64,000 nt of DNA from Balneola sp. Lineage in GTDB: Bacteria; Bacteroidota; Rhodothermia; Balneolales; Balneolaceae. The stretch's first letter is position 1. Every line of letters begins with the position of its first letter. A program made the translations under genes and the position numbers. The stretch covers positions 2,257,178 to 2,321,177 of the forward strand of contig OZ271847.1 of the NCBI GenBank assembly GCA_965601915.1. The letters run 5' to 3'. The notes below the pieces were generated by a model. That model was not told where the DNA came from and made no database searches. It worked only from the letters and a program-made list of their open reading frames with translations. Positions 1 through 64,000 of this stretch are shown one piece after another.

Positions 1-3000
1 CTTGTTCCAAACCAAAGAGCTTTATTACCTGAATATTGGGCTTACTCTAAAACGGTATTTATTAATACCCCGCCTGTTGCAAGAATTAATAATTCAAAAA
101 ATATTATTTCCCCTTCTGAGACTCTGTTGCTGCGTGGTGACAACTCATACGATATAGAGGGTCGAAGTCTGAGCTACCAATGGTTTGTAAACGGTTCTCC
201 GAGAGGCACAGAATCTACATTCCGATTCTCAAGCACAATTTCGGGACAATACAGAGTTCGATTAAAAGTATCTGATGGAGGAAGCAATCCTCAATGTTCT
301 GTTGACGAACGTGAAATTCTCATCAGGGTAAATACACAGCCTTATGCTGAACTTAATGTTACACCTCTTATCGGAACTGATGAACAGGTTTCTGCTTCCG
401 TTTCTAATCAAACCGACTCTGACAACGATTCTTTGACTTACCGGTGGCAGGGAGCCGGAATAACCGGACCTAACAATGAATCAACGGTAATTCTTAATCA
501 CACTGAACCGGGTGTATATCCTATCACTTTAACTCTGAATGACGGTTCAGGTGCAAGCAACAGTCTATATTCCGTTACAAAGCGTTATGAAGTTAATGCC
601 CCTCCTCAACCTTCCTTTACATTAAGTGAAAAAGCTGCACCGGGCGACAATTTAACACTAGATGGTACTCCTTCATCTGATGCTAATAACAATCCTCTTC
701 AATACAAATGGTTTGTAAATGATAACCTGATCGCTTCTAATTCAGTTACTGATTTCCAGTTTTCAGATCCTGGTACTTATAATGTAAAATTAGTTGTGGA
801 TGATGGGCGTGGTGTTTCGAACTCAATTCAGGAATTGTCAAAAACCATTAGAATAAATACCGCTCCAAACCCTATTATAACTGCTGCTAAAGTTACTTCC
901 AGTTCCAGAGTCGCATTTTCAGCTGAACAAAGTTCCGATTCTGAATCTGCCCTCACTTCTTATAGCTGGGATTTTGGTGATGGCTCTACAGCAACTGGCC
1001 CACGAGTTCAACATACTTACAACAGTACCGGAGAATATCGAGTTACATTAAGAGTGAATGATGGCGAAGGATTATCAAACAGTATTCGTACAACTGAACA
1101 TATTCTTCTCATTAATCAATATCCAACAGCCGATTTCACAGCACCAATTGTTGTTGCTCCGGGACAAGAGTTTACCCTTGACGGGTCTCTTAGTTCTGAT
1201 TCCGATGGTTTGATCACCAGCTATGAATGGTACAACGAAGGCGAATTACTTGGAACAGGGCCTCAACTTACTACTTCACTTCCAAACTCCGGAAACACAA
1301 CTATTTCTCTTCGTGTAAAAGATGATTCAAATTATGAGCTTGCAGAAGGAATTAAAAACAAAAGAATCAGAGTAAATACAACTCCTGTACCCGTCTGGAC
1401 AACAGATTATGATAACGTAGCACCAAATACTGAAATCAGATTTTCTGCAGCTGAATCGTATGATCCTGATGGAAGTATTTCCAGATATATCTGGAGCTTC
1501 AGTGATGGTGTAGAATTAAGAGGACGTGTAATTCAGCGGTTTTTCAGAGAAAGTGGACCTAAATCTTTTACTTTAACAGTAGTTGATAATGATGGATTAA
1601 GTAATTCCAGAGCTTCAATTGATGGCGAGTTAATGGTTAACCACGCTCCTTTGATCATCACAGAGACGCTGATAAGATCTAATGCCTTATCAGTAACGCT
1701 GGACGCTTCCTCAAGTTATGATCTTGATAATAATCCAATTACATTTGAATGGACACTACCAGACGGCACAAAAAGAAATGAATCTTCTTTTACTTGGCAA
1801 GCTACTGAACCCGGGGTTCATATCATTTCTTTAACTGTTGATGATGGTTTAGGTCTTGATAACAGTATTACCACAGAAACAATCAGAGTATTAATCAACC
1901 GCCCTGTAAAAGCTGTTGTTGCATCCCAAATTCAATCGTGTACTGGTCAAACTGTGCTATTTAACAGTTCCAGAAGTTTCGATCCTGACGGCGATCCTTT
2001 CAGCGTAAAATGGGATTTCGGAAACGGAGTAACATCCGACCAGGCTAATCCCTCTTATGTGTACGAAACACCAGGCATCTATGAAGCTCAACTCACATTA
2101 AACGACGGATTTACTGAGCAGGCTTCTGTCGCTAAAATTCCGGTGATCATTGAAGGATCACCGATTGCAAGAATGAATATTTCTGACACAACAATTTGTG
2201 TAAACAACAGCCTTAGATTTGATGGTTCTGCAAGTACGGATCCTTCAGGTGCTCTTCCCTCTTTAAGCTGGGATACAGGTGACGGGCAGACAAAAGCAGG
2301 CTCAGCAATCAATCATGTGTTTACAAGTCCGGGAGTTTACACAGTTACACTTACCGTGGAAGGCTCAGGCTCCGGTCGTTGTAGTAACGTAAGTCAAACA
2401 ACGGCAACAATCACCGTTGTTGAAGGCCCGGAAGCTAATTTTGAGCTTCCTGAATATACAATTCCGGGTGAGACCATCACTCTTAATGGAACTGCATCTC
2501 AGGTAGATGGATCAATCAAATCCGCACGCTGGTTAATAGATGATGAAAATGGACAAGAAGTCGTCGAAGGAATTAATTCAGATTTTACTTTCGAAAAGCC
2601 CGGTGAATATTTCGTTACTCTTGAACTGGAAACGGATTCTGAAACATCCTGCAACACGGTAAGTCTTACAAAGAGTATTAAGGTAAATGCAAAACCTGAA
2701 ATTATCTGGGAACTCCCCTCTTCTATTGCTGCCGGTACCGATTTGAGATTAAATGCATTACAATCCAGAGATAGTGATGGTTTTATTACTTCTTATAAAT
2801 GGTATCTGGATAATGAACTGGTTAGCGAAAATGCTGCAGAGATAATCAAAGCTATTCAGCCTGGAGAGCATGAAGTTCGTCTTGAGATTACAGACAACTC
2901 TTCAGCTTCTAATAACAGTACAGTTCAACGCAAAACATTTGTAGCAAACAGCAAACCTTCACCCAACATCATAGCTCCTGAGCGTGTATTTCTTAACCAA

Positions 3001-3690
3001 CAGGTTTCTTTCAGAAGTAATTCTGAGTTTGATGTCGATGGTGATGCTTTAACGTCGACCTGGGTATTGGATGGAAATGAAATCCCATCACCAACTTTCA
3101 CCGTTACAAAACCAAACGGTCATACCTTGGTGCTGATACAAAATGACGGTAGAGGATTTGCTAATTCCATCGATTCTGCTCGAATTAGTATTATTCCTAA
3201 GTCATTACCTGTAGCAAAACCTGAACTTCCAAAACTGATAGCAGTAGGTGGCGCTCTATCTCTTCCTGACATTAAAATGAATGAACCATGGAGATTTAAA
3301 AACGGAGGATCTTACAGCCTGACCTGGACGGCCAGAAGCGCAGGGTCTCAGCCAATATCACTCGTATATATGAACAATGGTACTGAACTAACTTCACAGA
3401 CTTTTGAAGTTCAGGTTGTTCCAAGATTGCAGTTCTCTGAAACCATTGCAGATAAAACACTCGAATGGAATCCGGCTAACCCTTCTTATATTCTAAACGG
3501 TCCTGCAACTAACCGCGAGACTGGTGATGTACTCTACACATGGAAACGTCAGGGACGAACTATAGGAACAGGCAGACAAATAGGTATTGAACTTGTAAAA
3601 GGTGAAAATAGATTTACACTTCAGGTAACAGATCAGAAGGTCGCAAGGTCTACTCCTGTCACTGTTGATGTTGTGATTATTACCGAATAA
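1..3690 (+). CDS. PKD-repeat surface protein (5' end lies outside the window)
   Basis: Frame 1 is open from base 1 with no stop before the listed TTG at 127, so the gene is cut by the window edge. About a dozen tandem ~85-90 aa units carry PKD-type motifs (WDFGDG..., Y.V.L.V.D..G.SN). Confidence 0.85.
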   Translation, partial: LVPNQRALLPEYWAYSKTVFINTPPVARINNSKNIISPSETLLLRGDNSYDIEGRSLSYQWFVNGSPRGTESTFRFSSTISGQYRVRLKVSDGGSNPQCSVDEREILIRVNTQPYAELNVTPLIGTDEQVSASVSNQTDSDNDSLTYRWQGAGITGPNNESTVILNHTEPGVYPITLTLNDGSGASNSLYSVTKRYEVNAPPQPSFTLSEKAAPGDNLTLDGTPSSDANNNPLQYKWFVNDNLIASNSVTDFQFSDPGTYNVKLVVDDGRGVSNSIQELSKTIRINTAPNPIITAAKVTSSSRVAFSAEQSSDSESALTSYSWDFGDGSTATGPRVQHTYNSTGEYRVTLRVNDGEGLSNSIRTTEHILLINQYPTADFTAPIVVAPGQEFTLDGSLSSDSDGLITSYEWYNEGELLGTGPQLTTSLPNSGNTTISLRVKDDSNYELAEGIKNKRIRVNTTPVPVWTTDYDNVAPNTEIRFSAAESYDPDGSISRYIWSFSDGVELRGRVIQRFFRESGPKSFTLTVVDNDGLSNSRASIDGELMVNHAPLIITETLIRSNALSVTLDASSSYDLDNNPITFEWTLPDGTKRNESSFTWQATEPGVHIISLTVDDGLGLDNSITTETIRVLINRPVKAVVASQIQSCTGQTVLFNSSRSFDPDGDPFSVKWDFGNGVTSDQANPSYVYETPGIYEAQLTLNDGFTEQASVAKIPVIIEGSPIARMNISDTTICVNNSLRFDGSASTDPSGALPSLSWDTGDGQTKAGSAINHVFTSPGVYTVTLTVEGSGSGRCSNVSQTTATITVVEGPEANFELPEYTIPGETITLNGTASQVDGSIKSARWLIDDENGQEVVEGINSDFTFEKPGEYFVTLELETDSETSCNTVSLTKSIKVNAKPEIIWELPSSIAAGTDLRLNALQSRDSDGFITSYKWYLDNELVSENAAEIIKAIQPGEHEVRLEITDNSSASNNSTVQRKTFVANSKPSPNIIAPERVFLNQQVSFRSNSEFDVDGDALTSTWVLDGNEIPSPTFTVTKPNGHTLVLIQNDGRGFANSIDSARISIIPKSLPVAKPELPKLIAVGGALSLPDIKMNEPWRFKNGGSYSLTWTARSAGSQPISLVYMNNGTELTSQTFEVQVVPRLQFSETIADKTLEWNPANPSYILNGPATNRETGDVLYTWKRQGRTIGTGRQIGIELVKGENRFTLQVTDQKVARSTPVTVDVVIITE

Positions 3691-3780
3691 AAAGCTTATT
3701 TATACTCTGTTCAATTTCTTTCATTTCACATGAAAACAGTGTAGCTTTTGATACAATTTTGATGCAAAAATTACATTCAT

Positions 3781-5139
3781 TTGAAAATAGTTATCATCGG
3801 AGCAGGAGAAATCGGGTACGACCTGGCAAGCGTACTCTCCAAAGAGAAACACGATGTCATCGTTATCGATCGGGAAAAAGAATGCCTTTCTAAAACCTCC
3901 GAAACTCTTGATGTACTTGTAAAAGAAGGAAATGCCACTTCGGCTAAGGATCTTGCAGCCGTTGGGGTATCAGATGCAGATATAGTAATCGCAGTTACCA
4001 GTATAGATGAAGTAAATATGATTGCTTCCATGATCAGTAAAAAGCTGGGAGCCAAAAAGGTAATAGCTCGTGTAAGAAATGATGAGTTTTCTCATCATAA
4101 ATCCCCACTTAAGCCCACTGATCTTGGAATTGATATGATGATCAATCCCGAGCTTAGTGCCGCTCAGGAAATTGCACAGCTCTTGAAAAGATCAGCGGCA
4201 AGTGATGTAATTAATCTGGCTGATGATTTGATGCAATTGGTTGGAATCCGACTGGATAGGAATTCACCGCTTATAGGAAAAACCCTGATCGATTATGCTT
4301 CTGAAAATTCAGAGATCACCTTCAGGGTAGTCGCTATAGGCAGAAGAGGCAGAACATTAATGCCACGTGGTCCGATGAAACTACAGACGTTCGATCAGAT
4401 CTTTATACTTGCCAAAACTCAGGACATTCCAGCAATTATTGAAACTACCGGAAAATATGAAACAGATCTAAACAGAGTAATGATTGCCGGAGGAACAGGG
4501 ATTGGAACAACCATAGCTCGCATTTTATGTGGAGATTCTAAAAAAAACTGGTCTGTAAAACTTATAGAACCAGATTACGATAAAGCTGAAGAATTGGCTA
4601 TCGACCTGAAAAATGCTATGATATTGCATGGTAACCCTACCGACCCGGATCTTCTCGCTGCCGAAGGAATTACCGATATGGATGCTTTTATAGCGGTAAC
4701 AGATGACGAAGAGTCCAATATTATTTCCTGTTTAATGGCAAAACATCTGGATGTAAAAAAAACGGTTGCACTCGTATCAAAACCCGATTTCATCCCACTT
4801 AGCCAAACCATTGGCCTGGATGCAGTTGTAAATAAAAAAGTTGCTGCTTCTAATGAAATTCATCGCCATGTTCGTAGCGGACAAGTTATTTCAGTAACTG
4901 AGCTCAGAGGAATTCAGGCAGAAGTGATAGAATTATTAACTGCAAGCAGGTCTAAAATTGCAGGAAAAGAAATTCAAAATCTTAAAATGCCTGATGGATG
5001 TATCATTGGTGGAGTTTTATGCAAAGGATCCGTTGAAATTGCTACCGGACAAACTGTGATTAATTCCGGAGACAGAGTTATGGTATTCTGCCTGCCTGAA
5101 GCAATTGATAAAGTCACAAAAATGTTCAGTAATGGCTGA
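3781..5139 (+). CDS. trkA: Trk potassium uptake protein TrkA (NAD-binding, two RCK units)
   Basis: 452 aa with a TTG start. There are two Rossmann GxGxxG motifs (IIGAGEIG at the N-terminus, IAGGTGIG mid-protein), each followed by an RCK_C-like segment. Its stop overlaps the trkH start (ATGGCTGA). Confidence 0.9.
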   Translation: MKIVIIGAGEIGYDLASVLSKEKHDVIVIDREKECLSKTSETLDVLVKEGNATSAKDLAAVGVSDADIVIAVTSIDEVNMIASMISKKLGAKKVIARVRNDEFSHHKSPLKPTDLGIDMMINPELSAAQEIAQLLKRSAASDVINLADDLMQLVGIRLDRNSPLIGKTLIDYASENSEITFRVVAIGRRGRTLMPRGPMKLQTFDQIFILAKTQDIPAIIETTGKYETDLNRVMIAGGTGIGTTIARILCGDSKKNWSVKLIEPDYDKAEELAIDLKNAMILHGNPTDPDLLAAEGITDMDAFIAVTDDEESNIISCLMAKHLDVKKTVALVSKPDFIPLSQTIGLDAVVNKKVAASNEIHRHVRSGQVISVTELRGIQAEVIELLTASRSKIAGKEIQNLKMPDGCIIGGVLCKGSVEIATGQTVINSGDRVMVFCLPEAIDKVTKMFSNG

Positions 5140-6649
5140 GAAAAGCGTAATTAACGCATTTAACCGCCCAACCATTGATTTTACAGTGGTTCTTGGAGTA
5201 CTTGGAGCATTTATCTTTTTTATGGGTTTTGCTCTTTTGATGCCTTTGTTCATCGACCTCATTTATGGACAGGAAACCTGGCATTCCTTTTTAGTTTCTG
5301 CGGGAATAGCTTTCGTACTTGGTGGACTTCTATGGTATTTCTTTAAGCCTCAATCTGAACTCAGGATACGAGAAGGATTTTTAGTAGTAAGTATGACCTG
5401 GTTGGTGCTTTCACTGGTAGGGGCTCTCCCCTTCACTATTTCCGGTATTCTCCCGAATTATACCGATGCTGTTTTCGAAACCATGAGTGGACTTTCCACA
5501 ACAGGTTCTACTATTCTTGGCGGTACCACCACAACAGGAATTGTTAATCCAGCCATAGAAGAATTACCCAAAAGTTTTTTATTCTGGCGCTCGCTTGCTC
5601 ACTGGTTGGGTGGAATGGGGATAATCGTTCTTTCGCTTGCTATACTTCCATTACTTGGTATTGGTGGAATGCAGCTTTTCCAGGCAGAATCTCCGGGTCC
5701 AACAACCGACAAACTTACTCCAAGAGTACAAGAGACTGCCAAACTACTCTGGGTCGTTTACGTGGCATTTACTGGTACAGAGTTTCTATTACTTTGGGCC
5801 CATCCTTCTATGGATTGGTTTGAAGCGATCAACCACTCATTTGCAACTCTTGCCACCGGCGGATTCTCAACCAAAAATGCCAGCATCGCCGCTTTTGATT
5901 CTGCTTATGTGGACGGAATCATAACGATATTTATGTTTCTTGCCGGAATTAACTTTGCCATGCACTTTCGATTGCTCAGAGGCGAAGTAGGACCTTTTTT
6001 CGCCAATCGCGAAACCCGGTTCTATACCATAATCTGTATGATTGGTGTTTTGGGAATTTCATTTTCACTCTGGTTTTTTGACGGATATTCTTTGCTGGAA
6101 GCCATTCGTTACGGAGCTTTTCAGGCGATAGCAATAATTACCACTACGGGCTTTGGAACAGATGATTACGAACTTTGGTATTCGTTCGGAGCCTTTTTAC
6201 TGCTCCTTTTCTTCTTTACGGGCGGAAGTGCCGGATCAACCGGAGGTGGAATTAAAATGATTCGGCTTATGATTCTGATTCGAAACACAGGTCGGGAGAT
6301 CAAACAGATCATTCACCCAAGAGCTATTCTTCCGGTTAGAATTGGAGACCAGGCGATCAATCAGAATATGCAGAGAACCGTTCTGAGCTTCTTTATTCTT
6401 TACATGATCATGTTTGCACTTGGAGCCTTCATCATTTCTCTATTCGGATATGATATTATGTCTTCTGCGGGAGCAAGTATTGCCGCATTAGGAAACATTG
6501 GTCCGGGTTGGGGAGAATTCGGTCCCACCGACAGCTTTGCTAAAATGCCCTATTTAGGAAAATGGGTGATGATTATGTTGATGATGATCGGAAGACTGGA
6601 AATTTTTACTGTGTTGATCATCTTCTCTCCTGCTTTTTGGAAGCAATAA
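5132..6649 (+). CDS. trkH: Trk potassium transporter membrane subunit TrkH
   Basis: Polytopic membrane protein with repeated pore-loop-like motifs (SGLSTTGST, TGGFST, TTTGFGT, GSTGGGIK). I prefer the ATG at 5132 (MAEKSV...) over the listed TTG at 5105 because it overlaps the trkA stop. Confidence 0.9.
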   Translation: MAEKSVINAFNRPTIDFTVVLGVLGAFIFFMGFALLMPLFIDLIYGQETWHSFLVSAGIAFVLGGLLWYFFKPQSELRIREGFLVVSMTWLVLSLVGALPFTISGILPNYTDAVFETMSGLSTTGSTILGGTTTTGIVNPAIEELPKSFLFWRSLAHWLGGMGIIVLSLAILPLLGIGGMQLFQAESPGPTTDKLTPRVQETAKLLWVVYVAFTGTEFLLLWAHPSMDWFEAINHSFATLATGGFSTKNASIAAFDSAYVDGIITIFMFLAGINFAMHFRLLRGEVGPFFANRETRFYTIICMIGVLGISFSLWFFDGYSLLEAIRYGAFQAIAIITTTGFGTDDYELWYSFGAFLLLLFFFTGGSAGSTGGGIKMIRLMILIRNTGREIKQIIHPRAILPVRIGDQAINQNMQRTVLSFFILYMIMFALGAFIISLFGYDIMSSAGASIAALGNIGPGWGEFGPTDSFAKMPYLGKWVMIMLMMIGRLEIFTVLIIFSPAFWKQ

Positions 6650-6728
6650 TCTAAGTCTTTGATATTAAATTGCTTTTATTCATATTAGCCTTGATATTTT
6701 AAGAATAACATGAATAATACTTACATAT

Positions 6729-6780
6729 GCAATTGGGATAACATGAATAGTGTGCGTGTTATCCCATTGTTGGGGGCAAT
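6729..6780 (+). repeat. Cassette-boundary element: imperfect hairpin plus GTTGGGGGCAATTAAAA core immediately upstream of the Hachiman-like pair
   Basis: CAAT(T)GGGATAAC (6730-6742) pairs with GTTATCCCATTG (6758-6769) with one bulged T. GTTGGGGGCAATTAAAA (6769-6785) recurs as GTTGGCGGTAATTAAAA at 9859-9875. ATAACATGAATA is a direct repeat at 6705-6716 and 6738-6749. Confidence 0.4.
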
Positions 6781-6790
6781 TAAAAAATAA

Positions 6791-7474
6791 ATGAGCACAT
6801 ACAGAGTCATAGACAGAATTCAGATTGAGCCACATATCCTGTTCCTCAGGATTGAGCCAACCGATATTAAGTTAACTCTTGGTGATGTTTTCAAATCATT
6901 GTCCGATATTGCTTGGATAAGTGACTTCGACAAGAAGTATATAAGGGATGCGTTCACAATACGTGCTACTGAAACAATTGATTATATAGCTGATAATATT
7001 ATTGCTGAGACTAATGATGAAATAACTAAGGACTCAGGTGAAATTGTTGTTTCGGAACTAGCAAGATTAGCAATAGTAAACGAAAACAAATACTTAGATA
7101 TACCATTAGCAGAGCTTTTTAAAAGCCAAGCATCAGGAAATGATGGCTTTGACTTTTACTCTAAAAATCTCACTAAAATCATACTTTTTGGTGAGGCTAA
7201 ATTTCTTTCTGATCGCAATGCTTATGGGAAAGCTTTTAATAAAATTGTTGAATTTGTAAGCTTAGAACAAGACTCATCTGATTTACAAGATATCGATAAA
7301 TTTTACTGTGCGGAGTCTTTAGACAATCACTCCAATGGAAAGAAAGGATTTATGGCAGCCTTTTCCAGCAAAAACACAGACACCAATAGAATACTTAATG
7401 GAATAAAAGCGAATACTGACTTTAATGCCCTTAAGGGGTTTGATGAGCTAATCTGTGTTGCAGTCAACGTATGA
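6791..7474 (+). CDS. HamA-like (DUF1837-type) putative PD-(D/E)xK effector of a Hachiman-like defence pair
   Basis: 227 aa with no signal peptide. It carries a D...(x)n...E-A-K arrangement (DGFDFYSKNLTKIILFGEAKF, E135/K137), typical of PD-(D/E)xK nucleases. Its stop overlaps the start of the downstream helicase (ATGA). Size and gene order match HamA-HamB. Confidence 0.5.
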   Translation: MSTYRVIDRIQIEPHILFLRIEPTDIKLTLGDVFKSLSDIAWISDFDKKYIRDAFTIRATETIDYIADNIIAETNDEITKDSGEIVVSELARLAIVNENKYLDIPLAELFKSQASGNDGFDFYSKNLTKIILFGEAKFLSDRNAYGKAFNKIVEFVSLEQDSSDLQDIDKFYCAESLDNHSNGKKGFMAAFSSKNTDTNRILNGIKANTDFNALKGFDELICVAVNV

Positions 7475-9789
7475 ACAATGCAATAAAAAATATCATTGGT
7501 GCCGAGAATATTGGCGATATAGTATCTTTTGTTTTAGACCGAATTTATAAGAATGGGCCCGTGTCAACAACTGATATGGAAATTCTTTCCTATTTAAAGC
7601 TTTATAAACCCGAAGAATTCAATCTTCATCAGGAAAGGGTTTTACACTATATGGGTCTTTTTTATAAAGATGTTGAGCCTCAATCATTAAAAGAAGTTGT
7701 ATTCAGGCAATACAGAAGGCATATTATTGATAATTTTCAACATACATATACACCCGTACAAGCAAGTATAATTAGTGAAATTGAATCAAATAAATGCTTT
7801 AGTTTTTCGGCTCCAACGAGTACAGGAAAGTCTTATGCTTTTATGAATCTTATTCAGGAGAGCACCGATGACATTGTCATTATAGTTCCTTCAAGAGCAC
7901 TCATTAATGAGTATTATCACAAGCTTAATAAATTAATTGATAATAAATCTGTAAACATTTTAACCTTTATAGACAAGATCAACACGAAACATACAGAACG
8001 CAATGTCTTCATAGTTACACCAGAGAGGTGCAGGGAGTTATTTAAGTTTAAAGAGCAATACCAAGTAAATACATTTCTATTTGATGAAGCTCAACTGAGT
8101 AATGAAGACTCAAAACGAGGATTGTATTTTGACAGTATTGTAAGAAGGGCTCAAAAAGCATTTCCTGACTCTAAATTTGTTTTTGCCCATCCTTTTGTAG
8201 AGAATCCTGACTCCCAAATTAAAAAAAATCACTTTGAATTGGATTCATCAAAGTCAATCCGTTTCAAGCAAAAGAATGTTGGACAATTATACCTCTGCTC
8301 AGATGATGATTGGAATTTCTATCACTTCGGAATTGACAAGTCTATAATGGGCAATAGAAGAGAGAAATGTGCCTTTGACCCCATTGAAAGAACAATTAAA
8401 AACGATGGCTCTGTACTTTTCTATGTTTCAAAAAGCAAAATTTACAATAAGGGATTTCTAAATCAATTTGACAGATACATCAACTTATGTTCTGAAATTG
8501 AAGGTGAGAAAATCGATTCCTACATAGAACAGTTAAAAGAATATACAGGTGGAGATACAATAGCGAACAAAAACTATTATTCTCAACTACTTGCTTTATT
8601 AAAGAGAGGCATAGTTATACATCATGGCTCCTTACCTCTTCAAACAAGGTTAATACTTGAGAAATTTACTCAGGACGGTCTATGTAGAATTTGCTTTGCG
8701 ACATCAACCTTGGAACAAGGAGTCAACATGCCTTTTGATATTGTTTTCCTCGACAGATTAGAAAGAAGTAAACCTCTATCAGTAAAGAATCTCATAGGTC
8801 GTGCAGGAAGGTCAACTACTTTAAATGAATTTGATTTTGGCTATGTCATTATTAATGGTCCTTCTAAAATGGCTGCATTCCGAAGTGTTATTGAACAAGA
8901 TGAAATATTAGATGAAGAATCTTCACTAGAAAAGTCTGAGCAAAAAGATGAAGATTACAATGATTTCAAAGAGGCGATATTAAATGATACTTACTCTGAT
9001 GAATTCAACTTAACTGAAAAAGATTTAGAGAAACTAACATCTGAATCTACAGAAGAAGTAATTAAGAAAATTCTTGATACCGTTTTTGACAATAATCAAA
9101 TAGTACCACTAAATAGATTAAATCAAGACCCTAGGAATAGGTTGGAGCTCTACTCCTATTTTCGATTGTTATATTCAATTTATTTAAATCGTTCACTTGG
9201 TGATGGAGAAGGGAATGTATTGGATACTGCAATAAAAATTATGCTTTGGAAAGTTCACGGAAAGACTTTTAAAAACATTTGTTGGTATCGTTACTCACAC
9301 GCAAGCAAGACCAATGAAAGAGCAAGTCTAGAGAAGTATGGAAGAAATACTAATCAAATAACTGCAAACTTTATTACAGGCTACCATCCAATTCCCGATA
9401 AAAATCATAATGTATATAGTCTATTTCCTCCAGGAACAAGAGCAGTAGATGTAGATTATGACCTCATTATGACAGATACCTATGACTTTATTGACAAGCT
9501 AATTAGCTTCAAATTAACGGACGTATTTTATGCATCTTTTATAAAATATTTTCAAAAGGAAAATGATACTCGAGCCGAGAAGCTCGCCAAGTTCATTAAA
9601 TATGGAACGGATAATGAAAGACATATTTGGATGCTCCGATACGGAATGTCATTTGAAGATATTGAAAAATTAGAGCCCCATATCCTCTCTATTAATGCTG
9701 AGGAAATAGTTTTTAAGGAATCGATTTTAGAAGTACCAAAGGAAGAAAGAGAATCAATTGAAAGATTTATTAGAATACAAACAGAATAA
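7471..9789 (+). CDS. SF2 (Ski2/DExH-like) helicase, HamB-like
   Basis: Helicase motifs: Q-like TPVQ, Walker A APTSTGKS (aa 114-121), PSRALINE, motif II DEAQ (nt 8083-8094), HHGSLP...ATSTLEQGVNMP (motif V) and IGRAGR (motif VI). A ~290-aa C-terminal extension has no domain I recognise. Confidence 0.75.
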   Translation: MNNAIKNIIGAENIGDIVSFVLDRIYKNGPVSTTDMEILSYLKLYKPEEFNLHQERVLHYMGLFYKDVEPQSLKEVVFRQYRRHIIDNFQHTYTPVQASIISEIESNKCFSFSAPTSTGKSYAFMNLIQESTDDIVIIVPSRALINEYYHKLNKLIDNKSVNILTFIDKINTKHTERNVFIVTPERCRELFKFKEQYQVNTFLFDEAQLSNEDSKRGLYFDSIVRRAQKAFPDSKFVFAHPFVENPDSQIKKNHFELDSSKSIRFKQKNVGQLYLCSDDDWNFYHFGIDKSIMGNRREKCAFDPIERTIKNDGSVLFYVSKSKIYNKGFLNQFDRYINLCSEIEGEKIDSYIEQLKEYTGGDTIANKNYYSQLLALLKRGIVIHHGSLPLQTRLILEKFTQDGLCRICFATSTLEQGVNMPFDIVFLDRLERSKPLSVKNLIGRAGRSTTLNEFDFGYVIINGPSKMAAFRSVIEQDEILDEESSLEKSEQKDEDYNDFKEAILNDTYSDEFNLTEKDLEKLTSESTEEVIKKILDTVFDNNQIVPLNRLNQDPRNRLELYSYFRLLYSIYLNRSLGDGEGNVLDTAIKIMLWKVHGKTFKNICWYRYSHASKTNERASLEKYGRNTNQITANFITGYHPIPDKNHNVYSLFPPGTRAVDVDYDLIMTDTYDFIDKLISFKLTDVFYASFIKYFQKENDTRAEKLAKFIKYGTDNERHIWMLRYGMSFEDIEKLEPHILSINAEEIVFKESILEVPKEERESIERFIRIQTE

Positions 9790-9793
9790 AAAC

Positions 9794-9865
9794 TGCCCCC
9801 AACAATGTGTATAGTGCATAGCTACCCTGCGGGATAGCTACGACACCATACACGGAACGTTGGCG
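9794..9865 (+). repeat. attC-like imperfect palindrome (about 69 nt) downstream of the helicase
   Basis: Architecture is R''-spacer-L''-loop-L'-spacer-R'. CCCCAAC (9797-9803), AAT, GTGTATAGTG (9807-9816), central hairpin TAGCTACCC/GGG(A)TAGCTA with one extrahelical base, CACCATACAC (9844-9853), GGAAC, GTTGGCG (9859-9865). Confidence 0.5.
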
Positions 9866-9881
9866 GTAATTAAAAGAGACA

Positions 9882-10451
9882 ATGTGCTTACCATTAAAAT
9901 ATATATTAGATAAGATTTTAAAAATAACAGATAAGGATTGGGATATTTTTGAATCTATCCTCGAAACGAAAAAACTCAAAAAGAAAGAATACCTGTTAAA
10001 ACAAGGACAAATCTGTAGAGGAATTTACTTTTTAACGGAAGGAACAATTAGAACTTTTCACATAAATAATGATGGCAAGGAGATAAATACTGCATTCTAT
10101 TTTCAAAATGAATTTCTTCGTGAAATTGAAAGTATGACCAATAATATTCCTTCGCAAAAAAACATCCAAGCAATTGAAAACAGTACAGTTCTATACATTG
10201 ACAAAGCTAAATTGGTAATTCTTTATGAAAAATCTGAATTCTACCAAAAGTTGGGACGAATGATATTGGAAAAGTTAACCATAAGAGAACAAAAATATTC
10301 TTCATTTTTGACAACATATTCGCCTAAAGAAAGGTATTTATACATTCTCGAAAACCGCCCCGAATTTATAGAACGGATTCCCCTTCAATATTTAGCTTCA
10401 TACTTGGGAATAAGCCGAGAGTCTTTAAGTAGAATTCGGAAAAGGGTTTAA
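9882..10451 (+). CDS. Crp/Fnr-family transcriptional regulator
   Basis: 189 aa. The N-terminal part looks like a cNMP-binding beta-roll (GQICRGIYFLTEGTIRTF...DGKEI). The C-terminal part is a winged HTH (LQYLASYLGISRESLSRIRKR). Confidence 0.85.
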   Translation: MCLPLKYILDKILKITDKDWDIFESILETKKLKKKEYLLKQGQICRGIYFLTEGTIRTFHINNDGKEINTAFYFQNEFLREIESMTNNIPSQKNIQAIENSTVLYIDKAKLVILYEKSEFYQKLGRMILEKLTIREQKYSSFLTTYSPKERYLYILENRPEFIERIPLQYLASYLGISRESLSRIRKRV

Positions 10452-10461
10452 TAATTGATTT

Positions 10462-10477
10462 TGTGACTTTCGTCAAA
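10462..10477 (+). promoter_or_regulatory. Candidate CRP-type operator TGTGA-N6-TCAAA
   Basis: TGTGACTTTCGTCAAA lies between the Crp-like gene and the next ORF. It differs at one position from the classical TGTGA-N6-TCACA half-site arrangement. Confidence 0.3.
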
Positions 10478-10532
10478 GGAAGGGGATTGACTTCTCAATA
10501 ATTTTGAGCTTTAATAATTTAACACTCAAAAA

Positions 10533-10970
10533 ATGAGACAATTAATCCTAATGGCTTTTTTAAGCACTATCAGCCTTTCAAACTGTAAGGATCAAAATCA
10601 AAACAATATGAAAAATCAAATTGAAGAAGCAGTAACATCTATTGAAAAAGCTGCTGCAAACAGAGATACAAAACAACTTACGGAGCTCTTACATAAAGAC
10701 TATCGAGTAATAGCAAATCGATTTAAAGGGAGTGAAAATGCTGTAATCATTTCAAAAGAAATCTATATGCAAATGATGAAAAATAAAAAAATTGGTGGCT
10801 CAAGTTATGACATCAAGTTCAACGATATAAAAATTTCAGGACATACAGCAATTGTAGATGTTCTGTATTCATCGGAAACAACTTCAGATATGCATAAATT
10901 CCTTGTCTTAGTTCAAGATGAAAACGATGAATGGAAAGTTGTAAGTGATATTCCAATTGTAGTGGAATAA
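10533..10970 (+). CDS. NTF2-like (SnoaL/DUF4440-type) lipoprotein
   Basis: 145 aa with a signal peptide and lipobox (ISLSNC). The size and alternating pattern fit an NTF2-fold cone (LHKDYRVIANRF..., GHTAIVDVLYS..., EWKVVSD). Confidence 0.55.
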   Translation: MRQLILMAFLSTISLSNCKDQNQNNMKNQIEEAVTSIEKAAANRDTKQLTELLHKDYRVIANRFKGSENAVIISKEIYMQMMKNKKIGGSSYDIKFNDIKISGHTAIVDVLYSSETTSDMHKFLVLVQDENDEWKVVSDIPIVVE

Positions 10971-10988
10971 ATATATAGATGAAAATAG

Positions 10989-11018
10989 CGGTTTAGATTA
11001 TTATCTAAACCGTTTTTT
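10989..11018 (+). terminator. Rho-independent terminator
   Basis: A 10-bp perfect stem CGGTTTAGAT / ATCTAAACCG with a 4-nt loop is followed by TTTTTT. It starts 19 nt after the stop at 10970. Confidence 0.7.
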
Positions 11019-11101
11019 GCATTTAATTAAGTATTTTACGATTCGAAAAGTTAGTACTTAAACACACGCTACTTTTCAAATACAACCGTTGAGCAAAAAT
11101 T

Positions 11102-11932
11102 ATGAAACAAATAATATTAAGTCTAATTCTACTATTAACAGTTGAAATTTCGTACGGACAAGATTTACTCGAAGAAATTAGTGAAACGGGATTTACAATT
11201 GGAGAAACAATAAAAATTAAATCTCAACTACTGAACGAAACAAGAGATTTGAATATCTATCTACCATTGAATTATTCTCAAGACAGCTTGAAAAACTATC
11301 CCGTAATATATTTGCTTGATGGTTCTAGAGATGAGGATTTCATTCATATTTCTGGAATTGTACAATTCGGTTCTTTTTCGTGGGTTAATATGATTCCCGA
11401 ATCAATTGTTGTTGGAATAGCAAATGTAGATAGAAAAAGAGATTTTACTTATCCTTCTCAAAGTGAACTTGATCAAAAAGAGTTTCCTACGTCTGGAAAA
11501 TCTGAAAAATTCATTTCCTTTTTAGAAAAAGAACTTCAGCCCTTTATTGATTCCAAATACAGAACAACGGAAATGAAAACAATTATTGGTCAATCCCTTG
11601 GTGGACTATTAGCAACGGAGATTCTATTCAAAGAACCTGAACTATTTGACAATTATATAATTGTCAGTCCAAGTTTATGGTGGGATGACGAAAAACTGTT
11701 AGACGAAAATCCTAAAACGTATAATTCTAAAAAATCGATTTATATAGCTGGTGGAAAAGAGGGAGAAGTAATGGAACGGACTACGAAGGAGTTGTATGCT
11801 AAATTAAATAAAAATTCAAAACCGAATACAAAATTGTTTTACAAATTTTTGGAAGACAAAACACACGGAGATGCTTTACATATTGCGGTTTATGATGCAT
11901 TTGAGAAACTTTTTGAACAAAAAAAAGAATAA
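11102..11932 (+). CDS. Secreted alpha/beta-hydrolase (putative esterase family)
   Basis: Signal peptide, the YPVIYLLDG motif and the nucleophile elbow GQSLGG, which together mark the esterase-D / enterochelin-esterase-like family. Confidence 0.8.
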   Translation: MKQIILSLILLLTVEISYGQDLLEEISETGFTIGETIKIKSQLLNETRDLNIYLPLNYSQDSLKNYPVIYLLDGSRDEDFIHISGIVQFGSFSWVNMIPESIVVGIANVDRKRDFTYPSQSELDQKEFPTSGKSEKFISFLEKELQPFIDSKYRTTEMKTIIGQSLGGLLATEILFKEPELFDNYIIVSPSLWWDDEKLLDENPKTYNSKKSIYIAGGKEGEVMERTTKELYAKLNKNSKPNTKLFYKFLEDKTHGDALHIAVYDAFEKLFEQKKE

Positions 11933-11939
11933 AAATTGG

Positions 11940-12064
11940 CTACAACAATGGCTATAAGTAATTGCTTGCAGAGGGTTAAACGAACTTGGTTTCCTACTTT
12001 TTCCCTATTTTAGTACTACACCAAAAAACAACCAAAGCAACTACTCATAGCCAGCCCGTTATAG
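11940..12064 (+). repeat. attC-like imperfect palindrome (about 125 nt) downstream of the esterase gene
   Basis: Same architecture as 9794-9865. CTACAAC (11940-11946), AAT, GGCTATAAGTAATTGCTTG (11950-11968), ~64-nt variable loop, CAAAGCAACTACTCATAGCC (12033-12052; 17/19 paired plus one bulge), AGCCC, GTTATAG (12058-12064). Confidence 0.5.
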
Positions 12065-12176
12065 AAGAATTCGCTTCGCTCTTCTTATTCCCAAATTAAA
12101 CATTCAAAGAGGTTTGTAACCTTTCCCGATTTTAAAAGTGACTTTACCATAGTTACTAATATTTAAAAAAAGAGTT

Positions 12177-13637
12177 TTGAAAGTATTTTGTTTTTTAATG
12201 TGTATTTCATTCAGCACAATTTGTTTTGGGCAACAGTTAACACCTGAGCAATATACCCAGATAGATGATTATATTGAACACCTTATAGAACGACAAGGTA
12301 TCCCGGGAGTGTCAATGGCTATTAAAAAGGGAGATCAAATCATCTATAGGAAGAACTTCGGATATGCAAACTTAGAACATCAGGTTCCTGTTACTGATGA
12401 ATCTGTCTTTAGGCTTTATTCTCTCACCAAACCTGTTATTTCTGTTGGTGTGTTTCAATTAATTGAGAGTGGTAAGGTATCATTAGAAGACTTTGCTTCA
12501 GACTATGTTAATGATCTCCCAAAAGAGTGGGAATCAGTACAAATCAAGCATTTGCTTTCTCATTCCTCGGGATTACCTGATATGTCCCCCATTGCAGCAT
12601 TTCAGGATTTATCTGAAGAACAAGCTAAAGAAAAAGTGTTTTCACAAGAGGTAAGATTTAGCCCGGGCAGTAGATATGATTACAATCAAACCGGATTTTG
12701 GTTACTTCAAAAGATCATTGAAAAAGTAACAGGTAAAAGTGTATCTGCTTTTATACTCGATAATCAATTTAAAAAAAGCCAAAACACTTTTTTCTCATCT
12801 GATTCCAGAGATATCATTCGCAACAGAGTTACCCCATACTTTCCATTTACTAAAGGTACTTTGATGATCGATCACTCTTACTTACAGGGTACATACGCAC
12901 ATTCCAAAAATGGACTAAATACAACTGTAGATGATTTCATTGAATGGGATAGCTCTTTAAAACAAGATCTATTCTTAGAAAAAGAAATAAAAGACTTAAT
13001 GTGGGAAGAATATCCGTATACAAATTCTAACAGAACGTTTACTTACGGATGGGATAAAATAATAGTAAACGGTCAAGATTCTTACGGCTTTTCAGGTTCT
13101 TTGTGTACGGCTTATAGAATTTACCCCGACGACGAATTGAGTATCATTTTTCTTTCTAATGGACTTTCAAAATGGTATAACATTGACAATATTATCAATC
13201 ATATAGCCGGATTGATAGATGAGAAGCTAATAATTGCTGAAAATCTTGGTTTTGAATCTGTTCTCAGATCTTCTTTAGAAAACAATTATAAAGCTTTTGT
13301 TGAGGAATATCGTGTAATAAAAGTACACCCGTTACTGGTAAACAATAATTTTGAAACACACCTGAATGATGTGGGATATTTTTTATTAAAAGCATTAAAC
13401 AAACCGTCCAAAGCTATTGAAATTTTTGAGTTCAATACTATCGAACACCCTGATTCCTGGAATACCTATGATAGTCTTGCTGAGGCCTATGAAATAGCTG
13501 GAAATAAGAGCGAAGCAATAACAAATTATGAGAAAGCGATAAAGCTTAATCCTGATCAGGCATATAAACAATCCACTAAATCTAAAATTCAAGAATTAGC
13601 TAAAAAAAATCCACCTTCAGGAAGTCAAAATGACTGA
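12177..13637 (+). CDS. Beta-lactamase-fold serine hydrolase with C-terminal TPR repeats
   Basis: Signal peptide, the SxxK motif (YSLTKPV), a class-C beta-lactamase/DD-peptidase-like body, and a TPR-like C-terminus (WNTYDSLAEAYEIAGNKSEAITNYEKAIKLNPD). Confidence 0.85.
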   Translation: MKVFCFLMCISFSTICFGQQLTPEQYTQIDDYIEHLIERQGIPGVSMAIKKGDQIIYRKNFGYANLEHQVPVTDESVFRLYSLTKPVISVGVFQLIESGKVSLEDFASDYVNDLPKEWESVQIKHLLSHSSGLPDMSPIAAFQDLSEEQAKEKVFSQEVRFSPGSRYDYNQTGFWLLQKIIEKVTGKSVSAFILDNQFKKSQNTFFSSDSRDIIRNRVTPYFPFTKGTLMIDHSYLQGTYAHSKNGLNTTVDDFIEWDSSLKQDLFLEKEIKDLMWEEYPYTNSNRTFTYGWDKIIVNGQDSYGFSGSLCTAYRIYPDDELSIIFLSNGLSKWYNIDNIINHIAGLIDEKLIIAENLGFESVLRSSLENNYKAFVEEYRVIKVHPLLVNNNFETHLNDVGYFLLKALNKPSKAIEIFEFNTIEHPDSWNTYDSLAEAYEIAGNKSEAITNYEKAIKLNPDQAYKQSTKSKIQELAKKNPPSGSQND

Positions 13638-13789
13638 ATGATCTCTCACCTTTTTTAGCCGGTTTGTTCTTAAGAAACTATGTTTCGTTGTTTTTGTAGC
13701 AAAATCTTTTAATGAGTTTCATTTTAAGTTTCAAAATATTTTTGCAAATAAAATTATCTAAACAGATATTCTTTCATCTAAAAAAAAGA

Positions 13790-14584
13790 ATGAAATTCAT
13801 CGCTAAAAAAATTTACAAAACCCTTTTAACCTACGGTTTTGATGCTAAAAAATTTCTTAGATCCATAAATCCAAATCATGATAAATGGTTTTATGACGAT
13901 CTTAATAAATTTAAAAAGCAAAAAGGTTCAGACACCACATTCAAAATGGGTAAAATGTATCCGATTTTGACTGATAAAAGCCAAGAAGGTGGTACAATGA
14001 AAGGGCACTATTTCCATCAGGATTTATATGTAGCCCGTTTAATCAATAATGCGAAACCTGAAAAACACTTGGACATCGGGTCAAGAACGGATGGTTTTGT
14101 TGCTCATGTTGCATCATTCCGTGAAATAGAAATAATTGATATTCGATCTATAACGAGTAAAGTAAAGAATATCTCATTTCGGCAGGCAGATCTTATGCAG
14201 CTTCCCACAGACCTTGTCGAATATTGCGATTCGATTTCTTCCTTACATGCTATCGAACATTTCGGACTCGGCAGATATGGAGATGAAATTGACTATTTCG
14301 GTTATTTAAAAGCCATAAATAATATCACTAAAATGCTAAAACAGAATGGGACTTTTTATTTTTCTGTTCCCATCGGTACTCAAAGGGTAGAATTTAATGC
14401 TCACAGAGTGTTTTCTGTAAAATATCTCCTAGACATCCTTTCAGAGCAATTCGCAATTACATCCTTTTCTTACATAGATGATAACGGAGACTTTTTTGAA
14501 GATTCTGAATTAACTGAGAAGAATGTAAATACAAATTTTGAGTGTGAATACGGCTGTGGAATATTTGTTTGTACAAAAAGATGA
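13790..14584 (+). CDS. SAM-dependent methyltransferase-like protein (DUF268-like)
   Basis: Motif I-like HLDIGSRTDGF, then D-loop IIDIR and RQADLMQLP. The IEHFGLGRYGD motif is, as I recall, characteristic of DUF268-type methyltransferases. I prefer the ATG at 13790 (MKFIAKK) over the listed 13712. Confidence 0.55.
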   Translation: MKFIAKKIYKTLLTYGFDAKKFLRSINPNHDKWFYDDLNKFKKQKGSDTTFKMGKMYPILTDKSQEGGTMKGHYFHQDLYVARLINNAKPEKHLDIGSRTDGFVAHVASFREIEIIDIRSITSKVKNISFRQADLMQLPTDLVEYCDSISSLHAIEHFGLGRYGDEIDYFGYLKAINNITKMLKQNGTFYFSVPIGTQRVEFNAHRVFSVKYLLDILSEQFAITSFSYIDDNGDFFEDSELTEKNVNTNFECEYGCGIFVCTKR

Positions 14585-14596
14585 TTCAGCTAAATC

Positions 14597-15070
14597 TTAC
14601 TTCTCCTTTGCCCCTGCCAACTCATGAATCTTCTTCCATTCACTATCACGAACCGGAGTGATAGAATGTCGGGCTAACCTGAATAACTCCATATCCTGAA
14701 GTTCTCCATCTTCTTTAAGTACTTCCCTACTTACCGGATTCTCAAATTTCTGAGTGAATTTAACATCCACTAACTGCCAGCGTGGGTCTTCTTTAGTGCT
14801 TTTCTCATCGAAGTACTTGGAGTCTTTATCAAATTGAGTAGGATCGGGATAAGGCTCGCTGGCTACTTCCATAGTTCCTACTATCTCAGGTGGAGAAATA
14901 CGAGAATGATAAAAAAGAACTCCGTCCCCTATTTTCATTTCGTCCCGCATATAATTTCGAGCTGCATAGTTTCTGATGCCGTCCCAGGGTTCAACCTGAT
15001 CTCTTTCCAAATCATCTATGCTGTAGGCATCAGGTTCCGATTTCATTAACCAATATCTTCTATTGCTCAT
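14597..15070 (-). CDS. EVE (PUA-like) domain protein
   Basis: 157 aa. YWLMKSEP...YSIDDL...WDGIRNYAARNYMRDEMKIGDGVLFYHS is the canonical EVE/thymocyte-nuclear-protein-1-like N-terminus. Confidence 0.8.
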   Translation of the reverse strand: MSNRRYWLMKSEPDAYSIDDLERDQVEPWDGIRNYAARNYMRDEMKIGDGVLFYHSRISPPEIVGTMEVASEPYPDPTQFDKDSKYFDEKSTKEDPRWQLVDVKFTQKFENPVSREVLKEDGELQDMELFRLARHSITPVRDSEWKKIHELAGAKEK

Positions 15071-15136
15071 TTTACTGAATTAAATATTCAAAATTAAAGA
15101 TGAAAAATCTGAGTCTCATTTTTCATCTTTAATCTT

Positions 15137-16144
15137 TCATTTTGAATTATATTTTTTTGTGTACCACAAAATTGTATCTCTCAACATTCCATCGAAATCG
15201 GAATTGGGTGTCCAATTGAGATCATTTTTAATCTTAGTTGCATCAATAGCATATCTGAAATCGTGTCCAAGACGATCAGTAACAAAAGTGATTAGGTTTT
15301 TATAGTCACCTTCCGGACCATTACCCAACTCCTCGTTAAGTATTTCACAGATCTTATGTACTAGATCTAAATTTTTCCATTCGTTGTTACCGCCAATATT
15401 ATAAACTTCTCCGGCAGTTCCTTTCAGAAAAACGGTTTCCAATGCAGAACAGTGATCCTTTACATTCAACCAATCTCTTACATTCTGTCCTTTTCCATAC
15501 ACAGGGATATCGTTGTGTTTTACGGCATTTCTGATAACAGTAGGAATCAATTTTTCATCATGTTGATGAGGTCCGTAATTGTTTGAACAGTTAGTTGTAA
15601 CTACATTCATCCCATAGGTTTGAAAATATGCTCTTACAATCATATCACTACTTGCTTTTGAAGCACTATATGGAGAATTGGGAGCATACGGAGTAGTTTC
15701 GGTAAACAAACCATCATCTTCTAATTCACCGTAAACTTCGTCTGTTGAAACATGAAGAAACCGATTATTTATCCATGATTCATCGTCGTCTTTCCAGAGT
15801 TGTCGGCATTCCTCAAGAATATTAAAAGTTCCTACAACATTAGACAGAATAAAAGGCTCTGGTCCTGAAATAGAGTTATCTACATGAGATTCAGCAGCAA
15901 GGTGAAAAACACCATCTGGATTAAAAGTCTTGAGAATATCTTTTACTTCATCTCTATTCACCAGATCTATTTTCTTGAAGTAATATCTCTCAGAATCTTT
16001 AAGAGGTTTCAAATAAGACGCATCCGAAGCATACGTTAACTTATCAATATTCATGATTGTCCAGTCCGGATGTTCTTCAAACAGACGTAAAATTAAATTA
16101 GATCCAATAAAACCGGCTCCACCGGTAACAATGATTTTTTTCAA
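15137..16144 (-). CDS. rfbB: dTDP-glucose 4,6-dehydratase
   Basis: TGGAGFIGSN Rossmann motif, the catalytic region STDEVYG and YSASKA (YxxxK), and 335 aa length. Confidence 0.95.
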   Translation of the reverse strand: MKKIIVTGGAGFIGSNLILRLFEEHPDWTIMNIDKLTYASDASYLKPLKDSERYYFKKIDLVNRDEVKDILKTFNPDGVFHLAAESHVDNSISGPEPFILSNVVGTFNILEECRQLWKDDDESWINNRFLHVSTDEVYGELEDDGLFTETTPYAPNSPYSASKASSDMIVRAYFQTYGMNVVTTNCSNNYGPHQHDEKLIPTVIRNAVKHNDIPVYGKGQNVRDWLNVKDHCSALETVFLKGTAGEVYNIGGNNEWKNLDLVHKICEILNEELGNGPEGDYKNLITFVTDRLGHDFRYAIDATKIKNDLNWTPNSDFDGMLRDTILWYTKKYNSK

Positions 16145-16686
16145 AATAAATCCTCTTCTTTAAGCGATGAAAATAATGGTTGTTTTTTGTCTTTTTCAGA
16201 AAGTATAGGGCGACTTACGTCCCAATTAATTCGAATTAAAGGATCGTCCCATCTGATCCCTCTTTCTCCTTCTCTGTTATAATAGTCTGAACATTTATAA
16301 GAAATAATAGCTGTTTCGCTTAATACTGAAAACCCGTGCGCAAACCCTTTTGGTACTAAGAGTGAACGGTGATTTTTCTCTGAAAGCTTAAATGCTACAT
16401 AATTACCAAAAGTTGGGGAATCCTTTCGTACATCAACAGCAACATCCAGGATTTCTCCATACAGACAAGTGATTAATTTATCCTGTGGACTTTCTATCTG
16501 ATAATGCAGACCTCTGATAGTACCCTGATAAGATTTAGAAACATTGTCTTGTACAAATTTTATATCAAAACCGGCTTCTTTTAACTGTGAATTGCGAAAT
16601 GATTCAAAAAAATAACCTCTGTCGTCCTCAAAAACTTTAGGCTCAACAAGAAAAACTCCTTTAATTCTGCTTTCTGTAATTTTCAT
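16141..16686 (-). CDS. rfbC: dTDP-4-dehydrorhamnose 3,5-epimerase
   Basis: FEDDRGYFFE, RGLHYQ and KGFAHGF motifs. The likely start is MKITES at 16686, where the ATG overlaps the rfbD TAA (TAATG). The listed 16725 start adds 13 unlikely residues. Confidence 0.93.
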   Translation of the reverse strand: MKITESRIKGVFLVEPKVFEDDRGYFFESFRNSQLKEAGFDIKFVQDNVSKSYQGTIRGLHYQIESPQDKLITCLYGEILDVAVDVRKDSPTFGNYVAFKLSEKNHRSLLVPKGFAHGFSVLSETAIISYKCSDYYNREGERGIRWDDPLIRINWDVSRPILSEKDKKQPLFSSLKEEDLF

Positions 16687-17543
16687 TATAGTTGTTGTAT
16701 CAATTTCTCTAATCCAAGTTTCCAATCAAGGATTTCAATCCCGCTAATGGTACTAATTTTTTGAGTACTTAACTTAGAAAAAGAAGGTCTTTTTGCCTTC
16801 GTTATAAACTCCTCTGAAGTTACAGCGTTCAATGCTATGTCGATATTTGAAATATTAAAAATTTCAGAAGCGAATTCATACCAGGTGATTATATCGGAAC
16901 TGCTAATATGATAAATCCCTTTTTTATTATTTTGAAGTAGCTTAAATGTTTTTTCAACTACATCACTACAAAATGTCGGGCTACCAAATTGGTCATCCAC
17001 TATGTTTAATGAGTCTCTTTGAGAACCAAGCCTTAACATGGTTTTAACAAAATTGTTCCCATGCTTTCCACATAGCCAGGCTATTCTAATCAATAAATAA
17101 TCACACTCCGATTCCTGAAGTTCCTTTTCTCCCTGCCATTTGGATAAGCCGTACTGGTTAACAGGTTTTGGAACTGCTTCTTCAGGATATCCTGAAGGAA
17201 ATTTAATTTTATCGTTTAACTCCCCACTAAATACATAGTCAGTGGAGTAATGTACCAGTTTTATATTGTTACTTTTACAAAGCCACGAAAGATTCTTTAC
17301 CGCTGTTGAGTTTACCTTAAACGATAATAATTTATTTTCTTCTGCATCATCTACATGAGTATATGCAGCACAATTTATGAGTACATCCGGTTTAATTGTA
17401 TCAAGAACTTCTTTTGCCTGATTAAAATCAGATATATCCAGCTCTTCGGAACCAAATGAGGTATGGTTAATATCGTTTTGCAAACAATACTCAACCCACT
17501 CTTTACCTAATTGTCCACCAGCCCCTGTGATTAACAACTTCAT
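16686..17543 (-). CDS. rfbD: dTDP-4-dehydrorhamnose reductase
   Basis: TGAGGQLG Rossmann motif, STDYVF and YGLSK (YxxxK), 285 aa, and translational coupling to rfbC. Confidence 0.9.
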   Translation of the reverse strand: MKLLITGAGGQLGKEWVEYCLQNDINHTSFGSEELDISDFNQAKEVLDTIKPDVLINCAAYTHVDDAEENKLLSFKVNSTAVKNLSWLCKSNNIKLVHYSTDYVFSGELNDKIKFPSGYPEEAVPKPVNQYGLSKWQGEKELQESECDYLLIRIAWLCGKHGNNFVKTMLRLGSQRDSLNIVDDQFGSPTFCSDVVEKTFKLLQNNKKGIYHISSSDIITWYEFASEIFNISNIDIALNAVTSEEFITKAKRPSFSKLSTQKISTISGIEILDWKLGLEKLIQQL

Positions 17544-17705
17544 AATAAATCCAGACTAACAGTTTATTCGTAAAATTTCAGGATTCTAAACTAAGATAAC
17601 TTTCGGGAAATAAGAAGTATTTACTTATTGAAACATTAATTAAGAATTATTCATTAAACAGCTCTAATTAAGCTATGACGAGCTTTATCGGTATATTACC
17701 AAGCC

Positions 17706-20700
17706 ATGAAAAACCGGTTATTCCTACCACTCCTTATCATTACATCTTTATTGGTTTCCTCACAGGTCCTCGGACAAGATAAAATATGGACTGGAGCAGT
17801 TGATTCCTCATGGCATGTAGCAGGAAATTGGAATCCTTCAGGTGTTCCTGCCTCCGGTCAAACTGTTGGGTTAAGAGGTAACACTACTCCTTATCCGGTT
17901 ATCACTTCCAATGTTACGGTTCGTTCTGTAACTATAAACGCTTGGTATTCTAATCCGGGAGATGAATTAATCATTCGTAATAACGCTACACTTACGATTA
18001 CAGATGATCTTACAATCAACGGAGCCGGAATCCTGAATATAATTAATGGCCATTTAGAGATGACTGCCACAAGTTCCGGTCAAAATAACCTTAATCTGAA
18101 TTCTGCTGAAACTGTAGTTAACATTACTAACGGAAGTTTTACTGCAGGCACAGCTTCTGAAGATGTGGATATGGAAGTTATTGGGACTTTCAACCTTGGA
18201 AATGGAGACCTGACAGTTTACGGAGATTTTGACGTATCCAACAGTGATACTTTTAATGCGGAAGACGGTACCGTTGAAATAAATGGTAATACAACTATAA
18301 ATGGTACCTACAACGGAAATGATGGAGTTACCACTTTCAATGGTGAAGTTGATATACGTAGTGGCGGAGTATTAAACCTTGATTCAGGGACTATTAATTT
18401 TAATGATCAGACCTATGTAGGTAACAGTGGAACAACTAATTTGGGTTCGGGTACTGTTTTCATAAACGATGATATTAATGTTAGCAGTGGTGGTTATTTC
18501 AACGTTGAGGATGCAGACGTTACCGTTACAGGAAATGCAAGTTTCAGCAGCAATGGTAACATGAGTGTAGATAACGGAAGTATCACTATCGGCGGTAACG
18601 CTTCATTAAGTAGTGGTGGGGTTATAGATTTAAACTCAGGTAGTTTAAATGTTGGAGGTGATGCTTCATTTACGGCTGGAGGAACTGTAAATGCGGGAAA
18701 TGCCGATATTAACCTTCAAGGGGATTTTACAGTAAATAATAATTCCAACTTCAATGCAGATTCAAGTACGGTTACCTTTAGCGGCGATTCCACTCAAACC
18801 GTTAATGCGGGAACAGATGTCACGTTTTACAATGTAGTAGTAGATTCCGGCGCCGTATTAAATACTGATGGAGGATCAGGAAACACCGTTATCATTGAAA
18901 ATAATTTAACTGTAGAAGACGGTGGTGGCGTTGAAGTTGAAGGAGATGATCAGATTGATGTTCAGGGAGAAGTAGAGGGAGATTCAGATGAAATACAAAG
19001 CCCTAACCCCTTTGCAGTAAGTGCTACGGCACCAACACTTACCACGGTTGTGATTACATTCAATAAATCGATGGATGAAACAACATCTGAAAATACAGGA
19101 AACTACAGTATAATCAGAAAAAGTGATTCTTCCCCTCTTTCAGTTTCAAATGCGGTTTTAAATACCGGAGGTAACAGCAGAGAAGTTACATTAACAGTTT
19201 CTACAATAACTGAAGATGTAGAATATGAAATTACCATGAATAATCTGGAAAGTACCGATGGTGGAGAAATTTCTGTAAATCACAAAAAAAGGTTTACAAA
19301 GCTTGGAGTGATTACATTTTACAGCCGGCAGTCAGGAAGCTGGTCTTTAAACAGCACCTGGTCAAGAACCAGTCATAGTGGACCAGCTGCTACATCAAAT
19401 CCGGGAAATACAAATAACGCTGTTATAATAATCGGAGATGGAGATATTGTAACTATAACGAGCTCAACTTCGATCGTAAATCAAACTTCAGTAGAAGTAA
19501 AAGTAAGTTCAGTTTTGCGTGTTGCTTCCGGTGGAACTTTAACTACAGGCTCTAAGAGTATTACCGGTTCCGGTTCTTTTGAAGTAACATCGGGAACTCT
19601 CGAAATTGGTTCGTCAAACGGAATTTCAAGTTCAGGAGCATCCGGAAATATCAGAACTACAACAAGATCCTTCAGCAATTCCGGTTCTTACACATACAAC
19701 GGCTCATCTGCTCAGCTAACCGGCAGTGGATTACCTTCTGATGTTAATCATTTTAAACTGGATAACTCTTTCGGAGTTACTCTGGATGCTAATCTTGAAG
19801 TAAATGGTACACTTTTTCTCACGTCCGGAACTTTAACAATTGAATCCGGAAATAATTTGATTGCCAACACTAAATCAATCGGCTCCGGACAGTTAAGAAT
19901 TAAACAAACTATTTCCGGCTCTAATGGTTGGCGATTGCTCTCTTCCCCAATAGACTCAGATTATGATGATTTTCTGGACGGAATTACAACTCAGGGTTAT
20001 TCAGGTTCTTCTCTTGGAAATGCCCCTTTAGATAGCCTGCAACCAAACGTTATGTATTATGATGAATCATATCCCGGAACTGATAATCAGCGATGGAGAG
20101 CTCCTTCAAATGCTTCTGCTTCATTAACACCAGGTCGTGGTCTTTATACTTATGTTTTCGGAAGTATTGCATCAGACCCAAGATACAATTCTCCACTTCC
20201 GGTTGACTTGTCTGTAGAAGGTCAGGAGCATTCCGGCTCTGTTGATTTTGGGGTAACATATACAACTTCTGCGGATTCCGGATGGAATTTAGTTGGTAAC
20301 CCATACGCAGCAACCATTAATTGGGACGATCCAAGCTGGACCAAAACGAATATAGATAATACCGTTTATGTATGGGACTATACCACCAATCAATACAAAA
20401 CATGGAATGGAACCACAGGAGATCTAACGGACGGTAAAATTTCTCCTTTCCAAGGGTTCTGGATAAAAGCTAATGATACCTCTCCCTCTCTTATTGTTGA
20501 TGAAAATGCTAAATCTACCGGTGGTAATTTTGTAGGTAAGTCAGTTTCAACCAATAAAAAGCAAGGACACCCACATTTCACTATTTCAGTTTCCGATGAT
20601 ATCCAAAAATCTTCCACTCATTTTATGTTTTCTGAGGATGCAAGTTTACTGAAAGATCGGAATGATGCCTTCAGGTTAGTTCCTCCACCCGGAATTAGAA

Positions 20701-21350
20701 CCTACTTGGATATTTCATCAGTATCTGAAGCAGGAAACCGGTTTTCTATAAATAATTTACCCAGAAAATTTGGGATCCCTGTGGAAATACCAATTAACCT
20801 TGAATCATATTCAAATGGTTTTTCAAGAGACAAAGAACTTCATTTTTTATTCGAGAATATCCAAAACATTCCAGCCGGCTGGAATGTTTATCTCGTTGAT
20901 ACTAAAACAGGTTTTGAAACAGATATCCTTAATGAATCTACTTATCTGTTCTCTTTTGAAGGAGTTTTAGGTAAAGAAACTCCGAATCGGAAGGGAAAAA
21001 GTCCAAAGATCACTACAAAAGCCGCTCCCGATAAGCAAAGATTTCATTTAAGAATTGAGCCCGGATCAGATGCTTTTGATCTTCCTGATGAGTTTAAACT
21101 TGAGCAAAACTTTCCAAACCCATTCAATCCAAGTACAAAAATCAGATTTAATCTTCCGGTAGAGTCTCAGGTAACAGTAGAAATTTTTAACATTTTAGGG
21201 CAAAAAGTAACCACTTTGGTTTCTGAAAGATTAAGTTCAGGCATCCATACTTATGACTGGAATGCAAATGGTTATGCCAGTGGCGTATATTTGATAAGAC
21301 TTGTTACTTCTAATGAAGTTTTTATAAAAAAAATGACCCTCCTTAAGTAG
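17706..21350 (+). CDS. Large T9SS-sorted surface protein (beta-helical repeats, Ig-like domain, conserved C-terminal module)
   Basis: Signal peptide, then ~20-aa G/N/T-rich beta-helix-like repeats (aa ~130-380) and an SbsA-like Ig domain (PFAVSATAPTLTTVVITFNKSMDE). The GWRLLSSP...PFQGFWIKA module is shared with the next two genes. It ends in a T9SS C-terminal domain (NFPNPFNPSTKI...SGVYLIRL...LLK). Confidence 0.85.
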   Translation: MKNRLFLPLLIITSLLVSSQVLGQDKIWTGAVDSSWHVAGNWNPSGVPASGQTVGLRGNTTPYPVITSNVTVRSVTINAWYSNPGDELIIRNNATLTITDDLTINGAGILNIINGHLEMTATSSGQNNLNLNSAETVVNITNGSFTAGTASEDVDMEVIGTFNLGNGDLTVYGDFDVSNSDTFNAEDGTVEINGNTTINGTYNGNDGVTTFNGEVDIRSGGVLNLDSGTINFNDQTYVGNSGTTNLGSGTVFINDDINVSSGGYFNVEDADVTVTGNASFSSNGNMSVDNGSITIGGNASLSSGGVIDLNSGSLNVGGDASFTAGGTVNAGNADINLQGDFTVNNNSNFNADSSTVTFSGDSTQTVNAGTDVTFYNVVVDSGAVLNTDGGSGNTVIIENNLTVEDGGGVEVEGDDQIDVQGEVEGDSDEIQSPNPFAVSATAPTLTTVVITFNKSMDETTSENTGNYSIIRKSDSSPLSVSNAVLNTGGNSREVTLTVSTITEDVEYEITMNNLESTDGGEISVNHKKRFTKLGVITFYSRQSGSWSLNSTWSRTSHSGPAATSNPGNTNNAVIIIGDGDIVTITSSTSIVNQTSVEVKVSSVLRVASGGTLTTGSKSITGSGSFEVTSGTLEIGSSNGISSSGASGNIRTTTRSFSNSGSYTYNGSSAQLTGSGLPSDVNHFKLDNSFGVTLDANLEVNGTLFLTSGTLTIESGNNLIANTKSIGSGQLRIKQTISGSNGWRLLSSPIDSDYDDFLDGITTQGYSGSSLGNAPLDSLQPNVMYYDESYPGTDNQRWRAPSNASASLTPGRGLYTYVFGSIASDPRYNSPLPVDLSVEGQEHSGSVDFGVTYTTSADSGWNLVGNPYAATINWDDPSWTKTNIDNTVYVWDYTTNQYKTWNGTTGDLTDGKISPFQGFWIKANDTSPSLIVDENAKSTGGNFVGKSVSTNKKQGHPHFTISVSDDIQKSSTHFMFSEDASLLKDRNDAFRLVPPPGIRTYLDISSVSEAGNRFSINNLPRKFGIPVEIPINLESYSNGFSRDKELHFLFENIQNIPAGWNVYLVDTKTGFETDILNESTYLFSFEGVLGKETPNRKGKSPKITTKAAPDKQRFHLRIEPGSDAFDLPDEFKLEQNFPNPFNPSTKIRFNLPVESQVTVEIFNILGQKVTTLVSERLSSGIHTYDWNANGYASGVYLIRLVTSNEVFIKKMTLLK

Positions 21351-21444
21351 CTTGTCAGTCTGTGTTTATTGTTAGAATTGATTAACTATGGCACTCAATT
21401 AGCCGATCATATTTATATTAGTGATCATCTAACGGTTAAATGAC

Positions 21445-24400
21445 TTGAAGTTTAGCAGACGGCATATTGTTTCATTTCTTGTAGTGGTACTAATTCTCAT
21501 TATTTCTACCCAAGAGAGTTATGCTCAGCTCCCGGGATATAATTTCCGTTTGAAAGGACAAGTTAATTCTGCTCAGGTTTCAGGCTCTTCTACCCTTTCT
21601 AATTTTCCCGTTCTTATGAGCTTTACTATAGATGATCTTCGATCAACCGGTAATGGCGGTGGTGTTGAGAATATAAACGGTTATGATATTCGATTTACCT
21701 CTGCGAATGGAAGCACAATCTTAAGTCATCAGTTAGAAAGTTATGATCCGGTTACAGGTGCAATAGAAATGTGGGTTCGTTTCCCTACTCTTTCTGCAAC
21801 AACAGATACTGAATTTTATATCTACTTTGGTAATTCCTCAATTTCTACCGATCAGTCGAGTACAAATGTGTGGGATTCTAACTACAAAATGGTCCTTCAT
21901 CTTAATGGTGATTTTTTAGATGCATCGGGTAATGGAACTAACGGCGTAAACACCGGCACAGTTTCAACTACAGGGCAAATAGGTCTTGCGAGAGACTTCA
22001 ATAGTAATAACGATCGCATTACAGTTGCCGATAACGGAGTCTCTCCTCTTGATATCAGTGGTAACATTACTATTTCTTTATGGACCAGAATAGCAAATTT
22101 AGGAAATGGACCTGATATCATTACAAAAGGGACTTATACTAATGGTTATTCCGTCTGGGTTGATGGAGCTGGCAGACTTCAGTTTCAGATAAATAACGAT
22201 GCGTTAACAAGTCCAACCGGACAGTTGACCAATAATGTTTGGTCTTACATTACTTTTACCAGAGCGTCAAATGGAGATCGGGTTATCTATACAAATGGTG
22301 TACCTGTCGCATCTGATAATTCTCAGGAATCGTTTTCAATCAGTGATGATGATCTGTTCATATCCACCACAACTTTTGACTATTTGGGTGATATTGATGA
22401 AGTAAGAATCTCGAATTCTACAAGAAGCTCCGACTGGATTGCAACAGAATACAACAACCAAAGCAGTCCACTTACTTTTATTGCACAGCTAAATGCAGAA
22501 CCTGTCCTCTCTAATATTGAAGGAAGTGCAATTATTTTTAATTCCGGATCTCCTGCTACAGCTATCACATCTGCACTTACAGTAACTGATGGTGATGATA
22601 CTAACATAGAAAGTGCGACGGTTTCTATTACAAACAATTTCGATTCATCTGAAGATGTATTGAATTTTGCAGATCAACTTGGCATTACGGGGAGTTATGC
22701 ATCTGGAACCGGAATATTAACACTCACAGGAACTGCTACTTTATCAGATTATCAAACTGCATTAAGAAGTGTCACATATCAAAATACAGATCCGGCACCA
22801 AGTGAATTACTTCGTACTATTTCTTTTACTGTTAACGATGGCGATGATGACAGTAATTTGCAAACCAGAAACATTAGTGTTGTTAAGGTAAATAACGCAC
22901 CTGCACTTACAAATATGGAAACCGGATCTATCATATACTTTGCCGGGAATGGTCAGAAAGCTGTTACTTCTTCTATTCAGGTTAATGATTCAGATGACAC
23001 TAATATTGACAGTGCAAGAGTTCAAATTACAAGTGGCTATGTTTCTTCTGAAGATACTTTACGTTTTGTTGATCAGAATGGAATTACTGGAAGTTGGTCA
23101 GAGGTTGCCGGGCGTTTAATTTTAACTGGTTCTGCAACACTCGCTACTTATCAGTCTGCTATAAGATCCATCACATATGAGAATGAATCCGGTTCTCCAA
23201 CAATGACAACACGGACTATTAGCTTTACAGTAAATGACGGAACAGAGAACAGCTCTATAGTTACACGGGATGTAGAATACCCGTCCACGATAACAGACCT
23301 TGCGCTATATAAAGGCAACGGTGTATTCCACTATGACGCATTCGATGTTGATGGAGATTTGGATTTAGGTGATCAGCCTGGAACTCCATCTGCTATTTCT
23401 CCGTGGGGGGATCGTTCTGATAATGTAGCTGCAAGTACGGCTGACCTTTCTGCTACCAATGGAGCCGGAGCACAACGTCCTAATTTTGATCCTGTTTTTT
23501 TAGGAGGCAGAGGTGCTCTTCAGTTTGATGGTACAGATGATAACCTAAGTCTCCCAAACAATTCCATTCTTAATACCGGTAGCTATACTGAAAAATCATT
23601 TGCTATGATGTTCAGAACGGGCTCTTCTACTGCAGGTCTTCAAATTATGTATGAGCAAGGCGGAGGAACTCGTGGGTATCAATTAAGCATAAAAGATGGA
23701 ATTTTGTACGCCTTTGTTTGGAATAATTCAGAATGGCCCGGAACTGATGAATATAAATCAATTAACCTTGGTACAGTTCAGCCTAATACATCATATATCA
23801 TAATTGCCAGCCATGATGCTTCTGCTGGTGCTCTTGTCGATAAAGTTTGGGAAGCAAATGTAAATGGCGGTACAATTTCCACACTTACAAATGTTGATTT
23901 TCAAAGAGCTCACAGTGGTGGTGCTGAAATAGGCGAAGAAGACGGAACACGTGACCCTGCTACTACCGGAAACAACCCTGCCGGCACTAATAATTTTCAG
24001 GGAATTATTGGTGAATTTGTTTCATGGAATTCTGCGTTGTCATCATCAGATTTTACCAATATTTATGGGTATTTAAATGATAAATGGTTCAATACATCTT
24101 CTGTACTTTCAAACATTGAAGTATCCCCTCTCATTTATAATGAGGGAGATCCTGCTTCAATTATTACTTCATCCATCACCGTTTCAGATGAAGATGACAC
24201 TAACCTTGATAGCGCAAGAGTTTACATTTCCTCAGGATTTGATAGTTCGCAAGACGTTTTATCCGGAAGTGGAACTGGTATTTCAGGAAGCTATAACAGT
24301 ACTACGGGGGTACTTTCTCTTACCGGTTCTTCTACGGTAGCGAACTATCAAGCAGCATTACAATCAGTAACTTACGAAAATACAGAAACTACAAGCCCCT

Positions 24401-27400
24401 CTACTACTGCCCGTGAAATCAGCTACATTGTTTATGATTGGGATGATTCGAGTGGAGTTGTGACAAGAGAAATCAATATTAATCCTTCGAATGATGTACC
24501 TCTAATTGTAGGACTTGAAGGGTCCACTCTCTCTTTTACTGAAGGTGATGGCCCCACTCAGGTAACTTCTGCCATAACAATTTCTGATACGGATGATGCC
24601 AATTTACAAGGTGCTACAGTTGCTTTCACCACTAACTATTTTTTAGGCGAAGATGTACTTGATTATACAAACGCACTTGGAATTACCGGCTCTTTTAATG
24701 CCACAACAGGAGTTCTTACTCTTTCTGGAACTACTACATTATCTAATTATCAAACAGCTTTAAGAGCTGTCACCTATGAAAACACTAGTTCGGACCCTGT
24801 TGCCGGTCTTGATCGTAAAATTGAATTCCGAGTATATGATGGTATCGATAGCAGTATAGTAGGAACTACCAGAGATATTTCCGTAACGAGTTTAAATACG
24901 GTTCCAACTCTTGCTAATATTGAAACAGCAAACATTTTTTATAACATCGGCGATTCTTCTTTAGTATCTGAAACCATCACAATAACAGATCCTGACGATA
25001 CAAATATTGAAACCATCGATTTACAAATAACAAGCGGTTACCTACCTGCGGAAGATACATTGGTTTTTCAGGATATTTTTGGGGTTACATCATCCTGGAA
25101 CGATGGTTCAGGAACTTTAACTTTGACCGGTCCTGCTCTTAAAGCTGATTTCCGTTCTGCACTCCGTACGGTTCGGTATAAAAATACTTCCCCTACTCCT
25201 ACTGATTCCGACAGAATCGTAAGTATCACCGCAAATGATGGTGATGGAGACAGTAATACATTGGCAAGAACCATTTCATATAGTATTCCGAAATCGGTTA
25301 CAGACCTTCTATTATGGCTGGATGGAAATGAAGGCACATTCACTACAACGGGAGGTGGAACATCAAGTACTCAGGGAAGCAATGTAGGCAGGTGGGAAGA
25401 TCAAAGTGGTAATGCACGTCATTTTACTGCTACAGGAACATCTCCGATCTATCAAACCAGTGTTGGGAGTATCAATTCTCAAAATGCCATTGAATTTCCG
25501 GGAGGATCTGCTGTTCGTCTTGAGGATACTGATGCTGAAAACTATTTAAACGGACTTGATGAAATTACAATCTTTTTTGTTATTGAATCTGATGGAGTGG
25601 GAACTGACAGAGGCTTCTGGACAACTTATGAACCTAATGGAGGTGGAAACGACGAGGTTTTCAGTATTCGCTATGATGATGTTGGTGATAATGGTAGTGG
25701 CGATGACGTAATTACTACTGGTATGCGTGACCTTCCTGTTGCCTTCGTTCAGGAAAGTTTTGAGGATGCCCAGACAACGAACGGTCAGATTGTTATGCTT
25801 AAATGGAAATCTGAAGAAAACTATGAACTCTATGTAGATGGTGTTTTAAGTAATCCAACTTTTTTCCAAAATATACCAACCGGTGTTTTAACAGATGTCA
25901 CGACCGCAATAATTGGTCAGGGAACTCAGGATCAAAGCGATAGTTGGGATGGTTTAATTGCTGAAGTAATTCTTTATGGAAAAGAGGTTTCATTAACCGA
26001 GCAGCAAGATGTTGAAGATTATCTTTCTACAAAATACAGCATTCCGATACGTTCTTTCACTGCTGCAACGGGTGGAGAGGCTATTTCTGCAGATGATGCA
26101 AATACCACATACACTACCCTTTCAGGTCCACGAGTTCAGGAAAGCTTCCTGGGAGAATTTACGAATGGAGGAACATTTGTCTTCAATGCTCCGACAGGTT
26201 ATGAATGGGATACAAGTGGCGGTGCTCCTTCTGCTTCGGTAGCCCCGGCATTTGGCGGAAGCACAGAATTGACTATTGGTTTCACCAGTAGAACTTCATC
26301 TCAGATAATTTTTACAGTATCTGCTGTTTCTACTACGAACCCGGGAGAAATTACCTTTTCTGATTTCAGAGTCAGACCTACTACAGGAATACTTCCAAAT
26401 ACAGGAAACATTACAAATACAGGCACTACCGGATTAGGAGGTAGTACAAATTATGGTCAGCTTACGATGGTGCCGGGTACACAAGTAGAAATGAAATTTA
26501 CCCAACAACCAACAGCCTCCAATGTAAGTGCGGCAATTTCTCCCGCTGTAAGAGTTCAATTGATTGATCAATTTGGTAACTCTGTAACAGAAAGTCGTGT
26601 AGATATCACTATGAGCCTAAATACTGTTAGTGGCTCAGGAACACTTGGAGGAACAACAACAGAAGAAACCAATGTTTTCGGAATTGCAGAATTTGATGAC
26701 ATAAATATCGATGATATTGGTACTTATAACTTAACTGCATCAAGTACCGGTTTAACTGATGCTACCAGTTCTGACTTTGATGTTGTAGTTGTTGGTCAGC
26801 TTACTCAGTTTACGGTTCAAAGAGTTCCATCCGGTAATATTGCGGATAAATTGGCTGGTCAAAATTTTAATATCACAGTTGTTGCCACTGATGGATTACA
26901 GGATACAGTAGATACATTTACAGGAACAGCCGTACTTACCTCAAATTGTTCACTTGGTACCGGACAGGGAACTACTCCAAACTTTGTTGGAGGAGTACTT
27001 TCAAGCAGAACTGTTTCAATATCGAATGTAGGAACCTGCACTATTACTGCTACCAACAGTGCCGGAACTGAAACCGGTTCGAGTAATTCATTCGATGTAA
27101 CCCCAGGAGTTGCTTCTCCTGCAACATCTGCAATAACAGCAAGTCCAACTGTGATTTTAAACGACGGATTTTCTACTTCAACAATTACTGTTCAACTTAA
27201 AGATAGTGAAGGCAACAACCGCACCACTGGTGGACAAACAATTATACTAAATACCACTGATGGTTCTCTTAGTACAGTAACTGATAATGGAAACGGAACT
27301 TATTCTGCCACTCTAACTTCTTCAGTAATAGCAGGTCTGGCAACTATTACAGGTACTTTGGACGCTGTCGCGATAACAGATAATGCAGAAGTCGAATTTG

Positions 27401-29442
27401 CTGAATTCAATAATCTTTGGCAATCTCAAATTGGATCAGTTCCCGATGCAAGAAACTGGGATTTAGCAGCCAACTGGAGTTCCGGATCTGTTCCTCTTCC
27501 AAGTGATAAAGTACTTATACCGGCAACCCCCGCAGTTGGAAATGAACAACCCGTTATAAATACAACAAATACAACAGTCACTCAGCTTTCAATAGAAGCA
27601 AGTGCATCTGTGACCATTTCCGGTGGAAAGGAGCTTATTGTAACTGGAGAACTATCAGGTGATGGCGAGGTACTTGGTAGTAATACAGATTCTGTAACTA
27701 TAGGTGGTAATCTCAATATTGATATGACAGTAGGCTATGTTAAGCTAAATGGATCTACAAATCAGGAAGTGACAAACCCGAATGATTTTGTTAATCTTGA
27801 ACTTGATAATTCTAACGGGGCTAACTTTTCTGCTAATCTTACCGTTTCAGATTCACTTAAACTTACAGACGGTGTTCTTTTCTTACCAACCGGAACGAAC
27901 CTGATTGCTAATTCTAAAGAATATGGTTCCGGTTCAATAAGAATGCAGAGAAGAATATCCGGTTCCAGAGGTTGGCGTTTACTCTCCTCTCCTTTTAATA
28001 CTACTTATAGTGATTTTCTGGATGGTACATTAACTCAGGGCTACACAGGATCCACTCTTGGAAATGCTCCTTTAGACAGCCTACAACCCAACGTATTAAC
28101 TTACTTGGAAAGCTTTCCGGGAACAGATAATCAACGCTACAGAACACCTTCCAATGCTACTGACCCCGTAGTTCAGGGTCAGGGAGTATTTGTCTTTGTG
28201 TTTGGGGATATTGCAGCGGATGCGAGATACAATGATCCTATCCCCGATACTCTGGATGTTCAGGGACAGGAATGGAATGGAGACGATACTGAAGTAGATT
28301 TTGGCGTAACTTATACTCCTGCCGCTGATACAGGATGGAATCTGGTCGGAAACCCTTTTCTTGCTACTATTGACTGGGATGACTCCGGAAACTGGACTAA
28401 AAACAACATTGAATCCTCGATTTATATCTGGGATCCTGATGCTAACGGAGGAGACGGTGAATACCTGACCTGGAATGGGGTCACCGGTACGTTGCCAACT
28501 GGCGGACTGATTGCTCCTTTTCAAGGGTTTTGGGTTAAAGCGAATGGTCCTAGCCCTGAACTCAAAGTAAATAAAGACGTTAAAACCACCGGCGGAGGGT
28601 TTTTAAGAAAATCACTTCCTGAAACTGATTCAGAAAAAGCAAAACAACAAGGGACTGCAGATCCACAAATTCAACTACGTGTAACATCTCCTTCAGGAAG
28701 AGTAAAAAACACAAATATTATGTTTTCAGAGGAAGGAACCGAAGGAAAAGATAATTTTGATGCTTATCGCCTTCTCCCTCTTTCTTCATCCCATATTGAG
28801 CTTTATACTTTACTTAAAGATGGCACTGAATTGGCAATTAACAGTTTACCTTTAGATTTTAATTCGAGGATCTTTATACCTCTTAACGTCAATTATTTTG
28901 AAAATAATCGACCGGTTAATGAAGAGCTTAATATGGTCTGGGCAGGACTTAGAAACATACCTGATGACTGGATTCTAACACTCGTTGATAATGAAACCGG
29001 TCAGGAAATTAATATGCTTGAAGAACTCTCATATACTTTCAATCAAACTACAAGATCAAAATTAGCCAAAAACAGCAATCCTCTTGTTCCAGCAACTGCA
29101 GTCAGAAAAAAATCGATCTCACAAAGTACCAGATTTACTTTAAAAATAAGCACTGAACAAATTGAGAGAGATGTTCCTGAAGAAGTATTTCTGAGTCAGA
29201 ATTATCCTAACCCCTTTAATCCTACTACTACCATTCCATTTGGTATTAATGAAGATATGGATGTAAATCTGGTTATTTATGATATCCTTGGAAGAAAAAT
29301 AAGTACCATTTATGATGAAAGATTAACTGCAGGAAGATATAATCCTGTGTTTCGCGGTGATCATCTTGCAAGTGGTGTTTATTTTTACCGCCTTATAACC
29401 AATAACAAGGTTATTGTTCAGAAGTTTACTTTGATAAAGTAA
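21445..29442 (+). CDS. Giant T9SS-sorted adhesin-like protein (DUF2341-like N-terminus, LamG-like domains, ~100-aa cadherin-like repeats, Ig-like domains)
   Basis: 2665 aa with a TTG start and a signal peptide. The DUF2341-like segment reads GYDIRFTSANGS..LSHQLESYD...EMWVRFPTL...FYIYFGN. It has three LamG-like segments, five ~100-aa repeats ending ...YQTALRSVTYENT...R.ISF.V.DG, and Big-like Ig domains. It also carries the shared C-terminal module and a T9SS C-terminal domain. Confidence 0.85.
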   Translation: MKFSRRHIVSFLVVVLILIISTQESYAQLPGYNFRLKGQVNSAQVSGSSTLSNFPVLMSFTIDDLRSTGNGGGVENINGYDIRFTSANGSTILSHQLESYDPVTGAIEMWVRFPTLSATTDTEFYIYFGNSSISTDQSSTNVWDSNYKMVLHLNGDFLDASGNGTNGVNTGTVSTTGQIGLARDFNSNNDRITVADNGVSPLDISGNITISLWTRIANLGNGPDIITKGTYTNGYSVWVDGAGRLQFQINNDALTSPTGQLTNNVWSYITFTRASNGDRVIYTNGVPVASDNSQESFSISDDDLFISTTTFDYLGDIDEVRISNSTRSSDWIATEYNNQSSPLTFIAQLNAEPVLSNIEGSAIIFNSGSPATAITSALTVTDGDDTNIESATVSITNNFDSSEDVLNFADQLGITGSYASGTGILTLTGTATLSDYQTALRSVTYQNTDPAPSELLRTISFTVNDGDDDSNLQTRNISVVKVNNAPALTNMETGSIIYFAGNGQKAVTSSIQVNDSDDTNIDSARVQITSGYVSSEDTLRFVDQNGITGSWSEVAGRLILTGSATLATYQSAIRSITYENESGSPTMTTRTISFTVNDGTENSSIVTRDVEYPSTITDLALYKGNGVFHYDAFDVDGDLDLGDQPGTPSAISPWGDRSDNVAASTADLSATNGAGAQRPNFDPVFLGGRGALQFDGTDDNLSLPNNSILNTGSYTEKSFAMMFRTGSSTAGLQIMYEQGGGTRGYQLSIKDGILYAFVWNNSEWPGTDEYKSINLGTVQPNTSYIIIASHDASAGALVDKVWEANVNGGTISTLTNVDFQRAHSGGAEIGEEDGTRDPATTGNNPAGTNNFQGIIGEFVSWNSALSSSDFTNIYGYLNDKWFNTSSVLSNIEVSPLIYNEGDPASIITSSITVSDEDDTNLDSARVYISSGFDSSQDVLSGSGTGISGSYNSTTGVLSLTGSSTVANYQAALQSVTYENTETTSPSTTAREISYIVYDWDDSSGVVTREININPSNDVPLIVGLEGSTLSFTEGDGPTQVTSAITISDTDDANLQGATVAFTTNYFLGEDVLDYTNALGITGSFNATTGVLTLSGTTTLSNYQTALRAVTYENTSSDPVAGLDRKIEFRVYDGIDSSIVGTTRDISVTSLNTVPTLANIETANIFYNIGDSSLVSETITITDPDDTNIETIDLQITSGYLPAEDTLVFQDIFGVTSSWNDGSGTLTLTGPALKADFRSALRTVRYKNTSPTPTDSDRIVSITANDGDGDSNTLARTISYSIPKSVTDLLLWLDGNEGTFTTTGGGTSSTQGSNVGRWEDQSGNARHFTATGTSPIYQTSVGSINSQNAIEFPGGSAVRLEDTDAENYLNGLDEITIFFVIESDGVGTDRGFWTTYEPNGGGNDEVFSIRYDDVGDNGSGDDVITTGMRDLPVAFVQESFEDAQTTNGQIVMLKWKSEENYELYVDGVLSNPTFFQNIPTGVLTDVTTAIIGQGTQDQSDSWDGLIAEVILYGKEVSLTEQQDVEDYLSTKYSIPIRSFTAATGGEAISADDANTTYTTLSGPRVQESFLGEFTNGGTFVFNAPTGYEWDTSGGAPSASVAPAFGGSTELTIGFTSRTSSQIIFTVSAVSTTNPGEITFSDFRVRPTTGILPNTGNITNTGTTGLGGSTNYGQLTMVPGTQVEMKFTQQPTASNVSAAISPAVRVQLIDQFGNSVTESRVDITMSLNTVSGSGTLGGTTTEETNVFGIAEFDDINIDDIGTYNLTASSTGLTDATSSDFDVVVVGQLTQFTVQRVPSGNIADKLAGQNFNITVVATDGLQDTVDTFTGTAVLTSNCSLGTGQGTTPNFVGGVLSSRTVSISNVGTCTITATNSAGTETGSSNSFDVTPGVASPATSAITASPTVILNDGFSTSTITVQLKDSEGNNRTTGGQTIILNTTDGSLSTVTDNGNGTYSATLTSSVIAGLATITGTLDAVAITDNAEVEFAEFNNLWQSQIGSVPDARNWDLAANWSSGSVPLPSDKVLIPATPAVGNEQPVINTTNTTVTQLSIEASASVTISGGKELIVTGELSGDGEVLGSNTDSVTIGGNLNIDMTVGYVKLNGSTNQEVTNPNDFVNLELDNSNGANFSANLTVSDSLKLTDGVLFLPTGTNLIANSKEYGSGSIRMQRRISGSRGWRLLSSPFNTTYSDFLDGTLTQGYTGSTLGNAPLDSLQPNVLTYLESFPGTDNQRYRTPSNATDPVVQGQGVFVFVFGDIAADARYNDPIPDTLDVQGQEWNGDDTEVDFGVTYTPAADTGWNLVGNPFLATIDWDDSGNWTKNNIESSIYIWDPDANGGDGEYLTWNGVTGTLPTGGLIAPFQGFWVKANGPSPELKVNKDVKTTGGGFLRKSLPETDSEKAKQQGTADPQIQLRVTSPSGRVKNTNIMFSEEGTEGKDNFDAYRLLPLSSSHIELYTLLKDGTELAINSLPLDFNSRIFIPLNVNYFENNRPVNEELNMVWAGLRNIPDDWILTLVDNETGQEINMLEELSYTFNQTTRSKLAKNSNPLVPATAVRKKSISQSTRFTLKISTEQIERDVPEEVFLSQNYPNPFNPTTTIPFGINEDMDVNLVIYDILGRKISTIYDERLTAGRYNPVFRGDHLASGVYFYRLITNNKVIVQKFTLIK

Positions 29443-29534
29443 TTGAATACATCTCTTTTAATGTGGAAGTTAGAATTGGTTAATGAAGCCAAATAAACTT
29501 GGTTAATTGCTATCTTTCTTTATATATCAAGAAG

Positions 29535-32500
29535 ATGCATACAGGTAAGAGAATTCATATTGCTATTGTCATTTTTTTCATGACATTTCTGTGGTCAGAT
29601 ATTCTGATGGCACAGTTACCCGGCTATTCAAATCGTAAAAAATTTTCTATCGATAATACTCAGGTTAGTGGTGTTACCGATCTTACCAATTTTCCTGTAT
29701 TATTTAGTTTTACTGATAACGATTTAAGAACTACAGCCAATGGTGGTAATGTTGAAAACTCAAATGGTTTTGATATCACCTTTACTTCTGCAGACGGGTC
29801 AACACAGCTTGATCATCAATTAGAAAGCTACAATGCTGTAACCGGTGAAATTATTGCTTGGGTAAAATTCCCAACTCTTGGAGCGACCACTGATACTGAC
29901 TTCTATGTGTATTATGGGAATTCATCTCAAACCACCGATCAATCTACCACAAATACATGGAACAGTAATTATCAGGCAGTTTTGCATTTTGATGATTTTG
30001 CGGATGCAACTTCAAATGGAAATAACGGAACAAATAATGGCACAACATCCACTTCTGGTAAAATTGGGAATGCCCGTTCTTTTACCACCGCCGGCGGCAA
30101 TGATTTTGTTTCCGTAACTGATGATGCCACACTCGATATTACCGGTGAAATAACATTATCGGCTTGGCTTAATGTAAATAATTTCGGAGATACTCCGGAT
30201 CTTATCACAAAAGGCGATTACACGGAAGCGTATTCAACGTGGATCAGGTCTGATGGAACTCTTCGGTTTGCAACTGATGGATCTACCCTGACAAGCAGTT
30301 CCTCAATTACCTCAGGTTCAACAGTTTATGTTACTTTTACTAAAACTGCTTCCGGAAGGAATATCTACATAAATGGTACCGCTGCAGGAAGTGACGCGGT
30401 AACAACTGCATTTTCTACAAATAATAACCCTCTTTATATTTCAACTTCCGGTTTCGGAATTAATGGCTTTATTGATGAAGTGAGAGTGTCTAACACAGCC
30501 CATTCTTCTGACTGGATATCAACAGAATATAATAATCAGAATAACCCTGGTACTTTTTACTCTGAGGTATCAGATCCTCCTGTACTATCAGATATTGAAA
30601 ACGACCCTATAACTTTTACAAGTGGTGGGTCTGCTGTTTTTATTACATCCGATATATCTATATCAGCACCTTATATTGCAAACCTTGCAAGTGCAGAAAT
30701 TCAAATTACAGGAAATTACCTCTCCTCTGACGATACTCTTACTTTTATTGATACAGGATCAATCAGCGGAAGCTGGAATGACGGCTCCGGAACTCTCACT
30801 CTGACCGGAACAGCTTCGATTGCCAACTACCAAACTGCTTTGCGTAATATCAGATATGAAAACACCAATAACTCTCCCGATCAATCTACAAGAACTATTT
30901 CATTTACGGTAAGTGATGGCAGTAACGATAGTAATACGGAGTCGAGAGAGTTAGATATCATTACCTCTCTTTCTGATCTTTCAACAGATTTTGCAAATAC
31001 AGTTTTCCATTTTGATGCACAGGATGTTGATGGAGATCTTTTAACAAATGATCAACCAACAGATGGAGCTTCAGTTACAACATGGGGAGATCGTTCAGAC
31101 AATGCTGGAGGAAGTGGAGCAAATATAGTTGCGACTGCTCCGGGTGGTGATGAACCTGTTTTTAATTCAGACTATTTTGGTGAAAGAGGTGGTTTATTCT
31201 TTGATTTTAATTCCGGAGATGCAGGAGATAACTTTCAGTTAAATGACGATGCATTATTAAATACAGGTGGACCTTATGATGAAAAATCTTTTGCATTAGT
31301 TTTCCGAACAGGAACTGATTTATCAGGATTACAAATCATTTATGAACAAGGTGGTGGATCAAATGGTTACCAATTTTCCATTAAGGATGGTGATTTATTT
31401 GCTTATGCATGGAGTACAAATGCTGAGTGGGTTGACGGAGATGATCAATCTATAAACTTGGGATCCCTGGAAACCAATACTTCATATATTCTGGTAGCTT
31501 CTCATGATGCAAATGCACTTATCTGGGAAGCATCAGTAAACGGTAATGCCAGAATTCAAAGTGCCGGAGCAGCTGGTACAATGAATAATCATGGTGGTGA
31601 TGCTACCATTGCTGAAGAAGATGGTACCAACGACCCGGTTACTTTTGGTAACCCAGCAACTACAAATAATTTTGACGGATATATAGCCGAATTGATTTCC
31701 TGGAACACCACTTTGAATGGAGGTCAGTTTGCCAGTATTAACGATTTTCTTTGTGATAAGTGGTGCAATACTCCACCACAATTAGCCAATGTTGAAGCTA
31801 CAAATTTAGATTATACGGAAGGCGACGCTGCTACTGTTGTCACTTCTGCGTTAACAGTATCTGATGTTGATAATACCATTTTAGATAGTGCTTACGTTTC
31901 TATAACGTCTAATTTTGAGAGTTCTGAAGATGTTCTGGATTTTACACCAATTGGAAATATTTCAGGATCTTATAATTCAACAGAAGGTATATTAGTAATT
32001 ACCGGAACTGATACTAAAGCAAATTACCAAACAGCCTTACGTTCCGTAACATATGAAAATTTAAATGGAGTCGATCCTTCTACTTCTTTACGACAGGTCG
32101 ATTTTATGGTTTTTGACTGGGATGATTCCAGTAATGTTGATTCACGAACTATTAATGTGATAGCGGATAACAGTACTCCGGTACTAACTTCAATAGAAGG
32201 TGGAACCTTATCTTATACTGAAAATGATGGGGCTGTATCGATAACATCATCTATTACAATCAGCGACCCTGATGACACAAACTTTGAAAGCGCTGAAATT
32301 GAGATCTCAGGAAATTACTTTTTAGGAGAAGATGTACTTGGTTTTGCAAATACTGCTAATATAATAGGTTCATGGAACTCAACTACTGGTATTTTAACTC
32401 TATCTGGAACAGCAACTTTAGCTGAGTACCAAGCCGCGTTAAGAAATGTGACTTATGAGAATTCAAGTTCAGATCCTGTAGAACTGGACAGAACTATTTC

Positions 32501-35500
32501 ATTTACGGTTAATGATGGAGATGCAGATAGCAATACACAATCCCGGGATGTTTCCGTTACATCTACTAATTCTAAGCCATTACTTTCAAATATAGAAGCA
32601 ACTACTCCTACTTATCAGGGCACCGATCTTCAAATTACGAATACCATCGAAGTTTCTGACCCGGATGACACTTCCGTTGACAGTGCAATAGTTGTAATTA
32701 ATGGAAACTTTAAAGCAGCTGAAGATTCTCTAATTTATTTTCCTGTATTTGGAATCTCCGGCACCTATAACGATTCAAACGGCAGATTAAAATTGTCCGG
32801 CACCTCCTCCTTTTCTGACTATCAGACAGCGCTGAGGTCGGTCAAATACCGTAATTTCGGCTCGATCCCTACCGGTCCAGCTCGTGAGATTTCTTTTATT
32901 GTAAGTGATGGAGAACTCAAAAGTGACTCACTAAAAAGAACTATTGAAGTTAACGCTGTTGAAGCTATCAATGGGCTGGAAGTTTGGCTCAGAGCAGATG
33001 TTGGTGTAGTTACCAGTGGTTCTGAAGTTGTTACATGGCAGGATCAAAGTGGAAACAGTAATGATTTTACTGGTACTGCAGGATCAGGAAACCGTCCAAC
33101 TTTTATTTCCAGTTCCGTTCCTCTTGGTGAACAACCTTCAATTGATTTTGCAGGAAATGGAGATCACTTTTTAGATAATGACGGGGAAACGAATTACATA
33201 AATGGAATGACAGAGTTTACTCTGTTTCTTGTTTATAAATCAGATGAAACAAATTCAGATCAAGGAATGTGGATTGCTGACGACCCTAATGGTTCAGATG
33301 AAATTTTTACTATGCGGTATGATGCTTCAGGAGCTAACACTGGTGGCTCATTTACAAATGTAGTAAAAGTTGGAATTCTTGGGAATGATGCTGATAATCA
33401 GCTAGAAAGTTTTTCGGATATTCAAAATACACAAACTCAAATAACCAGTTTACATTGGGAAAGCGGAACAACTTTTGATTTGTATGTTGATGGAATCCTG
33501 AATAACCCAAGTGCTGCAGGCACCCCTCCTTCAGGATCAATTAGTAATGCAACTAAAGCCATTGTTGGTAAAGGTGGAAAAGATACAGGAAATAACAGCT
33601 GGAATGGTCAGATAGCTGAAGTCATTCTTTATGGTAAAAATCTTAATGAAGATGAAAGAGAAAAAGTTGAAGATTATCTTGCTGAAAAGTATTCAACAGC
33701 AATTAGAAAGATAACTGCTGCAACCGGCGGTGAAGCAATTTCTGCAGATGATGCTAATTCGTCATACACATCATTAAGTGGACCAATCATTCAAGAAGGT
33801 TTTGCAGGAGAACTTACAGGTTCGGGCACCATTGTTTTACAAGCGCCTGTAGGTTATGAATGGAATACAGGAGCTACAGTCACAGTTACAGAAGCTGCGG
33901 CCTATGGAGGTAGTACAACCCTTGACGCCTCTTTTACAAGCATTACTTCCAGCCTTTTAACGATTACTATTGATACAGAATCCTCATCAAACCCGGGAGA
34001 AATCACGCTCTCAGGTTTACAAATAAGACCTACAACCGGAGTTTTACCTAATACCGGCAATATTCAAAATGTTGGATCTACCGGTCTTGGAGGAGCCACC
34101 AATTACGGAACACTTGAAATGGTTCCAGGTACTCAGGATAGTTTGATATTTATACAACAACCTTCTGATACAAATAAGGACAGTATCATCACCCCTTCAG
34201 TTAGAGCTCAGATTGTTGACCAGTTTGGAAATGAGGTTGAAAACGCAGGTGTGTCTATTTCAATGGCACTTACAACAGGATCAGGAATATTAAGTGGTAC
34301 TTTATCAGATAACACAAATTCTTTGGGAATTGCTGATTTTGCTGATTTGACTATAGATGAAATTGGCTCAAAAAGAATCACCGCAAGTGCACCCGGTATA
34401 AGCTCCACCATAAGTAATGAATTCGATATTGTTAACGCCGGAACACTCATTGCTTTCAGAGTTGAAAGAACCCCTTCAGGAAATATCAGTGCTAAGACTG
34501 CAGGACAAACTTTTAACACAGTAATCACTGCCATTGACGGAACAGGTTCAACCGTAACAAGCTTTAATGGAACAGTAGTTGTTACTTCAAATTGTACATT
34601 AGAAACCGGCCAAGGTACAACTGCCAATTTTTCAAGTGGTGTTTTATCGACGCATTCGTTAAGTATTTCAAGTGTAGGCAACTGTTCGATTACAGCAACA
34701 AATTCTGCCGGAGCGCAAACAGGAATAAGTAATACATTTAACGTTTCAGCCGGCGCACCTTCAGAAGAAACATCTATAATTACCGCTTCCCCAACAGTTA
34801 TTCTAAATAATGGCAGCAGTACATCTACCATCACTGTAGATGTAAAAGATGAATTCGGTAATAATGTAAGTTCAGGTGGTTCTACTGTTACGCTAATGAT
34901 AACGCCAACCGCTTTGGGAAGCCTAGGTTCGGTGACTGATAATGGAAATGGAACTTACACCGCAACACTTACTTCATCCCTTTCTACTGGAACAGATAAT
35001 ATAACCGGCACATTAAATGGAAGTGCTATTACTGATGATGCGAATGTGGAGTATGCCTCTTTTACTCACATTTGGGAAAGTCAGTTAGGATCTGCAAGTG
35101 CAGCATCCGATTGGGAAGATGTAGATAACTGGAATGTCGGCTCTGTTCCCGGAGTAACTTCTGTAGTACTGATACCTGCAGATCCCGAAGTTGGTAACGA
35201 GTATCCTGTAGTTGATGTTTCAGGAGGGATTGCTTCATCCATTACCTTTGAACCAGGTGCAAATCTGACAATTTCTGGAGGAATAAACTTTACTGTCGGT
35301 GGTGATTTGAATGGAGGAAGTGTTTTAGGAAGTAACACTGACAGTCTAACCATTGGAGGAGATGTAATCAATGTTTCAGAAATCACCGTTGGTACTGTGG
35401 TATTAAATGGATCATCCGAACAAGCTATCACAGATCCTCATGAATACACAAATTTAGTAATTGATAACTCAAATGGTGTATCCGTAATAGATAATCTTGT

Positions 35501-37055
35501 AATATCGGATTCACTGAAAATGAATGATGGAGAACTTCTTATTCCAAGTGGCAAAAACTTGATAGCTGATGGGATATCTTACGGAACAGGCGTTCTGCGT
35601 TTTCAGAGGAAAATTTCAGGGGTGCGTGGATGGCGGCTCCTCTCCTCTCCAGTTGCTTCTACCTACGGAGATTTCCTGGATGGAACACTAACCCAGGGCT
35701 ATTCAGGTTCAACTTTGGGAAACACACCATTAGATAGCTTACAACCTAACGTATTAACATATCTTGAAAGCTTCCCCGGTACAGATAATCAAAGATATCG
35801 TGCTCCGTCAAGTTCTGCGGCTTCACTAAACGCGGGCCAGGGAATGTTCGTATTCTTTTTTGGTGATGTTCCTGCGGATGCCCGCTACAATGATCCTCTA
35901 CCGGATACATTGGATGTAGTTGGGCAGGAATTTTTTGGAACTGCGGGAGAAATAGATTTTGGTGTCACCTATACTACAGCTGCAGACTCAGGATGGAATC
36001 TGGTCGGAAATCCGTTTGGCGCCACAATCGATTGGGATGATTCTCCAAACTGGACAAAAACCAATATCGAATCAACCATTTATATTTGGGACCCTGCCGC
36101 AAATGGCGGAAATGGAGAATACCTGACGTGGAACGGTGTAACAGGAACTTTAGGAAGCGGACTAATTGCTCCTTTTCAGGGCTTTTGGGTTAAGGCTTCT
36201 TCATCCAGCCCGGAATTAAAAGTAACTAAAGACGCCAAAACAACAGGTGGGAATTTTCTTAGAAAAGAAAATTTGAGCTCAACTCCTGTAATTCAATTAA
36301 CTGCTTCCGTCAACAGTCTCAGTAAAAGAACTAATTTCATGTTCAGTGATCAAGGAAGTAAAAGCAGGGATCCTAAAGATGGATTTAGATTAATTCCATT
36401 TTCAAGCTCAAATATTGAATTCTATTCTTTACTTGACGATGGTACCCAACTATCGATAAACAGTCTACCACTGGAATTAACAAACCGCCTCAAAATTCCT
36501 TTACAGTTAAATGCTTTTGAAAATCAGCTTCCTGTTAATGGAACGTTCAGAATTTCTGCCAGTGGGATTAAAGGAGCTCCCGATGAGTGGTTAATTTGGT
36601 TAATAGATAATGAAAAAGGAATCAAAATTAATCTTAGAGAAGAAAACACTTACGAGTTTAATCATAGCACTAAAAGTAAGATGTCCTCTAATGTATCACA
36701 CGGAAAAGTTAAGCTCAAGGAAAAAGAACGCTCAACGTCGACAAGATTTACACTTCAAATAACTACTGAAGAAATTGAAGCAAACATCCCTGAAACAGCT
36801 TTTTTAAATCAAAATTATCCCAATCCATTTAATCCAAAAACTACTATTCCTTTTGGCATCGATAAAGATTCTGAGGTTACACTCGAAATATTCGACATTT
36901 TGGGCCGTAAAATAAGTACAGTAATTGATCAGAGATTAACTGCTGGTTCGTATAACATTAGCTATCAGGCTCAAAATCTTGCCAGCGGTGTATACTTTTA
37001 CAGATTAACTACAGACTCTAAAACTTTTATCCAGAAATTCACTCTTATAAAATAA
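29535..37055 (+). CDS. Giant T9SS-sorted adhesin-like protein, paralog of 21445-29442
   Basis: It has the same domain order as the preceding gene and is diverged at nucleotide level. I prefer the start MHTGKRIH... at 29535 (signal peptide ...ILMAQLPGY) over the listed 29499. Confidence 0.85.
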   Translation: MHTGKRIHIAIVIFFMTFLWSDILMAQLPGYSNRKKFSIDNTQVSGVTDLTNFPVLFSFTDNDLRTTANGGNVENSNGFDITFTSADGSTQLDHQLESYNAVTGEIIAWVKFPTLGATTDTDFYVYYGNSSQTTDQSTTNTWNSNYQAVLHFDDFADATSNGNNGTNNGTTSTSGKIGNARSFTTAGGNDFVSVTDDATLDITGEITLSAWLNVNNFGDTPDLITKGDYTEAYSTWIRSDGTLRFATDGSTLTSSSSITSGSTVYVTFTKTASGRNIYINGTAAGSDAVTTAFSTNNNPLYISTSGFGINGFIDEVRVSNTAHSSDWISTEYNNQNNPGTFYSEVSDPPVLSDIENDPITFTSGGSAVFITSDISISAPYIANLASAEIQITGNYLSSDDTLTFIDTGSISGSWNDGSGTLTLTGTASIANYQTALRNIRYENTNNSPDQSTRTISFTVSDGSNDSNTESRELDIITSLSDLSTDFANTVFHFDAQDVDGDLLTNDQPTDGASVTTWGDRSDNAGGSGANIVATAPGGDEPVFNSDYFGERGGLFFDFNSGDAGDNFQLNDDALLNTGGPYDEKSFALVFRTGTDLSGLQIIYEQGGGSNGYQFSIKDGDLFAYAWSTNAEWVDGDDQSINLGSLETNTSYILVASHDANALIWEASVNGNARIQSAGAAGTMNNHGGDATIAEEDGTNDPVTFGNPATTNNFDGYIAELISWNTTLNGGQFASINDFLCDKWCNTPPQLANVEATNLDYTEGDAATVVTSALTVSDVDNTILDSAYVSITSNFESSEDVLDFTPIGNISGSYNSTEGILVITGTDTKANYQTALRSVTYENLNGVDPSTSLRQVDFMVFDWDDSSNVDSRTINVIADNSTPVLTSIEGGTLSYTENDGAVSITSSITISDPDDTNFESAEIEISGNYFLGEDVLGFANTANIIGSWNSTTGILTLSGTATLAEYQAALRNVTYENSSSDPVELDRTISFTVNDGDADSNTQSRDVSVTSTNSKPLLSNIEATTPTYQGTDLQITNTIEVSDPDDTSVDSAIVVINGNFKAAEDSLIYFPVFGISGTYNDSNGRLKLSGTSSFSDYQTALRSVKYRNFGSIPTGPAREISFIVSDGELKSDSLKRTIEVNAVEAINGLEVWLRADVGVVTSGSEVVTWQDQSGNSNDFTGTAGSGNRPTFISSSVPLGEQPSIDFAGNGDHFLDNDGETNYINGMTEFTLFLVYKSDETNSDQGMWIADDPNGSDEIFTMRYDASGANTGGSFTNVVKVGILGNDADNQLESFSDIQNTQTQITSLHWESGTTFDLYVDGILNNPSAAGTPPSGSISNATKAIVGKGGKDTGNNSWNGQIAEVILYGKNLNEDEREKVEDYLAEKYSTAIRKITAATGGEAISADDANSSYTSLSGPIIQEGFAGELTGSGTIVLQAPVGYEWNTGATVTVTEAAAYGGSTTLDASFTSITSSLLTITIDTESSSNPGEITLSGLQIRPTTGVLPNTGNIQNVGSTGLGGATNYGTLEMVPGTQDSLIFIQQPSDTNKDSIITPSVRAQIVDQFGNEVENAGVSISMALTTGSGILSGTLSDNTNSLGIADFADLTIDEIGSKRITASAPGISSTISNEFDIVNAGTLIAFRVERTPSGNISAKTAGQTFNTVITAIDGTGSTVTSFNGTVVVTSNCTLETGQGTTANFSSGVLSTHSLSISSVGNCSITATNSAGAQTGISNTFNVSAGAPSEETSIITASPTVILNNGSSTSTITVDVKDEFGNNVSSGGSTVTLMITPTALGSLGSVTDNGNGTYTATLTSSLSTGTDNITGTLNGSAITDDANVEYASFTHIWESQLGSASAASDWEDVDNWNVGSVPGVTSVVLIPADPEVGNEYPVVDVSGGIASSITFEPGANLTISGGINFTVGGDLNGGSVLGSNTDSLTIGGDVINVSEITVGTVVLNGSSEQAITDPHEYTNLVIDNSNGVSVIDNLVISDSLKMNDGELLIPSGKNLIADGISYGTGVLRFQRKISGVRGWRLLSSPVASTYGDFLDGTLTQGYSGSTLGNTPLDSLQPNVLTYLESFPGTDNQRYRAPSSSAASLNAGQGMFVFFFGDVPADARYNDPLPDTLDVVGQEFFGTAGEIDFGVTYTTAADSGWNLVGNPFGATIDWDDSPNWTKTNIESTIYIWDPAANGGNGEYLTWNGVTGTLGSGLIAPFQGFWVKASSSSPELKVTKDAKTTGGNFLRKENLSSTPVIQLTASVNSLSKRTNFMFSDQGSKSRDPKDGFRLIPFSSSNIEFYSLLDDGTQLSINSLPLELTNRLKIPLQLNAFENQLPVNGTFRISASGIKGAPDEWLIWLIDNEKGIKINLREENTYEFNHSTKSKMSSNVSHGKVKLKEKERSTSTRFTLQITTEEIEANIPETAFLNQNYPNPFNPKTTIPFGIDKDSEVTLEIFDILGRKISTVIDQRLTAGSYNISYQAQNLASGVYFYRLTTDSKTFIQKFTLIK

Positions 37056-37150
37056 CAGTGAAATTATAGTTCACATTAGAACGTTCTTATTAAAAAGAAT
37101 TAACTGGTTAATTAGTGATTAGATTTCAATCTTTGTTTAAAAAGTCAGCA

Positions 37151-37654
37151 ATGAACCGTTTTTGTGCATTTATATTCTCTTTTCTCTTAGTGACATCGGC
37201 AAAAGCACAGGATAATTCCAAAAAAAGCTTTAATGCGGATATAAATATAACTGCAACTGTAATACAAACAATTGAAATTGTTACTGTACAGAATATAAGA
37301 CTTGCGGGTATGGATCCGGTAAACAATCAATTCCTGATACCTCCCACTACAAGTGCTAACGCAGGATTTATGATTGCAAGAGGTAATCCGGATGCTGAAA
37401 TAAGGATCACTTATCAACCTTCTCAGATTTTAAATCAAATCAATGGTGATGGAATTATCCGGGTAAATTACCAGCTTTCCGGAAATGATATTGAAGAACA
37501 ATTGACTTCTGAAATACTTCAGGTCGAAAACAGAAATTTCACTTTCAACAGTGAAGGTGAATTCTTTATATGGGTTGGTGGAAGAGTTTTTATTGAGCAA
37601 GCAAAACCTGGGAGTTACGAAGGCGAATTCACCGTAGAAATCGATTATATCTAA
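37151..37654 (+). CDS. DUF4402 / spore-coat-U-like pilin paralog 1
   Basis: Signal peptide (MNRFCAFIFSFLLVTSAKAQ). The C-terminal motif is WVGGRVFIEQAKPGSYEGEFTVEIDYI, of the form G.Y.G.f.V...Y followed by the stop. I prefer the ATG at 37151 over the listed GTG at 37115. Confidence 0.6.
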   Translation: MNRFCAFIFSFLLVTSAKAQDNSKKSFNADINITATVIQTIEIVTVQNIRLAGMDPVNNQFLIPPTTSANAGFMIARGNPDAEIRITYQPSQILNQINGDGIIRVNYQLSGNDIEEQLTSEILQVENRNFTFNSEGEFFIWVGGRVFIEQAKPGSYEGEFTVEIDYI

Positions 37655-37658
37655 TCCA

Positions 37659-38249
37659 TTGAAAAAAGCATTGTACATATCAACCTTCTTGATAGTGTTT
37701 TTGACTGGTACTACTGTTTCAGCTCAGGAAATAGATTTCGGAGATTATTATAACTATACACTAACAGTTGCTGAACTTAACCCTGGAACTGATTTTGAAT
37801 TCGGAACTATTGTTTCCGGATCAGGATCTAATGTACTAACAATTGCTAATTCTAAAGTTATCACTATTACGGGCGTCAAATATTTAGATGTGTTTGTTAC
37901 CGTAACAGCAGATGATGAATTACTATTGGGAGGAAATCCCGGGTGTGTTGGTGACCCGAGCTGCAGTATAGATTTTGAACTAGAAGCTGCATACGCAAAT
38001 CGGGGAAGTAATAATATAGGACAGGCCCGTATTATCTCTGTAACTGCCAACTCAGGAACAGCACAATTTCCAATCAAATATAGAACAACTGCTCCACCTT
38101 CACCTCCCCCAACTCCGGTCTATGAAGGTTACAATCCTGCAGCCTTTAATGAAACAGCTTACTTATATATATACGGCTCTTTGAGTGTTGGTACTGTTAA
38201 TGCCGGAAGTTATACCGGAAATATTGACGTTACTTTGATATATGATTAA
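37659..38249 (+). CDS. DUF4402 / spore-coat-U-like pilin paralog 2
   Basis: TTG start 4 nt after the previous stop, and a signal peptide. It has an FEFGTIVSGSG motif and the C-terminus IYGSLSVGTVNAGSYTGNIDVTLIYD. A proline-rich insert (TAPPSPPPTPVYEGY) is present. Confidence 0.6.
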   Translation: MKKALYISTFLIVFLTGTTVSAQEIDFGDYYNYTLTVAELNPGTDFEFGTIVSGSGSNVLTIANSKVITITGVKYLDVFVTVTADDELLLGGNPGCVGDPSCSIDFELEAAYANRGSNNIGQARIISVTANSGTAQFPIKYRTTAPPSPPPTPVYEGYNPAAFNETAYLYIYGSLSVGTVNAGSYTGNIDVTLIYD

Positions 38250-38778
38250 TAAGATTATCAAATATAATAGCGTCTTATCCCTTTTTCTGATTCTGTTTTT
38301 ATTAAATCCTTTATTAGGGTTTGGACAATACATAAATATCCAGATAGAACTTGAACCTGAATTTCAAACAGAAGTAGTTTCTGAACTAAATTTTGGAGAT
38401 ATAGTCGTTGGCTCGGGTGAAAAATCCATTCAATTAGGAGATTCTAATATGGGAATCTTTTCTGTTACAGGAATAAATTCTCAATCTGTACGACTTTCTA
38501 TAGACACTCCTTCAACACTTACACATTCAGATCCATCTATTACAGATAGCATACCTTTCGATATCCGAGCATCTTATAACAATAGTGGAGAGAACACAAT
38601 TCAGGGTTCTGAGCCTATAAACGGCGATATTGCTTATACCGTAATCAACAGAAATGCTTTAAAAAATCAATTCGAATGGCAAACCATGTACGTATTTATA
38701 TATGGAACTATAATGGTTGGCAATATACAGGATGGAGTTTATAACGGGTTTATCCGCCTAACCGTGGATTATGAGTAA
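38242..38778 (+). CDS. DUF4402 / spore-coat-U-like pilin paralog 3
   Basis: It overlaps the previous gene by 8 nt and has a signal peptide. It carries LNFGDIVVGSGE and the C-terminus IYGTIMVGNIQDGVYNGFIRLTVDYE. Confidence 0.6.
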   Translation: MINKIIKYNSVLSLFLILFLLNPLLGFGQYINIQIELEPEFQTEVVSELNFGDIVVGSGEKSIQLGDSNMGIFSVTGINSQSVRLSIDTPSTLTHSDPSITDSIPFDIRASYNNSGENTIQGSEPINGDIAYTVINRNALKNQFEWQTMYVFIYGTIMVGNIQDGVYNGFIRLTVDYE

Positions 38779-38862
38779 ATCTTAATTAAAGACTTCTAAC
38801 TTGGAATCACATTTTGATATTCCGAACTTTTTCTCAACGAACAAATTAAACTAATTTCGATC

Positions 38863-39366
38863 ATGAAAAATTTAAAATCACTTTTCGCTCTTATCGCAGT
38901 ATTCGCATTTGCAGGTTCTGCTGCATTCGCTCAGGAAACCGCTAACGTTGCAGTTACAGCTCAAGTTGAAGCAGCTCTTGTTTTAACTCCAACTGACATC
39001 GCTCTTGGAACTATCCAAACTGGCGCTGCATCAATTATTGATGCTAACGCTAACGATGATGCTACTGAAGCTAACTTAGGTGACGGTGCTTCTGCTGGTT
39101 CTCTTCAGATTGTTGGTACTTCAGGTGTTGACGTTGTTGTTGCATGGGACGACGCTACTCTTGACAATGCAGGTACTACTGATGCAATTGCTTTTGTACC
39201 TTCTGTATGGTTAGGTGCTTCTGAAGTAACTGATGGTGGAACTGTTACATTAACAGGTGGAGATATTACTCTTGATGTTGGTGGTGCGCTTGCAGCTCCA
39301 TCCGGAACTGGTGCTTACAGTACTGCTAACGGAACTCCAATCGTATTCACTATTACTTACGATTAA
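38863..39366 (+). CDS. DUF4402 / spore-coat-U-like pilin paralog 4 (probable major subunit)
   Basis: Signal peptide (...GSAAFAQE) and an Ala/Thr/Gly/Val/Asp-rich mature protein with the C-terminus GAYSTANGTPIVFTITYD. It shows a strong preference for GCT, GTT, ACT and GGT codons, unlike its neighbours. It has its own 84-nt leader and a strong terminator after the stop. Confidence 0.65.
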   Translation: MKNLKSLFALIAVFAFAGSAAFAQETANVAVTAQVEAALVLTPTDIALGTIQTGAASIIDANANDDATEANLGDGASAGSLQIVGTSGVDVVVAWDDATLDNAGTTDAIAFVPSVWLGASEVTDGGTVTLTGGDITLDVGGALAAPSGTGAYSTANGTPIVFTITYD

Positions 39367-39382
39367 TAGAGTTTAAAATTCT

Positions 39383-39416
39383 AAAAAGTCTCGTTGTTAA
39401 ACGAGACTTTTTTTTT
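39383..39416 (+). terminator. Rho-independent terminator or attenuator after the putative major pilin gene
   Basis: Stem GTCTCGTT (39388-39395) / AACGAGAC (39400-39407) with a 4-nt loop, followed by nine T and preceded by AAAAA. Confidence 0.75.
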
Positions 39417-39498
39417 GTCTCATTCACACTGAAAAATTCAAATACTAATTTGCACTTGAATTTGTTAATTTGAGCATCATTTAATAAATCTACAGAAA

Positions 39499-40332
39499 AT
39501 GAAAAAGCTTTTATTGTTACTTATAGTAACTTTGACAATTGGTGTTGATTATAGTTTTTCCCAGATAACAATCTCTCCAACCAACCTTTTTATTGAAGAA
39601 AACACAAAGTTTGGGACGTATCTGGTAATAAATGGGTCTAACGAACCTCAGGAAGTATCCGTTGATTTTATCTTCGCATACACAACCTCTGATAACGAAG
39701 GAACCAGAAGTGTAATTTATGATGATGCTGAAACAGAAGCAGCATTTTCTGCTCATGAGTGGGTTCGTGCTTTCCCAAAAACTTTCACTTTGCAGCCAGG
39801 ACAACGACAAATTGTTAGGTTAAGGGTTTCCCCAACATCCGGATTGGACGATGGAACCTACTGGGCTCGTATAAAAACCTCTTCCTCGGCGCAAACACCT
39901 CCGGTTGAACTACAGGAATCAGGCGCTGTATCTGCAAGGGTGGGAATCACAATAGAACAAATAACAGGACTTTTTTATAAAAAAGGTAATGTGACAACTG
40001 GAATCAATGTAACAGAAACCAGAACAGAGATGTTAGATAATAATAATACCCTCGCAGTTATCTCTGATTATGTAAGAGGTGGGAATTCTCCTTTCCTAGG
40101 TTCTATTACACTGAATATTAAAGACTCAGGTAATAAAGTAGTCGCTTCATCTTTCAGATCGACTTCACTTTATTTTGATGGTACACATCGACAGGAAGTT
40201 GATATAAGTAATTTACCTAATGGGTCGTATTCTGTTGAGCTAATTTTTGAAGCTCAGAGAAATGATGTATCAGCGGACGATATTGTTCCAATGGATACAG
40301 AAACTGTTACTACACAATTTGTTAAGAGTTGA
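39499..40332 (+). CDS. PapD-like periplasmic pilus chaperone candidate
   Basis: 277 aa with a signal peptide. ITISPTNLFIEENTKFGTYLVINGSNEPQEVSV ... FPKTFTLQPGQRQIVRLRV follows the pattern of the chaperone-usher chaperone N-domain (i.v.P....l......l.v.N....p..v.v ... l.P..f.l.pg..q.vRl). Confidence 0.55.
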   Translation: MKKLLLLLIVTLTIGVDYSFSQITISPTNLFIEENTKFGTYLVINGSNEPQEVSVDFIFAYTTSDNEGTRSVIYDDAETEAAFSAHEWVRAFPKTFTLQPGQRQIVRLRVSPTSGLDDGTYWARIKTSSSAQTPPVELQESGAVSARVGITIEQITGLFYKKGNVTTGINVTETRTEMLDNNNTLAVISDYVRGGNSPFLGSITLNIKDSGNKVVASSFRSTSLYFDGTHRQEVDISNLPNGSYSVELIFEAQRNDVSADDIVPMDTETVTTQFVKS

Positions 40333-43322
40333 TATTTGAAAAATGGAAATATATTTCTCTACTTTTAATCATCTTCAGCCTTCTTGCTTATACAAAACCT
40401 GTATCCGCTCAAGAAGAACCAGAAGATGAAATAGAAGTATATCTTTCATTTTCTTACCGTAGTGCAGTAAATTCAGTAGTTATCGCCTACTATAAAAATG
40501 ATAAATTTTACCTCCCCTATCGTGAGTTATTTCAGTTACTTGAAATTGATCAAAATACAGATCTAACTAACAATAAGATCATACTAAAAGGTCGTTTTTT
40601 AGAGGAACAGACCCCTTACTCAATAAATTTATCCGACAACCAGGCAACATTCGGTGATCAAAGCTTCCAATTAACGCAGGAAGAATATATGATCAAGGAA
40701 TTGGATTATTATTTGGAAAGCTCTTTATATGATAAAATATTTGATTTAAAATTTTCGGTGGATTTTAACAACCTCGCAATCCAACTGGATACACCAAATA
40801 ATATTCCTGTAGTTGAACGCATTATGAGGCGTAATCAAAGACAGTTGATTGCTCGAAATCAAACCTTAGTTGATAAAAACTATGAACTGAAGTATGACCG
40901 TAATCGTAAAGTATTTGGGGCCGGTTTTCTTGATTACAACCTCTCTACAATAAATACTGTTGATTCCGACCTTTTTATTTACAACGCATCTATTGGCGGT
41001 GAACTATTGGGCGGAGATGTACAAGGTGCATTGAACGGAGCTATATCTTCTGATATCAATAATTTTACAACAGACAATTTACGCTGGAGGTATGCAATCC
41101 CTGGTAGTGAAATACTCACTTCAATACAAGCTGGCCAGGTTGCATCTGACGGATATTTAGGAGCTCCATATACCGGAGTCAGACTCACGAACCAACCAAT
41201 AGAGCCTCGAAGATTATATGATGAGTTCATTATACAGGGAAATACAATCCCTAGATCAGAAATTGAACTTTATTTGAATAACACACTTGTTGATTTTCAG
41301 GAATCTGATGCTGCAGGAAACTATCGGTTTATTACTCCATTGACGTATGGTACTTCCTCATATGATATTAAGATTTTTGGACCGACCGGTGAAATCATCG
41401 AACAATCAAAAAGAATCCAAGTCCCTTTTTCTTTCCTACCTAGTGGAGAAATCAATTATAACGTAAATGTTGGTAGACTTAACAATCCGATAATCGGAAC
41501 CAATGATAGAGGAATGCTTGGCCAGGGTAATGTGAGAGTAGGTCTTTCAAATTGGCTAACTGCTAATGCCGGTGTTGAATATTTTGAAGATTATCATTCA
41601 GATATCCCTACTTTCAATGGTGGTTTTTCTGCAAGATTGATGAATAAATATCTTATTACAACCGAATTCCTTTCTGGGATCTTAGCAAAGACTCGCGGAA
41701 GTGTGATTTTAGCCAACTCTTCCAGTATAGGTCTTAGTTATACTAACTTTTTTGAAAATACGGGTATCTATAATACTGCAGGTGTTGATCAAGAGATTCA
41801 GGGAAGTTTATTCTACCCGTTTCGTTTTGGAGACATTCCCTTAAACGTGCGGTTATTTGCTTCCAGATTAGAAAGAAAACCTCGCCCCCTTTCAAGATAT
41901 CGGGTAGATTTAAGTACGCGTTTTGGAAGACTTAATTTACGTTCAGGTTTCAGTAATTCGAGTTCAGGAGAGAACTTTTTTGATATTGCAGAAAACGCTG
42001 AAGTTACACTTTCAGCTACTTATACCTTTCCCAGATATCAGACTACTCCTAAATTTTTTCACGGTTTATTTGCAAGATCTGAGCTTTCATTTTTGCCTAA
42101 TACTAATGAACTCGGCGAAGCTGGCTTGTTTGTCTCTAAAAGTGTTTTCAGACAGGGCAATTTACAGCTAAACTATTCCAGAAATTTCAAGTTCTCTTAT
42201 GATGCTTTCTCTTTCGGATTGGTTATTGATTTTAATAAAGTCAGGGTAAATTCAAGATTAAACAGCCTTCGTGGAAATAATACGTTCACGAATACAATCA
42301 GAGGATCTGTTGGATATGATCCTATTAATAGAAATGTATTATTAACAAGTAGAAATCAGGTTGGGAGATCTGCAGCAGCTGTTCGTTTATTCGTTGATTA
42401 TAACGGAGACGGAATCTACAATGAAGGGGATGATATCATTGATAGTGACGCGGTTAGAATTGATAGAACCGGAAGTAAATCAGGTACAAAAAATGGAATC
42501 ACCTATATCACACAAATGCAACCTTATTACAGGTATAACATGGAGGTTAATAAAGGGGCAATTCAAAATCCTTTACTGGTTCCTGAAAACGATAAATTTG
42601 CATTAATTACTGACCCAAACTTTTTCAAACAGATTGAAATACCATTTTATTCATCAGGAATAATTGAAGGAATGGTTAACAGATATTTTTCATCAACTAC
42701 AAAAAGTGGAATTGGAGGAGTAAGGTTATTTCTCAGCAATAAGGTAAATGATGAAGTACTTGAAATAAGAACGTTTTCTGATGGTAGTTTTTACTCCTAT
42801 GAAATTCCTCCGGGCAAGTACCGTCTCAGAATTGATCAGAACCAGTTAGATGTATTGCAAGCTTCTTCAGATCCTGAATTCATAGACTTTGAAATAAAAG
42901 CCCTTGCTGAAGGCGATTTTATAGAGGGTATGATCTTTAATATAATTCCTGATGGAGTTATACCTGAAGAAGATAAAATCAATGAAAACGCAATACTTAC
43001 AGATCTGGAAAACAGCTCTGAACTCAATGAGTATGAAAATGAACTCAGATCTAAAGTAGATGAAACACTACGTTTAATTGTAAAAGCTCAGAACGCTTTT
43101 TACAGCAGAAACACTAATCAAGCATTAGATTTTGTTAATCAATCTTTGGAAATATTCAAAACCGCCCAAGGATATGCTTTAAGGGGCAGTTTACTCTACC
43201 TTCAAGGGAATAAAGAAGAGGCCCAAAAAAGCTGGGATATGGCTACAAGATTCAATCCAGATATTTATATTCCTGATACTGAAACATTGGATCAGATCAT
43301 CAAAACAGAACATGGCGATTAA
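40329..43322 (+). CDS. Usher-like outer-membrane beta-barrel protein with C-terminal TPR module
   Basis: TTG start overlapping the chaperone stop (TTGA), and a signal peptide. It has an usher-like N-domain, a plug-like segment (IELYLNNTLVDFQESDAAGNYRF...YDIKIFGPTGE) and a long stretch of amphipathic beta strands. A CarboxypepD_reg-like domain (GGVRLFLSN...SDGSFYSYEIPPGKYRLRI) and a TPR-like tail complete it. Confidence 0.5.
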   Translation: MIFEKWKYISLLLIIFSLLAYTKPVSAQEEPEDEIEVYLSFSYRSAVNSVVIAYYKNDKFYLPYRELFQLLEIDQNTDLTNNKIILKGRFLEEQTPYSINLSDNQATFGDQSFQLTQEEYMIKELDYYLESSLYDKIFDLKFSVDFNNLAIQLDTPNNIPVVERIMRRNQRQLIARNQTLVDKNYELKYDRNRKVFGAGFLDYNLSTINTVDSDLFIYNASIGGELLGGDVQGALNGAISSDINNFTTDNLRWRYAIPGSEILTSIQAGQVASDGYLGAPYTGVRLTNQPIEPRRLYDEFIIQGNTIPRSEIELYLNNTLVDFQESDAAGNYRFITPLTYGTSSYDIKIFGPTGEIIEQSKRIQVPFSFLPSGEINYNVNVGRLNNPIIGTNDRGMLGQGNVRVGLSNWLTANAGVEYFEDYHSDIPTFNGGFSARLMNKYLITTEFLSGILAKTRGSVILANSSSIGLSYTNFFENTGIYNTAGVDQEIQGSLFYPFRFGDIPLNVRLFASRLERKPRPLSRYRVDLSTRFGRLNLRSGFSNSSSGENFFDIAENAEVTLSATYTFPRYQTTPKFFHGLFARSELSFLPNTNELGEAGLFVSKSVFRQGNLQLNYSRNFKFSYDAFSFGLVIDFNKVRVNSRLNSLRGNNTFTNTIRGSVGYDPINRNVLLTSRNQVGRSAAAVRLFVDYNGDGIYNEGDDIIDSDAVRIDRTGSKSGTKNGITYITQMQPYYRYNMEVNKGAIQNPLLVPENDKFALITDPNFFKQIEIPFYSSGIIEGMVNRYFSSTTKSGIGGVRLFLSNKVNDEVLEIRTFSDGSFYSYEIPPGKYRLRIDQNQLDVLQASSDPEFIDFEIKALAEGDFIEGMIFNIIPDGVIPEEDKINENAILTDLENSSELNEYENELRSKVDETLRLIVKAQNAFYSRNTNQALDFVNQSLEIFKTAQGYALRGSLLYLQGNKEEAQKSWDMATRFNPDIYIPDTETLDQIIKTEHGD

Positions 43323-43343
43323 GACGGCTTTGCTAAAAGTGCA

Positions 43344-45206
43344 ATGATTAAGACATATACTTCTTTTACTGTTAAAAGAATTTTTATTCAGCCTTACATA
43401 TGTATTGCAGTATTCTTTTTTTTCTTTTTTCCTGATGTAAATGCTCAATCCAATACTTCAAGTCTTGCTCAGTCATCTGATATTCAAATTGCTACTCTTG
43501 AACAAGGTTATGACTCTCAGGTAATTCAGGTTATTGCTAATCACTTTGATCGTAAAAAGTTTTTTGTTGATGTAAATATTGACGCTGAATTTACTGAGGA
43601 AACTGTTACCACAACCGGAAACGCGGCAGTAACTCAACGACCTCAAAACGTCTTACTTCCCGGACTCCCATTTCTTCCACAAGAAAACCTGCAAAACACT
43701 CCTCAGTCAACTACTACCAATGAACCGGTAGTTAATCAAAATGTAGTTCGAAGACTTCAACTCAATAACATCGTCGTAAATATCTATGCTGATACAAGTT
43801 TTTCTGTAGACGAATTAGACTTTATGAGACAAATTGCTGGGTTTGCAGCCAAAATAAACCCGGCCAGAGGAGATCAAATCAATATTACTCAGCTGGCAAT
43901 TCCAGATCCCGATTTCAAACCAATTCCCATTGAAACAACCGATATTACTGAGCAAACAGCTGAACCAACTACTTTTATTTCTTCTTTAAGTAATTACATT
44001 ACTGAATTTATACTTATTGGTTTATTTATTCTTTCTCTGATCGCTCAAAATATTTTTAATAAAGACAAAAGCTCGTCTTCAAATCTGAGATTAGAAAGAG
44101 GAAGTTTGCAGGGAAGTTTAAGTTTAGATGGTGGTGGGTTACCCTCTTCAATGGGAAGTGAAAATCCTGGAAATTTCAGTAATCAGTCATTTAATATTAC
44201 CACTTCAGAAGAAGAGTTTTCTATGAAAGAGTTTGATGAACTCTCAAAAAATTTCTTCACTAAACCCGAAGAAACCGCACTTCTCCTAGAATACTGGATT
44301 GATGAAGACCCAATTAACGGAGCTAATAAAGCAGCTGAAATTATTGCATCTGGCGACTCTACTCTTATACGTTCTATCAAAAAAGATTTGCCAGAGGATA
44401 AATACAGTGATATAGTACAGGCTTTGGAAGAACTGCCCCCAATGACTATTGAAGAAAAGAATAAAGCCGCTAAATACTTTAATACCCTGATCAAGGAGGG
44501 CGAAAACAAAACATCAAAAAAGAAAAATTACGCCAACCTGGGGCTCTTTAAATTTCTTGAGCACGTTACCAATACTCAGTTGATGGAGCTACTTAAGAAT
44601 GAAACTAATCAAACAGCAGCATTGGTTATAGATTACCTTCCGGAAGAAAAAGCAGCTGAAATAATCAATAAACTTGATGGCGAAAAAGCAACAGAAATAA
44701 TGCTTAAGATGTCAACGCTGCATAATCTTACTTACAAACAACATAGTTTAATATCATCCAGACTTTTTGATAAGGTTGTTGAAATCAGAGATGTTGAAAA
44801 ACAAGAAAAGCTTGGGATGGATAACATTCTGCCAATTCTAGAGAAACTTCCTATAAAAGAACAAAAACGCTATATCCAACAAATAAAAGAGTCCGGATCG
44901 GCACTGGGAGAAATGCTTGAAGCCAGATTTTTGACTGTTGATCAGATACCGGAACTCTCTGAAGAGATAGTAAAAGAAGGCATTGAGCCACTAAACACAC
45001 CTACCTTGCTTGAGGCTTTAATTGGATTAGAGAAAGCTGCTGTTGATAAAATCTTATCTGCACGTCCTAAGAGAGAGCAGAAATTGATCAGGATGGAGCT
45101 CGAAAATGTAAGTGATTCTGAAGGAACTGACGAAGCTAAGACCATACTTCTAAGTTCGCTCAGAAAAGCTTACGCCGTACATCTCGAAGAAGAAGTTGTA
45201 GATTAA
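43344..45206 (+). CDS. Fusion protein: FliF/YscJ-like periplasmic ring domain, one TM helix, then FliG-like N, middle and C domains
   Basis: It has a signal peptide. VVRRLQLNNIVVNIYAD...DELDFMRQIAGFAAKINPARGDQINITQ resembles the FliF C-terminal periplasmic region (..RLSVAVvvn...ie.lv..a.Gf...RGD.l.V). A TM helix follows (FILIGLFILSLIAQNIF). The cytoplasmic part has FliG-like segments: GANKAAEIIASGDS (N), LLKNETNQTAALVIDYLPEEKAAEIINKLDGEKATEIMLKMSTL (middle, compare LKNEHPQTIALVLSYL...) and FLTVDQIPELSEEIV...LLEALIGLEKAAVDKIL...KREQKLIRMELEN...DEAKTILLSSLRK (C). Confidence 0.7.
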   Translation: MIKTYTSFTVKRIFIQPYICIAVFFFFFFPDVNAQSNTSSLAQSSDIQIATLEQGYDSQVIQVIANHFDRKKFFVDVNIDAEFTEETVTTTGNAAVTQRPQNVLLPGLPFLPQENLQNTPQSTTTNEPVVNQNVVRRLQLNNIVVNIYADTSFSVDELDFMRQIAGFAAKINPARGDQINITQLAIPDPDFKPIPIETTDITEQTAEPTTFISSLSNYITEFILIGLFILSLIAQNIFNKDKSSSSNLRLERGSLQGSLSLDGGGLPSSMGSENPGNFSNQSFNITTSEEEFSMKEFDELSKNFFTKPEETALLLEYWIDEDPINGANKAAEIIASGDSTLIRSIKKDLPEDKYSDIVQALEELPPMTIEEKNKAAKYFNTLIKEGENKTSKKKNYANLGLFKFLEHVTNTQLMELLKNETNQTAALVIDYLPEEKAAEIINKLDGEKATEIMLKMSTLHNLTYKQHSLISSRLFDKVVEIRDVEKQEKLGMDNILPILEKLPIKEQKRYIQQIKESGSALGEMLEARFLTVDQIPELSEEIVKEGIEPLNTPTLLEALIGLEKAAVDKILSARPKREQKLIRMELENVSDSEGTDEAKTILLSSLRKAYAVHLEEEVVD

Positions 45207-45736
45207 TGAGACCTAAAAAGCTGCACATATTATCATTGTTCTTTATTTTAGGCATCTTAGTATTTTTTGAAACCGGATGTAGATCATCTGAAAAAGCATC
45301 CGGAAATTTAAATTCTGCAACTGAGAATTCAGATTCTTCTCCAGAGAGTTTTTCTGAAGCTCCGGAAACCCGATCTGACGATGAAATCCGTGATTCCTTA
45401 AGCTCATTTTTAAAAGATGAATTGAAGGATTATTATCATGCACAAGCCAACCGCCTAACTTCTTTTTATATTCTTGCCCAACAAAGATTTTACAGTGCTG
45501 AGTATGATCAGGCATTACTACTTATAAACAGAGCTGCAAACATCAAAGAAACAGCAGATGTTTTGGCGTTGAAAGGAAGTATTTATTACGGCTTGGGATC
45601 TATTGAAAACTTTGTATCAAATTGGAAACAAGCTCTGGACTTGGATAAAAATGTACCCATTCCGCCTTCTCCACCCATAGTTGAAGAACTTAAACGTCAG
45701 GGTTTATTGAATGATAACCTTGAAAGAAATTACTAA
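45206..45736 (+). CDS. TPR-like lipoprotein
   Basis: The ATG overlaps the previous TAA (TAATG). It has a lipobox (FFETGC) and an acidic, serine-rich linker. The C-terminal TPR-like module ALLLINRAANIKETADVLALKGSIYYGLGSIENFVSNWKQALDLDKNVPIP is paralogous to the tail of the usher-like protein. Confidence 0.6.
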   Translation: MRPKKLHILSLFFILGILVFFETGCRSSEKASGNLNSATENSDSSPESFSEAPETRSDDEIRDSLSSFLKDELKDYYHAQANRLTSFYILAQQRFYSAEYDQALLLINRAANIKETADVLALKGSIYYGLGSIENFVSNWKQALDLDKNVPIPPSPPIVEELKRQGLLNDNLERNY

Positions 45737-45742
45737 CGCTTA

Positions 45743-46540
45743 ATGAAGATCTCTTTTTCAAATATTATCAGCTTTTTGGTTTCTCTTGGAATTCTGGTTT
45801 GGGGGTCATTAATGGTTATAGGGTTTACAGAATATAATGTGATTCCATCTGAGCTTGATTTTTTAAACCTACCGAGTCTTGCCATAGTCTTCGGAGGTAT
45901 TTCGGCAAGTGTATTTATCAGTTACCCTTTTGGAAAAGTGATCAGAGCGTTCAGAGAAAGTTTCCGGTTGTTTTCTCAAAGTAATATTGATGATAAACTC
46001 CTTGAACAGGATATTGAAAATATACTTGAATGGCAGAAGATGATACGTATAGACAGAAATGCCGCAGTATCTCAACTTAGCGAACAATACAGTAATCGTT
46101 TTGAAGGGTATCTATTTTCAATTCTGGATACTAATTATTCAACCGAAGAATTCCGCGAATTAGGTCAAATTAATATTCAGGAAACGTATACCCGTCAACA
46201 GCAGATCAATCAAATAATGGTAAGTATGGGTAAAACTGCTCCTGTTTTTGGGATGTTGGGAACCCTTTTTGGCTTGATTGTTATTCTATCTGGTTTTAAT
46301 GAAGTTGAATCTTTGCTTTCAGGATTGGCTGCGGCATTAATGACTACTTTATATGGAATTTTGATAGGAAATTTCCTCTTCACCCCTATGGCAAAGAAAA
46401 TGAATAATATTGCCTCTCTTCAATATTTCAGAGAAAAAATGATTCTTGAAGGCGTTTTACTTATTCAAGATCAGAAATCATCTTTGCAGATTTATGACAA
46501 GCTTAAAGCTCATATGCATCGCAATGTTCAACAGTTTTAA
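45743..46540 (+). CDS. motA: MotA/PomA-type stator channel protein (MotA/TolQ/ExbB family)
   Basis: 265 aa with a four-TM layout and a large cytoplasmic loop. The signature is GKTAPVFGMLGTLFGLIVIL...GLAAALMTTLYGILIGNFLFTPMAKKM. Confidence 0.8.
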   Translation: MKISFSNIISFLVSLGILVWGSLMVIGFTEYNVIPSELDFLNLPSLAIVFGGISASVFISYPFGKVIRAFRESFRLFSQSNIDDKLLEQDIENILEWQKMIRIDRNAAVSQLSEQYSNRFEGYLFSILDTNYSTEEFRELGQINIQETYTRQQQINQIMVSMGKTAPVFGMLGTLFGLIVILSGFNEVESLLSGLAAALMTTLYGILIGNFLFTPMAKKMNNIASLQYFREKMILEGVLLIQDQKSSLQIYDKLKAHMHRNVQQF

Positions 46541-46552
46541 TTATTGTGAACC

Positions 46553-48280
46553 GTGAGTTTAGAAGATCCATACAAACAAAAAAATTCTCTCTACCCTGAT
46601 CAGGAAATTGAATCCGCTGATGATGACAGCTGGCAGGTTAGTTATCTGGATATAATAACCATTATTCTGGGCTTTCTGATCATTCTTCTTTCTGTTTCTT
46701 CTTTGAATGATATAGAAACATTTTCGGTCTCCGATTTATTTAAATCATCTGAAAATGAAACAGAATTCATCACAACTCCGATTGAGCAAATAAAAGAAAG
46801 ACTGGAAGCTTTATTAGCCCAAGAAATTGAAGCAGGTCAGCTGGAAATATTTAGGGAATTAAATGACGTCAAGATAAAACTTAGAAGCGATGATATATAT
46901 CGCTCTGGAAGCGCTGAAATTCAGCCTTCATCTAAAGAGATGCTTAATCGGGTTTTAGCAGCTTTCAGACTCATTGAGTATGATGATTTTGAAATAGATG
47001 TGGAAGGACATACAGATAACGTTCCTATAACTACGGCATCTTACCCTTCCAACTGGGAACTTTCAACAGCCAGGGCATCAAATGTGGTTAAATACTTCAA
47101 TCAAATGGGAATAGACGAAGAAAGACTTAAAGCATCCGGATATGCTTCTTCCCGACCTGTAATTGAATTTGATGATCAGGGAAACCCTATTGCAGCGTCA
47201 AGAAGTAAGAACCGCAGAGTTGTTTTGAGATTATACTATTCTACGCCTGAGCAATTGATTGCTGAAAATTCAGACTCTAAAAACTCTGAGAGCCCCTCTT
47301 CAGACACTCAACAGAATAATCCTGAAGAAGAAGGTTCTGAAATTTCAAATACTACTGATGAAGCTAATACTGAAACTGAAGAAACAGCCCCTTTAACAGA
47401 AAACACTGTTGAAGATAAAGCCGATAACAAAAAAGAAGAGCTTGCCGAAGCTACTCCCTCCCCTGTTATCAAGTCTGAAGACATAAGCAAGCAGCCAAGA
47501 GCAAATAATCAATTGTCTGTTGTTGATGCTGAAGGCTGTAGTTTTTCTGTAGAAGCAGGAAATTATGAATCTTTTGCCAACAGCATCAGGGCTGCTAATC
47601 AAGCTGAAACAGCTACAGGCACCGATTTTGAGATCGTATACAACAATTTTTTATTTTCGGTTAGAAGTACTCCTCAAAATTCAATAAGACAAGCAATTAC
47701 TCTCCAGAAAAGTGCTCAAAGTTCCATTTCCAGTTCTGAATCTGCCTCTGTTATCAATCAATGTTATTCGCAGCCTTATCAATATCCCGAGAATCTTAAA
47801 TACATTATTCAGTTAGGTTTTTTCTCGAGCGAACAAAATGCTGCAAATTTCAGAGATAATTTAAATTCTGAATATAACATAGACGCTAAATTGGAAAATC
47901 TATCTGTTCAGGCGCATACTGTTTATGCTGGACCATTTGTAAATCGAAGTGCAGCCCAACAAAGGATCTCAGAATTCCGAGAGATCGAATTACTTAACAA
48001 CGCATTTATTAAATATGATCAGGGTACAGTTTCTGATTACTCTTATGATTATCAGATCTTGGCTGGCTCTTATCCTAGTAAAACCAAAGCCTTTCAGATA
48101 TCTCAAAGCCTTCAGAATCAATATAATATCAGATCAGAAGTAAAAACTAAAGCAGACGGTTATTCTTATGTAATTACTGAAAATCAGAATGATATGGACA
48201 GGGCTTTGATCGTAATAGATCAATTGACCGGATCAAATCTGGATATTGACCCGGTCATATTTTTAACAGAGAAAAATTAA
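46553..48280 (+). CDS. motB: MotB/OmpA-family stator protein with acidic linker and two C-terminal SPOR-like domains
   Basis: GTG start. The TM segment carries a conserved Asp (WQVSYLDIITIILGF, D33, GAT at 46649-46651). The OmpA-like peptidoglycan-binding domain reads EGHTDNVPI...SNWELSTARASNVVKYF...NRRVVLRL. An acidic low-complexity linker follows, then two SPOR-like repeats (YIIQLGFFSSEQNAANFRDNL...; YQILAGSYPSKTKAFQISQSL...). Confidence 0.85.
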   Translation: MSLEDPYKQKNSLYPDQEIESADDDSWQVSYLDIITIILGFLIILLSVSSLNDIETFSVSDLFKSSENETEFITTPIEQIKERLEALLAQEIEAGQLEIFRELNDVKIKLRSDDIYRSGSAEIQPSSKEMLNRVLAAFRLIEYDDFEIDVEGHTDNVPITTASYPSNWELSTARASNVVKYFNQMGIDEERLKASGYASSRPVIEFDDQGNPIAASRSKNRRVVLRLYYSTPEQLIAENSDSKNSESPSSDTQQNNPEEEGSEISNTTDEANTETEETAPLTENTVEDKADNKKEELAEATPSPVIKSEDISKQPRANNQLSVVDAEGCSFSVEAGNYESFANSIRAANQAETATGTDFEIVYNNFLFSVRSTPQNSIRQAITLQKSAQSSISSSESASVINQCYSQPYQYPENLKYIIQLGFFSSEQNAANFRDNLNSEYNIDAKLENLSVQAHTVYAGPFVNRSAAQQRISEFREIELLNNAFIKYDQGTVSDYSYDYQILAGSYPSKTKAFQISQSLQNQYNIRSEVKTKADGYSYVITENQNDMDRALIVIDQLTGSNLDIDPVIFLTEKN

Positions 48281-48289
48281 TTCTGATAA

Positions 48290-49579
48290 TTAAAGAAGCA
48301 TTGAAAGTGGATTCTCAAGCAGATTCCTAACCGTATTAAGGAACTGTGCTGCTTTGGCACCATCTACAATTCTGTGATCGCTGGACAATGTTACTTTCAT
48401 GCGTTTTCCCGGAACTACTTCTCCATTTTCAATAACAGGAACATCACGAATTGCTCCAACTGCAAGAATACAAGCGTTCGGTGGATTGATGATCGCTGTA
48501 AATTCTTCTATGCCAAACATTCCTAAATTAGAGATTGTAAAAGTACTTCCTTCCATCTGGTCCGGCTGTAACTTTCGGTCTCTCGCTAAACCGGCAAGTT
48601 CTCTGGTTTCAGCTGAGATTTCTGCTAGCCCCTTTTTATCAGCATGAGTAACAACAGGAGTCATTAAGCCTTCATCAATAGCCACAGCAACCGCTACATG
48701 AACGTCTCCGTGTTCTTTGATAGTGTCTTCATGCCAGGAACTGTTTACCGCCTGATGACGCGTTAGAGCAATAGCACAGGCTTTTACTACAATATCATTA
48801 AAACTGATCTTGACATCGTTGGCTTCGTTCATAGCTGAACGAGCAGCCATAGCAGCCTTCATATCGATATCAATTGTTTCATAAAAATGAGGATTCGTAA
48901 ATTTACTCTCTGAAAGTCTGCGGGCAATTGTTTTTCTCATTTGAGAAACTTTAACCTCTTTGCTCTCTATACTTTGGAAAGTTCTTGATGCTGTGGATGC
49001 CGAAGTACTTGATGGCTTGGATAATCCACTTCCTGAACTACTTTCTTTAAAGTTCTCGATATCAGACTTAACAATTCTTCCATCCGGGCCGGAACCATTT
49101 ACCGAATTCAGATCAATCCCTTTATCCTCAGCCATTTTACGTGCTAATGGAGACGCTTTTACTCTTCCATCATCAGATGATGAAGTACTACTTTCCTCTT
49201 TTACATCTTTATCTGAATTCTCAGAATCTTCTTCACTTTTACTGTCTTCTTCAACTGAAGTTTTAGTCTCTTCCTCATCAGAATCCGAAGATCCACTATC
49301 ATCTGAATCAGCTCCGTCCAGTAAATCAGAAATATCTTCTCCTTCCTCACCAATTATGGCTATGAGTCCGCCTAATGGAACAGAATCGCCTTCTGCGGGG
49401 ATAATTTTCAGAAGAGTTCCGTCATCAAACGCTTCCACGTCCATTGTTGCTTTATCAGTTTCTACTTCTGCAATGATATCTCCGGCAGAAATTTTATCGC
49501 CTTCTTGAACATTCCATTTAGCGATTACCCCTTCTTCCATGGTATCGCTGAGCTTCGGCATTTCTATCTTAATAGCCAT
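48290..49579 (-). CDS. pdhC: Pyruvate dehydrogenase E2 (dihydrolipoamide acetyltransferase)
   Basis: Lipoyl domain (EVETDKATMDVEA), acidic Ser/Asp/Glu linker, E3-binding domain (ASPLARKMA...GSGPDGRI) and catalytic DHRIVDG motif. Confidence 0.92.
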   Translation of the reverse strand: MAIKIEMPKLSDTMEEGVIAKWNVQEGDKISAGDIIAEVETDKATMDVEAFDDGTLLKIIPAEGDSVPLGGLIAIIGEEGEDISDLLDGADSDDSGSSDSDEEETKTSVEEDSKSEEDSENSDKDVKEESSTSSSDDGRVKASPLARKMAEDKGIDLNSVNGSGPDGRIVKSDIENFKESSSGSGLSKPSSTSASTASRTFQSIESKEVKVSQMRKTIARRLSESKFTNPHFYETIDIDMKAAMAARSAMNEANDVKISFNDIVVKACAIALTRHQAVNSSWHEDTIKEHGDVHVAVAVAIDEGLMTPVVTHADKKGLAEISAETRELAGLARDRKLQPDQMEGSTFTISNLGMFGIEEFTAIINPPNACILAVGAIRDVPVIENGEVVPGKRMKVTLSSDHRIVDGAKAAQFLNTVRNLLENPLSMLL

Positions 49580-49603
49580 ATTTCTTCAATTAGTAAGTGA
49601 GTT

Positions 49604-50587
49604 TTAATTTCTGTAAGTAACCTGATTCACGGCATCAACAACTTGCTTAACACTTGGATACCATAAATCGAATAAATTTTTTGCAAATGGGGCACAAACA
49701 TCTGGGAGTGTTACTCTTTGTACAGGAGCATCCAGGTAATCAAATGCTTCACGTTGAATCAGGAATCCAACTTCCGCTGCTAAACCTCCAAACGGATGTG
49801 CTTCATCAAGTATAACACAACGATTGGTTTTCTTGATTGATTCTATGATCAGAGGAAGATCCAACGGCTTAACCGTTCTTGGATCAATTATCTCACATTC
49901 AACACCATCTTTTGCTAATTCTTTAGCGGCCTGTACAGCCAGATGATACATTTTACCGTGAGCGACCAAAGTTACGTGATCGCCTTCGCGTTTTACTTTT
50001 CCTTTTCCTATTGGAATGATGTAATCATCATCTTCCGGAACTTCGCCTTTTAGTCCATACATTTGCTCCGATTCCATAAAAAGTACCGGATTATCGTCAC
50101 GAATAGCCGATTTCAATAATCCTTTTGCATCCGCAGGTTCCGAAGTGTATATCACTTTTAGTCCCGGGAAATGAGCGTACATAGAATCGTAAGCCACAGA
50201 GTGAGTAGCTCCTAATTGTCCGGCTGAAGCATTAGGTCCTCTGAAGACTATAGGGCAATTAATTTGTCCACCAGTCATATACTTCACCTTAGATGCATGA
50301 TTTATGATCTGATCTGCAGCTAATACTGCAAAGTTAAAGGTCATAAATTCAACTATTGGGCGTAACCCATTCATCGCGGCACCAACACCAATTCCTGCAA
50401 AACCAAGTTCTGAGATCGGGGTATCGATTACTCTTTTATATCCGTATTTGTCGAGAAGTCCTTCGGTAGTTTTATAAGCGCCATTATATTCGGCAACTTC
50501 CTCACCCATGATAAAGACTTTCTCATCGTTTGCCATCTCTTCATCGATGGCAGCTTTAATTGCTTCTCTAAATTGTAATTCAGCCAT
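49604..50587 (-). CDS. pdhB: Pyruvate dehydrogenase E1 beta subunit
   Basis: 327 aa with a transketolase-like pyrimidine-binding domain (VFIMGEEVAEYNGAYK...DTPISE) and a typical C-terminal domain. Confidence 0.95.
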   Translation of the reverse strand: MAELQFREAIKAAIDEEMANDEKVFIMGEEVAEYNGAYKTTEGLLDKYGYKRVIDTPISELGFAGIGVGAAMNGLRPIVEFMTFNFAVLAADQIINHASKVKYMTGGQINCPIVFRGPNASAGQLGATHSVAYDSMYAHFPGLKVIYTSEPADAKGLLKSAIRDDNPVLFMESEQMYGLKGEVPEDDDYIIPIGKGKVKREGDHVTLVAHGKMYHLAVQAAKELAKDGVECEIIDPRTVKPLDLPLIIESIKKTNRCVILDEAHPFGGLAAEVGFLIQREAFDYLDAPVQRVTLPDVCAPFAKNLFDLWYPSVKQVVDAVNQVTYRN

Positions 50588-50610
50588 TATTTTATTCTTT
50601 GAAATTCTTT

Positions 50611-51711
50611 TTAGGTGTGGAAATATGGATCTTCTTCAACGAACATATCTTCGTATAGCTCTTCCTCTTTCGGGAAATCAGAATTATCAGCAAATTCTAC
50701 AGCATCCAGTACTTCCTGCTCTACTTTTTCCTCAATTTTTTTAAGAGCCGATTCAGTAGCAATTTTGTTTTCAAGTAAATATGTTTTTAAACGAGCAATC
50801 GGATCAATATTCTGATATTCTTCCAACTCTTCTTTGGTTCGGTATTTCTGAGGATCAGACATTGAATGTCCTCTGTAACGATACGTTCTGATTTCAACAA
50901 ACCAAGGTTCTGAATTTTTTCGTACATCATCAGCAATCTCTTTCATTTTCTCATACACAGAAAATACATCCATTCCATTAATTACTGCACTTTTCATACC
51001 ATAACCTTTTGCTCGATCAACAATTTCGGCAACAGTATGTCTTTTTGCAGCAGTTCCCATCGAATATCCGTTGTTTTCAACAACAAAAATCGCTGGAAGC
51101 CCCCAAAGCTGCGCAATGTTAAAAGTCTCATGTAAAGCTCCTTGATCAACAGCTCCATCACCGAAAAAACAAGTAGCTACACGTCCGTTCTGCTCATATT
51201 TATTAGTAAAAGCAAGTCCGCCACCAATAGGAATATGTCCGCCTACGATTCCATAGCCACCCCAAAAATGATTTTCTGCTTTGGCAAAGTGCATGGAGCC
51301 ACCTTTACCACGGGAACAACCGGTTGCTTTACCAAAAAGCTCTGCCATACCTTCATTAGCTGAAATACCACGGCATAACCCCCAGCCATGATCACGATAC
51401 GCTGTTATGATGTCATCATCATCATTCAGTGCATAGGTTGTTCCAGTTGAAACTGCTTCTTGTCCAATATAAAGGTGTAGAAACCCACCAAACTTTCCTT
51501 TCTGATACTGTTGCATTGCACGCTCTTCAAATCTGCGTTGCAAATACATTTGCTCATACATCTCTTTAAGCTTTTTTGCAGAAAGTTTAAGGTCTTTGTG
51601 AGTTGATTTGGTTGCGTCCGGAAGATCCACTCCCTTTTGTACCGCACCCGATTTTTCATCTCCAATTCCTCTTGGAGCAAATTCTACGTTATCCGTTTTC
51701 TTTTTCGCCAT
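50611..51711 (-). CDS. pdhA: Pyruvate dehydrogenase E1 alpha subunit (TPP-dependent)
   Basis: TPP-binding motif (GDGAVDQGALHETFNIAQLWGLPAIFVVENNGY) and the YRYRGHSMSDP motif. Confidence 0.95.
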   Translation of the reverse strand: MAKKKTDNVEFAPRGIGDEKSGAVQKGVDLPDATKSTHKDLKLSAKKLKEMYEQMYLQRRFEERAMQQYQKGKFGGFLHLYIGQEAVSTGTTYALNDDDDIITAYRDHGWGLCRGISANEGMAELFGKATGCSRGKGGSMHFAKAENHFWGGYGIVGGHIPIGGGLAFTNKYEQNGRVATCFFGDGAVDQGALHETFNIAQLWGLPAIFVVENNGYSMGTAAKRHTVAEIVDRAKGYGMKSAVINGMDVFSVYEKMKEIADDVRKNSEPWFVEIRTYRYRGHSMSDPQKYRTKEELEEYQNIDPIARLKTYLLENKIATESALKKIEEKVEQEVLDAVEFADNSDFPKEEELYEDMFVEEDPYFHT

Positions 51712-51798
51712 AATTAGTTTTTAATGCTTAGCCCGTCAAAAAGGGCTTGAATATATTCAATTTTTAGGAAGTTTTCGTAATCAGCTTATTCAGATTTT

Positions 51799-54495
51799 TT
51801 AAAGTGATTCTGATATAATTTCATTCACTTTCTCAAGAGCCTCTGAAAGCTTTTCAGGTTGACGTCCACCTGCTGTTGCAAGATTTGGCTGACCGCCGCC
51901 GCCGCCTCCAACTAAGCGCCCCAGTTGCCCGACTAAGGCTCCGGCTTTCAACCCTTTTTCTTTAGTTAAATCTTCAGTTACAGATACCATAAGATAAACT
52001 TTTCCTTCACTCTCATCTTTAGAACCCAGAACGGTTATCGTATTTTTTTTGGATTTTTCGAGTGAATCATAACCAAGTTGTTTTAGAACATCCATATCTG
52101 CTCCAGAGATTTCACCTTTTACCAAAGAGATATCACCGTTTATTTTTTCCGGATTCTTCATAAGGTCGCTTAAAACAGCGCCGGTATTTTGAAGGTTTTG
52201 TTCCGTTAGTTGCTTTTCAAGAGATTTCTTTTCTTCTTGGAGTTTTTTGATATCAGCTACGAGATCGTTGCTCTGTCCAATAGTTAATTTAATTTCTTTC
52301 ACTAAATTATTTTCTTCACGAAGTAATTTATCGGCAGCCTTTCCGCAAACCGCTTCAATTCTTCTAACTCCGGCAGCTACCGATGTTTCCTGAGTAAACC
52401 GGAAATAACCAATTTCACCGGTAGCTTTAACATGTGTTCCTCCGCAAAGCTCACGGGAATAATCGGGATCAAAAGTTATCACTCGTACTTCATCACCGTA
52501 TTTCTCTCCGAATAACATCATCGCACCCATTTCTTTCGCTTCATCAATAGGAACATTTCTTTTTTCATCCAGAGATATGTTTTCCTGAATCTTTTCATTT
52601 ACTCTTTGTTCAATTCGAGCAAGTTCTTCATCTGTAACAGCTTCATAATGGGAAAAGTCAAAACGCAAATGCTGATCATCTACTAAAGACCCTTTCTGAG
52701 CTACATGATCACCTAATTCTTGTCTTAGCGCAGCATGAACTAAATGTGTTGCAGAGTGATGTTTTTGAATTTCATTTCTGCGATTAACATCTACTTTTGC
52801 TGTCCACGTTCCTGTGAGATCACTTGGTATCTTTTCAGTAAAATGAAGTATTTGATTATTACTTTTTTGTACATCAAGTATTCTAATTTCTTTACCACTT
52901 TTCAATAGCACACCTGTATCAGCTACTTGCCCACCACTTTCAGCATAAAATGGAGTTTTATCAAAAATTAAAGCATGTCTACCGTCTATACTTTTTTCTA
53001 AAAATATTTCAACTGTAATTTCTGTTTCATCATAACCTAGAAAAATTGAATCGGATACAGTCTCTTTGTCAGGGTACAACTCTTTCGGATAAATCGACCT
53101 CCATATTGAAAGCCCACTCTGATCAACAGAAAATTTTCCAGCAGCACGAGCTCTGTCTTTCTGCTCTTTCATTAACTCATTGAAACGGTCTTCATCCACT
53201 TGAATTTCTTGTTCACGAGCCATCAACTGAGTAAGATCTATCGGGAAGCCGTAAGTATCATGAAGCTTGAAAGCATCATCACCAGAAATTACTTTTTTCC
53301 CTTTCGATACTTCTTTGAACAGTTCGATTCCTTGACCTAATGTCTTAAGAAAGCTTTTTTCTTCTGATTTGATCACATTGATCACATACTCTTTCTGAGC
53401 TTTCAATTCCGGAAAAACATCCTTGAATTGCTCAGCTAAAACATCAACCAGTTTAAAAAAGAACGGTTCTTTGAAATTCAATTTATCCCAACCGTATCGA
53501 ATTCCTCTTCTAAGAATTCTACGAATCACATAACCTCGTCCGTCATTTCCGGGAGATGCGCCGTCTGCAATCGAGAAAGCAACTGCACGAATATGATCCG
53601 CAATAACACGCATTGCAATATCAGTTTCACTGTCTGAACTATTGTATTTAATTCCTGCTAATTCCGATATCTGATCGAGTAAACCTGTAAAAACATCGGA
53701 ATCATAATTTGAAGTCTTGCCCTGTAATACCGCACAAATACGTTCAAAACCCATTCCTGTGTCCACATGCTGAGCCGGAAGTGTTTTTAACGAACCATCT
53801 GACTGTCGGTTAAATTGAATAAATACCAGATTCCAGATTTCCATCACTCTAGGATCATCTGCGTTTACAAGCGAAGCTCCATCCACTTTTTTACGCTCTT
53901 CCTCCGATCGAAGATCAATATGAATTTCTGAACAAGGTCCACAAGGTCCGGTTTCTCCCATTTCCCAGAAATTATCTTTCTTACCACATTTCAGAATATG
54001 ACTATGATCAATGGAAGTTTCACTTTTCCACAACTCAATTGCTTCTTCATCAACCGGAAGCCCATCTTCTTCATCACCACCAAATACTGTGGCATATAAC
54101 TGATCAGGATTTAATCCCCAATTATCAACCAGTAATTCCCATGCCCATGAGATAGCTTCTTTTTTGAAGTAATCACCAAACGACCAATTACCTAACATCT
54201 CAAACAGAGTATGGTGATAAGTGTCATACCCTACTTCTTCAAGATCATTATGCTTACCGCTTACGCGAATACATTTCTGAGTATCAGCCGCTCTATTCCA
54301 TTCTTTTCCTTCATGTGTGAGCGTATTTTCTTCACCAAGAAATATCGGTTTAAACTGATTCATCCCCGCGTTTGTAAATAATAGCGTAGGGTCGTTCTTA
54401 GGAGCAACCGGTGCACTGTCAACTATAGCGTGGTTTTTTTCAGCAAAAAAGTCTAAAAATTCTTGTCTGATTTCAGATGATGTCTTGATGGACAT
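51799..54495 (-). CDS. alaS: Alanine--tRNA ligase
   Basis: 898 aa. FTNAGMNQFK, RVSGKHNDLEEVG..YHHTLFEMLGNWSFGDYFK, the editing-domain HxxxH (HSATHLVH) with CGGTHV, and a C-terminal DHHA1-like GGGGG region. Confidence 0.97.
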   Translation of the reverse strand: MSIKTSSEIRQEFLDFFAEKNHAIVDSAPVAPKNDPTLLFTNAGMNQFKPIFLGEENTLTHEGKEWNRAADTQKCIRVSGKHNDLEEVGYDTYHHTLFEMLGNWSFGDYFKKEAISWAWELLVDNWGLNPDQLYATVFGGDEEDGLPVDEEAIELWKSETSIDHSHILKCGKKDNFWEMGETGPCGPCSEIHIDLRSEEERKKVDGASLVNADDPRVMEIWNLVFIQFNRQSDGSLKTLPAQHVDTGMGFERICAVLQGKTSNYDSDVFTGLLDQISELAGIKYNSSDSETDIAMRVIADHIRAVAFSIADGASPGNDGRGYVIRRILRRGIRYGWDKLNFKEPFFFKLVDVLAEQFKDVFPELKAQKEYVINVIKSEEKSFLKTLGQGIELFKEVSKGKKVISGDDAFKLHDTYGFPIDLTQLMAREQEIQVDEDRFNELMKEQKDRARAAGKFSVDQSGLSIWRSIYPKELYPDKETVSDSIFLGYDETEITVEIFLEKSIDGRHALIFDKTPFYAESGGQVADTGVLLKSGKEIRILDVQKSNNQILHFTEKIPSDLTGTWTAKVDVNRRNEIQKHHSATHLVHAALRQELGDHVAQKGSLVDDQHLRFDFSHYEAVTDEELARIEQRVNEKIQENISLDEKRNVPIDEAKEMGAMMLFGEKYGDEVRVITFDPDYSRELCGGTHVKATGEIGYFRFTQETSVAAGVRRIEAVCGKAADKLLREENNLVKEIKLTIGQSNDLVADIKKLQEEKKSLEKQLTEQNLQNTGAVLSDLMKNPEKINGDISLVKGEISGADMDVLKQLGYDSLEKSKKNTITVLGSKDESEGKVYLMVSVTEDLTKEKGLKAGALVGQLGRLVGGGGGGQPNLATAGGRQPEKLSEALEKVNEIISESL

Positions 54496-54758
54496 TCGGT
54501 TTATTTATGGTATTAAAATTTTAAGAAGGTGAAGATAAAAAAAATATGTCTCACACTCGATGGTTGATTTAGTTCCTAAACTACAATCCATCCAAGTTGG
54601 ACTGAAGCCCCGGGCATATCTATTTGCTCGATAAAATCTTGTGCTTAATTAAGAAGGGAATAATACACAAATTAACCTTCGCAATTAATTCTGATAACAT
54701 TCATTTTGTGCTTTCGGGATTTTGTCGCGACATTTATTCAAACAAATTTATTCAAGTC

Positions 54759-55334
54759 ATGAAAACCATTCTGAATTTCTTTCTTCGCGGATTATTAATC
54801 GTTTTCCCGGTTGGAGCCACACTTTATTTAGTTTCAATTGCCATTGGTTGGGCAAATGAAACTATGAATTATCTTTTCTTCAGATGGTTTGAATACAATA
54901 TTCCTGGACTTGGTATAATTACCGGATTTATTGCGATTACTCTTCTTGGTTTCATATTCACGAGAGCTTTCACAAAACCTATAGTACATCTCTTTGAAAA
55001 GTTACTATCCAGAACCCCTTTAGTTAGTATCATTTACAGCTCTCTTAAAGATCTTACCGAAGCATTTGTTGGAGATAAAAAAAAATTTACAAAACCTGTA
55101 GTAGTAGATTTTGGCGTTCCGGGTGTAAAAAGATTAGGATTCATTACACAGGAATCTTTAGAAGATATTGATCTGATAGATGAAATCGCAGTTTACTGCC
55201 CTCACTCCTATAATTTTTCAGGAAATCTGTACATAGTTGAAAAAAAACATGTTAAACCTGTAAGAAAAGACTCCGCCGACTTTATGAAATTTATCGTCTC
55301 AGGCGGAGTATCTGATTTAAACAAAGTACATTAA
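54759..55334 (+). CDS. DUF502-family membrane protein
   Basis: The N-terminal TM hairpin (FFLRGLLIVFPVGATLYLV...GLGIITGFIAITLLGF) and the length fit DUF502. I prefer the start MKTILNFF at 54759 over the listed 54624. Confidence 0.65.
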   Translation: MKTILNFFLRGLLIVFPVGATLYLVSIAIGWANETMNYLFFRWFEYNIPGLGIITGFIAITLLGFIFTRAFTKPIVHLFEKLLSRTPLVSIIYSSLKDLTEAFVGDKKKFTKPVVVDFGVPGVKRLGFITQESLEDIDLIDEIAVYCPHSYNFSGNLYIVEKKHVKPVRKDSADFMKFIVSGGVSDLNKVH

Positions 55335-55337
55335 GTG

Positions 55338-56261
55338 TTAATACACTTCCTCAAACGTACGTGCTGAAGGTTTAATATTCTTCTTCATATCTTCCCAATC
55401 CCATTTCTCCGGTTCTATTTCAGGAAGATCACCGCGAAGCTGTAAGTAATCTATATGGCCTCTCAGTGCAAGGTTATGGTAGATTCCTGTTTCCATTCCT
55501 TTCATTCCGCAGATATAAATCAAGGTGTTCTCTTTACCCAAAATTGGGTCTAATTTATCAGCATGATCATTGATCACACTCTGAACATAATATTTACTTC
55601 CATCTTCCCTACGATCCTCTCTTGATACACAACTCAGGTAATGAAAGTTTGAATGTTTTTCCCCCATTTCTCGAATAAAGTCCGGATATAGTATGTCAGT
55701 TCGATAAGCACATCCGAAAATCAAAGCTACATCCCCTTCATAACCGTTTTCGAATAGCTCCATTATCATTCCTCTGAATGGTGCGATTCCGGTTCCTGTC
55801 GCAAAAAATACATAATTAAAATCTTTTGCATTTTCAGGCAAAAGATATCTTTTCCCACTCGGTCCTGTTAGCTTTACTTTGTCTCCCGGTTTAAGATCAG
55901 AGAGATAATTTGATGCTACGCCCAAGTATAGTTTTCCGTCTACTTCATCAATAGACCTTTTTACAGTTGTAGAAACAAGATGAGATTTTCCTCCTTCACC
56001 TTTAGTTGGAGAAGAAACAGAATAAAGTCTGAGTTTATGTGGTCTACCTTTTTCATTTTCACCGGGAGGCAGAACGCCCACAGATTGACCAACTCTGATT
56101 CGATCTACCAAGTCTGTACCTGAGATATCAAAAGTGATATGGCGAACAATGTTGGGACTATTCTCTGCTGTACAAATATAATTTTCAACAATTGTTGCCT
56201 CTGTTGGCTCTTTTGGGGAATAAATGTTTAACTCAACTTCAGGTAGTACGATCTCAGCCAT
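55338..56261 (-). CDS. Ferredoxin--NADP+ reductase (plant-type FNR)
   Basis: RLYSVSS (FAD-binding RLYSI-type motif), GTGIAPFRG (NADP-binding), ICGMKGM, and a C-terminal Tyr (…EEVY). Confidence 0.9.
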   Translation of the reverse strand: MAEIVLPEVELNIYSPKEPTEATIVENYICTAENSPNIVRHITFDISGTDLVDRIRVGQSVGVLPPGENEKGRPHKLRLYSVSSPTKGEGGKSHLVSTTVKRSIDEVDGKLYLGVASNYLSDLKPGDKVKLTGPSGKRYLLPENAKDFNYVFFATGTGIAPFRGMIMELFENGYEGDVALIFGCAYRTDILYPDFIREMGEKHSNFHYLSCVSREDRREDGSKYYVQSVINDHADKLDPILGKENTLIYICGMKGMETGIYHNLALRGHIDYLQLRGDLPEIEPEKWDWEDMKKNIKPSARTFEEVY

Positions 56262-56292
56262 TCTCTAAATTAATTTTAAAACTTTAGTAAAT

Positions 56293-56321
56293 AAAAAAAC
56301 CCGCTTCCAAAAGAAGCAGGT
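56293..56321 (-). terminator. Rho-independent terminator for the OMP gene (minus strand)
   Basis: On the minus strand, the stem ACCTGCTTC / GAAGCGGGT (8 of 9 paired) with a 5-nt loop is followed by TTTTTTT. It lies 22 nt after the stop at 56343. Confidence 0.6.
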
Positions 56322-56342
56322 TTAAAATAGAATAATTTTAGC

Positions 56343-56912
56343 TTAGAAATAAAATGTTAAACCAGCTGATATCACATTCCCGCTAAATTCAGTATCATTA
56401 AGATCATCACCCTGATCATCCAGATATAAATATCTGTAATCAACATTTAGTCCAGCACTCTCATTGAGTGGCAAATCTAAACCAAATCCAAGGTGGTAGC
56501 CAATATTGAATTCAGCATCATCTCCCGGACTTATGAAACCTCCATTATAATCATAAAAAGTATAATAAGCTCCTAATCCTATTAGTCCATAAGGTTGAAA
56601 ATTAGATGCTAAAGGCACATGTGCTAATAATGAAGCCGTTACCGGGATTTGTTTAATTGTAAGATCACCGTTCGCTGTAGAATAACTTTGTTCACCTCTA
56701 TATTCGGCAGCCATCTCAAATCCAAAAACTTCACCTCTTGTTCTTGTCTGTACTCCGATAAACATGGTTCCGTCTTCGGCATCAGGGGCTTTATAGTAAC
56801 CTATCTTAGGACCAAAACCTGATTTGTTTTTAGTTGGGGCATCCTGAGCTTGTATTAAGCCGGAAAAACTCAATGCAATAGAAAATGTTAGTGCAGTAAT
56901 TAATGTCTTCAT
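56343..56912 (-). CDS. Small outer-membrane beta-barrel protein (OmpW/OmpA-beta-barrel-like)
   Basis: Signal peptide, alternating amphipathic strands and a C-terminal ...GLTFYF aromatic terminus. Confidence 0.75.
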   Translation of the reverse strand: MKTLITALTFSIALSFSGLIQAQDAPTKNKSGFGPKIGYYKAPDAEDGTMFIGVQTRTRGEVFGFEMAAEYRGEQSYSTANGDLTIKQIPVTASLLAHVPLASNFQPYGLIGLGAYYTFYDYNGGFISPGDDAEFNIGYHLGFGLDLPLNESAGLNVDYRYLYLDDQGDDLNDTEFSGNVISAGLTFYF

Positions 56913-57002
56913 TGATGTTAGTTTTGTTATAAGTTTACTAACATCTTAAACAGCATGTAGTTAGGATAGTTCCAAGATTTAAGAAAAGCTAATTTGAGAT
57001 CC

Positions 57003-57683
57003 TTATTGATTGCTGATTTTATATCGAATAAGCTCATCTACAGTAGGCCTTGTTCCATTTTGATCAATAAGATATTGTGCGGTTCTATCGGTTACATCCA
57101 CACCTCTCATTCTCATTAGGTTTTCTTTGGTTAACTCTTCCTGAGTATAACCTAAATCCATCATTCGGCTTGTAAAATTAGCCGTAACCCCTGCTCTTCT
57201 TGTTTCGGCAAGCTCTGGAACAGTAAGTTCATAACCCAGTTCCTGCATCATCCCAGCATAAGTAGCACTAACCTCTGCATTCTGAAGCTCAATGAGCTGA
57301 TCTAAAGTAATATCTGTATACCCAAGATCGTGAAGTCTCTGAGTTTCTGTGGCTGTAACTCCTTCATCCCTTAGAGCAGATAACTCTTCGTTGGTTAGTT
57401 CTCCGTAACCTAGTTGCTCCATCCAGGTACCCATTCCTGCAAGTAATTCAGGATCGTACTCATTAAAAGATTGAACAACTTCAGTTAAAGGGTTCTCTAT
57501 ATCGAAATCTATTTGAGAGCCAACGTAAAAGGTAAGGGTAGCAACAAAAGCGAATAGTAATATATAATTAGAAAGCTTTCCGGAATTGGACGATTTATCC
57601 AATTTACTTTGATTTAATTGTGATGTTGTATCTTCCTCAAGATCTTTCAGATCATTTTTTAAATTTTTAAATCTGGTAGTCAT
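57003..57683 (-). CDS. Membrane-anchored protein with four ~33-aa LGY...GVT repeats
   Basis: One TM segment (YILLFAFVATLTFYVGS) is followed by repeats: MEQLGYGELTNEELSALRDEGVTA, LHDLGYTDITLDQLIELQNAEVSA, MQELGYELTVPELAETRRAGVTA, MMDLGYTQEELTKENLMRMRGVDVT. Confidence 0.5.
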   Translation of the reverse strand: MTTRFKNLKNDLKDLEEDTTSQLNQSKLDKSSNSGKLSNYILLFAFVATLTFYVGSQIDFDIENPLTEVVQSFNEYDPELLAGMGTWMEQLGYGELTNEELSALRDEGVTATETQRLHDLGYTDITLDQLIELQNAEVSATYAGMMQELGYELTVPELAETRRAGVTANFTSRMMDLGYTQEELTKENLMRMRGVDVTDRTAQYLIDQNGTRPTVDELIRYKISNQ

Positions 57684-57745
57684 AGTGCCCTTTTAAGTTC
57701 CCGAATAGTTACGAATACTTTACAAAAAAGATGCGAAAAATATAA

Positions 57746-58111
57746 TCAGCTTACCAATTTCAATGATTTATCAAGATCACCAATAGTAAACGGCTTAACA
57801 ATCAAATCAGCAAAATCTGTATCTTTAGCTCTTTCAAAGTTTAATCGGTCAGAGTTCCCGGTTAAATATATAACCTGAGCATTGATATGCTCTTTAATCT
57901 TTGCAACAGTATCAATACCGTCCATTTCTCCTTTTAACCGAATATCCATCAAAAGAATATCAGGTTTTTCTTGTTTCGCAATTTTAACAGCTTCTTCACC
58001 CGAAACCGCCTTTCCTGCTACTGTATAACCCAGTTCTTTGACCATATTTTCTACAACCAAAGATATGATCATATCATCTTCTACTATTAATATTTTCTTC
58101 ATTTTACTCAT
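57746..58111 (-). CDS. Stand-alone response-regulator receiver protein (CheY-like)
   Basis: ILIVEDD, the phospho-acceptor context PDILLMDIRL, LTG and a downstream K (VKPF). At 121 aa it has no output domain. Confidence 0.9.
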   Translation of the reverse strand: MSKMKKILIVEDDMIISLVVENMVKELGYTVAGKAVSGEEAVKIAKQEKPDILLMDIRLKGEMDGIDTVAKIKEHINAQVIYLTGNSDRLNFERAKDTDFADLIVKPFTIGDLDKSLKLVS

Positions 58112-58183
58112 TGCTAATTTTACTGATTATCGACAGCTTCAGTATACTCTTAATCATTAATTAATATATAATTTTCCTTCTAA

Positions 58184-59029
58184 TCAAATAGTCTCAACAG
58201 AAAGAATATCTCCGGAAATTGTACTAATGTTAATTTCCCATTTTTTCGTTTTCGTTCCATTTTGATACACGAATAATTTCCAGACTTTGTGAATTTCGGC
58301 ACCATCGTTTCTTTTAATCAACTGATAGAACAACTGTGGTTTTTCGTCAATATGTTCTTCATAGATCTCCTGTTCAAGGATTTGATTTTGTTCGTTTCTA
58401 TACCTTAAACGTTCACCTATCAATTTTTCTCTGGCAGCTTTTGAACCTACTATAACAAAACCAGGGTCAACAATATCTTTATACCAATTACCCCAGATCC
58501 TGTTTACTCCGTTTACATCCTGATAAACAGCAATTGATGAACCGGATACAGGAATATCATTAACTTTCTGAGAAGAAAAAGTAATCTTCCATTGTAAAGG
58601 AACATTGTTTATATCCGGTCCTTCACAAATTGTACATCCATCTAAAGAGATAATTTCTTCAATTTGTAGATCTGAGACATTTTCTACTCCAGTAAATTGC
58701 GAATTGAATACCAAAGATTGCCTTGCTATTTCTAGAATTGATTCTGAAAAAGGAAGCTCAACTAATGTTTCTTTTCTACTTAAGCACGGGTTTTCGTCAC
58801 TAGGAAAAAGAATCCGACTAAAACCGGTGAAACCATATTCATTCAGAGGAGAACAAATTTGTCCATTATTAGTTGAATGGTATTGCTCATTAAGAGAGTT
58901 TAACGTTGCTCTTTCAAGTTCGGGAATAAAGGCAGGATAATCTTTTGGATCTTCGGAATCGGAAATAGTTTCACACGCCGAAAAACTAACAGCAAAAAAT
59001 AAAATAGCGATGAATTTTCTTTTTCTCAT
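58184..59029 (-). CDS. Hypothetical lipoprotein
   Basis: Signal peptide with lipobox (AVSFSAC). I recognise no domain. Confidence 0.5.
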   Translation of the reverse strand: MRKRKFIAILFFAVSFSACETISDSEDPKDYPAFIPELERATLNSLNEQYHSTNNGQICSPLNEYGFTGFSRILFPSDENPCLSRKETLVELPFSESILEIARQSLVFNSQFTGVENVSDLQIEEIISLDGCTICEGPDINNVPLQWKITFSSQKVNDIPVSGSSIAVYQDVNGVNRIWGNWYKDIVDPGFVIVGSKAAREKLIGERLRYRNEQNQILEQEIYEEHIDEKPQLFYQLIKRNDGAEIHKVWKLFVYQNGTKTKKWEINISTISGDILSVETI

Positions 59030-59109
59030 CTATGTCCTAAGGTTTATATAACTTAATCAGATATGCGGTTTAGTTCAAGATTGAAGCCAAATATTAGTAA
59101 CTTTTATAA

Positions 59110-60255
59110 ATGGAAAATCAAGTTGAAATAATTGTTGTTGGAGCCGGCATTTCAGGTTTTACCACAGCCCTGCTTCTCAAAAAGGCTGGTTATAAAGTGT
59201 CAATATATTATGAGGAGTTTCCTTTAAGTAAATTGAGTGATCCTACTTTTGCAAGTTTGTATCCGGCAGCCTCTGTTATTCCACACTCGGTTTATCATCC
59301 TGAACTAAATCAGATTTTTGAAATTAGTCAGAGTATTTTTTCCACATTGTATCAGAATGATTATCCGGGATTAAAAAAACACAAACACTTTGAACTTTTC
59401 TGCTTTAAAACAGATGCTCCGGATTATCTCAATAGAATGAGCAACCTGAAGATAGTTTCAGATATTGATTGGATGCCACATCACCCGGAGTTCAAAATAC
59501 AAGAAGGTTGGGTTTTCAACTGCTACTTCGCCGATTGGGATTTATATTTTCCCGAAATCATTAAAGAATTTATGAGGTTGGACGGAATTATTATTAATAA
59601 AAAAATTGATCTCAATTCATTAAATGAATTACCTGCCGATGTCATCATCAACTGTTCCGGCATAGGTAGTAATGAAATTGAAAGTGAAACCTCTTCCCCT
59701 TTACTTTTACTTGGGCATCTTTTAAAGATTCCGAATACAATAACACCTATGGATCCTGATGGGAATATTGTTTCTTATAACTTCAGTCCCGGAAAAGAAA
59801 TTTATTCAAATACTGAACATCAGCCTTTGGATGTATATTTCTATCCCGGTAAAAAAAACTGGACTTTAGGAGGAAGTCGTTTTAAAGTTTCACTTGATAC
59901 GACCAAAGATAACTATTTTAAAATCCATGATGAATTTCCCCATCAAATAAAAAAAATCAACTTTGAGATCTTAGCTCACACATTTGGGATAACTACTCCA
60001 GACACTGATAAAGAACTCAAAAAAACCGGTATTAGATATCTCAGAAATAGAGAAAATGGTTTAAGATTGGAATCAGAGAACGTTAAAGAAAAAAAGATAA
60101 TCCATAATTATGGTCATGGGGGTGCCGGAGTTACCTTAAGCTGGGGGTGTTCTTTTAGGATATTGAATATGGTTAATAACTTTACCGGAATTGCCAATAC
60201 ATCATTGGATGAAGCGAATCAACTTTTATTAGATGGCTTAATTTTAGATCGGTAA
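59110..60255 (+). CDS. FAD-dependent oxidoreductase, D-amino-acid-oxidase-like
   Basis: N-terminal dinucleotide fold VVGAGISGFTTALLL and the C-terminal HNYGHGGAGVTLSWGC motif typical of the DAAO family. Confidence 0.8.
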   Translation: MENQVEIIVVGAGISGFTTALLLKKAGYKVSIYYEEFPLSKLSDPTFASLYPAASVIPHSVYHPELNQIFEISQSIFSTLYQNDYPGLKKHKHFELFCFKTDAPDYLNRMSNLKIVSDIDWMPHHPEFKIQEGWVFNCYFADWDLYFPEIIKEFMRLDGIIINKKIDLNSLNELPADVIINCSGIGSNEIESETSSPLLLLGHLLKIPNTITPMDPDGNIVSYNFSPGKEIYSNTEHQPLDVYFYPGKKNWTLGGSRFKVSLDTTKDNYFKIHDEFPHQIKKINFEILAHTFGITTPDTDKELKKTGIRYLRNRENGLRLESENVKEKKIIHNYGHGGAGVTLSWGCSFRILNMVNNFTGIANTSLDEANQLLLDGLILDR

Positions 60256-60611
60256 TTAACCCAATGACCTATTATTAAAAAAATACTTCCTACTAGAGTA
60301 ATACCTGCCTCTCCATATTCTCCCAGTGTTTCATTAAATAACCATGCCAGGAAAATTATGAGCAATCCTGAAATCAAAAATATGGATGCCCATATCGAGT
60401 TGTGTTTGTTCTTTAATGAGAAAAAAACAGTTGGTGCAATCGCTACAAAGAATATAAAGTGTGTATAGCCGTGAAATTCTTCGAATGCAGGCCATAGCGG
60501 AATTAAAGCAACTATTACAGGAACCAATAAACAATGTATAGCACAAATACCCGATAGTCCAATTCCTAATCTGTCCCAAAACGCGGGCTTATTTTTTTTT
60601 ATATCCTGCAT
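60219..60611 (-). CDS. MerC-family small membrane protein
   Basis: 130 aa with four TM segments and the MerC-like motif GICAIHCLLVPV. Confidence 0.55.
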   Translation of the reverse strand: MQDIKKNKPAFWDRLGIGLSGICAIHCLLVPVIVALIPLWPAFEEFHGYTHFIFFVAIAPTVFFSLKNKHNSIWASIFLISGLLIIFLAWLFNETLGEYGEAGITLVGSIFLIIGHWVNYRSKIKPSNKS

Positions 60612-60699
60612 TTAGTGAATTTATTCCCATTTTTAACAAGCCCCTAATATATTAATATACCGAATGATTTCTGAACAATTGTTTGATGAAAAATTGCCT

Positions 60700-61998
60700 C
60701 TACTCAACTTCTTTCAAACTATATGAAAGAAATATACTGACAATTAACATGCCGATAAGAAATAGGAAAAGGACATTCAATGAAAATAGCTCAGCAATAA
60801 ATCCTACTCCTGCTGCTAAAATTGTAAATAGACCTATAAAAGTATTCGATAGTGAGATATATAACGGTCTTTCTTTTTCAGGAGCAAAATCAGCTAAATA
60901 GGTTTTCCGACTTAATCTAGCTCCGCTATGTATCATCATATTCAACAAAATTATAACTGAAAATGTATAAATATTTTGAATTGAACTATTCAGAAGATCA
61001 AAGAAGAGTACTAAGAGTAAATTCAATATTCCAAGCCCTGCAATTACCATCATTAACTTTCTGCTTGACCTATCTGCGAACTTTCCCCAAAAGGGACTGC
61101 TTATAAACCCTGCAACTCCACTTACAATTACAAATAATCCCAATCCCCTGAAATCTGCACCTGTTATATCTTTACCGTATAGTATCAAAAATGGCTGAGC
61201 TAAGGGAATAGCCATTAACATTGCTCTTGAAAAAATAAAGTTTCTCAGGTTTGTATCTGACAAAAATAGATCCCAGCCCTTCTGAATCTCTTTTATAGGT
61301 GTTCTACCTCCTTCCGTTGCTCCAGGTTGTTCTTTGATCAAAAGAAAAAAAATACCTGCTCCAATCCACAAAATGACACTTAACGAAATGATAATTGCGA
61401 TCGGAACTTCAGATTCGCTTCCCTGCAGAAAGAAATACATAAACACACCTGCAAGTAGAGTAAGAATTCCTCCACCGGTAGCTCTTGTTGCAAGCAACCT
61501 CCCTCGTCGCCCTTTGGGGATGGTTTTTGCCATCACGTCTTTAAAACTTACGGAACCTACACCACTTGCTATACTAAATAAAAATAAAGCTGATATGATG
61601 ATCGTTCCTGAGATGTTTTTTTCAAAAAACAAGAACCCAATCAACATTAATAAAATCATGCCTGCCTGAAAAAGAGCAGCAAGCCCCCAAAAATACTTTC
61701 TCTTTTTATATGCCCTGATTTTAGCAGAAACCAATAATTGAGGAAGCAAAGATCCTGCGTTCTTTAAAGGGATTAATAGCCCTGCTAAACCTGATGATGC
61801 TCCGATGACATTAAGTATCCATGGCAAAGTTACCCCCGGACTCACAAGTTGTTCAGCTAATTTTGAACACAATCCACTTAATGAGTTTTTTAAAAAATTT
61901 CCCGGTACATCCGTACATTGTTCTTCAGAAATTGCGGAACAAGCTCTCTCCTCCCCTTCATCTGTGATCCATCTGTAAATTTTCTCATCAAATTTCAT
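60700..61998 (-). CDS. MFS transporter
   Basis: 432 aa with about 12 TM segments. The loop motifs PKGRRGRLLA and GKFADRSSRK are of the MFS D-R-x-G-R-R/K type. Confidence 0.8.
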   Translation of the reverse strand: MKFDEKIYRWITDEGEERACSAISEEQCTDVPGNFLKNSLSGLCSKLAEQLVSPGVTLPWILNVIGASSGLAGLLIPLKNAGSLLPQLLVSAKIRAYKKRKYFWGLAALFQAGMILLMLIGFLFFEKNISGTIIISALFLFSIASGVGSVSFKDVMAKTIPKGRRGRLLATRATGGGILTLLAGVFMYFFLQGSESEVPIAIIISLSVILWIGAGIFFLLIKEQPGATEGGRTPIKEIQKGWDLFLSDTNLRNFIFSRAMLMAIPLAQPFLILYGKDITGADFRGLGLFVIVSGVAGFISSPFWGKFADRSSRKLMMVIAGLGILNLLLVLFFDLLNSSIQNIYTFSVIILLNMMIHSGARLSRKTYLADFAPEKERPLYISLSNTFIGLFTILAAGVGFIAELFSLNVLFLFLIGMLIVSIFLSYSLKEVE

Positions 61999-62086
61999 GT
62001 GGTAGTAACTTTCAATCCTAACAAATCATTCAAACTATTTACAAATAGTTAATCCTTATCATAGCTCAGAGCTATATCTTCAACTC

Positions 62087-62956
62087 ATGAAAAAACTTTT
62101 AAAAATCCTAAAGTGGTTTTTTGTAAGCATAACGGCTTTTGTTGTTGTAGGCATTATGTTCTTACACACGTTAGATTTTTCTTTAAGTGAAGATGAGATT
62201 CTCAGTTCATTTCAAAATCTTAAATTTGATCCTGATTTTACTTTTGCAGAAACAGATTTTAGCGATATTCATTATGTAGCCATTGGTGATACTTCAAAAA
62301 CTAAAGTTATATTTGTGCATGGCTCTCCGGGTTCATGGGATAATTTCAGAAGATTTTTAACCGACGAACAGCTATTGAAGTCTTTCAGAATTATTTCTAT
62401 CGATCGCCCGGGATATGGTAAGTCTGATTCAGGAAAACCCGCACGAAAATTATCTAATCAGGCTAAAGCTATTTTAGCAGTACTTGAGAAAGAGAATAAT
62501 TCAACGAAAAATATTTTTGTAGGACATTCATATGGAGGTCCGGTTATAGCCAGATTTGCCATTGAATATCCCGAGCTTACAAACGGTTTAATATTTGTAG
62601 CTGCATCTGTAGATCCTGATCTTGAAAAGACAAAATGGTTTCAAGTTCCAGTTCATTATAAAGTATTATCATGGATTTTACCTGATATGCTTTACTCTGC
62701 AAATGAAGAAATTTTAGCTTTAAAAAATGAATTGACAATCCTTGAGAATAAGTGGAATCAGGTTAAGGTTCCGGTTTCTGTAATTCAGGGAACCAAAGAC
62801 AGACTGGTACCTTATGAGAATGCAGAATTTCTTAAAGAAAAACTGAGCAATACTAAACCAAAAATGGTTATAGAAGACATTAATCATTTTATTCCTTGGG
62901 AAAATTCACATCTTATTAAACAGGAAATTCTTTGGTTTAACGACGATTCAAATTAA
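62087..62956 (+). CDS. Alpha/beta hydrolase
   Basis: N-terminal TM or signal segment, oxyanion region HGSPGS, nucleophile elbow GHSYGG, and a late DxxxP...H (NHFIPWE). Confidence 0.85.
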   Translation: MKKLLKILKWFFVSITAFVVVGIMFLHTLDFSLSEDEILSSFQNLKFDPDFTFAETDFSDIHYVAIGDTSKTKVIFVHGSPGSWDNFRRFLTDEQLLKSFRIISIDRPGYGKSDSGKPARKLSNQAKAILAVLEKENNSTKNIFVGHSYGGPVIARFAIEYPELTNGLIFVAASVDPDLEKTKWFQVPVHYKVLSWILPDMLYSANEEILALKNELTILENKWNQVKVPVSVIQGTKDRLVPYENAEFLKEKLSNTKPKMVIEDINHFIPWENSHLIKQEILWFNDDSN

Positions 62957-63075
62957 TCTTTTACAAAAGCTTAATAAGAGAAAACCCCTTTCATAATGTG
63001 CATAATGTGTTTTTGAAATGCTTAATTGGTATTTTCCTAAACATAAATCTTTACGCTAATATATTATTTACTTTA

Positions 63076-64000
63076 ATGGCGAATACTACAGTAAGACCTG
63101 AATTCAGAAAGTTTGAAAAAATTCACACTAACAGTTTTGAAAATGCACGTGAGGCTTCATTACATGTTGCTCAACAAATCGCATCTTTAATAAAAGAGAA
63201 AGCCAAAAAAGGTGAAAATGCTGTTCTAGGTCTTGCAACAGGTTCTACCCCAACTCAAATTTATGATGAGTTGGTAAGACTTCACAAAGAAGAAGGACTA
63301 AGCTTTCAGAATGTAATTACATTCAATCTTGATGAATACTACCCTATGGAACCCGATTCAATCCATAGCTACGTGTATTTTATGAATGAGTATCTTTTTG
63401 ACCATATCGATATTAAGCCTGAAAACATTCATATTCCCGATGGTACACTTGACAGGGATAATGTTTATGAATTTTGTCAAAATTATGAGAAAAAGATAAA
63501 GGAAGTTGGTGGGCTTGATATTCAAATCCTTGGTATTGGACGAACAGGTCATGTTGGCTTTAACGAACCCGGCTCGTCTGTGAATTCAACAACCAGACTT
63601 ATTGCATTAGATAGCTTGACTATTTTAGATGCTGCAAGTGGATTTTTTGGGGTAGAAAATGTTCCCAGAAGAGCAATTACTATGGGTGTAGGCACTATTT
63701 TAAGTGCTGAAAAAATCTATTTGATGGCTTGGGGTGAAGGAAAAGCCGGTATTATCCAGAAAACGGTGGAAGGTGAAATAACCTCTTCCATCCCCGCTAC
63801 TTTCCTTCAAGAACATGGTAATACAGAGATTATACTTGATGAAGCCTCATCTGCTGAACTTACAAGAGTTAAAACCCCATGGTTAGTTGGACCTATTGAC
63901 TGGACCGATGAAATTCTCAGAAAAGCAGTAGTCTGGCTTAGTTTACATTTAGGCAAACCTATTCTAAAGCTTACTGATGAGGATTATAGTGAATATGGAA
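63076..64000 (+). CDS. nagB: Glucosamine-6-phosphate deaminase, long form (3' end outside the window)
   Basis: The frame is open from the ATG at 63076 to the window end, so it is absent from the ORF track because no stop is reached. Motifs: GLATGSTP, FNLDEYYP, GIGRTGHVGFNEPGS. The continuation past the deaminase core fits the long Bacteroidota-type NagB. Confidence 0.9.
   Translation, partial: MANTTVRPEFRKFEKIHTNSFENAREASLHVAQQIASLIKEKAKKGENAVLGLATGSTPTQIYDELVRLHKEEGLSFQNVITFNLDEYYPMEPDSIHSYVYFMNEYLFDHIDIKPENIHIPDGTLDRDNVYEFCQNYEKKIKEVGGLDIQILGIGRTGHVGFNEPGSSVNSTTRLIALDSLTILDAASGFFGVENVPRRAITMGVGTILSAEKIYLMAWGEGKAGIIQKTVEGEITSSIPATFLQEHGNTEIILDEASSAELTRVKTPWLVGPIDWTDEILRKAVVWLSLHLGKPILKLTDEDYSEYG

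Follow-up and report, generated by a model that had tools for sequence, protein, structure and literature searches.

A single gene in the 64,000-nt window (i.e. the whole stretch of DNA that was analyzed) encodes the C-terminal part of FliF and a complete FliG in one polypeptide, called FliFG in the following. There is little doubt that FliFG is a natural FliF-FliG fusion. Its product is best explained as a type-I inner-membrane protein, in which the FliF RBM3/beta-collar 'S-ring' domain, TM2, and the FliG-binding tail are followed by the entire FliG. Since the gene is accompanied by its own MotA/MotB stator genes and by an usher gene, the locus looks like an undescribed flagellar-type motor without a flagellum. 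The best explanation for the locus as a whole, which we regard as reasonably probable, is a FliF-FliG fusion rotor that works with MotAB and has its output via TPR proteins. No description of a natural FliF-FliG fusion or of such a system was found in the literature. The following features were assigned to the fusion gene:

43344..45206, + strand: FliF(RBM3-TM2-C-tail)-FliG fusion gene, 'FliFG' (ORF list, Pfam, profile against PDB, AF2/Foldseek, E. coli alignment)
43344..43445, + strand: probable Sec signal peptide, aa 1-34, with predicted cleavage between VNA and Q (sequence rule)
43476..43898, + strand: single RBM of the FliF RBM3 type with a long, collar-like beta-hairpin, aa 45-185 (AF2, Foldseek, YscJ_FliF_C in relatives)
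43659..43679, + strand: PGLPFLP motif, aa 106-112, located in the disordered hairpin-tip loop (conservation, AF2)
43995..44063, + strand: one transmembrane helix, aa 218-240, equivalent to FliF TM2 (hydrophobicity, AF2 helix 211-241, alignment)
44205..44315, + strand: two helices equivalent to the C-terminal FliG-binding tail of FliF, aa 288-324 (alignment, shuffles)
44316..44498, + strand: FliG N-terminal-domain-like region, aa 325-385 (PDB profile match, E. coli FliG alignment)
44541..44843, + strand: FliG middle-domain-like region, aa 400-500 (Pfam FliG_M, E. coli FliG alignment)
44880..45179, + strand: FliG C-terminal-domain-like region, aa 513-612 (Pfam FliG_C)
45063..45107, + strand: torque-helix equivalent RPKREQKLIRMELEN, aa 574-588 (conservation, E. 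coli alignment)

The gene is a single ATG-initiated frame of 620 aa, in which all motifs quoted in a sequence-only reading of this region were present. Similarity of FliFG to its parts was far above chance. Residues 368-551 of E. coli FliF aligned colinearly with positions 123-316 of the family profile (comprising the end of RBM3, the RGD motif, TM2, and the C-terminal 'VALVIRQW' helix), and residues 7-318 of E. coli FliG followed directly at positions 320-605. Against a profile built from distant members (A2), E. coli FliF scored 28.9 bits, a value reached by none of 2000 composition-preserving shuffles (maximum 12.7 bits). As the C-terminal part of FliF and FliG from residue 7 onwards thus succeed each other colinearly, FliFG was classified as a head-to-tail fusion. 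It is best read as a fliF-fliG fusion of the read-through type, with a signal peptide in place of TM1, RBM1, and RBM2. Pfam, profile, and Foldseek results together bear out the central proposal of the sequence-only reading, namely that one chain combines a FliF-type ring domain, one transmembrane helix, and all of FliG (N, M, and C domains), and does so in a non-flagellar setting. The adjacent stator, TPR adaptor, and usher had not been seen in that reading, and they make its non-flagellar interpretation much stronger.

At the N-terminus of FliFG, a basic n-region precedes a hydrophobic core of 15 residues, and the residues at -3/-1 are small (an AXA-type site); an A-Q junction past the hydrophobic segment recurs in close and distant relatives. 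Cleavage of the signal peptide is inferred from these features. An uncleaved N-terminal TM1 as in FliF was not recognized, since the hydrophobic segment ends in the AXA-type site, although this judgment is based on a sequence rule only. For the periplasmic domain, AF2 predicted an alpha-beta-beta-alpha-beta arrangement with a long hairpin (helix 45-65, strands 73-92 and 129-150, helix 155-169, strand 178-184; pLDDT about 80). The segment RRLQLNNIVVNIYAD...MRQIAGFAAKINPARGDQINI is located at aa 136-182 of this domain (nt about 43749-43889). Foldseek searches with the periplasmic model retrieved at least 17 FliF RBM3/S-ring entries (e.g. 8zdt_A, 6sd1_A, 7d84_A, and 8z4d_1) at E about 1e-4 with a TM score (target) of about 0.5, and the first unrelated entries appeared only from E 0.05, so that the predicted periplasmic part does contain a ring-building fold. 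By sequence, the match of FliFG to Pfam YscJ_FliF_C is weak (11.6 bits, below the cut-off of 23.8; E 0.39); among 14 distant relatives, nine matched this domain (best E 3.6e-6). No match to FliF RBM1/RBM2 (Pfam YscJ_FliF, PF01514) was obtained for FliFG, and its AF2 model contains one RBM only. Within the hairpin-tip loop (pLDDT < 50), P106, G107, L108, P109, L111, and P112 are invariant across 33 sequences, and G97 and P99 of this motif are invariant in 14 distant members. That this loop is a TPR ligand is only a hypothesis.

The topology had been likened to PrgK/YscJ rather than to FliF, and here the sequence-only reading has to be revised as regards origin: Foldseek placed the FliF RBM3/beta-collar at E about 1e-4 versus 0.13 for PrgK, a lipobox is missing, and the sequence runs parallel to the last third of FliF without rearrangement. 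A ring lipoprotein of the SctJ/PrgK/YscJ kind was rejected as a candidate, as no Cys follows the signal peptide, an RBM1+RBM2 pair is absent from the protein, and no T3SS genes were present nearby. The transmembrane helix aligned with E. coli FliF 452-470 and is followed by basic residues on its C-terminal side. Further downstream, the two helices corresponding to the FliF tail carry invariant F304 and W318, and the family segment '...PqeiallfeyWlded' matched E. coli FliF '...DPRVVALVIRQWINNDH', reaching residue 551 of 552.

All three FliG domains exceeded their Pfam cut-offs in FliFG, i.e. FliG_M with 48.1 bits (cut-off 25, E 1.4e-12), FliG_C with 32.4 bits (cut-off 23.3), and FliG_N with 32.4 bits (cut-off 25). 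Residues 3-69 of the FliG_N domain from T. maritima (5tdy_B) matched positions 313-379 of the family profile (E 1.2e-3), and E. coli FliG 7-65 aligned with A2 profile positions 320-378, right behind the FliF-tail-like helices. Profile searches of PDB yielded T. maritima FliG MC (1lkv, E 8.5e-21) and full-length A. aeolicus FliG (3hjl, E 7e-16), and Foldseek with the FliFG model retrieved full-length FliG at E 2e-8 across about 315 columns. FliG_C was found in all 14 distant members (best E 1.8e-22). The score against the NCBIfam fliG equivalog TIGR00207 (55 bits) stayed far under the cut-off of 226.7.

An altogether different reading takes FliFG for a helical-repeat sensor of the MgtE-N type, or for a secretion or channel ring of the SctJ/SpoIIIAG type, in both cases without torque function. 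It can draw on an MgtE_N match above the Pfam cut-off (37.1 bits) and on weak Foldseek similarity to SpoIIIAG (E 0.10) and PrgK (E 0.13), but FliF RBM3 matches about 1000-fold better than the latter two, no lipobox is present, and a secretion ATPase or export-gate gene is absent nearby. Likewise, FliG_C and FliG_M pass their cut-offs with a profile running through the torque helix, FliFG contains neither a CBS pair nor the MgtE membrane domain, and MotAB genes are adjacent in family loci (except for a KSB1 relative, in which motAB is not adjacent to the fusion gene). We therefore regard this reading as very unlikely, and an assignment to MgtE-N, which would have refuted the earlier interpretation, did not arise. 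MgtE itself, the magnesium transporter, was excluded as a candidate, as the CBS and MgtE domains are missing despite the MgtE_N match.

The motifs of the FliG half are only partly retained. In the middle domain, where LLKNETNQTAALVIDYLPEEKAAEIINKLDGEKATEIMLKMSTL occupies aa 416-459, the EHPQ of the FliM-docking motif EHPQR is replaced by ETNQ, as previously noted and now supported by alignment to the E. coli protein (E125 and Q128 are kept as E420 and Q423, while H126 and P127 are lost). E. coli R160 corresponds to K455, and the MFXF hinge reads RFLT, with F529 and T531 invariant. Within the torque helix, in which KREQKLIRMELEN spans aa 576-588, R574, R577, E578, and E585 are invariant. Conservation of its charges is partial, as had been anticipated: the counterparts of E. 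coli R281 and D289 are the invariant residues R577 and E585, respectively, but that of D288 is M584. Two of the five classical charges (K264, R281, D288, D289, and R297) are thus kept, K264 and R297 not being conserved.

The genes surrounding FliFG were annotated as follows:

37115..39366, + strand: four small secreted DUF4402-type proteins (179, 196, 178, and 167 aa), putative fibre subunits (Pfam, synteny)
39383..39412, + strand: terminator-like hairpin separating the last subunit gene from the chaperone-like gene (13-bp stem, then T-run)
39499..40332, + strand: chaperone-like periplasmic protein, 277 aa, identity unproven (position ahead of the usher and conservation only)
40329..43322, + strand: FimD/PapC-fold outer-membrane usher, extended at its C-terminus by a TPR tail, aa 886-990 (AF2, Foldseek, TPR homology)
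45206..45736, + strand: probable lipoprotein, 176 aa, with a family-specific TPR module (ORF list, TPR comparison)
45743..46540, + strand: flagellar-type MotA/PomA stator subunit, 265 aa (Pfam MotA_ExbB, NCBIfam, PDB profile)
46553..48280, + strand: MotB-type stator subunit, 575 aa, with plug, TM Asp33, OmpA-like domain, and C-terminal SPOR repeats (Pfam, alignment)

The start of the lipoprotein gene overlaps the FliFG stop by 1 nt. Its TPR module is similar to lipoproteins from a five-gene cassette of more distant relatives (E 4e-12 to 6e-13) and to the C-terminus of the usher (E 6e-9). MotA scored about 100 bits against the NCBIfam MotP/MotA/PomA models, and its best PDB sequences were flagellar MotA (8ucs_C/6ysf, E 6e-24) and PomA (E 7e-19). 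Identity across 46 orthologs ranged from 66 to 95%. Position 105 is basic in all 46, and acidic residues occur at 114/115/121; for the loop, no alignment with R90/E98 of E. coli could be obtained. In MotB, Pfam detected MotB_plug, OmpA, and SPOR, with D33 corresponding to D32 of E. coli MotB. The pair accordingly has the features of a flagellar-type stator, i.e. a MotA_ExbB protein nearest to flagellar MotA/PomA, and a MotB with plug, TM Asp, and OmpA-like domain. For Zorya (ZorA and ZorB with ZorC/D or ZorE), PADLOC found no ZorA, and its sole matches were generic ZorB/MotB.

The block of usher, FliFG, lipoprotein, MotA, MotB, and upstream genes is syntenic in about 45 Balneolaceae species, with identical gene order in all of the about 45 species loci that had sufficient flanking sequence. 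At E<1e-30, at least 145 cluster representatives (50% identity clusters) were retrieved, many of them about 600 aa long with a full-length match. Members of the family occur in Balneolota, in one Bacteroidota MAG, and in KSB1. The more distant relatives possess the five-gene cassette, consisting of the fusion gene and genes for an outer-membrane protein, a TPR lipoprotein, MotA, and MotB, in five unrelated contexts and without an usher; the outer-membrane protein (X357-377) shows a weak OMP_b-brl match and a C-terminal aromatic residue. FliM/FliN or flagellar regulon genes were found neither in the 64-kb window nor in any retrieved locus. KEGG flagellar-assembly genes have been reported as absent from Balneola and from Gracilimonas tropica DSM 19535 (PMC9909488), and G. 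tropica carries the FliFG locus (L044).

Loss of flagellar genes has been proposed for Balneolaceae (PMC9909488), which, together with the score below the fliG equivalog threshold, would be compatible with FliFG being a decaying and functionless remnant of a lost flagellum. This explanation is effectively refuted by the intact, full-length frame in 47 species loci and more than 120 protein clusters, by 58 invariant columns at 36-74% identity, and by a dN of 0.19 with saturated dS. In addition, the architecture has persisted in other FCB lineages (17-29% identity), all of which have a MotAB of their own, and one Balneola genome contains a second, paralogous cassette. The FliFG family is under purifying selection.

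How such a machine could operate was deduced from homology to its parts. FliFG would be exported via Sec, probably with cleavage of the signal peptide, and its RBM3-like domains would oligomerize in the periplasm as a ring, so that the cytoplasmic side would present as many FliG units as the ring has subunits. MotA/MotB units would anchor to peptidoglycan via the OmpA-like and SPOR domains of MotB and conduct ions past Asp33. Pushing of the FliG_C torque helix (R577/E585) by these stators might then turn the ring or at least perform mechanical work. Without export apparatus, rod, hook, FliM, and FliN, the output would have to leave from the periplasmic face of the ring via proteins with the TPR module, which here would be the small lipoprotein and the tail of a FimD/PapC-type usher assembling DUF4402-type fibres. 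The view that the adjacent MotAB drives FliFG as a functional rotor or energy-transducing ring appears somewhat better supported than its negation. Ring formation and rotation are inferred from homology, and contact of TPR proteins with the ring, coupling to the usher, and use of the work are likewise inferences; experimental data do not exist for any of them. Against a rotor speak the degenerate EHPQR and MFXF motifs, the low score against the fliG equivalog, the retention of only two of five torque charges with Met at the D288 position, the missing alignment of the MotA loop to R90/E98, and the KSB1 relative without adjacent motAB.

Energy might also be transduced without continuous rotation, by a static or partly mobile ring or by a smaller oligomer in which MotAB turnover against the FliG domain is converted into conformational work that is relayed through the periplasm to outer-membrane partners. 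Comparable to ExbBD-TonB or TolQRA-Pal, such an assembly could act on the usher by gating or energizing it, or on the outer membrane by tethering or remodeling it. In three of 14 distant relatives, a LysM domain is present at the N-terminus; it would tie the 'rotor' to peptidoglycan and hence argues against free rotation in those members. Rod, hook, and bushing are all missing, the switching motifs are degenerate, and the layout of TPR lipoprotein plus outer-membrane barrel resembles Tol-Pal or Ton. The stator, however, is of the flagellar (PomA/MotA) rather than the ExbB/TolQ type, the only known role of the RBM3/collar domain is in building large rings, and both invariant torque-helix charges are the ones that serve torque in flagella. 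We consider a non-rotating device distinctly less probable than a torque-driven ring, and rather unlikely overall.

The most uncertain element of the rotor model is the recipient of its output. The 997-aa usher was modeled with pLDDT 81 and matched FimD/PapC over about 900 columns (Foldseek E 1e-30 to 1e-15), with a complete architecture of N-terminal domain, 24-strand barrel with plug, and C-terminal domains. DUF4402 was detected at a borderline score in the first subunit-like gene (25.6 bits, cut-off 25.2) and below threshold in two others; all four are syntenic in relatives. For the 277-aa chaperone-like protein, no Pfam PapD match and only weak Ig-like matches were obtained, and a profile search of PDB sequences was empty. 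Giant T9SS-secreted adhesin-like proteins, comparable to gliding adhesins, are also encoded upstream. The locus contains no rod- or shaft-like gene, and torque would not obviously be delivered to an usher in the outer membrane.

It is conceivable, though doubtful, that the motor is real but unrelated to the chaperone-usher genes, their adjacency being an accident of one lineage and the true partner being encoded elsewhere. Adjacency of usher and motor is confined to Balneolaceae and could be a single historical accident kept by vertical descent; the widespread cassette has a small outer-membrane protein in place of the usher; and usher clusters without a motor exist in Fodinibius salinus and Gracilimonas halophila. 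Yet the TPR tail of the usher is homologous to the lipoprotein module of the same locus and of the five-gene cassettes, and among the loci examined, a TPR-tailed usher was found only where the motor is present. At the two motor-less loci, the usher lacks this tail and bears the SPOR block that is located on MotB here. Moreover, gaps between genes are short (21 nt between usher and FliFG, 6-12 nt further downstream), and no terminator-like site comparable to that ahead of the chaperone-like gene was found at 39499-48280 on the + strand. Output of the FliFG motor to the usher/fibre apparatus thus remains a tentative proposal, marginally preferred over an accidental neighborhood. Still more speculative, and improbable in our view, is a third bacterial rotary surface organelle, in which an export-less FliF/FliG-MotAB motor spins or otherwise mechanically drives a DUF4402 chaperone-usher fibre by means of TPR adaptors. 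Such an organelle could explain why 'flagella' and motility have been reported for Balneola vulgaris, a member of a genus in which another paper finds no flagellar-assembly genes. The widespread five-gene cassette might in that case stand for a line of rotor-stator machines without export function, which either is a sister group of the flagellar motor or branched off from it early.

Several known systems share parts of this design. SctJ/PrgK/YscJ and SpoIIIAG have the same alpha-beta-beta-alpha-beta RBM fold, in SpoIIIAG also with a beta insertion, but none of them carries FliG, and FliFG lacks their lipobox, RBM1+RBM2 pair, and secretion partners. In GldLM/PorLM-T9SS, ExbBD-TonB, TolQRA-Pal, AglRQS-Glt, and ZorAB, an inner-membrane motor of the MotAB family similarly serves periplasmic or outer-membrane partners. 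These 5:2 ion motors, however, act directly via a periplasmic extension of the B-like or partner subunit, whereas the stator of the FliFG locus belongs to the flagellar clade; to our knowledge, none of the five includes a FliG/FliF rotor ring. Classical chaperone-usher assembly requires neither an inner-membrane energy source nor a motor. The usher of the FliFG locus differs by its added TPR tail and by DUF4402-type subunits, which are uncharacterized, and the locus suggests a possible way in which a chaperone-usher fibre, normally independent of energy, could be powered from the inner membrane.

The origin of the torque module and its separability from the type III export machine are a long-standing question of flagellar evolution, and we know of a FliF/FliG rotor with a MotAB stator only from the flagellum. 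FliFG, together with its stator, shares with the flagellar rotor (FliF and FliG with MotAB/PomAB) (i) the RBM3/collar, TM2, FliG-binding helix, and FliG N/M/C; (ii) the equivalents of R281 and D289; and (iii) a MotA/PomA-like A subunit and a MotB with plug, Asp, and OmpA-like domain. It differs in being one polypeptide instead of two, in lacking the FliM/FliN-binding EHPQR, and in having a signal peptide instead of TM1, RBM1, and RBM2, which house the type III export gate in flagella. Genes for export apparatus, rod, hook, filament, and chemotaxis are absent from the locus; the neighbors are a TPR lipoprotein and an usher, and MotB bears SPOR repeats. The family comprises the rotor-stator module and nothing else flagellar, presumably wired to outer-membrane proteins. 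It offers a minimal and genetically compact rotor for structural and single-molecule study and a direct test of FliG-MotA torque generation beyond flagella, with Gracilimonas tropica DSM 19535 and Balneola sp. EhC07 as cultured hosts. Close parallels are engineered FliF-FliG fusions of Salmonella and Vibrio, joined at the natural termini, which assemble efficiently into MS-rings (PMC10941966, PMC11481574; PDB 8z4d). As the Salmonella fusion yields motile, CW-biased cells (PMC10941966), a covalent 1:1 FliF:FliG rotor can work. Those constructs contain full-length FliF in true flagella, whereas FliFG is natural, retains the S-ring half only, and is non-flagellar.

A single ATG-initiated ORF of 620 aa occupies 43344-45206 on the forward strand, in surroundings with a G+C content of ~36%. 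The sequence-only reading had described it as a FliF/YscJ-type ring domain joined to a FliG-like protein, and the sequence strings quoted there were all present in the ORF at the positions claimed for them. In Pfam, all three FliG domains exceeded their gathering scores, i.e. FliG_M (48.1 bits, aa 411-465), FliG_C (32.4 bits, aa 513-592), and FliG_N (32.4 bits). MgtE_N, which is related to the FliG domains, scored 37.1 bits; a reading of the protein as MgtE was rejected. Because the NCBIfam fliG equivalog model gave only 55 bits (cut-off 226.7), we consider the fusion a homolog of FliG but no ordinary FliG. An alignment of 33 fusion homologs (36-74% identity) served as search profile and matched 1lkv, the middle and C-terminal domains of T. 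maritima FliG (E 8.5e-21), full-length A. aeolicus FliG (3hjl, E 7e-16), and the FliG N-domain alone (5tdy_B, E 1.2e-3). Residues 288-619 were wholly helical in the AlphaFold2 model (domain pLDDT 75-84), and full-length FliG structures ranked first in Foldseek (E 2e-8, ~315 aligned columns).

Motifs of FliG function were kept to differing degrees. The fusion carries ETNQ where FliG has EHPQ, and RFLT where FliG has MFXF. Among the torque-helix residues, the invariant R577 and E585 correspond to E. coli FliG R281 and D289, M584 stands at the place of D288, and K264 and R297 of E. coli FliG are not conserved in the family. From these motif replacements and from R577/E585 we infer that the FliM-docking and switching elements are degenerate, while the stator-facing surface is partly kept.

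To place the junction, E. coli K-12 fliF and fliG were retrieved and the family profiles aligned to both. In the profile of 14 distant family members, positions 123-316 aligned with residues 368-551 of E. coli FliF (of 552), and positions 320-605 with residues 7-318 of E. coli FliG. The aligned FliF stretch comprises (i) the last beta-alpha-beta of RBM3 with a shared RGD; (ii) TM2; (iii) the cytoplasmic linker; and (iv) the C-terminal FliG-binding helix, where E. coli '...DPRVVALVIRQWINNDH' faces '...PekvarllekWiekkg' in the family and 'PEETALLLEYWIDED' in the window, with W318 invariant. E. coli FliF scored 28.9 bits against this profile, and none of 2000 block-shuffled FliF sequences exceeded 12.7. 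Since the profile runs colinearly through FliF and then FliG, beyond what shuffled sequences reach, we conclude that FliF and FliG are joined seamlessly here, head to tail, in one fusion protein. When only the putative tail helices of FliF were used, as a 41-column profile, PDB sequences gave nothing but noise; it was the full family profiles against E. coli FliF and FliG that settled the question. Such a structure would be expected from read-through of adjacent fliF and fliG genes; in place of TM1, RBM1, and RBM2 of FliF, the protein has a hydrophobic segment that ends with VNA|Q.

This N-terminal segment ends in an AXA-type cleavage site, and relatives both near and far have the A|Q junction as well; that the signal peptide is cleaved is inferred from sequence rules only. 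The periplasmic half was modeled by AlphaFold2 as a single alpha-beta-beta-alpha-beta ring-building motif (H45-65, E73-92, E129-150, H155-169, E178-184). Its first two strands, ~20 residues each, form a hairpin linked by a 36-residue disordered loop that bears an invariant PGLPFLP. After FliG, Foldseek returned solely structures of the FliF RBM3/beta-collar (S-ring), in at least 17 entries (E ~1e-4, TM (target) ~0.5); SpoIIIAG (E 0.10) and PrgK (E 0.13) were far weaker. An injectisome-ring reading was rejected. The Pfam domain YscJ_FliF_C matched the fusion itself weakly (E 0.39), and was found in the same region of 9 of the 14 distant members (best E 3.6e-6). Three of these 14 (P0138, P0141, and P0174) have a LysM domain at the N-terminus; in these proteins it would bind the ring to peptidoglycan and speak for a non-rotating mode of the Tol/Ton kind.

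Downstream, the start of the next gene overlaps the stop codon of the fusion:
45206-45736, forward strand, probable lipoprotein of 176 aa with a TPR module
It is followed after 6 nt by a 265-aa MotA and, 12 nt past MotA, by a 575-aa MotB. MotA scored ~100 bits with the NCBIfam MotP/MotA/PomA models and matched MotA of the C. sporogenes and B. subtilis type (E 6e-24) and PomA (E 7e-19); by these comparisons, it is nearest to flagellar stators. A Zorya system was rejected, as PADLOC shows no ZorA. MotA is also the most conserved protein of the block (66-95% identity). Its cytoplasmic loop has a basic residue at 105 in all 46 orthologs and acidic residues at 114/115/121. E. coli MotA aligns with the family over TM3-TM4 only, and the equivalents of its R90 and E98 among these loop charges could not be mapped. 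MotB comprises a plug, an OmpA-like domain, and SPOR repeats (Pfam), and its D33 aligns with E. coli D32.

Upstream, a 997-aa protein (40329-43322) gave weak Pfam hints, and its AlphaFold2 model (pLDDT 81) matched the ushers FimD and PapC in Foldseek (E 1e-30 to 1e-15, ~900 columns). In the model, aa 886-990 form an extra, all-helical TPR tail. The usher is preceded by a conserved 277-aa chaperone-like gene and, further out, by genes for four small secreted DUF4402-type proteins. Searches of PDB sequences with single usher, 277-aa, and DUF4402 sequences yielded nothing useful, and a profile of the 277-aa family found no match there; the label 'chaperone' therefore remains an inference. The following features lie upstream of the usher:
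17706-21350, forward strand, giant protein of 1214 aa with a T9SS C-terminal sorting domain
21445-29442, forward strand, giant protein of 2665 aa with a T9SS C-terminal sorting domain
29499-37055, forward strand, giant protein of 2518 aa with a T9SS C-terminal sorting domain
39383-39412, forward strand, strong terminator-like hairpin (13-bp stem and T-run) between the fourth DUF4402-like and the chaperone-like gene
No comparable terminator-like site was detected between 39499 and the end of motB, which suggests one transcript for the chaperone-like gene, usher, fusion, lipoprotein, motA, and motB. The three giant proteins lie directly 5' of the fibre/usher/motor block, and the two largest additionally carry DUF2341, LamG, and invasin-D3 domains, a set that we take to resemble MshQ-type pilus-associated proteins. 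In most relatives the giant protein is separated from the DUF4402 genes by four or five additional genes, which the window lacks:
898-3728 of relative locus L002
927-3641 of relative locus L001
698-3455 of relative locus L053
3490-6217 of relative locus L054
In L002 these encode proteins of 139 and 194 aa, a DUF4900 protein of 473 aa, and a protein of 130 aa, the first three with hydrophobic, minor-pilin-like N-terminal helices. A 1187-aa protein with about ten PKD repeats (window 127-3690, forward strand) is apparently unrelated to the fusion.

Several observations connect motor and usher. Within the window, the usher has a C-terminal tail homologous to the TPR module (~70 residues) that the lipoprotein carries (E 6e-9). 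The usher family has two forms, one of ~1000 aa with a TPR tail and one of at least 1140 aa with C-terminal SPOR repeats. Usher orthologs from fusion-bearing loci (46 ORFs) were all 980-1008 aa long. Two loci with SPOR-type ushers were examined:
10001-13516 of L053, SPOR-type usher of Fodinibius salinus
10001-13513 of L054, SPOR-type usher of Gracilimonas halophila
Both lack fusion, lipoprotein, and MotAB, and that of Fodinibius salinus occupies the same chromosomal position, by pyruvate dehydrogenase genes and alaS. Where the motor is present, the triple SPOR block belongs to MotB, and where it is missing, to the usher. The SPOR block of ushers from these motor-less loci aligns colinearly with that of the window MotB (47500-48280, E 2e-7), which suggests either a deletion fusing usher to MotB tail or the reverse event. 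The close packing of the genes in the window was also counted toward this link. Together, this is suggestive, but no proof, that motor and usher belong together; all evidence comes from one bacterial family.

Approximately 120 full-length homolog clusters and 47 species-representative loci were all assigned to Balneola, Balneolaceae, or Gracilimonas, including the cultured G. tropica DSM 19535 and Balneola sp. EhC07. From the DUF4402 genes through motB, the genes were arranged identically in every locus with enough flank. For the fusion, dN to the closest relative was 0.19; dS was saturated and dN/dS not quantifiable. In an exhaustive profile search, 145 cluster representatives scored E<1e-30; of these, many are ~600 aa long and match the whole profile. 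The 14 sampled distant relatives, with named members including candidate division KSB1 and a 'Bacteroidetes bacterium' MAG, share 17-29% identity to each other's reference (one pair 45%) and keep the signal peptide, LPGLPxxP loop, RGD, TM helix, and FliG N/M/C architecture. In five distant contexts the fusion heads a five-gene cassette, continuing with a 355-377-aa protein (aromatic C-terminal residue, weak OMP beta-barrel match), a TPR lipoprotein, MotA, and a short MotB:
10001-15046 of L050, Balneola, after rpoBC
L051, L052, L058, and L059, the other four contexts
L050 is a second copy in a Balneola genome. The cassette lipoproteins are homologous to the window lipoprotein TPR and match the usher tail (E 4e-16 to 2e-11). 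One KSB1 member has no motAB adjacent to the fusion. P0166 and P0174 continue at their C-termini, by fusion or read-through, into the TPR lipoprotein encoded downstream, which is a further Rosetta-stone argument connecting the ring with the lipoprotein. Small genes for PilZ-domain proteins (c-di-GMP receptors) were noted upstream of the cassette, no more than 6 kb away, on two unrelated contigs (L058 2278-2652; L059 3409-3813).

Balneola, Fodinibius, and G. tropica DSM 19535 are reported to have no KEGG flagellar-assembly genes and were called non-motile in a comparative-genomics study (PMC9909488), whereas Balneola vulgaris alone is listed with 'flagella' and motility in a taxonomic compilation (PMC5167729). 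Either the genome survey missed genes, or the filaments of B. vulgaris are something else. A reading of the locus as a flagellar relic was rejected. NCBIfam has no model specific to the family, and its members are publicly annotated as 'FliG C-terminal domain-containing protein' or 'hypothetical'. Our literature searches returned engineered FliF-FliG fusions only; a natural one, or a non-flagellar FliG-MotAB system, was not found, nor was anything relevant on DUF4402 or on an usher tied to a motor.

We interpret the fusion locus as a flagellar rotor cut down to a single chain of S-ring, TM helix, and FliG, with a cognate flagellar-type stator. Its parts list contains no export gate, rod, hook, filament, or switch proteins, and outer-membrane partners are joined via the common TPR module. 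Engineered FliF-FliG fusions make rings and allow motility (PMC10941966), so that a covalent design is mechanically plausible. From this and the parts list, we therefore favor, in the absence of experiments, a rotor or energy-transducing ring that is driven by ions, is not part of a flagellum, and would deliver its output to the envelope. At the window locus the recipient is probably the usher/fibre apparatus, again without experimental support. The main caveats to a rotor are the only partly conserved torque charges, the lack of an obvious shaft, and the LysM domains of some relatives. The assembly as a whole could, with modest probability, be a surface organelle of a categorically new kind. 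The hairpin behind the DUF4402-like genes is like the attenuator after the major-subunit genes of classical pilus operons, and the PilZ-domain genes near the cassette are reminiscent of the YcgR brake of flagellar motors.
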